Below, piece after piece: positions 1 to 64,000 of a DNA stretch of 64,000 nt. The notes below the pieces were generated by a model. That model searched no databases and was not told the DNA's origin. It saw only the letters and a list, made by a program, of their open reading frames with translations. Location: assembly GCA_964016885.1 (NCBI GenBank), contig OZ024757.1:13144001-13208000 (forward strand), in the 5' to 3' direction. Source of the stretch: Eledone cirrhosa. Lineage: Eukaryota. The position numbers were made by a program, and so were the translations under genes. Every line of letters starts with the position of its first letter. Position 1 is the first letter of the stretch.

Positions 1-1387
1 AGTCATAGACATAATCCCCAACACCAAACCTTAGACTTAGACTTAGACCTAAATCCAAAGCCTTAGAATTAAAATTAAACCCCATCCCGAATCCTTAGAC
101 TTAGACTTAAACCCGAACCCCAAGCCTTAGACATAGACTTAAACTCCAACCCCAAGCTTTAGACATCGACATAAACCCCAACCACAAGCATTAGACTTAG
201 AACTAAACCCGAACCCCAAGTATTAGACTTAGACTTACATCCCGACATTAAGTCTTAGACTTAGATTTAAACCCCAAGCCATAGACATAGATTTAAACCC
301 CAACCTCAAGCCTTAGACGTAGACTTAAAACCCAACACAAAGCCTTAGACTTAGACTTGAACACCAACCCCAAGCCTTAGACTTAGACTTACACCTCGAC
401 CCCCAAGCTTTAGACTTAGATTAAATACCAATCCCAGGCCTTAGTTTTAGAATTAATCCTCAACCCAAAGCCTTAGTCATAGACATAATCCCCAACACCA
501 AGCCTTAGACTTAGACTTAAACCCCCAAACCAAGCCTTAGACTTAGACTTAAACGTCAACCCAAAGCCTTAGACATAGACTTAAAACCCAACCACGAGCC
601 TTAGACTTAGACTTAAACCTAAAATCAGAGCCTTAGAATTAAACTCAAACCCAACCCTAAGCCTTAGACTTAGACTTAAACCCGAACCCCAAGCCTTAGA
701 CTTAGACTTAATACCTTACATTAAGCATTAGACTTAGACTTACACCCCAAGCACAAGTCTTAGACTTAGACTTGAACGCCAACCACAAGCATAAGACTTA
801 TACTGAAACCCCAACCCCAAGCTTTAGATTTAGACGTAATCCCCAACTACAAGCCTTAGAATTAAACGATAAACACAAGCCATAGACATAAACCCAAACG
901 CCAAGCCTTAGACTTAGACTTAAACCCCAACACAAAGCCTTAGACTTAGACTTAAACCCCAACACCAAGCCACAGACTTAGACTTAAACCCCAACCCTTA
1001 GACGTAAACTTAAACTTAGATATAGACTTAAACTCCAACCTCAAGTCTCAGACATAGACTTAAACCCCAACCCTTAGACTTAGACTTTAACCACAACCCC
1101 AAGCCTTAGACTTAGATTTTAAACCCCAATCCCAATCCTGAGACTTAGAGTTAAACCCTAACCCCAAGCCTTAGACTTAAACACCAACTCCAAGCCTTAG
1201 ACTTAGACTTAAACCCCAACCCCAAGTTTAGACTTTGACATAAAACCTAACCACAAGCCTTAGACTTAGATTTAAACCCCAAGCCATAGACATATATTTA
1301 AATCCCAACCTCAAGACTTAGACGTAGACGTAAACCCTTACACAAAGCCTTAGTCTTAGACTTGAACACCAACCCCAAGCCTTAGAC
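1..1387 (+). repeat. Near-identical dispersed duplicate, copy A (partner 21916-23270), open at the window start
   Basis: AGTCATAGACATAATCCCCAACACCAAACC occurs at 1 and 21916 and the copies stay collinear. I saw one SNP (A624/C22539) and one 32-bp monomer at ~930-960 missing from copy B (offset changes from 21915 to 21883). Confidence 0.93.
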
Positions 1388-1576
1388 GAGACTTAAACCC
1401 CAACCACAAGCATTAGACTTAGACTTAAACCCCAGCACTATGCCTTAGATTTAGACTTAAACTCCAACCCCAAGCCTTAGATGAGACTTAAACCCCAACC
1501 ACAAGCATTAGACTTAGACTTAAACCCCAGCACTATGCCTTAGATTTAGACTTAAACTCCAACCCCAAGCCTTAGA
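1388..1576 (+). repeat. 95-bp (3-monomer) tandem duplication
   Basis: GAGACTTAAACCCCAACCACAAGCATTAG...CCCCAGCACTATGCC starts at both 1388 and 1483. Confidence 0.9.
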
Positions 1577-4500
1577 CATAGACTTAAACCCCAACCCCAA
1601 GTTTTGACATCGACATAAACCCCAACCACAAGCATTAGACTTAGACTTAAACCACAACCCCAAGCCTTAGACATAGACTTAAAACCCAACATTAAGCCTT
1701 AGACTTAGACTTAAACCACAAGCCAAAGACATAGATTTAAACTCCAACCCCAAGCCTTAGATTTAGACTTGAACCCCAACCCCAAGTCTTAGACTTAGAC
1801 TTAAACCCAAGCCTTAGACTTAGACTTAAACCCCAACTCCAAGCCTTAGAATTAAACCTTAACCCCAACTCCAAGCCTTAGAATAAAACCTTAACCACAA
1901 GGCTTAGACATAAACTCCAACCCCAAGCTTAAGACTTAGACTTAAACACCAACTCCTAGCCTTAGGCTTAAACTTAAAACCCGAACCCCTAGCCTTTGAC
2001 TTAGATTTAAACCCAAGCCTTGGACTTAGACTTCAACCTCAATACCAAGCCTTAGACTTAAACCCCAAACCCAAGCTTTAGACTTAGGCTTAAACCCCAA
2101 CCACCAAGCCTTAGACTTAAATCCCAACCCAAAGTCTTAGACTTAGACTTAACCCCAAACCCAAAGCCTTAGACTTAGACATAAACCCCAAGACATAGTC
2201 ATAGATTTAAACCCCAACCTCAAGTCTTAGACGTAGACTTAAACCCCAACCCCAAGCTTTAGACATCGACATAAACGTCAATCACAAGCATTAGACTTAG
2301 ACGTAAACCCCAACCCAAGCCTTAGATTTAGACTTAAAACCCAAAATTAAGCCTTAGACTTAGACTTAAACCCCAAGCCATAGACATAGTTTTAAACCCC
2401 ACCCCAAGCCTTAGACTTAGACTTGAACCCCAACCCCAAGTCTTAGACTTAGACTTAAACCTCAACCACTAGCCTTAGACGTAAATTTAAACCCCAAGCC
2501 CAACCTTTGACTTAGACTTAAACCCAAGCCTTAGATTTAGACTTAAACCCCAACACCAAGTCTTAGACATAAAGCCTAACGACAAGCCTTAGACTTAGGC
2601 TTAAACCCCAACTCCAAGCCTTAGAATTAAACCATAACCACAAGGCTTAGACATAAACCCCAACTCCTAGCCTTAGACTTAGACTTAAACCCCAACTCCA
2701 AGACTTAGACCTAGAATTAAACCCCAACCACAAGCCTTATGCATAGACTTAAACCACAACACCAAGCCTTAGAATTAAACACCAAGACTTATTCTTAAAA
2801 CCGAACCCGAACCCCAAGCCTTAGCCCAACCCGTAAACTTAAACCCCAACCCCATACCTTAGATTTAGGCTTAAAGTCAAACGCCAAGCCTTAGACAAGA
2901 CTTAAAATCCAACCCAAGGCCTTAGACATAGACTAAAACCCTAAACTCAAGCTTTAAACATCGACATAAACACCAAAGACAAGCATTAGACTTAGACTTA
3001 AACCCCAATCCCAAGCCTTGGATTTAGACTTGAACCCCAACCCCAAGCCTTAAACTTAGACTTAAACCCCAACTCCAAGTCTTAGATTTAAACATAACCA
3101 CAAGGCTTAGACATAAAACCCAAACCCAAGCCTTAGATTTAGACTTAAACACCAACTCCTAGCCTGACATTTAAACTTAAACCTCAACCACAAGCTTTTG
3201 ACTTAGACTTAAACCCAAGCCTTAGACTTAGACTTAAATCCCAACACCAAGCCTTAGACATAAACCCTAACCCCAAGCCTTAGGCTTAAACCCCAACCCA
3301 CAAGCCTTAGACTTAAACCCCAACCCAAATTCTTAGATTTAGACTTAACCCCAAACCCAAAGCCTTAGACTTAGACATAAACCTTAAGGCATATACATAC
3401 ATTTAAACCCCAACCTCAAGACTTAGACTTAGACTTAAACCCCAACCCCAAACTTTAGACTTAGACGTAATCCCCAACTTAGAATTAAAAAATAACCACC
3501 AGCCTTAGACTTAAACCCAAACGCCAATACTTAGACTTAAACCCCAGACCACAAACAAATCCTTAGCCTTAGACTTAAATCCAAACCCAATGACTTAGAC
3601 TTAAACCCCAGACACAAGTCTTAGACATAGTTTAAAACCCAATCCCAAGCCTTAGACATAGTTTAAAACCCCAACCACAAACCTTAGACCTAGACATGAA
3701 CCCCAACTCCTAGCCTTAGACTTAAAGTTAGACCCCAACACCAAGCTTTTGTCTTAGACTTAAACCTCAACAGCAAGCCTTAGACCTAGACTTAAACCCC
3801 AGCACCAACACTTAGACTTAAACCCCAACCACAAGCCATAGACTTACACTTAAACCCCAAACCCAAGCCTTTGAGTTTGACTTAAACCCAACCCCAAGAC
3901 TTAGACATACACTTAAACCTCTACCCAAAGCCTTAGAATTAGATATAAATACCAACACCAGGCCTTAGACTTAGACTTAAACCACAACCCAAAGCCTTAG
4001 TCATAGACATAATCCCCGAGCCAAAGCCTTAGACATAGTCTTAAACCTCAACCCGAAGCTTTAGACTTAGACTTAAACCCCAACCTCTAGAATTAGACTT
4101 AGACTTAAACCCCAACTTCAAGCCTCAGAATTAAACCCCCAACCAAAAGCCTTAGACTTTGACTTAAACACCAACTCCTAGCCTTAGACTTAGAATTAAA
4201 CCCTAACAACAAGCCTTAGACTTAAAACCTAACCCCAAGCCTTAGCCCAACCCGTAAACGTAAACCCCAACCCAAAGATTAGATTTAGACTTAAACCACA
4301 ACCCCAAGCCTTAGACATAGACTTAAACCCCAATCCCAAGCCTTAGACGTAGACTTAAACCTCTACCCAAAGACTTAGAATTAGACTAAAACCCTAAACC
4401 GAAGCTTTAGACTTAAACTTAAACCCTATCCCGAAGCCTTAGACTTAGACTTAAACCCCAAACCCAAGCCTTAGACATAGACTTAAACTTCAACCCAAAC

Positions 4501-7500
4501 CCTTAGAGTTAGACTTAAACCCCAACCCCAAGCCTTAGACTTAGACTTACACCCCAACCCCAAAACTGAGACTTAGACTTAAACCCCAACCCCAAGTTTA
4601 GACTTCGACATAAAACCCAACCACAAGACTTGAACCCCAAGCCTTAGACTTAGACTTGAACCCCAAGCCCAAGCCTAAGACTTAGAATTAAAATCCAAGC
4701 ACTAGCATTAGACTTAGACTTAAACTCCAAGCCATAGACATAGATTTAAACCCCAACCTCAAGACTTAGACTTAGACTTAAACCCCAAGCCCAAATTTTG
4801 AGTTTGACTTAAACCCAACCCCAAGACTTAGACATACACTTAAACCTCAACCCAAAGCCTTAGACTTAGATTTAAACCCCAACCCCAAGCCTTAGATTTA
4901 GACTTAAACAACAACTCCAGGCCTTAGACTTAAATCCTAACCCCAACCCTTACACTTAGACTTAAACCCCAACCAAAAGGCTTAGACTTAGACTTAAATC
5001 CCAACCCCAAGTTTAGACTTCGACTTAAAACCCAACCACAAGACTTAAACCCCAACCCCAAGCCTTAGAATTAGACTTGAACCCCAACCCCAAGCCTAAG
5101 ACTCAGACTTGAACCCCAACCTCAAGCCTTAGACTTAGACTTAAACCCCTACCTCTAGCATTAGACTTAGACTTAAACCCCAACTCCAAGCCTCAGAATT
5201 AAATCATAACCACAAGCCTTAGACATAAACCCCATCCCCAAGCCTTAGACTTTGACTTAAAACACAACCCAAAGGCTTAATCATGGATATAATCCCCAAC
5301 ACCAAGCCTTAGACTTAGACTTAAACCCGAACCCCAAGCCTTAGACTTAGACTTAATCCCCAGCATTAAGCTTTAGACTTAATCCCCAACTACAAGCCTT
5401 AGACTTAGACTTACACCCCGACACAAAGCCTTAGCGTTAGACTTGAAGATCGAGCGCAAGCGTTAGACTTAGATTTGAACCCCAACCAAAAGCATAAGAC
5501 TTAGACATAAAGCCCAACTCCAGGCCTTAGACTTAAACCCTAACCCCAACCCTAAACTTGGACTTAAACCCCAACTCCAAGACAGACTTAGACTTAAACC
5601 CCAACCTCAAGCCTTAGACATAGATACTAACCCCAAACCAAAGCCTTAGACTTAGAATTAAACCCCAACCTTAAGCCTTATACATAGACTTAAACCACAA
5701 CACCACAAGCCTTAGAATTAAACCCTAACAACAAGACTTAGACTTAAAACCTAACCCCAACCCCATCCCTTAGATTTAGAGACCAACACCAAGCCTTAGT
5801 CGTAGACTTAAACCCCTACCCAAAGCCTTAGAATTAGACTTAAACCCCAAACCGAAGCTTTACACTTAAACTTAAGCCCTAACCCCAAGCCTTAGACTTA
5901 TCCTTGAACCCCAACCCCAAACCTTAGAGTTAAACACCAACCACTAGAATTAGACTTAGACTTAAACTCCAAGACATAGACATAGATTTAAATCCCAGCT
6001 TCAAACCTTACACTTAGACTTACTCCCCAAACCCAAGCCTTAGACGTAAACTTAAATCCCAACTCCAATACTTAGACTTAGACTTAAACCACAACCCCAA
6101 GCCTTAGAATTAAACCCTAACAACAAGCCTTAGACTTAAAACCTAACCCCAAGCATTAGCCCAACCCGTAAACCTAAACCCCAACCCAAAGCCTTAGATT
6201 TAGACTTAAACCCCAACCACAAGCATTAGACTTAGACTTACCCCAACCACTAGCATTAGACTTAGACTTAAACTCCAAGCCATAGACATAGATTTAAACG
6301 CCAACTTCAAGACTTAGAATAAGACTTAAACCCCAGCTCCAAGGCTTAGACTTAGACTTAAACCCCAACCCCAAGATTTAGACTTAGACTTAAACCCCAA
6401 ACCCAAGCCTTTGACTTAAACTTAAACCTCAACCCCAAGGCTTAGACATAGATTTAAACGCCAAACCCAAGCCTTAGACTTAGATTTAAACCTCAACCCC
6501 AGGCCTTAGACTTAGACTTAAATCACAACCCAAAGCCTTAGACATAGATTTAATCCCCAACACCAAGCCTTAGAGATAGACTAAACCCCAACCACAAGCC
6601 TTAGACATAGACTTAAACCCCAAACCCAAGCCTTAGACTTAACTTAAAACCAAACCCCTAGCATTAGACTTATATTTAAACCCCAACAGCAAGCCTTAGA
6701 CTTAGACCCTAACCCCAAGCCTTAGACTTAAACCCCAACCCCAAGCCTTAGACTTAGGCTTAAAAATAAAACTCCAAAGCCTTACATTTAGATTTAAACC
6801 CAAAACCAAAGCCTTAGACATTGACTTAATTCCCAACCCCAACACTTAGACTTAAATACCAATCCCAAGCCTTAGACGTAGATTTAAACCTCTATACAAA
6901 GCCTTAGAATTAGACTTAAACCCCAAACCGAAGCTTTAGACTTAAACTTAAACCCTAACCGGAAGTCTTAGAGTTAGACTTAAACACCAACCCCAAGCCT
7001 TAAACTTAAACTTAAACCCCAACACCAAGGCTTAGAATTAGACTTAAACCCCAACTCCAAGACTTAGACTTAGACTTAAACCCAACCTCCAGCGTTAGAC
7101 ATAGACACTAATACCAAACCAAAGCCTTAGACTTAGAATTAAACCCCAATCCCAAGCCTTATGCATAGACATAAACCACAACACCAAGCCTTAGAATTAA
7201 ACCCTAACAACAAGACTTACTCCTAAAACCGAACCCCAACACCATGTCTTAGATTTAGACTTAAACTCCAAACCGAAGCCTCAGACATCGACTTAAATCC
7301 CAACCCCAAGCGTTAGACATCGACATAAACCTCAACCACAAATATTAGACATAGATTTAAACACCAACCCCAAGCCTTAGACTTAGACGTAAACCACAAG
7401 TCATAGACATAGATTAAAACTCCAACCCCAAGACTTAGACTTAGACTTGAACCCCCACCACAAGTTTTTGACTTAGACTTAAACCCCAACAACAAGCCTT

Positions 7501-10500
7501 AGACATAAACCCTGCCCTCAAGCCTTAGGCTTAAACCCCAACTCCAAGCCTTAGAATTAAACCATAACCACAAGGCTTAGACATAAACCCAACCCCAAGC
7601 CTTAGACTTAGACTTAAACACCAATTCCTATCCTTAGACTTAAACTTAAACTCCAACCACAAGCCTTTGACTTAGATTAAACCCAAGCCTTAGAGTTAGA
7701 CTTAAACCCCAACACCAAGCCTTAGACATGAACTCCAACCTCAAACTTTAGAGTTAGGTTTAAACCCCAACCCCCAAGCCTTAGACTTAAACCCCAACCC
7801 AAAGACTTAGACGTAGACTTAACCCCAAACCCAAAGCCTTAGACTTAGAATAAACCCCAAGCTATAGACTCATATTTAAACCCCATCCTCAAGACGTAGA
7901 CTTAGACTTAAATGCCAACCCCAAGCCTTTGATTTCGACATAAAACCCAACCACAAGTCTAAGACATTGACATAAACCCCAACCTTAAGCCTTAGACATA
8001 GATTTAAACCCCAAGCCATAGACATAGATTTAAACCCCTACCTGAAGCCTTAGACGTAGACTTAAACCCCAACCCCAAGCCTTAGACTTTGACTTAATCC
8101 CCAACATTAAGCTTTAGACTTAGAATTTAACCCAAAGCTTAAACATAGATTTAAACCCCAACCACAAGCCTTAGACTTAGACTTACACCCCAAGCCCAAG
8201 TCTTAGAGTTACACTTGAAGATCAAGCGCAAGCGTTAGACTTAGACTTGAACCCCAACCACAAGCATAAGACTTAAACTTAAATCCCAACCACAAGCCTT
8301 AGTCGTAGACTTAAACCTCTACCCTAAGCCTTGGAATACGACTTAAACCCCAAACCGAAGCTTTAGACTTAAACTTAAACCCTAACCCCAAGCCTTAGAC
8401 TTAGACTTAAACCCCAACCCCAAGCCTTAGACTTAGACTTAAAGCCCAACTCCAGGCCTTAGACTTAAACTCTAACCCCAACCCTTAAACTGAGACTTAA
8501 ATCGCAACCCCAAGGCTTAGACTTTGATATAAGCCACAACCCCCAACCTTAGGCTTAGACTTACACCCCATTCCCTATCGTTAGACGTAAACTTAAACCC
8601 CAACCCAAAGTCTTAGACTTAGACTTAACCCCAAGTTCAAAGCCTTAGACTTAGACATAAACCCCAAGCCATAGACATAGATTTAAACCCCAACCTCAAC
8701 ACTTAGACTTAGACTTAAACCCAAACCCCAAAATTTAGACTTAGCGTAATCCCCATCTATAAGATTTAGGATTAAAACATAACAACCAGCCTTAGACTTA
8801 AAACAAAGCCTTAGGCTTAGACTTAAACCCAAATACAATGCCTTAGACTTAAACCCCAAGCCTTAGACTTAAACTCCTAGCCTTAGATTTAAAGTTAAAC
8901 CTCAACCCCAAGCCGTAGACTTAGACTTAATCCGGAACCCCAAGCCGTACACTTAGATTTAAATCACAACAACAAGCGTTAGTTTAGAGTTAAACCCCAA
9001 AACGCAAGCCTTAGACATAGACTTAAACCCCAACCCCAAGCCTTAGACTTAGACTTAAACCCCAACTTTAAGCCTTAGACGTAGACTTAAACCACGAGCC
9101 ATAGACATATATTGAAACCCCAACCCCAAGCCTTAGACTTAGACTTGAACCCCATCCCCAAGTCTTAGACTTAAAGCCCAACTCCAAGCCTTAGAATTAA
9201 ACCATAAACGCCAATCCAAAGGCTTAGACTTAGAATTAAACCCAAACCCAAGCCTTAGAATTAGACTAAAATCCGTTCCTCAAACCCCAACCCCAACCCT
9301 TAGATTTGGACTTAAATCCCAACACCAAGCTTTTGACTTAGACGTAATCCCCAACTACAAGCCTTAGAATTAAACCACAAACACAAGCCTTAGACTTAAA
9401 CCCAAACGCCAAGCCTTAGACTTAGACTTAAATCCCAACACAAAGCCTTAGACTTAGACTTAAACCCGAACCCAAGCTTCAGACTTAGACTTAAAGCCCA
9501 ACCCTTAGACTTAGACTAAAGCCCAACCCCTAGCCTTAGACGTAAACTTAAACCCCAACCCCTAAACTTAGACTTAAACTCTAACCACAAGCCTTAGACT
9601 TAGATGTTAACCTCAACCCTTAACCTAAGCCTTAGACTTAGACTTAAACCCCAACTCCAAGTTTCAGACTTAGACTTAAACCCCAAATCTTAGACTTAGA
9701 CTAAACCCCAACCCATAGCATTAGACGTAAACTTAAAATTAGACTTAGACTTAAACCACAAACTCAAGCCTTAGACTTAGATTTGAACCCCAACTACAAG
9801 CTTTAGACTTAGACTTAAACCCCAACCCCAAAGGTTAGACTTAGATTTGAACCCCAACTCCTGGCCTTAGACTTAGTCTTAAACCCCAATCCCAAGCCTC
9901 AGACTTAGACTTAAACCACGACCACAAGCCTTAGACTTAGATTTTAAACCCTAATCCCAATCCTGAGACTTAGACTTATACCCAAACCCCAAGCATTAGA
10001 CATAGACTTAAACCTTAACCCCAAGCCATAGACTTAGACGTAAAGACCAACCACAAGCCTTAGACATAGACTTAAACCCCAATCCCAAGCCTTAGACTTA
10101 AACTTAAAACCCAACCACTAGAATTAGACTTAGATTTAAAACCCAACCTTAGACATAGACTTAAATCCCAACCCCAACACTTGGACTTAAACCCCAATAC
10201 CAAGCCTTAGACATAGACTTACACCTCAACCCAAACCCTTAGACTTAGACTTAAACGCCAACCCCAAGCCTTAGACGTAAACTTAAGCCCCAACTCCAAG
10301 ACTTAGATTTAGATTTAAACCCCAACCTCAAGCCTTAGACTTAGACTTAAACCCTAACTCCTAGCCTTAGACTTAAACTTAAATGCCAACCCAAGCATTA
10401 GACTTAGACAAAAACGCCAACAAAAAGGCTTAGACTTAGACATAAGCCCCAATACCAACCCTTAGACTTACACTTAAACCCCAATAACAAGTCTTAGACG

Positions 10501-10520
10501 TAGACTTAAACCCCAACCTT

Positions 10521-13500
10521 AAGCCTTATACTTAGATTTAAACACCAAGCCATATACATAGATTTAAACCGCAACCACAAGACTTAGGCTTAGACTTACA
10601 CCCCAAGCCCAAACCTTAGAGTTAGACTTGAAGCTCAAGCGCAAGCGTTAGACTTAGACTTAAACCCCAACCACAAGCCTTAGTCGTAGTCTTCAACCTC
10701 TACCCAAAGCTTTAGACTTAGAATTAAACCCCATCCCCAAGTCTTAGACTTAGATTTAAAGCCCAACTCCAGGCCTTAGACTTAAACTCTAACCCCAACA
10801 ATTAAACATAGATTTAAACCCCAACCACTATGTTTAGACTTAGACTTAATCCCCAACATTAAGCTTTAGACTTAAACTGAAACCCCAGGACTTAGACATA
10901 GATTTAAACCGCAACCAAAAGCCTTAGACTTAGACTTATACACCAAGCTCAAGGCTTTGAGTTAGACTTGAAGATCAAGCTCAATTGTTAGACTTACATT
11001 TGAACCCCAACCACAAGCATAAGACTTAGAATTAAATACCAAACCCAAGCCTTAGGCGTAGACTTAAACCTCTACCCAAAGCCTTAGAATTAGACTTAAA
11101 CCCCAAACCTAAGCTTTAGACTTTAACTTAAACCCTAACCCCAAGCCTTAGACTTAGACGTAAACCACAACCCCAAGCCTTAGACATTGACTTAAACCTC
11201 AACCCAAAGCCTTAGACTTAGACTTAAACCTCAACCCCAAGCCTTAGACGTAGACACTAACCCCAAACCAAAGCCTTAGACTTAGAATTAAACCCCAACC
11301 CCAAGCCTTATACATAGACTTAAACCACAACCCAGCAAGCCTTAGAATTAAACCCTAACAACAAGACTTAGATTAAAACCTAACCCCAACCCCAAGCCTT
11401 AGCCCAACACGTAAACTTAAACCCCAACCCCAAGCCTTAGATTTAGACTTAATCTCCAAACCCAAGCCTTAGAAATAGACTTAAACCCCAACCACAAGAT
11501 TTAGACATCGACATAAACCCCAACCACAAGAATTAGACATAGACTTAAACCCCAACCCCAAGCTTTAGAGTTAGACTTAAACCCCAACATTAAGCCTTAG
11601 ACTTAGCCTTAAAGCCCAAGCCATAGACATAGATTTAAATCCCAACCCCAAGCCTTAGACTTAGACTTGAACCCCATCCCCAAGTCTTAGACTTAGACTT
11701 AAATCCCAACCACTAGGATTAGACTTAGACTTAAACCCCAACTCTAAGCCTTAGAATTAAACCATAACCACAAGCCTTAGACATAAACCCCAACACCAAG
11801 GCTGAGACTTAGGCATAAACGCCAATCCAAAGGCTTAGACTTAGACTTAAAACCCAAACCCAAGCCTTTGAATTAGACTTAGACCCGTTCCCCAAACCCC
11901 AACACCAAGCCTCAGAATAGATTTAAACTCAAACATTAAGCCCCAGACTTAGACATAAACACTAAGACATAGACTTAGACGTAATCCCCAACTACAAGCC
12001 TTAGAATTAAACCATAGACACAAGCCTTAGACTTAAACCCAAACGCCAAGCCTCAGACTTAGAATTAAACCGCAAACCAAAACCTTAGACTTAGACTAAA
12101 ACCCAACTCCTAGCCTAAGACTTAGACTTAAACCCTAACCACAAGCCTTAGACTTAGATTTTAACCCCAACCCAAAGCCTTAGATTTAGACTTAAACCCC
12201 AACCCCAAGCCTCAGACTTAGACTTAAACCCCAACCTTTAGAGGTAAACTTAAACTTAGATATAGACTTAAACCCCAACATCAAGCCTTAGATTAAGACT
12301 TGAACCCCAACTCCTAGGCTTAGACTTAGACTTAAACCACAACCCCAAGCCTCAGACTTAGACTTAAAACCCAACCTTTAGACTTAGACTTAAACCCCAA
12401 CCACAAGCCTTATACTTAGATTTAAACACCAAGCCATATACATAGATTTAAACCGCAACCACAAGACTTAGGCTTAGACTTACACCCCAAGCCCAAACCT
12501 TAGAGTTAGACTTGAAGCTCAAGCGCAAGCGTTAGACTTAGACTTAAACCCCAACCACAAGCCTTAGTCGTAGTCTTCAACCTCTACCCAAAGCTTTAGA
12601 CTTAGAATTAAACCCCATCCCCAAGTCTTAGACTTAGATTTAAAGCCCAACTCCAGGCCTTAGACTTAAACTCTAACCCCAACAATTAAACATAGATTTA
12701 AACCCCAACCACTATGTTTAGACTTAGACTTAATCCCCAACATTAAGCTTTAGACTTAAACTGAAACCCCAGGACTTAGACATAGATTTAAACCGCAACC
12801 AAAAGCCTTAGACTTAGACTTATACACCAAGCTCAAGGCTTTGAGTTAGACTTGAAGATCAAGCTCAATTGTTAGACTTACATTTGAACCCCAACCACAA
12901 GCATAAGACTTAGAATTAAATACCAAACCCAAGCCTTAGGCGTAGACTTAAACCTCTACCCAAAGCCTTAGAATTAGACTTAAACCCCAAACCTAAGCTT
13001 TAGACTTTAACTTAAACCCTAACCCCAAGCCTTAGACTTAGACGTAAACCACAACCCCAAGCCTTAGACATTGACTTAAACCTCAACCCAAAGCCTTAGA
13101 CTTAGACTTAAACCTCAACCCCAAGCCTTAGACGTAGACACTAACCCCAAACCAAAGCCTTAGACTTAGAATTAAACCCCAACCCCAAGCCTTATACATA
13201 GACTTAAACCACAACCCAGCAAGCCTTAGAATTAAACCCTAACAACAAGACTTAGATTAAAACCTAACCCCAACCCCAAGCCTTAGCCCAACACGTAAAC
13301 TTAAACCCCAACCCCAAGCCTTAGATTTAGACTTAATCTCCAAACCCAAGCCTTAGAAATAGACTTAAACCCCAACCACAAGATTTAGACATCGACATAA
13401 ACCCCAACCACAAGAATTAGACATAGACTTAAACCCCAACCCCAAGCTTTAGAGTTAGACTTAAACCCCAACATTAAGCCTTAGACTTAGCCTTAAAGCC

Positions 13501-14296
13501 CAAGCCATAGACATAGATTTAAATCCCAACCCCAAGCCTTAGACTTAGACTTGAACCCCATCCCCAAGTCTTAGACTTAGACTTAAATCCCAACCACTAG
13601 GATTAGACTTAGACTTAAACCCCAACTCTAAGCCTTAGAATTAAACCATAACCACAAGCCTTAGACATAAACCCCAACACCAAGGCTGAGACTTAGGCAT
13701 AAACGCCAATCCAAAGGCTTAGACTTAGACTTAAAACCCAAACCCAAGCCTTTGAATTAGACTTAGACCCGTTCCCCAAACCCCAACACCAAGCCTCAGA
13801 ATAGATTTAAACTCAAACATTAAGCCCCAGACTTAGACATAAACACTAAGACATAGACTTAGACGTAATCCCCAACTACAAGCCTTAGAATTAAACCATA
13901 GACACAAGCCTTAGACTTAAACCCAAACGCCAAGCCTCAGACTTAGAATTAAACCGCAAACCAAAACCTTAGACTTAGACTAAAACCCAACTCCTAGCCT
14001 AAGACTTAGACTTAAACCCTAACCACAAGCCTTAGACTTAGATTTTAACCCCAACCCAAAGCCTTAGATTTAGACTTAAACCCCAACCCCAAGCCTCAGA
14101 CTTAGACTTAAACCCCAACCTTTAGAGGTAAACTTAAACTTAGATATAGACTTAAACCCCAACATCAAGCCTTAGATTAAGACTTGAACCCCAACTCCTA
14201 GGCTTAGACTTAGACTTAAACCACAACCCCAAGCCTCAGACTTAGACTTAAAACCCAACCTTTAGACTTAGACTTAAACCCCAACCACAAGCCTTA
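10521..14296 (+). repeat. Higher-order tandem duplication, 2 x 1884 bp
   Basis: AAGCCTTATACTTAGATTTAAACACCAAGCCATATAC occurs at 10521 and 12405. Rare variants (GCTCAATTGTTAG, CCCGTTCCCC, GGCTGAGACTTAGGCAT) recur at +1884. No differences were noticed. Confidence 0.95.
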
Positions 14297-15269
14297 GACT
14301 TAGATTTTAAACCCCAAACCCAACCTTTAGACTTAGACTGAAACCATAACCCAAAGCCTTAGACTTAAACACCAACCACAAACCTTAGACTTAGACTTAA
14401 ACCCCAATCCCAAGTTTAGATTTCGACATAAAACCTAACCACAAGCCTTAGACTTAGACTTAAAATCCAACCTTAAGTCTTAGAGATAGATTTAAACTCC
14501 AACCTCAAGCCTTAGACGTAGACTTAAACCCCAACACAAAGCCTTAGACTTAGACTTGAACACCAACTCCTAGCCTTAGCCTTAAACTTAAACTCCAACC
14601 CCAAGCCTTAGACTTAGACTTAAACCTCGACCACCAAACCTTAGATTTAGATTTAAATACCAACCCCAGCCCTTAGACTTAGACTTAAACCACAACCCAA
14701 AGCCTTAGTCATAGACATCATCCCCAACACTAAGCCTTAGCCTTAGACCTAAACCCCAACCCCAAGCCTTAGACTCAGACTTATACCCCAACCCCAAGTT
14801 TAGACTTCGACATAAAACCCAACCACAAGCATTAGACTTAGATTTAAACCCAACCTTAAGCCTTAGACTTAAATTTAAACCCCAAGCTATAGACATAGAT
14901 TTAAACCCCAACCTCAAGCCTTAGACGTAGACTTAAACCCCAACACAAAGCCTTAGACTTAGACTTGAACACCAATCCCAAGCCTTAGATTTAGACTTAA
15001 ACCTCGACCCCCAAGTCTTAGACTTAGATTTAAATACCAACCCCAGGCCTTAGACTTAGACTTAAACGCCAACACAAAGCCTTAGACTTAGACTTGAACA
15101 CCAACTCCAAGCCTTAGAGTTAGACGTAAACCCCAACCATTACTCTTAGACTTAAACTTAAACCCCAACCACAAGCCTTAGTCGTAGTCTTAAACCTCTA
15201 CCCAAAGCCTTAGACTTAGACTTAAACCCCAACCCCAAGCCTTAGACTTAGACTTAAACCCAACTCCAG

Positions 15270-16810
15270 GCCTTAGACTTAAACTCTAACCCCAACCCTT
15301 AAACTTAGACTTAAACCAAAACCACAAGGCTTAGACTTAGATTTAAACCCCATCCACAAGCCTTAGACTTAGACTTACAGACAAACCCCTAGACTTAGAC
15401 GTAAACTTAAACCCCAACTCCAAGACTTAGACTTAGAATTAAACCCCAACCTCAAGCCTTAGACGTAGACACTAACCCCAAACCAAAGCCTTAGACATAG
15501 ACTTAAACCCCAACACCAAGATTTAGACATCGACATAAACCCCAACCACAAGCATTAGACTTAGAACTAAACCCCAACCCCAAGCCTTAGACTTAGACTT
15601 AAACCCCAACTCCAAGTCTTAGAATTAAACCATAACCACAAGTCTTAGACATAAACCCCAACCCCAAGCCTTAGACTTAGACTTAAACCCCAACCCCAAC
15701 CCTTAGATATAGATTTAAACCCCAACCCTAAGCCTTAGACTTAGACTTAAACCCCAACTCCTAGCCTTAGACGTAAACTTAATATTAGACTTAGACTTAA
15801 ACCCCAAACTCAAGCCTTAGACTTAGACTTGAACCCCAACTACCAGCTTTAGACTTAGACTTAAACGCCAAAACAAAGCCTTAGACTTAGACTTGAACAC
15901 CAACCCCAAGCCTTAGACTTAGACTTAAACCCCAACCACTAGTATTAGACTTAGAATTAAAGCCAACACCAAGGCTTAGACTTAAACCCAAAACCAAAGC
16001 CTTAGACATAGACTTAAAACCCAACCAAAAGCCTTACACTTAGACTTAAACCCCAACCACAAGCCGTAGACTTAGATTTAAACACCAACCCCCAGCCTCA
16101 GACTTAGACATAAAACCGAACACGAAGCCTTAAATTAGACTTAAACCCGAAATCCAAGCCTGAGACTTATATTTAAGCCCCAATCCCAAGCCTTAGACTT
16201 AGACTTAAACCCGAACCCCAAGCCTTAGACTTTAACGCCAACCCCAAGCCTTAAACTTAGACATAAACGCCGCCCCTAAAAGCCTTAGACTTAGACTTAA
16301 ACCCCTAAATCCAAGCCTTAGATTTAAACCCTAACACCAACCCTTAGACTTAAACCACAACACCAACCCTTAGACTTAGACTAAACCCCAACTCCTAGCC
16401 TTAGACGTAAACTTAATATTAGACTTAGACTTAAACCCTAACCTCAAGCCTTAGACTTAGACTTGAACCCCATCTACCAGCTATAGACTTAGACTTAAAC
16501 CCCAACCCCAAAGGTTAGACTTAGATTTGAACCCCAACTCCTAGCCTTAGACTTAGACTTAAACCCCAACCCCAAGCCTCAAACTTAGACTTAAACCCCA
16601 ACACTTAGACTTAAACCCCAACCTCAAGCATTAGACGTAGACTTAAACGCCAACACAAAGCCTTAGACTTAGACTTGAACACCAACCCCAAGCCTTAGAC
16701 TTACACTTAAACCCTGACACCAAGCCTTAGACTTAGATTTAAATACCAACCCCAGGCCTTTGACTTAGACTTAAACGACAACCCAAAGTCTTAGTCATAG
16801 ACAATCCCAA
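15270..16810 (+). repeat. Older diverged ~1.5-kb duplicate (partner ~20040-21440)
   Basis: Both copies share ordered markers CCCCATCCACAAG, CCGAACACGAAGCCTTAAATTAG, ACGCCGCCCC and ACTTAATATTAG. Offsets vary from ~4560 to 4770 because of monomer indels. Boundaries are approximate. Confidence 0.8.
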
Positions 16811-19800
16811 ACACCAAGCCTTAGATTTAGACTTAAACGCCAACCACTAGTATTAGACTTAGATTTAAACCCTAACTCCAAGCCTCAGAATTAAACCATA
16901 GCCACAAGTCTTAGACATAAACCCCAACCCTAAGCCTTAGACTTTGACTTAAACACCAACTCCTAGCCTTAGACTTAGACTTAAACCTCGACCCCCAAGC
17001 CTTAGACTTAGATTGAAATACCAACCCCATACCTTAGATTTAGACTAAACCCCCAACCCAAAGCTTTAGTCATAGACATAATCCCCAACACCAAGCCTTA
17101 GACTTAGACTTAAAAGCCAACCCATAACCTTAGACTTAGACTTAAAACCCAACCACAAGCCTTAGACTTAGACTTAAAGTTAAACCCAAAGACTTAGAAT
17201 TAAACTTAAACCCCAACCCGAAGTCTTAGTCTTAGACTTAAACCCGAACCCCAAGCCTTAACTTAGACTTAATCCCCAACATTTAGCTTTAGACTTAGCC
17301 TTGAAACCCAAGCCTTAGACATAGATTGAAACCGCAACTACAAGCCTTAGACTTAGACTTACACCCCAAGCCCAAATCTTAGACTTAGACTTGAACGCCA
17401 ACCACAAGCATAAAACAGACTTAAAGCCCAACCCCAAAACTTAAACTTAGATTTGAACCCAAATTCCCCAATTCCTAGCCTTAGACTTAGACTTAAACCA
17501 CAACCCCAAGCCCCAGGATTAGACTTAAAACCCAAACTTAAGCCTTAGACTTAGATTTATACCCCAAGCCATAGACAGATTTAAACCCCAACCTCAAGCC
17601 TTAGATGTAGACTTAAACCCCAACACAAAGCCTTAGACTTAGACTTGAACACCAATCCAAGGCTCAGAATTAAACCATAGCCACAAGCCTTAGACATCAA
17701 CTACAACCCCGAGCCTTAGACTTTGACTTAAACGCCAACTTCTAGCCTTATTCTTAAACTTAAACCCCAACCCCAGGCCTTAGATTTAGACTTAAACCAC
17801 AATCCAAAGCCTTAGTCATAGACATAATCCCCAACAACAAGCCTTAGACTTAGACTTAAACCACAACACCAAGCCTTAGACTTAGACTTAAACGCCAACC
17901 CCAAGCCTTAGATTTAGACTTAAACCCCAACCCGAAGTCTTAGACTTAGACTTAAACCCGAATCCCAAGCCTTGGACTGAGACTTAATCCCCAACATTAA
18001 GCTTTAGACTTAGACTTAAACCCCAAGCCTTAGAGATAGATTTAAACCGAAACCACAAGCCTTGGACTTAGACTTAGACCCAAGCCCAAGTCATAGATTT
18101 AGACTTGAAGATTAAGCTCAAGCTTTAGACTTAGACTTGAACCCCATCCACAAGCATAAGACTTAGACTTAAAGCCCAACCCCAAGACTTAAACCCCAAC
18201 AGCAAGCCTTAGACATAAATACCAACCCCAAGCCTTAGTCGTAGATTTAAACCTCTACACAAAGCCTTAGAATTAGACTTTAAACCCCAAACCGAAGCTT
18301 TAGACTTAAACTTAAACCCTAAGTCCAAGCCTTAGACTTAGACTTAAACCACAACCCCAAGCCTTAGACATAGACTTAAACCTCACCCCAAGCCTTAGAC
18401 GTAAACTTAAACCCCAACTCCAAGACAGACTTAGACTTAAACCCCAACCACAAAGCTTAGACGTAGACACTAACCCCAATCCAAAGCCTTAGACTTAGAA
18501 TTAAACCCCAAACCCAAGCCTTATACATAGACTTAAACCACAACCCCCAAGCCTTAGAATTAAACCATAACAACAAGACTTAGACTTAAAAAGTAACCCC
18601 AACCCGAAGCCTTAGGCCAACCCATAAACTTAAACCCCAACCCCAAGCCCTAGATTTAGACTTAAACTCCAACCCCAAGCCTTAGACATAGACTTAAACC
18701 CCAACCCCAAGCTTTAGACTTCGACACAAAACCCAACCACAAGCATTAGACTTAGACTTAAACCCCAACCCCAAGCCTTAAACTTAGACTTAAACCCCAA
18801 CATTAATCCTTAGACTTAGACTTAAACCCCAAGCCATAGATATAGATTTAAACCCCAACCCCAAGCATTAGACTTAGACTTGAACCCCATCCCCAAGCCT
18901 TAGTATTAAACAATAACCACAGTTTTAGACATAAACCCCAAACTCAAGCCTTAGAATTAGACTTAAACCCGTTCCCCAAACCCCAACCCCAAGCCTTAGA
19001 TTTAGACTTAAACTCAAACCTTAAGCCTTGGACTTAGACTTAAACCCTAAGACATAGACATAGATTTAAGCTCCAACTTCAAGCCTTAGACTTAGACTTA
19101 AACCCCAACCCCAAGCGTTAGTCGTAGAATTAAACCTCTACCCAAAACCTTAGAATTAGACTTAAACCCATAAACCGAATCTTTAGACTTAGACTTAAAC
19201 CACAACCCCAAGCCTTACACATACACTTAAACATCAACCCAAAACCTTAGATTTAGACTTAAACCCCAACCCCAAGCCTTAGACTTAGTCTTAAAGCCCA
19301 ACTCCAGGCCTTAAACTTAAACCCTAACCCCAAACCTTAAACTTAGACTTAAACCCCAACCTCCAAGGTTTAGACTTAGACTTAAACCCCAACCCCAAAG
19401 GTTAGACTTAGACTTACACCCCAACCCCTAGCCTTAGACGTAAACTTAAACACCAACTCAAAGACAGACTTAGATTAAACCCCAACCTCAAGCCTTAGAC
19501 GTAGACACTAACCCCAAATCAAAGCCTTAGACTTAGAATTAAACACCAACCCCAAGCCTTATACATAGACTTAAACCACAACCCCCAAGCCTTAGAATTA
19601 AATCCTAACAACCAGACATAGACTTAAACCCCAACCCCAAGCCTTAGACTTAGACTTACACCCCAATATTTGCCTTAGACTTAGACTTAAACAACAATCC
19701 CAAGTTTTAGAAGTAGACTTAAACCCCAAACTTAAGTCTTAGACTTAGATTTAAACCCCAAGCCATAGACATAGATTTAAACCCAACTTCAAGCCTTAGG

Positions 19801-20039
19801 CGTAGACTTAAACCCCAACACAAAGCCTTAGACTTAGACTTGAACACCAACCCCAAGCCTTAGAGTTAGACGTAAACCCCAACCACTAGCCTTAGACTTA
19901 GACATAAACCCCAACACCAAGCCTCAGAATTAAACCATAGCCACAAGCCTTAGACATAAACCCCTACCCTAAGCCTTAGACTTTGACTTAAACACCAACT
20001 CCTAGCCTTAGACTTAAACTTAAACCCCAACCACAAGCC

Positions 20040-21440
20040 TTAGACTTAAACTCTAACCCCAATCCTTAAACTTAGACTTAAACCCAAACCACAAGGCTTA
20101 GACTTAGATATAAACCCCATCCACAAGCCTTAGACTTAGACTTACACCCAAACCCCTAGACTTAGACGTAAACTTAAAACCCCAACTCCAAGACTTAGAC
20201 TTAGACTTAAACCCCAACCTCAAGCCTTAGACGTAGACACTAACCCAAAACCAAAGCCTTAGACATAGACTTAAACCCCAACACCAAGATTTAGACATCG
20301 ACATAAACCCCAACCACAAGCATTAGACTTAGAACTAAACCCCAACCCCAAGCCTTAGACTTAGACTTAAACCCCAACCCCAACCCTTAGATATAGATTT
20401 AAACCCCAACCCCAAGCCTTAGACTTAGACTTAAACCCCAACCCTTAGACATACACTGAAACCCCAATCCCAAAACATAGACTTAGATTTAAACATCAAC
20501 CACTAGCATTAGACTTAGAATTAAAGCCAACACCAAGGCTTAGACTTAAACCCAAAACCAATGCCTTAGACATAGACTTAAAACCCAACCACAAGCCTTA
20601 CACTTAGACTTAAACCCCAACCCCAAGCCGTAGACTTAGATTTAAACACCAACCCCCAGCCTCAGACTTAGACTTAAAGCCGAACACGAAGCCTTAAATT
20701 AGACTTAAACCCGAAATCCAAGCCTGAGACTTAGATTTAAGCCCCAATCCCAAGCCTTAGACTTAGACTTAAACCCGAACCCCAAGCCTTAGACTTTAAC
20801 GCCAACCCCAAGACTTAAACATAGACATAAACGCCGCCCCCCAAAGCCTTACACTTAGACTTAAACCCTTAAATCCAAGCCTTAGATTTAAACCCTAACA
20901 CCAACCCTTAGACTTAAACGACAAACCCAAGCCTTAGACGTAAAATTAAACCCCAACCCTAATCCTCAGACTTAGACTTAAACACCAACCCTTAGACTTA
21001 GACTAAACCCCAACTCCTAGCCTTAGACGTAAACTTAATATTAGACTTAGACTTAAACCCCAAACTCAAGCCTTAGACTTTGACTTGAACCCCAACTACC
21101 AGCTTTAGACTTAAACTTAAACCCCAACCGCAAAGGTTAGACTTAGATTTGAACCCCAACTCCTAGCCTTAGACTTAGACTTAAACCCCAACCACAAGCC
21201 TCAAAGTTAGACTTAAACCCCAACCCTTAGACTTAAACCCCAACCTCAAGCATTAGACGTAGACTTAAACGCCAACACAAAGCCTTAGACTTAGACTTGA
21301 ACACCAACCCAAGCCTTAGACTTACACTTAAACCTCGACCCCTAAGCCTTAGACTTAGATTTAAATACCAACCCCAGGCCTTTGACTTAGACTTAAACCA
21401 CAACCCAAAGTCTTAGTCATAGACATAATCCCAGACACCA
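20040..21440 (+). repeat. Older diverged duplicate of ~15270-16810
   Basis: Same ordered markers as the partner, e.g. CACGAAGCC at 16121 and 20685, CTAAACCCCAACTCCTAGCC at 16381 and 21003. Confidence 0.8.
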
Positions 21441-21915
21441 AGGATTATACTTAGACTTAAACGCCAAAACAAAGCCTTAGACTTAGACTTGAACACCAAC
21501 CCCAAGGATTAGACTTAGACTTAAACCCCAACCACTAGCATTAGACTTAGACTTCAACCTCGACCCCCAAGCCTTAGACTTAGATTTAAATACCAATCCC
21601 AGGCCTTAGTTTTAGACTTAACCCACAACCCAAAGCCTTAGTCATATACATAATCCCCAACACCAAGCCTTAGACTTAGACTTATACCCCAACTCTAAGC
21701 CTCAGAGTTAAACCATAACCAGAAGCCTTAGACATAAACCCCAACACCATGCATTAGACTTTGACTTAAACACAAATCCTAGCCATAGACTTAAACTTAA
21801 ACCCCAACCCCAAGCCTTAGACTTAGACTTAATCCTCGACCCCGAAGCCTTAGACTTAGATTTAAATACCAACACCAGGCCTTAGACGTAGACTTAAACC
21901 ACAACCCTAAGTCTT

Positions 21916-23270
21916 AGTCATAGACATAATCCCCAACACCAAACCTTAGACTTAGACTTAGACCTAAATCCAAAGCCTTAGAATTAAAATTAAACCCCAT
22001 CCCGAATCCTTAGACTTAGACTTAAACCCGAACCCCAAGCCTTAGACATAGACTTAAACTCCAACCCCAAGCTTTAGACATCGACATAAACCCCAACCAC
22101 AAGCATTAGACTTAGAACTAAACCCGAACCCCAAGTATTAGACTTAGACTTACATCCCGACATTAAGTCTTAGACTTAGATTTAAACCCCAAGCCATAGA
22201 CATAGATTTAAACCCCAACCTCAAGCCTTAGACGTAGACTTAAAACCCAACACAAAGCCTTAGACTTAGACTTGAACACCAACCCCAAGCCTTAGACTTA
22301 GACTTACACCTCGACCCCCAAGCTTTAGACTTAGATTAAATACCAATCCCAGGCCTTAGTTTTAGAATTAATCCTCAACCCAAAGCCTTAGTCATAGACA
22401 TAATCCCCAACACCAAGCCTTAGACTTAGACTTAAACCCCCAAACCAAGCCTTAGACTTAGACTTAAACGTCAACCCAAAGCCTTAGACATAGACTTAAA
22501 ACCCAACCACGAGCCTTAGACTTAGACTTAAACCTAAACTCAGAGCCTTAGAATTAAACTCAAACCCAACCCTAAGCCTTAGACTTAGACTTAAACCCGA
22601 ACCCCAAGCCTTAGACTTAGACTTAATACCTTACATTAAGCATTAGACTTAGACTTACACCCCAAGCACAAGTCTTAGACTTAGACTTGAACGCCAACCA
22701 CAAGCATAAGACTTATACTGAAACCCCAACCCCAAGCTTTAGATTTAGACGTAATCCCCAACTACAAGCCTTAGAATTAAACGATAAACACAAGCCATAG
22801 ACATAAACCCAAACGCCAAGCCTTAGACTTAGACTTAAACCCCAACACCAAGCCACAGACTTAGACTTAAACCCCAACCCTTAGACGTAAACTTAAACTT
22901 AGATATAGACTTAAACTCCAACCTCAAGTCTCAGACATAGACTTAAACCCCAACCCTTAGACTTAGACTTTAACCACAACCCCAAGCCTTAGACTTAGAT
23001 TTTAAACCCCAATCCCAATCCTGAGACTTAGAGTTAAACCCTAACCCCAAGCCTTAGACTTAAACACCAACTCCAAGCCTTAGACTTAGACTTAAACCCC
23101 AACCCCAAGTTTAGACTTTGACATAAAACCTAACCACAAGCCTTAGACTTAGATTTAAACCCCAAGCCATAGACATATATTTAAATCCCAACCTCAAGAC
23201 TTAGACGTAGACGTAAACCCTTACACAAAGCCTTAGTCTTAGACTTGAACACCAACCCCAAGCCTTAGAC
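21916..23270 (+). repeat. Near-identical dispersed duplicate, copy B of 1-1387
   Basis: Collinear with 1-1387. Identity ends after ...AAGCCTTAGAC at 1387/23270. Confidence 0.93.
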
Positions 23271-26200
23271 TTAGACTTAAATCCCAACCACTAGCATTAG
23301 AATTAGACTTAAACCCCAATCCAATGCTCAGAATTAAACCATAGCCACAAGTCTTAGACATAATCTTCAACCCCAAGCCTTAGACTTTGACTTAAACGCC
23401 AACTCCTAGCCTTAGTCTTAAACTTAAACCACAACCCTAAGCCTTAGTCATAGACATAATCCCCCAAACCAAGCCTTAGACTTAGACATAAACCCCAACA
23501 CGAAGCCTTAGACTTAGACTTAAACGCCAACCCAAAGCCCTAGACTTAGACTTAAAATACAACCACAAGCCTTAGATTTAGACTTGAAGATCAAGCTCAA
23601 GCGTTAGACTTAGACTTGAACCCCAACCACAAGCATAAGACCTAGACTTAAAACCCAACCCCAAGACTTAAACGCCAACACCAAGTCTTAGACATAAATA
23701 CCAATCCCAAGCCTTATACATAGACTTAAACAACAACCCCCAAGCCTTAGAATTAAACCCTAACAACAAGACTTAGACTTAAAACGTAACCCCAACTCCT
23801 ACCTTAGCCCAACCCGTAAACTTAAACCCCAACCCCAAGCCTTAGATTTAGACTTAAACCCCAACCCCAAGCCTTAGACATAGACTTAAACCCCAACCCA
23901 AGCTTTAGACATCGACATAAACCCCAACCACAAGCATTAGACTTAGACTTAAACCCCAACCCCAATCCTTAAACTTAGACTTAAACACCAACATTAAGCC
24001 TTAGACTTAGACTTAAACCTCAAGCCATGGACATAGATTTAAACTCCAACCTCAAGCCTTAGACTTAAATACCAACCCCAAGCCTTAGTCGTAGACTTAA
24101 ACCTCTACCTAAAGCTTTAGAATTAGACTTAAACCCCAAACCGAACTTTAGACTTAAACTTAAACCACAACCCCAAGCCTTAGACATAGACTTAAACCTC
24201 AACCCCAAGCCTTAGACTTAGACTTAAAGCCCAACTCCAGGCCTTAGACTTAAACCCTAACCCCAACCCTTAAACTTAGACTTAAAACCCAACCTCCAAG
24301 GCTTAGACTTAGACGTAAACCCAAACCCCAAAAGTTAGACTTAGACTTCCACCCCAACCCCTAGCCTTAGACGTAAACTTAAACCGCAACTCCAAGACAT
24401 ACTTAGACTTAAACCCCAACCTCAAGCCTTAGATTTAAACACCAACCCCAAGCCTTAGACTTAGACTTAAACCCTAACCCCAAGCTATAGACTTAGACGT
24501 AATCCCCAACTACAAGCCTTAGAATTGAACCATAAACACAAGCCTTAGACTTAAACCCAAACGACAAACCTCAGACTTAGATTTAAATGCCAACCCTTAG
24601 ATTTAGACTAAACACCAACCCCTAGCCTTAGACTTACACTTAAACACCAACCCCTAAAATTAGACTTAAATCCTAACCTCAAGCCTTAGACTTAGACTTA
24701 AACCCCAACCACAAGCCTTAGACTTAGATTTTAAACCCAAATCCCAATCCTGAGATTAAGATTAAACCCTAACCCCAAGTCTTAGACTTAAAGCCTAAGC
24801 TTTAGACTTAGAATTAAACTCCAACACAAAGACTTAGACCCCAACTCCAACCCCAAGCATTAGATATAGGCTTAAACCTTAACCCCAAGCCTTAGACTTA
24901 GACGTAAACACCAACCACAAGCCTTAGACATAGACTTAAACCTCAACCCAAAGCTTAGACTTAGACTTAAACCCCAACTCCAAGCCTTATACTTAGAATT
25001 AAACCCCAACCCCATGCCTTAGATTTAGACTTACATCCCAACCCCTTACCTTAGACGTAAACTTAAACCCAAACTCCAAGACTTAGATTTAGATTGAAAA
25101 CCCAACCTCAAGCCTTAGGCGTAGACACTAACTCTAAACCAAAGCCTTAGACTTAGAATTAAACCCCAACCCCAAGCCTTATACATAGACTTAAACCACA
25201 ACCCCAAACCTTAGAATTAAACCCTTATAACAAGCTTTAGACTTACAACCTAACCCCAACCCCAAGCCTTAGACTTAGACTTAAACCCCAACCCAAAGCC
25301 TTAGACTTAGACTTAAACCCCAAGCCCAAGCCTTAGACTTACACTTACACCCCAATCCCAAACCTTAGACATAGACTTACACCCCAACCCCAAGTTTAGA
25401 CTTCGACATAAAACCCAACCACAAGCCTTAGACTTAGATTTAAACCCCAAGCCATAGACATAGGTTTAAACCATAACCACAAGCCTTAGACGTAGACTTA
25501 AACTCCAACCCCAAGCCTTAGACTTAGACTTAAACCCCAACCATTAGCATTAGAGTTTGACTTAAACACGAACTCCTAGCCTTAGACTTAAACTTAAACC
25601 CCAACACCGAGCCTTAGATTTAGACTTAATCCTCGACCCCCAAGCCTTAGAATTAGATATAAATACCAACCCCTGGCCTTAGACTTAGACTTAAACCACA
25701 ATCCAAAGCCTTAGTCATAGACATAATCCCCAACACCCAGCCTTAGTGTTAGGCTTAAACCTAAACCCAAAGCCTTAGAATTAAACTTAAACTCCATCCC
25801 GAAGCCTTAGCCTTAGACTTAAACCCGAAACCCAAGCCTTAGACTTAGACTTACACCCCAACATTAAGCCTTAGATTTGGAGTTAAACCCCAATCCCAAG
25901 CCTTAGAGGTAGACTTAGAGCCAAAACTTAAGCCTTAGACTTAGGCTTAAACCCCAACCCCAAGCCTTAGACTTAAACCCCAACCACAAGTCTTAGACTT
26001 AGACTTAAACCCCCAGCCCAAAACTTAGACTTAGACATAAACCCCAACCCCAAGCCTTAGACTTAAACTTAAACCTCAACACAAAGCTTTAGACTTAGAC
26101 TTAAACCGAACCCCAAGACTTAGACTTAGACTTAAAGACCAACCTAAAGCCTTAGACTTAGACTTAAAACCCAACCTCAAGCCTTAGACATATACTTGAA

Positions 26201-29200
26201 GCCAACCCCAGGCGTTAGACTTAGACTTAGACCCCACATCCAAGCCTTAGAATTAAACCCTAACCCCAAGCCTCAGACTTAAATCCTAACCAACCCTTAG
26301 ACTTAGACTTAATCCACAAACCCAAGCCTTAGACTTAGACTTAAACCCCAAACACAATACTTAGACTATGACTTAAACACGAACTCCAAATCTTAGAATT
26401 AGACGTAAACCCCAACGCCAAGCCTTAGACTTAGACTTAAACCCCAACCCCAAGCCTTAGACAGATATATGAACCCCAAACCCAAGCGTTAGACTTAGAC
26501 TTAAACCCAAAATCAAAGCCTTAGAATTAAACCGTAACCCCAAGCCTAAGACTTAAATCCTAAACCAACCCTTAGACTTAGACTTAAACCCCAACACCAA
26601 GCCTTAGAATTAAACCCCAACCCCAAGTCTTAGACTTAAATCCTAAACCAACTCTTAGACTTAGACTTAAACCACAAACACAGCCCTTAGACTTAGATAT
26701 ACACCCCAACCACACGACTTAGAGTTAGACATAATCCCGAACCCCAAGCCTTCGATTTAAACCCCAACCACAAGCCTTAGACATAGACTTCAACCCGAAC
26801 CCCAAGCCTTAGACTTAATTCCCAACCCTAAGCCTTAGACATAGATTTAATCCCCAACATTAAGCTTTAGACTTAGACTTAAAACCCAAGCCTTAAACAT
26901 AGGTTTTAACCACAACCACAAGCCTTAGACTTAGAGTTAAACCCCAAGCCCAACCTTAGACCTAGACTTGAACCCCAACCACAAGCATAAGACTTAGACT
27001 TAAACCACAACCACAAGACTTAGACTAAGACTTAAACCAGAACACCAAGCCTTAGACTTAAACCTCAACACAAAGCTTTAGACTTAGACTTAAACCCAAC
27101 CCCAAGACTTAGACTTTAACCTCACGCACTAGCATTAGACATAGACTTAAACCCCAACTCCAAGCCTTAGAATTAAACCATAACCACAAGTCGTAGACTT
27201 AAACCCAACACCAAGCCTTAGAGTTAGACTTAAACCCCAACCCCAACCCCAACCCTTAGAAATAGATTTAAACCCCAACACTAAGCCTTAGACTTATACT
27301 TAAACCCCAACCAAAAGACTTAGAATTAGACTTAAAACCCAACCACAAGCCTTAGACTTAGACTTAAACCCAAACCCAAAGCCTTAGAATTAAACTTAAA
27401 CCCAACCCCAAGCCTTAGACTTAAATCTTAAACCAACACTTAGACTTAGACTTAAACCACAGACCCAAGCCTTAGACTTAGATTTAATCCCCAACCTTAA
27501 GCCTTAGACATAGACTTAATCCCCAACATTTAGCTTTAGACTTAGACTTAAACCCCAAGCCTTAGACATTGATTTAAACCCCAACCACAATCATTAGACT
27601 TAAACCCCAAGTCCCACCTTAGAGTTGGACTTGAAGCCCAAGCGCAAGCGTTAGACTTAGACTTGAACCCCAAACACAAGCATAAGACTTGGACTTAAAC
27701 CCCAACCCCAACAACTTAGACTTAGACTTAAACCCCAACCCCAAGCCTTAGACTTAAACTTAAACCTTAACACAAAGCCTTAGACTTAGAATTATACCCC
27801 AACTCCAACACTTAGAATTAGACTTAAACCCCAACCCCAAGTCTTAGACTTAGACTTAAAGCCCAACCTAAAGCCTTAGACATATACTTGAACCCCAACC
27901 ACAAGCGTTAAACCACAAGACTTAAACCCAAAATCCAAGCCTTAGAATTAAACCCTAACCCCAACGCCAAGCCTTAGACTTAGATTTAATCCCCAATCTT
28001 AAGCTTTAGACTTAGACTTAAACCCCAAGCCTTAGACATAGATTTAAAGCCCAACCCTAAGCCTTAGACATAGACTTAAACTCAAACCACAAGACTTAAA
28101 ACCCAACCACAAGTTTTAGACTTAGACTTAAACCCAAACCCAAAGCCTGAGAATTAAACTTAAACCCCAAACACAAGCCGTAGACTTAGACTTAAACCCC
28201 AACCCTAAGTCTTAGACATATAATTGAACCCCAACCCCAAGCGTTAGACTTAGACTTAAACCCAACCACAAGCCTTAGACTTAGACTTAAACCCCAACCT
28301 TAGAGGTAGACTTAGACTTAAACCCCAAGCCCAACCCTATAGTTAGACTTGAAGCCCAAGCGCAAGCGTCGACTTAGACTTGAACCCCAACCACAAGCAT
28401 AAGACTTAGACTTAAACCCCAACTCCAAAACTTAGATTCAGACGTAAACCTCAACCCAGAGCCTTAGACTTAGACTTAAACCCCAACTCCGAGACTTAGA
28501 CTTAGATTTTAACCCCAACCTCAAGCCTTATACCCAGACACTAACCCCAAACCAAAGCATTAGACTTAGACATAAACCCCAACGCCAAGCCTTGGACTTT
28601 GACTTAAATACCAACTCCTAGCCTTAGACTTAAACTTAAACCCCAACCCAAGCCTTAGACTTAGACTTAATCCTCGAACCCCTAGCTTTAGACTTAGATT
28701 TAAATACCAACCCCAGGCCTTAGACTTAGACTTAAACCTAAAACCAAAGCCTTAGAATTAAACTTAAACCCGTACCCCAAGCCTTAGACTTAACTTTAAT
28801 CTCCAACATTAGCATTTAGACTTAGACTGAAACCCCAACCTCAATTCTTAGTCTTAGACTTAAACCCAAAACAAAAGCCTTAGAGATAGACTTAAGTCAC
28901 AACACCAAGCCTTAGACATAGACTTAAGCTCCAGCCACAAGCCTTACACATAGACTTAAACTCCAACCGCAAGCCTCAGACTTAGACTCAAACTCCAAAC
29001 CAAGCCTTAGACTTAGAATTAAGCCCCAACCCCAAGCCTTATACATAGACTTAAACCACAACTCCAAGTCTTAGAATTAAACCCTAATAACAAGCTTTAG
29101 ACTTAAACCTAACCCCAACCCCAAGCCTTAGCCCATCCCGTAAACTTAAACCCCAACCCAAAGCTTTAGACTTAGACTTAAACCCCAATCCCAAGCCTTA

Positions 29201-30272
29201 CACGTAGACTTAAACCCCCACCCCAAGCATTAGACTTAGATTTAAACACCAACCCCTTAGACTTAAACCCGAACACGAAGCCTTACAATTAGACTTAAAC
29301 CAGAAATCCAAGCATGAGATTTAGATTTAAGCCCCAATCCCAAGTCTTAGACTTAGATTTAAACCCGAACCCCAAGCCTTAGATATACTTAAACCACAAG
29401 CCTTAGACTTAGAATTTAAACCCCAATCCTAATCCTGAGACTTTAACTTAAAACCTAACCCCAAGCCTTAGACTTAAATCCTAAACCAACCGTTTGACTT
29501 AGACTTAAACCACAAACCCAAGCCTCAGACTTAGACTTAAACCCCAACCACAAGAATTAGATTTAGATTTAAACCCGACGCCCAAACCTTAGACTTAGAC
29601 TTAAACCCCAATCCCAATTCTTAGTCTTAGACTTAAATCCCCAAACCTAGCCTTAGACATAGACTTAAACTCCAACACCAAATCATAGACTTAGACTTAG
29701 ACTTAAAGCCAACAGCAAGCCTTAGACTTAAACCGTAACCCCAAGCCTTAGACTTAAACCCCAACCCTAAGCCTTAGACTTTAACCCCAACTGCAAGCTT
29801 TATACTTAGACTTAAATCCCAACCCCAAAGGTTAGACTTAGATTTGAACCTCAACTCCTAGCCTTAGACTTAAACCCGAACCCTAAGTCTTAGACTTAAA
29901 CCCCATCCCCAAGCCTTAGACTTAGACATAAAAGCCAAGCCAAAAGCGTTAGAATTAAATAATAACCACAAGCCGTAGACTTAAACCACAACCCCTAGTC
30001 TTAGATGTAAACTTAAACCCCAACCCTTAAACTTAGACTTAAACATAAACCCTAACCTCAAGCTTTAGACATAAAACCCAACACTAAGCCTTAGACTTAG
30101 TCTTAAATCCCAACTATAAGCCTTAGACTTATACTTGAACCCCAAATCCTAGCCTTAGACTTAAACTTAAACCCCAATCCAAAGACTTAGACTTAAACCC
30201 CAACCACAAGCCTCAGACTTAGACTTAAACCCCAACCCTTAGACTTAGACGTAAACTAAAACTTAGACTTAG

Positions 30273-33200
30273 ACTTAAAACCCAACCTCAAGCCTTAGGC
30301 GTAGACTTAAACCACAACCCAAAGCTTACACTTAAGTCTTAGACATATACTTTTACTCAACACTAAGTCTTAGACATATACTTTAACTCCAACCCCAAGC
30401 GTTAGACTTAGACTTAAACCCCAACTCCAAGCCTTAGAATTAAACCCTAACCCCAAGCCTTAGACTTAAATCCCAAACCAACCCTTACACTTGGACTTAA
30501 ACCACAAATCCAAGCCTTAGACTTAGACTTAAACCCCAACCACAAGACTTAGAATTAGACTTAAACCATAACCCCAAGCCTTAGACTTAAACCCGAACCC
30601 CAAGCCTGAGACTAAGACTTAAAACCCAACCCCTTTTCTTAGTCTTAGACTTAAACCCCACCCACTAGCATTAGACTTAGACATAAACCCCAACTCCAAG
30701 CCTCAGAATTAAACCATAAACACAAGCCGTAGACTTAAACACAACACCAAGCCTTAGGGTTAGACTTAAACCCCAACCCCAACCCTTAGACATAGATTTA
30801 AACCCCAACACTAAGCCTTAGACTTAGACTTAAACCCCAACCCCAAGCCTTAGACATAGATTTAAACCCCAACACCAAAACATAGACTTACACTTAAACC
30901 TCAACCACAAGTATTAGATTTAGACTTAAAGCCAACACCAAGCATTAGACTTAAACCGTAACCCCAAGACTTAGACTTAAACTGCAACCCCAAGCCTTCG
31001 ATTTAGACTTAAACGCCAACCCAAAGCATTAGATTTAGACTTAAAACCCAACCACAAGCCTTAGATATAGATTTAAACCCCAACCCTAAGCCTTAGACTT
31101 AGACTTAAACCCCAACCCCAAGCCTTAGACCTAATCTTAAACCTCAAGACAAAGCCTTATACTTAAACTTAAACCCGAAACCCAAGACCTAGACTTAGAA
31201 TTAAACCCCAACTTCAAGCCTTAGACTTAGACTTAAAACCGAACACCAAGGCTTAGACTTGACTTAAACCCCAACCCCAATTCTTAGTCTTAGACTTAAA
31301 CCCCACCCACTAGCATTAGACTTAGACATAAGCCCAACCTCCAAGCGTTAGAATTAAATCATAACCACAAGCCGTAGACTTAAATTCAACACCAAGCCTT
31401 AGATTTAGATTTAAACCCCAATCTCAAGCCTTAGACTAAGACTTAAACCCCAACCACAAGGTTTAGAATTAGAAGTAATCCCCAACTACAAGTCTTAGAA
31501 TTATACCATAAACACAAGCCTTAGACTTAAACCACAACCCCTAGCCTTAGACTTAAACTTAAACCCCAACCCTTAAAATTAGACTTAAACATAAACCCTA
31601 ATCCCAAGCTTTAGACTTAAACCCTAACACCAAGCCTTAGACTTAGACTTAAACCCGAACTATAAGCCTTAGACTTATACTTGAACCCCAAATCCTAGCC
31701 TTAGACTTAAATTTAAACCCCAATCCAAAGCCTTAGACTTAAACCCCAACCACAAGCCTCAGACTTAGACTTAAACCCCCAACCCTTAAACTTAGACGTA
31801 AACTCAAACTTAGATTTAGACTTAAACCCTCACCCCAAACTTTAGACTTAGACGTATCCCCAACTCCAAGCCTTAGATTTAAACCCAAACAACAAGCCTT
31901 AGACTTAAATCCTAACCCCAAGCCTTAGATTAGAGTTAAACCACAAGCCTTAGACTTAGAATTTAAACCTCAATCCCAACCCTTAGACTTAAACTTAACC
32001 CCAACCATTAGCCTTAGAGGTAAACTTAAACTTAGACTTAGACTTAAACCCCAACCTCAAGCCTTAGGCGTAGACTTAAACCCCAACCCAAAGCTTACAC
32101 TTAAACCCTAGCCCCAAACTTTCGATTTAAACTCAAACCCGAACCCCAAGCCTTAGACGTGAACCCCAACGGCAAGCTTTAGACTTAGACTTAAACCCCA
32201 ACCCCAAAGGTTAGACTTAGATTTGAACCCCAACTCCTAGTCTTAGCTTAAACTTAAACCCCAACCTCAAGCCTTAGACTTAAACCCCAACCCCAAGGCT
32301 TAGACTTAGACTTAAACCCCAACCCTTAGACTTAGACTAAACCCCAACCACTAGCCTTAGAGGTAAACTTAAACTTATACTTATACTTAAAACCCAACCT
32401 CAAGCCTTAGGCGTAGACTTAAACCACAACCCAAAGCTTACACTTAAGTCTTAGACATATACTTTTACTCAACACTAAGTCTTAGACATATACTTTAACT
32501 CCAACCCCAAGCGTTAGACTTAGACTTAAACCCCAACTCCAAGCCTTAGAATTAAACCCTAACCCCAAGCCTTAGACTTAAATCCCAAACCAACCCTTAC
32601 ACTTGGACTTAAACCACAAATCCAAGCCTTAGACTTAGACTTAAACCCCAACCACAAGACTTAGAATTAGACTTAAACCATAACCCCAAGCCTTAGACTT
32701 AAACCCGAACCCCAAGCCTGAGACTAAGACTTAAAACCCAACCCCTTTTCTTAGTCTTAGACTTAAACCCCACCCACTAGCATTAGACTTAGACATAAAC
32801 CCCAACTCCAAGCCTCAGAATTAAACCATAAACACAAGCCGTAGACTTAAACACAACACCAAGCCTTAGGGTTAGACTTAAACCCCAACCCCAACCCTTA
32901 GACATAGATTTAAACCCCAACACTAAGCCTTAGACTTAGACTTAAACCCCAACCCCAAGCCTTAGACATAGATTTAAACCCCAACACCAAAACATAGACT
33001 TACACTTAAACCTCAACCACAAGTATTAGATTTAGACTTAAAGCCAACACCAAGCATTAGACTTAAACCGTAACCCCAAGACTTAGACTTAAACTGCAAC
33101 CCCAAGCCTTCGATTTAGACTTAAACGCCAACCCAAAGCATTAGATTTAGACTTAAAACCCAACCACAAGCCTTAGATATAGATTTAAACCCCAACCCTA

Positions 33201-34532
33201 AGCCTTAGACTTAGACTTAAACCCCAACCCCAAGCCTTAGACCTAATCTTAAACCTCAAGACAAAGCCTTATACTTAAACTTAAACCCGAAACCCAAGAC
33301 CTAGACTTAGAATTAAACCCCAACTTCAAGCCTTAGACTTAGACTTAAAACCGAACACCAAGGCTTAGACTTGACTTAAACCCCAACCCCAATTCTTAGT
33401 CTTAGACTTAAACCCCACCCACTAGCATTAGACTTAGACATAAGCCCAACCTCCAAGCGTTAGAATTAAATCATAACCACAAGCCGTAGACTTAAATTCA
33501 ACACCAAGCCTTAGATTTAGATTTAAACCCCAATCTCAAGCCTTAGACTAAGACTTAAACCCCAACCACAAGGTTTAGAATTAGAAGTAATCCCCAACTA
33601 CAAGTCTTAGAATTATACCATAAACACAAGCCTTAGACTTAAACCACAACCCCTAGCCTTAGACTTAAACTTAAACCCCAACCCTTAAAATTAGACTTAA
33701 ACATAAACCCTAATCCCAAGCTTTAGACTTAAACCCTAACACCAAGCCTTAGACTTAGACTTAAACCCGAACTATAAGCCTTAGACTTATACTTGAACCC
33801 CAAATCCTAGCCTTAGACTTAAATTTAAACCCCAATCCAAAGCCTTAGACTTAAACCCCAACCACAAGCCTCAGACTTAGACTTAAACCCCCAACCCTTA
33901 AACTTAGACGTAAACTCAAACTTAGATTTAGACTTAAACCCTCACCCCAAACTTTAGACTTAGACGTATCCCCAACTCCAAGCCTTAGATTTAAACCCAA
34001 ACAACAAGCCTTAGACTTAAATCCTAACCCCAAGCCTTAGATTAGAGTTAAACCACAAGCCTTAGACTTAGAATTTAAACCTCAATCCCAACCCTTAGAC
34101 TTAAACTTAACCCCAACCATTAGCCTTAGAGGTAAACTTAAACTTAGACTTAGACTTAAACCCCAACCTCAAGCCTTAGGCGTAGACTTAAACCCCAACC
34201 CAAAGCTTACACTTAAACCCTAGCCCCAAACTTTCGATTTAAACTCAAACCCGAACCCCAAGCCTTAGACGTGAACCCCAACGGCAAGCTTTAGACTTAG
34301 ACTTAAACCCCAACCCCAAAGGTTAGACTTAGATTTGAACCCCAACTCCTAGTCTTAGCTTAAACTTAAACCCCAACCTCAAGCCTTAGACTTAAACCCC
34401 AACCCCAAGGCTTAGACTTAGACTTAAACCCCAACCCTTAGACTTAGACTAAACCCCAACCACTAGCCTTAGAGGTAAACTTAAACTTATACTTATACTT
34501 AAAACCCAACCTCAAGCCTTAGGCGTAGACTT
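30273..34532 (+). repeat. Nested tandem duplication, 2 x 2112 bp (first 6050 unit)
   Basis: ACTTAAAACCCAACCTCAAGCCTTAGGCGTAGACTT occurs at 30273, 32385 and 34497. Identical ORFs sit at 31739 and 33851. Confidence 0.96.
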
Positions 34533-36322
34533 GAATCCCAAGCCAAAGCTTAAAATTAAACCCTAACCCCAAACCTTCGATTTAAACTCAAACCCCATCA
34601 CCAAGCCTTAGACGTGAACCCCAACGGCAAGCTTTAGACTTAGACTTAAACTCCAACCCCAAAGGTTAGACTTAGATTTGAACCGCAACTCCTAGTCTTA
34701 GACTTAAACTTAAACCCCAACCCCAAGCCTTAGACTTAAACCCCAATCCCAAGCCTCAGACCTAGACTTAAAACCCAACGCTTAGACGTAGACGTAAACT
34801 TAAACTTAGACTTAGACGTAAACCCCAACTCCAAGCCTTAGATTTCAACCCAAACCACAAGCGTTATATTTAAACCCCAACCCCAAGCCTTATATTTAGA
34901 CTTAAACCACAAGCCTTAGACTTAGAATTTAAACCCCAATCCCAATCCTGAGACGTAAAGTTAAACCCTAACCCCAAGCCTTAGACTTAAATCCTAAACC
35001 AACCCTTAGACTTAGACTTGAACCCCAACCACAAGACATAGACTTAGATTTAAACCCGAACCCCAAACCTTAGGCTTAAACCCCAACCACAAGTCTTAGA
35101 CTTTGATTTAAACCCGAACCCCAAGCCTAAGACTTAAACCACAACCACAAGCCTTAGACTTAGACTTAAACCCCAACCCCAATTCTTAGAGTTAGACTTA
35201 AACCCCAACACCAACCCTTAGGCATAGATTTAAACCCCAACCCCAAATCATAGACTTAGACTTAAACCTCAACCACTAGCATTAGACTTAGACTTAAAGC
35301 CAACACCAAGCCTTTAACTTTGAATTAAACCCAAAACCATAGCCTTAGACATAGACCTAAATCCAACACCAAGCCTTACACATAGACTTAAACCCCAACC
35401 ACAAGCCTTACACTTAGACTTAAACATAAACCCCAAGTCTTAGACTTACATTTAAACACCAACCCCAATCCTCAGACTTAGACTTAAACCCGAACCCCAA
35501 GCATTAGAATTTGACTTAAACCCCAAACCCAAGTCTTAGACCTAGACTTAAACCCCAACCCCAAGCCTTAGTCTTAGACTTAAACGCAAACTCCAAGCCT
35601 TAGACTTAAAATTAAATCCAAACACCAAGGCTTAGACTTAGATTTAAACAAACAAACCCAAGCCTTACACATAGACTTAAACCCGAACCCCAAGCCTTAG
35701 ATTTAAACCCATCCCCAAGCCTTAGACTTAGACATAAACGCAAACCCAAAGGTTTAGACTTAGACTTAAACCCCAACCCCCAGCCTTAGACTTAGACTTA
35801 GACTTAAACCCCAACCCTAAGCCTTAGACTTTAACCCCAACTGCAAGCTTTATACTTAGACTTAAATCCCAACCCCAAAGGTTAGACTTAGATTTGAACC
35901 TCAACTCCTAGCCTTAGACTTAAACCCGAACCCTAAGTCTTAGACTTAAACCCCATCCCCAAGCCTTAGACTTAGACATAAAAGCCAAGCCAAAAGCGTT
36001 AGAATTAAATAATAACCACAAGCCGTAGACTTAAACCACAACCCCTAGTCTTAGATGTAAACTTAAACCCCAACCCTTAAACTTAGACTTAAACATAAAC
36101 CCTAACCTCAAGCTTTAGACATAAAACCCAACACTAAGCCTTAGACTTAGTCTTAAATCCCAACTATAAGCCTTAGACTTATACTTGAACCCCAAATCCT
36201 AGCCTTAGACTTAAACTTAAACCCCAATCCAAAGACTTAGACTTAAACCCCAACCACAAGCCTCAGACTTAGACTTAAACCCCAACCCTTAGACTTAGAC
36301 GTAAACTAAAACTTAGACTTAG

Positions 36323-39300
36323 ACTTAAAACCCAACCTCAAGCCTTAGGCGTAGACTTAAACCACAACCCAAAGCTTACACTTAAGTCTTAGACATATAC
36401 TTTTACTCAACACTAAGTCTTAGACATATACTTTAACTCCAACCCCAAGCGTTAGACTTAGACTTAAACCCCAACTCCAAGCCTTAGAATTAAACCCTAA
36501 CCCCAAGCCTTAGACTTAAATCCCAAACCAACCCTTACACTTGGACTTAAACCACAAATCCAAGCCTTAGACTTAGACTTAAACCCCAACCACAAGACTT
36601 AGAATTAGACTTAAACCATAACCCCAAGCCTTAGACTTAAACCCGAACCCCAAGCCTGAGACTAAGACTTAAAACCCAACCCCTTTTCTTAGTCTTAGAC
36701 TTAAACCCCACCCACTAGCATTAGACTTAGACATAAACCCCAACTCCAAGCCTCAGAATTAAACCATAAACACAAGCCGTAGACTTAAACACAACACCAA
36801 GCCTTAGGGTTAGACTTAAACCCCAACCCCAACCCTTAGACATAGATTTAAACCCCAACACTAAGCCTTAGACTTAGACTTAAACCCCAACCCCAAGCCT
36901 TAGACATAGATTTAAACCCCAACACCAAAACATAGACTTACACTTAAACCTCAACCACAAGTATTAGATTTAGACTTAAAGCCAACACCAAGCATTAGAC
37001 TTAAACCGTAACCCCAAGACTTAGACTTAAACTGCAACCCCAAGCCTTCGATTTAGACTTAAACGCCAACCCAAAGCATTAGATTTAGACTTAAAACCCA
37101 ACCACAAGCCTTAGATATAGATTTAAACCCCAACCCTAAGCCTTAGACTTAGACTTAAACCCCAACCCCAAGCCTTAGACCTAATCTTAAACCTCAAGAC
37201 AAAGCCTTATACTTAAACTTAAACCCGAAACCCAAGACCTAGACTTAGAATTAAACCCCAACTTCAAGCCTTAGACTTAGACTTAAAACCGAACACCAAG
37301 GCTTAGACTTGACTTAAACCCCAACCCCAATTCTTAGTCTTAGACTTAAACCCCACCCACTAGCATTAGACTTAGACATAAGCCCAACCTCCAAGCGTTA
37401 GAATTAAATCATAACCACAAGCCGTAGACTTAAATTCAACACCAAGCCTTAGATTTAGATTTAAACCCCAATCTCAAGCCTTAGACTAAGACTTAAACCC
37501 CAACCACAAGGTTTAGAATTAGAAGTAATCCCCAACTACAAGTCTTAGAATTATACCATAAACACAAGCCTTAGACTTAAACCACAACCCCTAGCCTTAG
37601 ACTTAAACTTAAACCCCAACCCTTAAAATTAGACTTAAACATAAACCCTAATCCCAAGCTTTAGACTTAAACCCTAACACCAAGCCTTAGACTTAGACTT
37701 AAACCCGAACTATAAGCCTTAGACTTATACTTGAACCCCAAATCCTAGCCTTAGACTTAAATTTAAACCCCAATCCAAAGCCTTAGACTTAAACCCCAAC
37801 CACAAGCCTCAGACTTAGACTTAAACCCCCAACCCTTAAACTTAGACGTAAACTCAAACTTAGATTTAGACTTAAACCCTCACCCCAAACTTTAGACTTA
37901 GACGTATCCCCAACTCCAAGCCTTAGATTTAAACCCAAACAACAAGCCTTAGACTTAAATCCTAACCCCAAGCCTTAGATTAGAGTTAAACCACAAGCCT
38001 TAGACTTAGAATTTAAACCTCAATCCCAACCCTTAGACTTAAACTTAACCCCAACCATTAGCCTTAGAGGTAAACTTAAACTTAGACTTAGACTTAAACC
38101 CCAACCTCAAGCCTTAGGCGTAGACTTAAACCCCAACCCAAAGCTTACACTTAAACCCTAGCCCCAAACTTTCGATTTAAACTCAAACCCGAACCCCAAG
38201 CCTTAGACGTGAACCCCAACGGCAAGCTTTAGACTTAGACTTAAACCCCAACCCCAAAGGTTAGACTTAGATTTGAACCCCAACTCCTAGTCTTAGCTTA
38301 AACTTAAACCCCAACCTCAAGCCTTAGACTTAAACCCCAACCCCAAGGCTTAGACTTAGACTTAAACCCCAACCCTTAGACTTAGACTAAACCCCAACCA
38401 CTAGCCTTAGAGGTAAACTTAAACTTATACTTATACTTAAAACCCAACCTCAAGCCTTAGGCGTAGACTTAAACCACAACCCAAAGCTTACACTTAAGTC
38501 TTAGACATATACTTTTACTCAACACTAAGTCTTAGACATATACTTTAACTCCAACCCCAAGCGTTAGACTTAGACTTAAACCCCAACTCCAAGCCTTAGA
38601 ATTAAACCCTAACCCCAAGCCTTAGACTTAAATCCCAAACCAACCCTTACACTTGGACTTAAACCACAAATCCAAGCCTTAGACTTAGACTTAAACCCCA
38701 ACCACAAGACTTAGAATTAGACTTAAACCATAACCCCAAGCCTTAGACTTAAACCCGAACCCCAAGCCTGAGACTAAGACTTAAAACCCAACCCCTTTTC
38801 TTAGTCTTAGACTTAAACCCCACCCACTAGCATTAGACTTAGACATAAACCCCAACTCCAAGCCTCAGAATTAAACCATAAACACAAGCCGTAGACTTAA
38901 ACACAACACCAAGCCTTAGGGTTAGACTTAAACCCCAACCCCAACCCTTAGACATAGATTTAAACCCCAACACTAAGCCTTAGACTTAGACTTAAACCCC
39001 AACCCCAAGCCTTAGACATAGATTTAAACCCCAACACCAAAACATAGACTTACACTTAAACCTCAACCACAAGTATTAGATTTAGACTTAAAGCCAACAC
39101 CAAGCATTAGACTTAAACCGTAACCCCAAGACTTAGACTTAAACTGCAACCCCAAGCCTTCGATTTAGACTTAAACGCCAACCCAAAGCATTAGATTTAG
39201 ACTTAAAACCCAACCACAAGCCTTAGATATAGATTTAAACCCCAACCCTAAGCCTTAGACTTAGACTTAAACCCCAACCCCAAGCCTTAGACCTAATCTT

Positions 39301-40582
39301 AAACCTCAAGACAAAGCCTTATACTTAAACTTAAACCCGAAACCCAAGACCTAGACTTAGAATTAAACCCCAACTTCAAGCCTTAGACTTAGACTTAAAA
39401 CCGAACACCAAGGCTTAGACTTGACTTAAACCCCAACCCCAATTCTTAGTCTTAGACTTAAACCCCACCCACTAGCATTAGACTTAGACATAAGCCCAAC
39501 CTCCAAGCGTTAGAATTAAATCATAACCACAAGCCGTAGACTTAAATTCAACACCAAGCCTTAGATTTAGATTTAAACCCCAATCTCAAGCCTTAGACTA
39601 AGACTTAAACCCCAACCACAAGGTTTAGAATTAGAAGTAATCCCCAACTACAAGTCTTAGAATTATACCATAAACACAAGCCTTAGACTTAAACCACAAC
39701 CCCTAGCCTTAGACTTAAACTTAAACCCCAACCCTTAAAATTAGACTTAAACATAAACCCTAATCCCAAGCTTTAGACTTAAACCCTAACACCAAGCCTT
39801 AGACTTAGACTTAAACCCGAACTATAAGCCTTAGACTTATACTTGAACCCCAAATCCTAGCCTTAGACTTAAATTTAAACCCCAATCCAAAGCCTTAGAC
39901 TTAAACCCCAACCACAAGCCTCAGACTTAGACTTAAACCCCCAACCCTTAAACTTAGACGTAAACTCAAACTTAGATTTAGACTTAAACCCTCACCCCAA
40001 ACTTTAGACTTAGACGTATCCCCAACTCCAAGCCTTAGATTTAAACCCAAACAACAAGCCTTAGACTTAAATCCTAACCCCAAGCCTTAGATTAGAGTTA
40101 AACCACAAGCCTTAGACTTAGAATTTAAACCTCAATCCCAACCCTTAGACTTAAACTTAACCCCAACCATTAGCCTTAGAGGTAAACTTAAACTTAGACT
40201 TAGACTTAAACCCCAACCTCAAGCCTTAGGCGTAGACTTAAACCCCAACCCAAAGCTTACACTTAAACCCTAGCCCCAAACTTTCGATTTAAACTCAAAC
40301 CCGAACCCCAAGCCTTAGACGTGAACCCCAACGGCAAGCTTTAGACTTAGACTTAAACCCCAACCCCAAAGGTTAGACTTAGATTTGAACCCCAACTCCT
40401 AGTCTTAGCTTAAACTTAAACCCCAACCTCAAGCCTTAGACTTAAACCCCAACCCCAAGGCTTAGACTTAGACTTAAACCCCAACCCTTAGACTTAGACT
40501 AAACCCCAACCACTAGCCTTAGAGGTAAACTTAAACTTATACTTATACTTAAAACCCAACCTCAAGCCTTAGGCGTAGACTT
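36323..40582 (+). repeat. Nested tandem duplication, 2 x 2112 bp (second 6050 unit)
   Basis: Same structure shifted by 6050. Identical ORFs sit at 37789 and 39901. Confidence 0.96.
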
Positions 40583-41974
40583 GAATCCCAAGCCAAAGCT
40601 TAAAATTAAACCCTAACCCCAAACCTTCGATTTAAACTCAAACCCCATCACCAAGCCTTAGACGTGAACCCCAACGGCAAGCTTTAGACTTAGACTTAAA
40701 CTCCAACCCCAAAGGTTAGACTTAGATTTGAACCGCAACTCCTAGTCTTAGACTTAAACTTAAACCCCAACCCCAAGCCTTAGACTTAAACCCCAATCCC
40801 AAGCCTCAGACCTAGACTTAAAACCCAACGCTTAGACGTAGACGTAAACTTAAACTTAGACTTAGACGTAAACCCCAACTCCAAGCCTTAGATTTCAACC
40901 CAAACCACAAGCGTTATATTTAAACCCCAACCCCAAGCCTTATATTTAGACTTAAACCACAAGCCTTAGACTTAGAATTTAAACCCCAATCCCAATCCTG
41001 AGACGTAAAGTTAAACCCTAACCCCAAGCCTTAGACTTAAATCCTAAACCAACCCTTAGACTTAGACTTGAACCCCAACCACAAGACATAGACTTAGATT
41101 TAAACCCGAACCCCAAACCTTAGGCTTAAACCCCAACCACAAGTCTTAGACTTTGATTTAAACCCGAACCCCAAGCCTAAGACTTAAACCACAACCACAA
41201 GCCTTAGACTTAGACTTAAACCCCAACCCCAATTCTTAGAGTTAGACTTAAACCCCAACACCAACCCTTAGGCATAGATTTAAACCCCAACCCCAAATCA
41301 TAGACTTAGACTTAAACCTCAACCACTAGCATTAGACTTAGACTTAAAGCCAACACCAAGCCTTTAACTTTGAATTAAACCCAAAACCATAGCCTTAGAC
41401 ATAGACCTAAATCCAACACCAAGCCTTACACATAGACTTAAACCCCAACCACAAGCCTTACACTTAGACTTAAACATAAACCCCAAGTCTTAGACTTACA
41501 TTTAAACACCAACCCCAATCCTCAGACTTAGACTTAAACCCGAACCCCAAGCATTAGAATTTGACTTAAACCCCAAACCCAAGTCTTAGACCTAGACTTA
41601 AACCCCAACCCCAAGCCTTAGTCTTAGACTTAAACGCAAACTCCAAGCCTTAGACTTAAAATTAAATCCAAACACCAAGGCTTAGACTTAGATTTAAACA
41701 AACAAACCCAAGCCTTACACATAGACTTAAACCCGAACCCCAAGCCTTAGATTTAAACCCATCCCCAAGCCTTAGACTTAGACATAAACGCAAACCCAAA
41801 GGTTTAGACTTAGACTTAAACCCCAACCCCCAGCCTTAGACTTAGACTTAGACTTAAACCCCAACCCTTAGGCTTAGACTAAATCCCAACCACTAGCCTT
41901 AGGCATAAACTTAAATTTAGACTTAGACTTAAACCCCAACCTCAAGCCTTAGGCGTAGACTTAAACCCCAACCC

Positions 41975-42912
41975 AAGTCTTAGACTTAGACTTAAACCGA
42001 AACCCCAAGCCTTAGACCTAGACTTAAACACCAACCCCAATTCTTAGTCTTAGACTTAAACCCCACCCACTAGCATTAGACTTACACATAAACCCCAACT
42101 CCAAGCCTTAGAATTAAAGCATAACCACAAGCCGTAGACTTAAACCCAACACCAAGCCTTAGAGTTAGACTTAAATCCCAACCCCAACCCTTAGACATAG
42201 ATTTAAAGCCCATCCCTAAGCCTTAGACATAGTCTTATACCCAAACACTAACCCCAAGCCTTCGATTTAAACTCAAACCCCAACACCAAGCCTTAGAAGT
42301 GAGCCCCAACGGCAAGCTTTAGACATGGACTTAAACCTCAACCCCAAAGGTTAGACTTAGATTTGAACCCCAACTCCTAGTCTTAGACTTAAACTTAAAC
42401 CCCAACCCCAAGCCTTAGATTAGACTTAAACCACAAGCCTTAGACTTAGAATTTAAACCCCAATCCCAATCCTGAGACTTAAACTTAAATCCTAACCCCA
42501 AGCCTTAGACTTAAATCCTAAACCAACCCTTAGACTTAGACTTAAACGACAAACCCAAGCCTTAGACTTAGACTTACACCCCAACCACAAGCCTTAGACT
42601 TAGATTTAAACACGAACCCCAAACCTTAGACTTAAACCCCAACCACAAGTCTTAGACTTAGACTTAAACCGAAACCCCAAGCCTTAGATCTAGACTTAAA
42701 CACCAACCCCAATTCTTAGTCTTAGACTTAAACCCCACCCACTAGCATTAGACTTACACATAAACCCCAACTCCAAGCCTTAGAATTAAAGCATAACCAC
42801 AAGCCGTAGACTTAAACCCAACACCAAGCCTTAGATTTAGACTTAAATCCCAACCCCAACATTTAGACATAGATTTAAAGCCCATCCTTAAGCCTTAGAC
42901 ATAGTCTTATAT
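41975..42912 (+). repeat. ~265-bp direct repeat at 672-bp spacing, with a related copy at ~57510-57950
   Basis: CCCCACCCACTAGCATTAGACTTACACATA...TTAAAGCATAACC...ACATAGTCTTATA occurs at 42061 and 42733. The same markers occur at 57550-57720. Confidence 0.8.
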
Positions 42913-45900
42913 CCCAACCCCAAGCCTTAGACATAGACTTACACCCCAACCACAAGCCTTACACTTAGATTTAAACCCCAACGCCAAGCCTTAGACTTAG
43001 GTTTAAACCCCAACCCCAAGCCTCAGACTTAGACTTAAATCCGAACCCGAAGCCTTAGAATTAGACTTAAACCCGAAACCCAAGCCTGAGACTTAGAGTT
43101 AAACACAAATCCCAAGCCTTAAACTTAGACTTAAACCCGAACCTCAAGCCTTAGACTTCAACACCAAACCCAAGCCTTAGACTTAGACATAAACGCCACC
43201 CCAAAGGCTTAGACTTAGATTTAAACCTCAACCCTTAGCCTTAGACTTAGACTTAAACCCCAAATCCAAGCCTTAGACTTAGACCCTAACCCCAAGCTTT
43301 AGACTTAGACGTAAACCCCAACTCCAAGCATTAGACTTACCCTTAAACCCCAACACCCATCCTTAGATTTAAATTCTAACCCTTAGATTTAAACCTAAAG
43401 CACAAGACTTAGACTTAGACTTAAACCCGAACCCCAAGCCTCAGACTTAGACGTAAGCCCGAAGCACAGGCCTTAAAATTAGACTTAAACCGCAAACGCA
43501 AGCCTTAGACTTAGACTTAAACCCGAACCCGAAGACTTAGACTTAAACCCTAAATCCAAGCCTTAGATTTACACTTACACCCTAAACCCAAGATTTCCAT
43601 TTAGACTTAAACCCTACACCAAGCCTTAGACTTAGACTTAAACCCCAAACCCAAGCCTTAGATTTAGACTTAAACCCAAACCTTAAGCCTCAGACTTTGA
43701 CTTAAACCCCAACCCCAAGCTTTAGAATTATTCGTAATCCCCAACTACAAGCCTTACAATTAAACCATAAATACAAGTCTTAGACTTAAACCCAAACGCC
43801 AAGCCTTAGACTTAGACTTAAACCACAACCCCTAGCCTTAGACGTAAAGTTAAACCCCAACCCCTAAACTTAGACTTAAACCCTAACCCCAAACCTTAGA
43901 CTTAAACCCTAACACCAAGCCTTAGATTTAGACTTAGACCCCAACTATAAGCCTTAGACTTAGACTTAAACGCCAACCCCAAACCTTAGACATAGACTTG
44001 AACCCCAACTCCTAGCCTCAGACTTAAACTTAAACCCCAATCCCAAGCCTTAGTCTTAGACTTAAACCCCAACCCAAAGCCTTAGACATAGACTTAAACA
44101 CCAACCCCAAGATGCAGCCTTATACTTAAACACCAACCCTTAGACTTAGACTAAACCGCAACCCCTAGACTTAGACATAAACTTAAACTTAGACTTAGAC
44201 ATAAACCCCAACCTCAAGCCTTAGGAGTAGACTTAAATCCCCAACCAAAGCTTACATTTAATCCCCAACCCCAAGCCTTAGATATATACTTGAACACCAA
44301 CCCCAAGCGTTAGACTTAGACTTAAACCCCAACTCCAAGCCTTAGAATTAAACCCTAACCCCAATCCTTAGACTTAAATCCTAAACCAACCCTTAGACTT
44401 AGACTTAAACCACAAACCGAAGCCTTAGACTTAGACTTAAACCCGAACCCCAAGCCTTAGACTTAAACCCCAACCACAAGACTTCGACTTAGACTTAAAC
44501 CCGAACCCCAAAACTTAGACTTAGACTTAAACTCCAACCCCTTTTCTTAGTCTTAGACAGAAACCCCTACTCCAAGCCTTAGAATTAAACCAGAACCACA
44601 AGCCGTAGACTTAAACACAACACCAAACTTAGACTTAAAAGACAACCCCAAGCCTTAGACTTATACTTGAACCCCACCCACTAGCATTAGACTTAGACTT
44701 GAAACAAAACTCCAAGACTTAGAATTAAACCATAACCACAAGCCGTAGTCTTAAACCCAAGACCAAGCCTTAGACTTGAAACCCAACCCCAAGCCTTAGA
44801 CTTAGACTTAAACCCCAACCCCAAGCCTCAGACTTAGACTTAAATCCCAACCCCAAGTTTAGACTTATATGTAAACCCCAACTCCAAGGCTTAGAATTAA
44901 ATCCTAACCACAACACATAGACTTAAACCCGAACCCCAACATTCGCCTTAGACTTAAACTTATACCCAAGCCCAAGCCTTAGACTTAGACTTAAACCCTA
45001 ACGCCAAGCATTAGATTTATACTCACACCCTAACCCCAAGCCTTAGACATAGACTTAAACCGTAACCCATGCCTTAGACTTAGCCTTAAACCCCAACTCC
45101 CATCCTTAGATTTAAATCCTAACCCGTAGATTTAAACCCCAACCACAAGAATTAGACTTAGAGTTAAACCCCAACCCCAAGCCACAGACTTAGACTTAAA
45201 CCCGAACCCAAGCCTTAGAATTAGACTTAAACCCCAAACCCAAGCCTTAGACCTAGACTTAAACACAAAACCAAAGACTTAGGTTTAGACTTTAACCCCC
45301 ACTCCAAGCCTTAGACTTAGATTTAAACCCCAATCCCAAGCCTAAGACTTAAACTTAAACCCTAACTCCTAGCCTTAGACTTAAACTTAAATCCCAACCC
45401 CAAGCATTAGACTTAGACAAAAACGCCAACCCAAAGGCTTAGACTTAGATTTAAACCCCAACCCCAGCCTTAGATTTAGACTTAAACCCCAAACCCAAGC
45501 CTTAGACTTAGACTTAAACCCAAACCTTAAGCCTCAGACTTAGACTTAAACCCCAAGACATAGACACAGATTTAAACCCCAACATCAAGCCCTAGTCTAA
45601 GTCTTAAACCCCAACACCAAGCTTTAGAATTAGACGTAATCCCCAACTACAAGCCTTAGAATTAAACCATAAACACAAGCCTTAGACTTAAACCAAAACG
45701 CCACGCCTTACACTTAGACTTAAACCACAACGACTAAACATATACTTAGACTTAAACCCCAACCCAAAGCCTTAGACTTAGACTTAAACCCCTAACCCTT
45801 AGACCCCAAGCCTTAGCCCAACCCGTAAACTTAAACCCCAACCCAAAGCCTTAGATTTAGACTTAAACCCCAACAGACTTAACTTAGACGTAGATTTAAA

Positions 45901-47240
45901 CGCCAACCCCATGACTTAGACTTAGATTTACACCTCAACACCTGGACTTACACTTAGACTTAAACTACAACCCAAAAACTTGGACATAGATTTAAACCTC
46001 AACCCCAAGAATCCTCTACCCAAATCCTTAGAATTAGACTTAAACCCAAAACCGAAGCTTTAGACTTATACTTAAACCTCAACCCCAAGCCTTACACTTA
46101 GATTTAAACCCAACCCCAAGCCTTAGACTTAGGCTTAAACCCCAAACCTAAGCCTTAGACTTCCACTTAAAACCCAACCCCATGCCTTAGATTTAGACTT
46201 ACACCACAACCCTTACCTTAGAAGTAAAATTAAACCCCAACACGAAGACTTAGACTTAGATTTAAACCCCAAACACAAGCCTTAGACGTAGACACTAACC
46301 CCAAAACAAAGCCTTAGACTTAGAATTAAACCCCAACCCCAAGCCTTAGATATAGACTTAAACCTCGATCCCCAAGTCTTTAACTTAGATTTAAATACCA
46401 ACCCCAGTCCTTAGACTTAGACATAAACCCCAACACCAAACATTAGATTTAGTCTTAAACCCCAAACCCAAGCCTTATACTTAGACTTAAACCCAATCCT
46501 TAAGCCTCAGACTTAGACTTAAACCCCAAGACATAGACATAGATTTAAACCCCAACATCAAGACCTAGTCTAAGACTTAAACCCCAACACCAAGCTTTCG
46601 AATTAGGCGTAATCCGCAACTACAAGCCTTAGAATTAAACCATAAACACAAGCCTTAGACTTAAACCCAAACGCCAAGCCTTAGACATACACTTAAACCA
46701 CAACCCCTAAGCTTTAGACGTAAACTTAAAACCCAACCCCTAAACTTAGACTTAGACTTAAACCCTAACCCCAAGCCTTAGACTTAGACTTACACCCCAA
46801 ATATAAGCCTTAGACTTAGACTTAAACCCCAACCCCAAGCCTTAGACTTAGACTTGAACCCCAACTCCTTACCTTAGACTTAAATTAAACCCCAATCTCA
46901 AGCCTTAGACTTAGACTTAAACCCTAATCCCAAGCTTTAGACTTAAAGCCTAACCCAACCCCAAGCCTTAGACTTAGACTTAAACCCCAATCCAAAGCCT
47001 TAGACTTTGACTTAAAACCCCAACCCTTAGACTTAGACTAAACCCCAACCTCTAGCCTTAGACGTAAACTTAAACCCCAACCCAAAGTTTACACTTAAAC
47101 CCCAACCACAAGCCTTAGACTTAGACTTGAACCCCACCCTCCAAGCCTTAGAATTAAACCATAACGACAAGCCGTAGACTTAAACCCAATACCAAGCTTT
47201 AGAGTTAGACTTAAACCCCAACCCCAAGCCTTAGACATAC

Positions 47241-47461
47241 ACTTAAACCCAAACCCCAAATCATAGACTCAGACTTAAACCTCAACCACTAGCATTAGAT
47301 TTAAACTTAAAAGCTAACCCCCAACCCCAAGCCTTAGCCCAACCCGTAAACTTAAACCCAAACCCCAAATCATAGACTCAGACTTAAACCTCAACCACTA
47401 GCATTAGATTTAAATTTAAAAGCTAACCCCAACCCCAAGCCTTAGCCCAACCCGTAAACTT
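47241..47461 (+). repeat. 109-bp tandem duplication
   Basis: TCATAGACTCAGAC...AAAAGCTAACCCC...GCCCAACCCGTAAAC occurs at 47261 and 47370, with one SNP and one C indel. Confidence 0.9.
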
Positions 47462-49789
47462 GAACCGCAACCCAAAGCCTTAGACTTAGACTTAAACCCC
47501 AACCCTAAGACTTAGACTTAGACTTAATCCCCAACCTTAAGCCGCATACATAGACTTAATCCACAACATTAAGTTTTAGACTTAGACTTAAACCCCAAGC
47601 CTTAGACATAGATTTAAGCCCCAACCACAAGCCTTAGATTTAGACTTAAACCCTAAGCCCAATACTTAGATTTAGACTTAAACCCCAAGACTTAGGCTTA
47701 GACTTAAACCCCAACACCAACCATTAGAGTTAGCCTGAAACCCCAACTCCAAGTCGTAGACTTAGACTTAATCCCCAACCCGAATCCTTAGACTTAGATT
47801 TAACCCCAAACATTAAGCTTTAGACTTAGACTTAAACCCCAAGGCTTAGACGTAGATTTAACCCCCAACCACAAGCCTTAGACTTAGAATTACACCCCAA
47901 GTCCAAGATTTAGAGTTAGACTTGAAGCCCAAGCGCAAGCGTGAGACTTAGACTTGAAACCCAACCACAAGCATAATACTTAGTCTTAAACGCTAACCGC
48001 AAGCCTTAGATTAGAATATAACCCCAACCACAAGCCTTAGACTTAGATTTGAAACCCCAATCCCAATCCTGAGACTTAGACTTACCCCAAACCCAAGACT
48101 TACACCTAGACATAAACCCCAACCCCAAGCCTTAGGCTTAGACTTAAACCCAAATCCAAGTCTTAGACTTACACTTACACCCTAACCCCAAGCTTTGGAT
48201 TTAGACTTAAACCCTACCCCAAGCCTTAGACTTAGACATAAACCCCAACCCGAAGCCTTAGATTTAGACTTAAACCCGTACCCCAAACCCCAACTTCAAG
48301 CCTTAGATTTAGACTTAAACCCCAACCCCAAACTTTAGATTTAGACTTAAATCCCAACCCCAAGCCTTAGACTTAGACTTAAACACGAAACCCAAGCCTT
48401 AGAGTTAGACTTAAACCCCAACCCTAATTCTTAATCTTAGACTTAAACCCCACCCACTAGCATTATACTTAAAGCCAAAACCAAACCTTAGACTTAAACC
48501 GTAACCCCAAGTCTTAGACTTAAACCCCAAACCATAGCCTTAGACATAGACCTAAATCCCAACACCAAGCCTTAGACTTAGACTTAAACCCAAACATTAA
48601 GCTTTAGACTTAGACTTAAACCCCAAGCCTTAGACGTAGATTTAAACCCCAACCACAAGTCTTAGAATTAAAATTACACCCAAGCCCAAGCCTTAGAATT
48701 AGACTTGAAGCTCAAGCGCAAGCGTTAGACCTAGACTTGAACCCCAACCACAAGAATACGACTTAGACTTAAACCCCAAACCCCAAACTTAGACTTAGAC
48801 ATAAACCCCAACCCCAAGCCTTAGACTTAAACTTAAACCTCAACACAAAGCCTTAGACTTAGACTTAAACCCCAACCACAAGACTTAGACTTAGACTTAA
48901 ACCCCAACCACAAGCGTTAGACTTAGACTTAAACCCCAACCACTAGCTTTAGACTTAGACTTGAAGCCCAACCCAAAGCCTCAGACTTAGACTTAAACCC
49001 CAACACCAAGCTTTAGAGTTAGACGTAATCCGCAACTACAAGCCTTAGAATTAAACCATAAACACAAGCCTTAGACTTAAACCCAAACGCCAAGTCTTAG
49101 ACATAGACTTAAACCACAACCCCTAGCCTTAGACGTAAACTTAAAACCCAAGCCCTAAACTTAGACTTAGACTTAAACCCTAACCCCAAGCCTTAGACTT
49201 AGACTTAAACCCCAACCCTAAGCCTTAGACTTAGACTTGAACCCCAACTCATTACCTTAGACTTAAATTAAACCCTAATCTCAAGCCTTAGACTTAGACT
49301 TAAACCCTTACCCCAATCTTTAGACTTAAAGCCTAACCCCAACCCAAGCCTTAGACTTAAATCCTAAACACCAACCTTTAGACTTAGATTGAAACCACAA
49401 ACCCAATTCTTAGACTTAGACAGAAACCCCAACCACAAGGCTTAGACTTAGACTTAAAGACCAACCCAAAGCCTCAGACTTAGACTTAAACCCCAACCCT
49501 AAGACTTACACTAAACCCCAACCCCTAGCCTTAGACGTAAACTTAAACTTAGACTTAGACTTAAACTCCAACCATAAGCCTTAGGCATAGAGTTAAACAC
49601 CAACACAAAGCTTACACCTAAATCCTAACCCCAAGCCTTTGACTTAAACTCTAACCTTAGACTTAGACTTAAACCCCAACCCCAAAGGTTAGACTTAGAT
49701 TTGAACGCCAACTCCTAGCCTTAGACTTAGACTTAAACCCCAACACCAAGCCTCAGACTTAGACATAAACCCCAACCCATAGACTTAGA

Positions 49790-52700
49790 CTTAAACCCTA
49801 ACCCCAAGCCTTAGATTAGACTATAACCCCAACCATATCCCTTAGACTTAGATTTGAAACCCCAATCCCAATCCTGAGACTTAGACTTAAACCTAACCCC
49901 AAGCCGTAGACCTAAAGCCTGACCCCAACCCAAATCTTTAGAGTTAGAATTAAACTCTAACCCAAAGCATTAGACCCTAACCCCAACCTCAGGCATTTGA
50001 CATAGACTTAGACCTAAACGCCATGCCTTAGACTTAGACATAAACCCCAACCACAAGCATTAGATTTAGCCTTAAACCCCAACACCGATCCTTAGATTTA
50101 AACCCCAACCTCAAGCCTTCGGCGTAGAGTTAAACCCCAACCCAAAGCTTACACTTAAACCTTAACCCCAAGCCTTAGACTTAAACTTAGACCCTAACCC
50201 CAAGACTTAGACTTAAATTCTAAACCAACCCTTAGACTTAGACTTAAATCACAAACCCAAGCCTTAGACTTAGACTTAAACCCCACCCACTAGCATTAGA
50301 CTTAGACTTAAGCCAAAACCAAGCCTTAGACATAACCCGTAACCCCAAGCCTTAGACTTAAACCCCAACCCCAAGCCTTAGACTTAGACTTAAACCCAAA
50401 ACCATAGCCTTAGACTTAGACCTAAATCCCAACACCAAGCATTAGACATAGACTTAAACCCCAAACCCAAGCCTTAGACTTAGACATAAACGGCCCCCAA
50501 AGACTTAGACTTAGACTTAAACCACAAATCTAAGCCTTAGACTTAAACCCTAACCCCAAGCCTTAGACTTAGACTTAAACCCAAAACCATAGCCTTACAC
50601 TTAGACCTAAATCCCAACACCAAGCATTAGACATAGACTTAAACCCCAAACCCAAGCCTTAGACTTAGACATAAACGGCCCCCAAAGACTTAGACTTAGA
50701 CTTAAACCACAAATCTAAGCCTTAGACTTAAACCCTAACCCCAAGCCTTAGACTTAAATCCTAACCACAACATTTAGACTTAAACCCGAACCCCAACCTT
50801 AGCCTTATACCTAGACCTATAAACCAAGCCCAAGTCTTAGACTTAGACTTAAACCCTAACCCATGCCTTAGACATTGACATAAACCCCAACCACAAGCAT
50901 TAGACTTAGCCTTAAACCCCAACACCCATCCTTAGTTTTAAATCCTAACCCTTAGATTTAAACCCCAACCACAAGACTTAGACTTAGACTTAAACCCGAA
51001 ACCCAAGCCTCAGACTTAGACATAAACCCGAACCCTAAGCCTTAGAATTAGACTTACACCACAAACCCAAGCCTTAGTCTAAGACTTAAAGCCGAATCCC
51101 AAGACTTAGCCTTAAAACTCAACACCCATCCTTAGACTTAAATCCTAACACCAACCTTTAGACGTAAAATTAAACCCCAACCACAAGCCTTAGACATAAA
51201 CGCCAACCGAAAGTCTTAGACTTAGATTTAAACCCCAACCCCCAGCCATAGAATTAGACTTAAACGCGTACCCTTAGACTTAGACTTAAACCCTAACCCT
51301 AAGCCTTAGATTAGACTATAACCCCAACCACAACTCTTAGACTTAGATTTGAAACCCAATCCGAATCCTGAGACATAGACTTAAACCCTAACCCCAAGCC
51401 TTAGATCTAAAGCCTGACCCCAACCCCAATCTTTAGAGTTAGAATTAAATTCCAACCCAAAGCATTAGACCCTAACCCCAACCCCAGGCATTTGACATAG
51501 ACTTAGACCCAAACCCCATGCCTTAGACTTAGACATAAACCCGAACAACAAGCATTAGATTTAGCCTTAAACCCCAACAACCATCCATAGATTTAAACCC
51601 CAACCACAAGACATAGACTTAGACTTAAACCACAACCCAAAGACTTAGACATAGACATAATCCCCAACACCAAGCCTTAGAGTTAGACTTAAGCCCCAAC
51701 ATCAAGTCTTAGACTTCGACTTAATCCCCAAACCGAAACCTTAGACTTGGACATAAACGCCAACACAAAGGCTTAGACTTAGACTTAAACCTCAACCCCT
51801 AAACTTAGACTTAGACTTAAAATCTAACCCCAATCCTTAGACTTAAACACTAACTCCAAGCCTTAGACTTAGACGTATACCCCAACGCAAAGCCTCAGGC
51901 TTAGACTTAAACCCCAACCCTTAGACTTAGACGCAAACTTAAACTTAGACTTAGACTTAAACCCCAACCTCAAGCCTTCGGCGTAGAGTTAAACCCCAAC
52001 CCAAAGCTTACACTTAAACCTTAACCCCAAGCCTTAGACTTAAACTTAAACCCTAACCCCAAGACTTAGATTTAAATTCTAAACCAACCCTTAGACTTAG
52101 ACTTAAACCACAAACCCAAGCCTTAGACTTAGACTTAAACCCCACCCACTAGCATTAGACTTAGACTTAAAGCCAAAACCAAGCCTTAGACTTAAGCCGT
52201 AACCCCAAGCCTTAGACTTAAACCCAAACCCCTTAGACTTAGATTTAAACCCCAAAACCTAGCCTTAGACATAGACCTAAATCCCAACACCAAGCCTTAG
52301 ACATAGACTTAAACTCCAATCCCAAGCCTTAGACTTAGACTTAAAACCCAAACCCAAGCATTAGACTTAAATCCTAACCACAACACTTAGACTTAAACCC
52401 GAACCCCAACCTTAGCCTTAGACTTAGAACTATACACCAAGCCCAAGCCTTAGAGTTAGACTGAAACCCTAACCCATGCCTTAGACATTGACATAAACCC
52501 CAACCACAAGCATTAGACTTAGCCTTAAACCCCAACACCCATCCTTAGATTTAAATCCTAACCCTTAGATGTAAACCCCAACTTAGTATTAGACTTAAAC
52601 CCGAACCCCAAGCCTCAGACTTAGACATAAACCCGAACCCCAAGCCTTAGAATTAGAGTTACACCACAAACCCAAGCCTTAGACTTAGACTTAAAGCCGA

Positions 52701-52870
52701 ATCCCAAGACTTAGCCTTAAATCTCAACACCCATCCTTAGACTTAAATCCTAACACCAACCTTTAGACGTAAAATTAAACCCCAACCACAAGCCTCAGAC
52801 TTAGACATAAACGCCAACCGAAAGTCTTAGACTTAGATTTAAACCCCAACCCCAGCCTTAGACTTAGACT
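49790..52870 (+). repeat. Diverged tandem duplication of ~1.5-1.6 kb
   Basis: Markers occur twice in the same order: GATTAGACTATAACC (~49815/~51310), GGCATTTGACATAG (~49990/~51485), CCTTCGGCGTAGAG (~50115/~51975), AAAGCCGAATCCC (~51090/~52695). Boundaries are approximate. Confidence 0.8.
50367..50756 (+). repeat. 185-bp tandem duplication nested in the 49.8-52.9 kb duplicate
   Basis: CGGCCCCCAAAGAC occurs at 50491 and 50676 with matching flanks. Confidence 0.9.
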
Positions 52871-55800
52871 TCAACCCCAAATCCAAGCCTTAGATTTACA
52901 CTTACACCCTAACAGCAAGCTTTCGATTCAGACTTAAACCCTACCCCAAGCCTTAGACTTAGACATAAACCCCAAACCCAAGCCTTAGATTTAGACTTAA
53001 ACACCAAACCCAAGCCTTAGAATTAGACTTAAACGCCTACCCCAAACCCAAACCTCAGGCCTTAGACTTAGACTTAAACCCAAATCTTAAGCCTCAGAGT
53101 TAGTCTTAAACTCCAAGACATTAACATAGATTTAAACCGCAACTTCAAGCCTTGGATTAAGACTTAAACTCCAACCTCAAACTTTAGAATTAGACGTAAT
53201 CCCCAACTACAAGCCTTAGAATTACACCATAAACACAAGCCTTACACTTAAACCCTAACCCCAAGCCTTAGTCGTAGACTTAAACACCAACTATAAGCCT
53301 TAGACTTAGACTTAAACCCCAACCACAAGCCTTAGACTGAGACTTGAACCCCAACTCCTAGCCTTAGACTTAAACTTAAACCTCAATCCCAGGCCTTAGA
53401 CTTAGACTTAAAAAGAAACCCCAAGCCTTAGCCTTAGACTTAGACACCAACTCCAAGCCGCAGACTTAGACTTAAACCCCACACTTAGACTTCGACTAAA
53501 TCCCAACCCCTAGCCTTAGACGTAAACTTAAACTTAAATCCCAAACTCAAGCCTTACGCGTAGACTTAAACCCCAACGCAAAGCTTACACTTAAACCCCA
53601 ACCCCAAGCCTTAGACTTAGACTTTAACCACAACTCCAAGCCTTAGACTTAAACGCTAACCCCAAGCCTTAGACTTAAAATCTAACCTTAGACTTAGAAT
53701 TGAACCCCACCCACAAGCATTAGACTTAGACTTAAACCCCAACTCCAAGCCTTAGAATTAAACCATAACCTCAAGCCGTCGACTTAAACCCAACACCAAG
53801 CCTTAGAGTTAGACTTAAACTCCGACCCAACCCTTAGACATAGATTTAAACCCCAACCCTAAGCCTTAGACTTAGACTTAAACCCCAATCACAAGACTTA
53901 GACTTAGATTTAAACCGGAACCACACCTTTAGACTTAAACTCCAACCACAAGCCTTAGACTTAGACTTAAACTCCAACCCCAAGCCTTAGACTTAGACTT
54001 AAACCGGAACCTCAAGCCTTAGACTTAGACTTAAACCCCAACCCCAATTCTTACTCTTAGACTTAAACCCCACTCGCTAGCATGAGACTTAGACATAAAC
54101 CCCAACTCCAAGCCTTAGAATTAAACCATAACCACAAGCCGTAGACTTAAACCCAACACCAAGTCTTAGACATTTATTTAAACCCCAACCCTAAGCCTTA
54201 GACTTAAACCCCAACCTCTAGCCTTAGACATAGACTTAAACCCCAACCCCAAATCATAGATTTAGACTTAAACCTAAACCACTAGCATTAGACTTAGATT
54301 TAAAGCCAACACCAAGCCTTAGACTTAAACCGTATCCCAAAGCCTTAGACTTAAACCCAAACTCCAAGCCTTAGATATAGACTTAAACCCAAAACCATAG
54401 CCTGAGACATAGACTTCAACCCGAAATCCAAACCTTAGACATAAATTTAAACCCCAATCCCAAGCCTTAGACTTAGACTTGAACCCTAAATCCAACCCTT
54501 AGACTTAAAACCTAACCCCAAGCCTTAGACTTAAATCCTAACACCAACCCTTAGACTTAGACTTAAACCACAAACCCAAGACTTACACTTAGACTTAAAC
54601 CTTAACCCCAAGCCTTAGACCTAAACCACATCCTTAAACCTTAGACTTAGAAATAAACGCCAAACCAAAGTCTTAGACTTAGACTTAAACCCCAACCCTT
54701 AAAGTTAGACCTAACTCCAAGTCTTAGACTTAAACACTAACCCCAAGCCTTAGACTTAGATTTATATTCCAACCTCAAGCCTTAGGCGTAGACTTAAACT
54801 CCAATCCAAAGTTAACACTTAAAAACTAACCCCAAGCCTTAGACTTAAACTTAAACAGCAACACCAAGCTTTAGATTTGCAGGCTTTAGACTTAGACTTA
54901 AACCCCAACCACAAAGGTTAGACTTAGATTTGAACACCAACTCCTAGCCTTAGACTTAGACTTAAACCCGAACCTCAAGCCTTAGACTTAAACACCAAAC
55001 ACAAGCCTTAGACTTAGACATAAAAACCACGCCAAAGGCTTAGACTTAGATTTAAACCGCAACCCTTAGCCTTAGACTTAGACTTAAACCACAAATACAA
55101 GCCTTAGACTTAAACCCTAAACCCAAGCTTTAGACTTAAATCCTAACACCAACCCTTAGATTTAGACTTAAACCCCAACCCCTATACTTAGACGTAAATT
55201 TAAAGCCCAACTCCAAGACTTAGACTTACACTCCAACCCCAAGCCTCAGCCACTAGCATTAGACTTAGACTTAAAGCCAACACCAAGCCTTTAACTTTGA
55301 CTTAAACCCAAAACCATAGCCTTAGACATAGACCTAAATCCAACACCAAGCCTTAGACATAGACTTAAACCTCAACCGAAGCCTTAGACTTACATTTAAA
55401 TACCAACGCCAATCCTCAGACTTAGACATAAACCCGAACCCCAAGCATTAGAATTTGACTTAAACCCCAAACCCAAGTCTTAGACCTAGACGTAAACCCC
55501 AACCCAAGCCTTAGGCTTAGACTTAAACGCAAATTCCAAGCCTTAGACTTAAAATTAAATCCAAACCCCAAGGTTTAGACTTAGACTTAAACCCCAATTC
55601 CAAGCCTTAGAATTAAACCCTAACACGAGCCCTTAGACTTAGACTTAAACCACAAACCCAAGCCTTAGACTTAGACTTAAACCCGAACCCCAAGCCTTAG
55701 ACTTAAACCTCATCCCAAGCCTTAGACTTAGACATAAACGCCAACCCAAAGGCTTACACTTAGACTTAAACCCCAACCCTTAGAATTAGACTAAACCCCA

Positions 55801-58800
55801 ACCACTAGCCTTAGACGTAAACTTAAACTTAGACTTAGAATTAAACCCCAACCTCAAGCCTTAGGCGTAGAATTAAACCCCAACCCAAAGCTTACACTTA
55901 AACCCTAACCCCAAGCCTTAGTCTTGAACACCAACTGCAAGCTTTAGACTTAGAATTAAACCCCAAGCCCAAAGGTTAGACTTAGATTTGAACCCAAACT
56001 CCTAGCCTTAGACTTAGACTTAAACCCCAACCACTAGCTTTAGACATAGACTTGAAGCCCAACCCAAAGCCTCAGACTTAGACTTAAACCCCAAGCCTTA
56101 GAATTAAACCATAACCACAAGCCGTAGACTTAAACCCAACACCAAGCCTTAGAGCTAGACTTAAACCCCAACCCTAAGTTTTATACTTAGTCTTAAACCC
56201 CAAACCCTAGCCTTAGATATAGACTTAATCCCCAACCCTAAATCATAGAATTAGACTTAAACCTCAACCACTAGCATTAGACTTAGACTTAAAGACAACA
56301 CCAAGCCTTAGACTTAAACCGAAACTCCAAGCCATAGACGTAAATCTGAACACCAAGCCTTAGACATAGACTTAAACCCGAACCCCAAGCCTTAGACTTA
56401 AACCCCAAACCCAAGCGTTAGACTTAGACATAAACACCCCACCCCCCAAGCCTTATACTTAAACATAAAGCCGAACACGAAGCCTTAAAATCAGACTTAA
56501 ACCCGAAATCCAAACTTTAGACATAGATTTAAACCCCAATCACAAGCCTTAGACTTAGACTTAAACCCGAACCCCAAGCCTTAGACTTAAACCGCAAACC
56601 CAAGCCCTAGACTTAGACATACACGCCCCCCCCAAACCTTAGACATAGACTTAAATCCGAAATCCAACCCTTAGACTTAAAACATAACTACAAGCCTTAG
56701 ACTTAAATCCTAACACCAACTCTTAGACGTAGACTTAAACCACAAATCCAAGACTTAGACTTATACTTAAACCCCAACCCCAAGACTTAAACTTAAATCC
56801 CATCCCCAAGCCTTAGAATTAGACATACACGCCAACCCAAAGGCTTAGATTTAGACTTAAACCCCAACCCCCAGCCTTAGACTTAGACTTAAACCCCAAC
56901 CCCTAAACTTTGAGTTAGACTTAAACCCTAACCCCAAGTCTAAGACTTAGACTTATACCCCAACCATTAGACTTATACGTAAACTTAAACTTAGACTTAA
57001 ACCCCAACCCCTAGCCTTAGACATAGACGTAAACCCCAACCCCAAATCATAGAATTAGACTTAAACCTCAACCACTAGCATTAGTCTTAGACTTTAAGCC
57101 AACACCAAGCCTTAGATTTGAACCCCAACTCCAAGCTTTTGGCTTAGACTTAAACCCCAACTCCAAGCCTCAGACTTAGACTTAAACCCCAACCCTAAGA
57201 CGTAAACTTAAACTTAGATTTAAACTTAAACCCCAACCCCAAACATTAGACTTAGACGTAAACCCCAACTCCAAGCGTTAGATTTAAACCCAAACAACAA
57301 GCCTTAGACTTAAACCCCAAACCCAATTCTTAGTCTTAGACTTAAACCCCACCCTCTAGCATTAGACTTAGACATAAACCCCAAGCCCAAGCCTTAGAAT
57401 TAAACCATGACCACAAGCCGTAGATTTAAACCCAACCCCTACCCTTAGACGTAAAATTAAACCCCAACTCCAAGACTTAGACTTAAACCACAGCCTCAAG
57501 CCTTAGACGTAGATCTAAACCCCAACCCCAATTCTTAGTCTTAGACTTAAACCCCACCCACTAGCATTAGACTTACACAAGATTTAGAATTAAAGCATAA
57601 CCACAAGCCGTAGACTTAAGCCCAACACCAAGGCTTAGAGTTAGACTCAAATCCCAACACCAACCCTTAGACATAGATTTAAACCCCATCCCTAAGCCTC
57701 AGACATAGTCTTATATCCCAACACCAAGCCTTAGACATAGACTTAAACCCCAACCCCAAGCCTTAGATTTAGGTTTAAACCCCAACCCCAAGCCTCAGAC
57801 TTAGACTTAAATCCGAACCCGAAGCCTTAGAATTAGACTTAAACCCGAAACCCAAGCCTGAGACTTAGAGTTAAACCCAAATTCCAAGCCTTCAACTTAG
57901 ACTTAAACCCGAACCTCAAGCCTTAGACTTAAACACCAAACCCAAGCCTCAGAATTAGACTTAAACCCCAAACCTTAGACTTAGAGGTAAACTTAAACTT
58001 AGATTTAGACTTAAAACCCAACCCCAAACTTTAGACGTAGACGTAAACCACAATTCCAAGCCTTAGATTTAAACCCAAACCACAAGCCTTAGACTTGAAC
58101 CCAACCCCAAGCCTTAGACTTAGAGTTAAACCCTAACCACAAGCTTTAGATTAGACTTAAACCACAAGCCTTAGACTTAGAATTTAAACCCCAATCCCAA
58201 TCTTGAGACTTAAACTTAAAGCCTAACCCCAATCCGTAGACTTAACTCCTAAACCAACCCTTAGACTTAGACTTAAACCACAAACCCAAGCCTTAGACCT
58301 AGACTTAAACCCCAACCACAAGCCTTAGACTTAGATTTAAACCCGAACCCCAAGCCTAAGACTTAAACCCCAACCACAAGCCTTCGACTTAGACTTAAAC
58401 CCCAACCCCAAGTCTTAGAGTTAGACTTAAACCTCAACACCCACCCTTAGACATAGATTTAAACCCAGACCCCAAATCATAGACTTAGACTTAAACCCAA
58501 CACGAAGCCTTAAAATTAGACCTATACCCGAAATCCAAGCCTTAGACTTAGATTTAAACTCCAATCCCAAGCCTTAGACTTAGACTTAAAGCCGAACCTC
58601 AATCCTTAGACTGAAACCCAAAACCCAAGCCTTAGACTTAGACATAAACGCCCCCCAAAGACTTAGACTTAGACTTAAACCCCAACTCCTATCCGTAAAT
58701 TTAAACCCCAACCTCAAGCCTCAGACGAAGACTTAAACCCAAAGTCTTAGACTTAGACTTTAACTCCAAACCAAAGCCTTAGACATAGACTTAAACCCCA

Positions 58801-59206
58801 ACCCCAAGCTTTAGACTTAGACGTAAACCCCAACTCCAAGCCTTAGAATTAAATCCTAACCACAACACTTAGACTTAAACCCGAACCCCAACCTTAGCTT
58901 TAGACTTAGACTTATACCCCAAGCCCAAGCCTTGGACTTCGACTTAAACCCTAACGCCAAGCATTAGATTTATACTCACACCCTAACCCCAAGCCTTAGA
59001 ATTAGACTTAAACCACAAACACAACTCTTAGAATTAGACTTAAAACCCAAAACCAAGCCTTTGACCTAGACTTAAACCCCAACCCCATGCCTTAGACTTA
59101 AACCCTAACCACTAAACTTAGACTTAGACTTAAACCACAAACCCAAGCCTTAGACTTAGACTTAAACTCCAACCACAAGCCTTAAACATAGACTTAAACC
59201 CAAAAC

Positions 59207-60023
59207 TTAAGCCTCAGACTTAGACTTGGAGTTTGGGTTTAAGACTAAGGCTTGGGGTTATGGTTTCAGTCTAAATCTAAGTTTAGGGGTTTGGGTTTAA
59301 GTTTACGTCTAAGGCTAGGGGTTGTGGTTTAAGTCTAAGTCTAAGGCTTGTCGTTTGGGTTTAAGTCTAAGGCTTGTGTTTATGGTTTAATTCTAAGTAG
59401 GGGATTACATCTAATTCGAAAGCTTGGTGTTGCGATTTAAGCCTTAGTCTAAGGCTTGAGGTTGGGGTTTAAATCTATGTCTATGTCTTGGGGTTTTAGT
59501 CTAAGTCTGAGGCTTAAGGTTTGTGTTTAAGTCTAAGTCTAAGGCTTGGGGTTTGGATTTGGGGTATGGGTTTAAGTCTAATTCTAAGGCTTGGGCTTGG
59601 GGTTTAAGTCTAAATCTAAGGCTTGGGGTTGGGGTTTATGTCTAAGGCTTGCGCTAGGGTTTAATTCTAAATCGAAAGCATGGGGTTAGGGTATAAGTGT
59701 AAGTCTATGGCTTGGATTAGGGGTTTAAGTCTAAGTGTAAGCCTGGGGGTTGGGGTTTAAATCTAAGTCTAAGGTTTGGGGTTGGGTTTTACGTCTGAGA
59801 CTTGAGGTTCGGGTTTAAGTCTTAGTCTAAGTCTTGTGGTTGGGGTTTAAATCTAAGGGTTAGGATTTAAATCAAAGGATGGGTGTTAGGGTTTAATGCT
59901 AAGTATAATGCTTGTGGTAGGGGTTTATATCTATATCTTTAGGCAAAGGGGTTAGGGTTTAAGTCTAAGTCTAAGGCTTGGGGTTCGGGTGTGAGTATAA
60001 ACTTTAAGCCTCAGACTTAGACT
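59207..60023 (+). other. 20-bp direct repeat TTAAGCCTCAGACTTAGACT bracketing the inverted block (59207-59226 and 60004-60023)
   Basis: The same 20-mer, with the non-consensus combination TTAAG + CCTCAG, lies immediately left and right of the inversion. Confidence 0.8.
59228..60001 (-). repeat. Inverted ~775-bp block of the same satellite
   Basis: Abrupt switch to GGGTTTAAGTCTAAGTCTAAGGCTTGGGGTT (reverse complement of the consensus) at 59228 and back at ~60002. Confidence 0.98.
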
Positions 60024-63000
60024 AAAACTCCAAGTCATAGACATAGATTTAAACACCAACCTCAAGCCTTAGACTAAGACTTAAACCCCAACACCAAACT
60101 TTTAAATTAGACGTAATCCCCAACTTACAATTAAACCATAAACACAAGCCTTAGACTTAAACCCAAACGCCAAGCCTTAGTCTTAGATTTAAAGCACATC
60201 CCCTAGCCTTAGACGTAAACTTAAACCCCAACCCCTAAACTTAGACATAGACTTAAACCCTAACCCCAAGTCTTAGACTTAAACTCTAACCTTAGACTTA
60301 GACTTAAACCCCAACCTCAAACCTTAGACATAGACTTAAACCCCAACACAAAGCCTTAGACTTAGACTTAAACTCCAACCCCAAGCCTTAGACATAAATT
60401 TAAACCCCAACCCCAAGCTTTAGACTTAGATGTAAACCCCAACTCCAAGCCTTAGAATTAAATCCTAACCACAACACTTAGACTTAAACCCGAACCCCAA
60501 CCTTAGCCTTAGACTTAAACTTATACCCCAAGCCCAAGCCTTAGATTTAAAGCCTAACCCCAACCCGAACCCAAGCCTTAGACTTAAACCCCAACCACAA
60601 GTCTTAGACTTACACTTTAACCCCAACCACAAGCCTTAGACTTAGTCTTGAACCCCACCCACTAGCATTAGACTTAGACTGATACCCCAAATCCAAGCCT
60701 TAGAATTAAATCATAACCACAAGTAGTAGAGTTAAACCCAACACCAAGCCTGAGAGTTAGACTTAAACCACAACCCCAACACTTAGATATAGATTTAAAC
60801 CCCAACGCTAAGCCTTAGACTTAGACTTAAACCCCAACCCCAAGCCTTAGATTTAGACTTACCCCCCAACCCGAAGCCTTAGTCTTAGACTTAAACCCGA
60901 ACCCCAAGCCTTAGACTTAGACTTAATCCCCAAACTTAAGCCTTAGACATAGACTTAATCCCCAACATTAAGCTTTAGACATAGACTTAAAACCCAAGCC
61001 TTGGACATAGGTTTAAACCCCAGCCACACGCCTTAGAGTTAGAGGTGAAACCCCACACACTAGCATTAGACTTACACTTAAACCTCAAATCCAAGCCTTA
61101 GAATTAAATCATAACTACAAGTAGTAGACTTAAACCCAACACCATGCCTTAGAGTTAGACTTAAACCACAACCCCAACCCTTAGATATAGATTTCAACCC
61201 CAACCCTAAGCCTTAGACTTAGACTTAAACCCCAACCCCAAGCCTTAGACATAGACTTAAACGCCAACCCCAAGCTATAGACTTAGACGTAAACCCCAAC
61301 TCCAAGCCTTAGAATTAAATCTTAACCACAACCCTTAGACTTAAACCCGAACTCCAAACTTAGCCTTAGACTTAGACTTATACCCCAATACCAAGCCTTA
61401 GAGATAGACTTAAACCTTAACCCCATGCCTTAGACTTAGACATAAACCCCTACCACAAGCATTAGACTTAGCCTTAAACCCAAACACCCATCCTTAGATT
61501 TAAATTCTAACCCTTAGATTTAAACTCCAACCACAAGACTTAGACTTTTCTTAAACCGGAACCCAAGCCTTAGAATTATACTTAAAGCACAAACCCAAGC
61601 CTTAGACATAGACTTAAACACCAACCACAAGACTTAGACTTAGACTTAAACCCGAATTCCAAGACTTATATTTAAACCCCAACCCCAAGCCTTATAATTA
61701 GACATAAACGCAAACACAAAGGCTTAGATTTAGACTTAAACCCCAACCCCCAGCCTTAGACTTAGACTTAAACCCCAAATCCTGGCGTTAGACTTACATT
61801 TACACCCTAACCCCAAGCTTTCGATTGAGACTTAAACCCTACCCCAAGCCATAGACATAAACCCCAACCTCAAGCCTTAAATTTAGACTTAAACCTCAAA
61901 CCCAAGCCTTAGATTTAGACTTAAACCCAAACCTTAAGCCTCAGACTTAGACTAAAACCCCAAGACATAGCCATAGATTTAAACCACAACGTCAAGCCTT
62001 AGACTAAGACTTAAACCCCAACCCCAAGCTTTAGAATTAGACGTAATCCCCAACTTTAAACAATAAACACAAGCCTTAGTCTTAAACCACAACCCCGAAC
62101 CTTAGACGTAAACTTAAACCCCAACCCCTTAACTTAGACTTAGACTTAAACCCTAACTCCAAGTCTTAGACTGAAACCCTAACACCAACACCAAGCCTTA
62201 GACTAAGACTTAAACCCCAATCCAAAGCCTTAGACATAGATTAAACACCAACCCCAAGCCGCAGACTTAGACTTAAACCCCAACACTTAGACTTAGACTA
62301 AACCCCACGCCCTAGCCTTAGACGTAAACTTAAACTTAGACTTAGACTTAAACCCCAAACTTAAGCCTTAGGCGTAGAATTAAACCACAACCCAAAGCTC
62401 ACACTTAAACACCAACCCCAAGCCTTAGATTTTGACTTAAACCACAACTCCAAGCCTTAGACTTAGACCTTAACCCCAAGACTTAGACTTAAAATCTAAC
62501 CTTAGGCTTAGACTAAAACCCAACCCCACGCTTTAGACTTACACGTAATCCCCAACTACAAGCCATAGATTAAACCATAAACACAAGCCTTACTCTTAAA
62601 CCCAAACGCCAAGCCTTTGACTTAGACTTAAACCACAACCCCTAGTCTTAGGCGTTAACTTAAACCCCAACCCCAAAACTTAGACTTAGACTTAGACTTA
62701 AATTCTAACCACAAGTCTTAGACTTAGACTTAAACCCTAACCCCAAGCCTTAGACTTAAAGCCTAACCCCAACCCCAAGCCTTAGACTTAGGCTTAAAAC
62801 CCAATCCAAAGCCTTAGACTTAGACTTAAACACCAACCCCAAGCCGCAGGCTTAGACTTAAACCCCAACCCCTAACCTTAGACGTAAACTTAAACTTAGA
62901 CTTAGACTTTAACCACAGCTCCAAGAATTAGACTTAAACCCTAACCCCAAGTCTTAGGCTTAAACTCTAAACTTAGACTTAGACTTAAACCCCAAATCCA

Positions 63001-64000
63001 AGCCTTAGTCTTAGACTTGAACACCACCCACTAGCATTAGACTTAGACTTAAACCCCAACTCCAAGGCTAAGAATGAAATCATAACCACAAGCCGTAGAC
63101 TTAAACCCAACACCAAGCTTCAGAGTTAGACTTAAACCCCAACCCCAAACCTTAGATATAGATTTAAACCCCAACCCTAAGCCTTAGACTTAGACTTAAA
63201 CCCAAACGACAAGACTTAGACTTAGACTTAAACCCAATCCCAAAGGCTTAGAGTTAAACTTAAACTCCAACCACAAGTCTTAGACTTAGACTTAAAACCC
63301 AACCCGAAGCCTTAGACTTAGACTTAATCCCCAACATTAAGCTTTAGACAGAGACTTAAACCCCACGCCTTATCAATAGATTTAAACCCCAACCACAAGC
63401 CCTAGACTTAGAGTTAAACCCCAACCCCAAGCTATAGACTTAGACTTGAACCCCAACCACAGGCATAAGACTTAGACTTGAACTCCAACCCCAAGCGTTA
63501 GACTTAGACTTAAACCCCAAATACCCATCCTTAGATTTAAATCCTAACCCTTAGATTTAATCCACAACCACAAGACTTAGACTTAGACTTAAACCCGAAC
63601 CTCAAGCCTCAGACTTAGACTTAGACGTAAACCCAACCTGAAGTCTTAGGCGTAGATTTAAACCCCAACCTAAAGCTTACACTTAAACTCCAACCTCAAG
63701 CCTTAGACATAGACTTAAACCACAACTCCAAGCCTTAGACTTAAAATCTAACCTTAGACTTAGACTTAAATCCCAACCCCAAGACTTAGACTTAGACTTA
63801 AACCCAAGCCCCAAGCCTTAGACATATACTTAAACCCGAACTCCAAGCCTTAGAATTAAACCCTAACCCCAAGCCTTAGACTTAAATCCTAAACCAACCC
63901 TTAGACTTAGATTTAAACCACAAATCTAAGCCTTAGAGTTAGACTTAAACCCCAACCACAAGACTTAGACTTATTTAAACCCGAACCCCAAGCCTTAGAC

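What the first reader, a model, noticed from the sequence alone, without database searches (positions are those of the whole stretch)
59207..60023. The only inversion looks like an inverted templated insertion with a 20-bp target-site-like duplication
Seen: the only opposite-strand block in 64 kb (59228-60001) is flanked by TTAAGCCTCAGACTTAGACT on both sides. Uninterrupted copies of this module (~45520, ~46495, ~53085, ~61930) read approximately CCCAAACCTTAAGCCTCAGACTTAGACT-AAACCCCAAGACATAG. Removing the block plus one 20-mer therefore restores an intact module. The left junction shares a TT compatible with both orientations. Inference: this is not an in-place inversion but an insertion of satellite DNA from elsewhere. 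Candidate mechanisms are a double template switch (FoSTeS/MMBIR), polymerase theta-type templated repair, or reintegration of satellite cDNA/eccDNA at a staggered break. No poly(A) tail is visible, which weakens L1-type retroposition.
Basis: partly seen in the sequence, partly recalled or inferred. Interest (0 to 1): 0.75.

Follow-up and report, generated by a model that had tools for sequence, protein, structure and literature searches.

The report
Locally copied inversion in satellite DNA
A 775-base piece of a repetitive DNA array sits backwards between two copies of a 20-base marker and carries a third copy inside; it was most likely copied from the same or a neighbouring repeat unit when a DNA polymerase switched strands and came back slightly too early, a known kind of copying error with no sign of a function.

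Summary
In detail: one inverted block (59227-60001) lies between two exact copies of a 20-mer. (1) A third exact 20-mer lies inside the block (59498-59517, minus strand). (2) The block's first 281 bases are an ungapped, 91.5% inverted copy of the right flank; the two share an 8-bp deletion whose exact sequence occurs nowhere else in the assembly. (3) The whole structure is repeated 13,253 bases downstream in a very young tandem duplication. The 20-mer marks one position of an old higher-order unit, so removing the block and one 20-mer restores the normal order, whereas flipping the block in place does not. Best reading: an old template-switch or break-repair copy from the target unit or a tandem sibling, with re-entry 20-25 bases behind the exit ('4-before-1' switch, a miniature DUP-TRP/INV-DUP). 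It is not satellite 'from elsewhere'. Against the neatest version, the 211 bases left of the block do not match the block, and no public read was seen across the junction tested. The scan holds no look-alike note. Known mechanism, new example, no evidence of function.

The parts
1..64000 (+). Degenerate 32-bp satellite (26- and 20-bp deletion variants), part of a 183-kb array running from about -77,390 to 105,977 in window coordinates
58969..58995 (+). Rare marker unit Xs in the left flank; the same marker begins the inverted block
   Evidence: 8 hits genome-wide, 3 of them on another contig
58996..59206 (+). Segment Q between Xs and the left 20-mer; no specific homology to the block and no close paralogue found
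59207..59226 (+). Left copy of marker M (20-mer); exit point at 59226
59227..60001 (-). Inverted block, 775 bp; read on the minus strand it is Xs + X' + M + D, the normal order of the higher-order unit
59223..59234 (-). 12 bases across the left junction that are the exact reverse complement of 60025-60036; possible short fold-back step, or chance
59237..59497 (-). Inner D arm, ungapped inverted copy of 60024-60284, with the shared 8-bp deletion (near 59397)
59498..59517 (-). Third, inverted copy of marker M inside the block
59518..60001 (-). X part of the block (484 bp); best stringent local matches 82-93% over parts of it, on several contigs; spacer of the inverted repeat
59999..60003 (.). 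Right junction: AAA (59999-60001) readable in both orientations, then CT, either a diverged part of the duplication or a small insertion
60004..60023 (+). Right copy of marker M; re-entry point
60024..60284 (+). Right-flank D arm
61372..62188 (+). Sibling higher-order unit 1.9 kb downstream; shares the A after M and has an overlapping deletion; its ancestor is a candidate template
51856..64000 (+). First copy of a 13.25-kb tandem duplication (51856-65114 then 65107-78335) that carries the whole inversion twice; copies differ by 3 substitutions, a 2-bp indel and a 32-bp deletion

Best explanation
The block is an inverted copy of one stretch (Xs-X'-M-D) of the array's old higher-order unit, set between two copies of the marker M, and it most likely arose in one local template-switch event during replication or break repair. 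Inferred steps: synthesis stopped at the end of M (59226); the 3' end annealed through 2-5 bases to the opposite strand about 270 bases ahead, in this unit or a tandem sibling; it copied 775 bases backwards across a copy of M; it then returned through AAA 20-25 bases behind the exit point, so M was copied again. If the template was the target unit itself, the order of switch points is 3-4-1-2 and the product is a miniature DUP-TRP/INV-DUP with all three segments inverted; I give the same-unit and sibling-unit versions about equal odds. Shown later step: a 13.25-kb tandem duplication copied the whole structure. It is predicted to be a neutral scar.
For: Three exact copies of M: left, inside (inverted), right. 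M marks one position of a higher-order unit shared by arrays on contigs C8, C13, C14 and C18: 34 of 35 other satellite hits of M are followed by the start of D and none by Xs; 16 of 18 other satellite hits of Xs share one upstream context and none follows M (non-satellite hits and the junction copies left out). Inner D and right-flank D are each other's best hit in 664 kb searched, the only ungapped full-length pair, 91.5%; they group as sisters, support 90/86, among 18 rows (6 of 24 distinct anchors left out as truncated, twin or wrong-strand). The exact deletion-junction pattern has 4 hits in the 3.0-Gb assembly, all of them the block, the right flank and their twins; a looser pattern adds one more unit and its twin in the same array and none in four other regions, against 52 undeleted copies. 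A block-private 26-mer has only the 2 twin hits at up to 2 mismatches. Block start marker Xs also lies 238 bases left of the junction. Short overlaps at both junctions, at most 2 unexplained bases, no poly(A) or foreign DNA. The same satellite shows other fold-back scars: a perfect 48-bp inverted repeat at C8:31087909 and short hairpin-like inserts near C8:30956725 and C8:31092345. '4-before-1' switches that leave a direct repeat are described in apes (PMC7954356, passages).
Against: The 211 bases left of M (Q) show no specific homology to the block's X part: score 214.9 against a random mean of 207 (sd 15, n=150), rank 11 of 19, so the same-unit version needs later deletions or replacement in the left flank. 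By substitutions alone inner D is no closer to the right flank (91.5%) than to the unit at 46500 (91.8%); the sister signal rests on one deletion and one substitution, both possibly shared with the unit at 61934; tree support is below the tool's strong threshold. Three copies staying identical over 20 bases at this divergence has probability about 0.07 (0.34 if the duplication is 25 bases with 2 changes). The last 10 bases of the block (59227-59236) do not match the present right flank in register. No public record was laid on the left junction (0 in 4 of 4 runs). None of 5 other inverted blocks tested has a repeat abutting both junctions.
Confidence: 0.7

Rival explanations
1. A staggered break, for example one cut by a non-LTR retrotransposon endonuclease, left a true 20-25-base target-site duplication, and a locally derived satellite piece (remodelled break end, cDNA of a local transcript or a small circle) was ligated in backwards.
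For: Exact 20-base direct repeat abutting both junctions. L1-induced breaks give local inversions and inverted duplications with 4-15-bp TSD-like overlaps (10.1101/2024.12.14.628481, passages). Earlier notes report retrotransposon-linked inversions in this genome (unchecked here). The 12-base match 59223-59234 to 60025-60036 would fit a short self-annealing step at a broken end.
Against: No retroelement sequence or poly(A) at either junction, whereas the published cases carry an L1 piece. The block spans the position homologous to the break and continues beyond it on both sides, which a cut single molecule cannot template without a sister or sibling copy.
Confidence: 0.13
2. In-place inversion of a segment inside an array that already held three marker-bearing partial tandem copies; the flanking 20-mers are pre-existing paralogues.
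For: Re-inverting the block keeps the monomer register roughly intact at both ends; marker-bearing units cluster between 43 and 62 kb.
Against: Best of 225 breakpoint pairs leaves 8 + 8 mismatches per junction 60-mer, against 4 for the empty allele; 6 of 40 natural 60-mers reach 8. M followed by Xs was seen in 0 of 35 other M hits. Both breakpoints would have to fall on the edges of a marker found in about 0.2% of monomers.
Confidence: 0.07
3. Insertion of satellite DNA from a distant array or chromosome.
For: The X half has matches of 85-91% on C8, C13 and C14, as good as local ones; only 541,535 satellite bases were surveyed and a donor may have been lost by array turnover.
Against: The 8-bp deletion is confined to this array, the A after M is shared only by three units within 2.7 kb, and no near-identical donor exists in the assembly by pattern search.
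Confidence: 0.05
4. Assembly or library artefact (fold-back read, mis-join, or false duplication).
For: No record across the left junction; the indexed runs hold only 0.31-0.36 of the words; the twin could be two haplotypes placed in tandem.
Against: A fold-back artefact would be identical to its template, but the arms differ at 24 of 281 bases. Both junctions recur unchanged in two copies that differ elsewhere by 3 substitutions, 2 bp and 32 bp. Exact 151-152-base contigs cover block-private sequence 59622-59773 in 3 of 3 contig runs of one sample.
Confidence: 0.05

Closest known systems
Short-range template switch events, four-point model, '4 before 1' class (PMC5453318 and PMC7954356; passages read; supplements not read)
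   Same: One reverse-complement fragment between two switch points; re-entry behind the exit leaves a direct repeat; point 2 ahead of point 1 needs an inter-strand switch.
   Different: The copied fragment is 775 bases, against an expected length of about 10 in the ape model; it lies in a satellite, the ancestral allele is inferred from paralogues, and the template may be a sibling unit.
DUP-TRP/INV-DUP, haplotype structure 1 (PMC11293582; passages read)
   Same: Two junctions in cis, one tail-to-tail and one head-to-head; marker in three copies; duplication, triplication and duplication all inverted; 1-9-bp microhomology at a junction.
   Different: Sub-kilobase instead of kb-Mb; no pre-existing inverted low-copy repeats at junction 1; the upstream duplicated segment is not demonstrably a copy of the left flank.
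Small inverted triplications (SIT) and ODIRA products (PMC13334657, parts 1-3 of 8 read; PMC10766186 and 10.1101/2025.01.14.632981, abstracts only)
   Same: Direct-inverted-direct copies at small scale, short junction overlaps, replication origin.
   Different: In SITs only the triplicated piece is inverted (median 160 bp) and spacers are about 30 bp; here the triplicated piece is 20-25 bp and the jumps are about 270 and 240-490 bp.
L1-induced local inversions and inverted duplications with TSD-like overlap (10.1101/2024.12.14.628481; passages read)
   Same: Local genomic DNA inverted next to a short direct overlap; sizes near 1 kb.
   Different: No retroelement insert here.
Macro-dyad symmetries in Tribolium satellite arrays (PMC13081366; passages read)
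   Same: Orientation switches inside satellite arrays that are propagated as conserved inversion sites.
   Different: There thousands of copies and kb-scale subarrays; here two copies of one short block.

Membership tests
Four-point template switch event, 4 before 1 | Inserted fragment is the reverse complement of nearby sequence | tested here: inconclusive
   Met for M+D (281 bp, 91.5%, shared deletion) and for the first ~27-45 bases (Xs); not met for most of X against the present left flank.
Four-point template switch event, 4 before 1 | Direct repeat of the segment between points 4 and 1 on both sides of the inverted fragment | tested here: met
   Exact 20-mer abutting both junctions, extendable to 24-25 bases.
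Four-point template switch event, 4 before 1 | Ancestral (empty) allele known | not testable with these tools
   No second haplotype or relative is held; inferred from paralogous units.
DUP-TRP/INV-DUP | Triplicated segment with the middle copy inverted, two junctions in cis | tested here: met
   M at 59207 (+), 59498 (-), 60004 (+).
DUP-TRP/INV-DUP | Duplicated segments on both sides of the triplication (copy number 2-3-2) | tested here: inconclusive
   Downstream D duplicated; upstream segment shares only Xs with the block.
DUP-TRP/INV-DUP | [quoted passage not shown] | tested here: not met
   Only 2-5 bases overlap at 59222-59226; no other reverse-strand block in the 183-kb array except the twin.
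Small inverted triplication (SIT) | Only the triplicated piece inverted, with short (about 30 bp) spacers at fold-back junctions | tested here: not met
   Inverted block 775 bp, triplicated piece 20-25 bp, inverted-repeat spacer 486 bp.
Target-primed (retrotransposon-mediated) insertion | Poly(A) or retroelement sequence at a junction | tested here: not met
   At most 2 unexplained bases.
Target-primed (retrotransposon-mediated) insertion | Target-site duplication at an endonuclease-preferred site | tested here: inconclusive
   Direct repeat present; target preference of this genome's elements not tested.
In-place inversion | Re-inversion restores the ancestral order at both ends | tested here: not met
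   8 + 8 mismatches at best of 225 pairs; M-Xs adjacency in 0 of 35 other hits.

The most novel reading that the evidence does not exclude
This is a germline 3-4-1-2 inverted triplication of under 1 kb, copied across its own insertion site inside a satellite array and then amplified by tandem duplication: a snapshot of how orientation switches in satellite arrays are born by local strand switching, without transposons, and start to spread. The other fold-back scars in the same satellite would then be products of one recurring process that can be catalogued and dated with the array's own marker variants.
Probability: 0.3. Interest if true: 0.5.

Novelty: new member of a known kind. Interest (0 to 1): 0.3.

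Why it matters
Inversions inside satellite arrays are seen in long-read assemblies, but their breakpoints are hard to read because every position resembles every other. Here rare marker variants let the event be traced to a local template and ordered before a later tandem duplication. It also shows that a short direct repeat around an inverted block need not be a transposon-type target-site duplication. It is a single, apparently neutral event of a known mutational class, so its value is as a worked example and as a method for a wider catalogue. Seven full-text searches returned no paper in their listings that describes this exact anatomy in a satellite array; subscription papers are not covered.

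Tried and rejected
Whole-genome DNA search with 59150-60100 was not scored (too many candidates), so donor hunting rests on pattern searches and on BLAST of 664 kb. A first self-comparison printed no rows and was redone with exact words. Pattern searches for further strand switches found little: 0 hits, 2 places, 11 hits of which most are single-strand variants; one search gave 0 hits and was uninformative. Left-flank Q as a copy of X: not supported. Deciding between the right-flank unit and the unit at 61934 as template: unresolved three-way split, 90.5-91.7%. No Rfam family in 58000-62000. The region can fold into a long hairpin as single-stranded DNA (-296 kcal/mol, no shuffle control), which any inverted satellite block would do; not taken as evidence. 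G4-like motifs with one long loop are common on the G-rich strand (154 against 3); a role in fork stalling is speculation. Supplements of the cited papers were not read; the table of event types in PMC7954356 may show how common 3-4-1-2 events are.

Full report
Setting. The window is G000:C18:13144001-13208000 of a 3.0-Gb assembly. It is all one degenerate 32-bp satellite in an array of about 183 kb. Related arrays lie on contigs C8, C13, C14 and elsewhere on C18. I surveyed 864 kb, of which 541,535 bases are this satellite. The organism was not determined.

The observation. GC skew flips only in 59-60 kb and reverse-strand motifs cluster only at 59236-59985. The block runs 59227-60001. The 20-mer M is exact at 59207 and 60004, at 45527, 46500 and 61934, and on the minus strand inside the block at 59498-59517. 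M differs from the monomer consensus at only 3 bases, so the shuffle control overstates its rarity. The marker is still rare: 7 of about 3,470 monomers by a looser pattern, two of them the flanking copies, and 31 exact hits genome-wide. Having it at both junctions is not chance.

Higher-order anatomy. Writing each monomer as differences from the consensus shows an old unit with the order P, Xs, X', M, D, shared by arrays on four contigs. Of 35 satellite hits of M other than the left junction copies, 34 are followed by the start of D and none by Xs; of 18 satellite hits of Xs outside the block, 16 share one upstream context and none follows M (one and three non-satellite hits dropped). The locus reads P Xs Q M | reverse of (Xs X' M D) | M D. 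The left M lacks its usual downstream neighbour and the right M lacks its usual upstream neighbour. Removing the block and one M gives a junction with 4 mismatches in 60 bases to the best paralogue, as natural sequence does (mean 4.1, n=40). Re-inverting in place gives at best 8 + 8 over 225 breakpoint pairs; 6 of 40 natural 60-mers reach 8.

Where the block came from. Its M+D part is an ungapped inverted copy of 60004-60284 with 24 differences in 281 bases, and the two are each other's best hit in 664 kb. They share an 8-bp deletion: the exact pattern has 4 hits in the assembly, namely block, right flank and their twins. A looser pattern adds one unit at 3470 and its twin at -24815 in the same array and none in four other regions, against 52 undeleted copies. 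An A directly after M is shared only by the block, the right flank and the unit at 61934. A tree of 18 M+D copies makes block and right flank sisters at 90/86, below the tool's strong threshold. The block starts at the rare marker Xs, which has 8 hits genome-wide, one of them 238 bases left of the junction. A block-private 26-mer is found only in the two twins. The template was therefore local. Results against the neatest reading: substitution identity alone does not single out the right flank (91.5% against 91.8% for the unit at 46500; block, right flank and 61934 form a three-way split at 90.5-91.7%), and the 211 bases Q left of M are no more like the block's X part than random array stretches are. 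By eye, Q keeps monomer types that the block lost and the reverse, which fits later deletions but does not prove them. The template may thus be the target unit or a sibling within a few kb.

Junctions. Left: forward reading ends at 59226, reverse reading extends to 59225, or to 59222 with one common variant, an overlap of 2-5 bases. Right: AAA at 59999-60001 reads both ways, then CT, then M; counting these, the duplication is 24-25 bases with one inserted base or two later changes. There is no poly(A) and no foreign DNA. Unexplained: 59223-59234 is the exact reverse complement of 60025-60036, which holds two variants that the inner copy lacks; the 10-base core occurs 7 times on the window's plus strand. 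If this is not chance, the event began with a short fold-back, used a sibling unit for the long copy and may be younger than the arm divergence suggests.

Age and later history. The arms differ by 8.5%, about 4.5% per lineage, close to the spread among all copies of the unit (87-93%). Three copies of M staying identical has probability about 0.07, or 0.34 for the 25-base version with 2 changes. The structure was later copied in a 13.25-kb tandem duplication (51856-65114, 65107-78335) whose copies differ by 3 substitutions, a 2-bp indel and a 32-bp deletion, with both junctions unchanged. These could also be two haplotypes placed in tandem.

Is it real? A fold-back artefact would match its template exactly; this does not. 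Contigs of 3 of 3 indexed runs (one sample, which may be the source) cover block-private 59622-59773 with no differences. No record was laid on the left junction in 4 of 4 runs; the tool warns of filtered contigs and the RAD-seq run was no test. The junctions are thus not confirmed by reads.

Other switches in this satellite. One search lists 13 direct strand switches, 4 of them the focal pair and its twin. Of 5 other blocks tested none has a repeat abutting both junctions; the 5.3-kb block on C14 has a 32-base match set 56-72 bases away from them. A 539-bp block on C8 has a perfect 48-bp fold-back at one end and resembles its flank at 91%, and two short hairpin-like inserts were seen on C8. 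Local orientation-reversing copying recurs in this family, but the flanking duplication is so far particular to this event.

Mechanism (inferred). Synthesis leaves the template at the end of M, anneals by a few bases to the opposite strand about 270 bases ahead, copies 775 bases backwards, and returns 20-25 bases behind the exit. Point 2 lying ahead of point 1 requires an inter-strand switch, and point 4 before point 1 leaves a direct repeat (PMC7954356, passages; such events were not seen in the earlier study PMC5453318, passages). With a same-unit template the product equals DUP-TRP/INV-DUP haplotype 1 in miniature (PMC11293582, passages). It is not a SIT, whose proportions are the reverse (PMC13334657, parts 1-3 of 8). 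Replication and break repair cannot be told apart from sequence. A staggered, possibly retrotransposon-made break remains the main rival (10.1101/2024.12.14.628481, passages; lead from earlier notes).

Verdict. A real-looking, old, locally templated inverted copy with a re-copied marker, later duplicated: a new example of a known mutational class, with no sign of function. Confidence in local template switching 0.7; interest 0.3.

Noticed in passing
window 51856-65114 and 65107-78335 (L001-L002): 13.25-kb tandem duplication with 3 substitutions, a 2-bp indel and a 32-bp deletion between copies; true duplication or two haplotypes in tandem.
   Followed up: partly
window 29747-41868: Nested perfect duplications: a 6,050-bp period holding a 2,112-bp period, 0 mismatches.
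   Followed up: no
window 10521-14296 and -26942 to 23270: 1,884-bp perfect tandem duplication inside larger near-perfect duplications with shifts of about 22-28 kb.
   Followed up: no
G000:C8:31087968-31088506 (L040): 539-bp inverted block with a perfect 48-bp fold-back at one junction and 91% likeness to its flank; a second locally templated inversion in this satellite.
   Followed up: partly
G000:C8:30954108 and C8:31076725 (L027, L039): The same strand-switch junction, centred on a short palindrome, occurs twice in opposite orientation 122 kb apart, pointing to a large inverted duplication.
   Followed up: no
G000:C14:23907264-23912566, C14:23861567 and C14:23923879 (L057, L058, L072, L059): Strand switches that carry runs of telomere-like hexamers (likeness recalled, not tested); the 5.3-kb block has a 26-bp tandem repeat at one junction and a 32-base match between its flanks.
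   Followed up: partly
G000:C8:30956725 and C8:31092345 (L027, L041): Short hairpin-like inserts of about 10-25 bases that look like small template-switch scars.
   Followed up: no
window coordinate about -77,390 (L018) and upstream: The array abuts a different, very A+T-rich (21% G+C) repeat that runs for at least 20 kb.
   Followed up: no
L005:1980-3600 (window about 105,980-107,600): The array's other end is followed by a degenerate stretch whose frames recall a non-LTR retrotransposon (recalled likeness, not scanned against a library), then simple repeats.
   Followed up: no
window 1-64000: The monomer is built of related hexamers resembling the telomere repeat (recalled); the G-rich strand holds 154 G4-like motifs with one long loop against 3 on the other strand.
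   Followed up: partly
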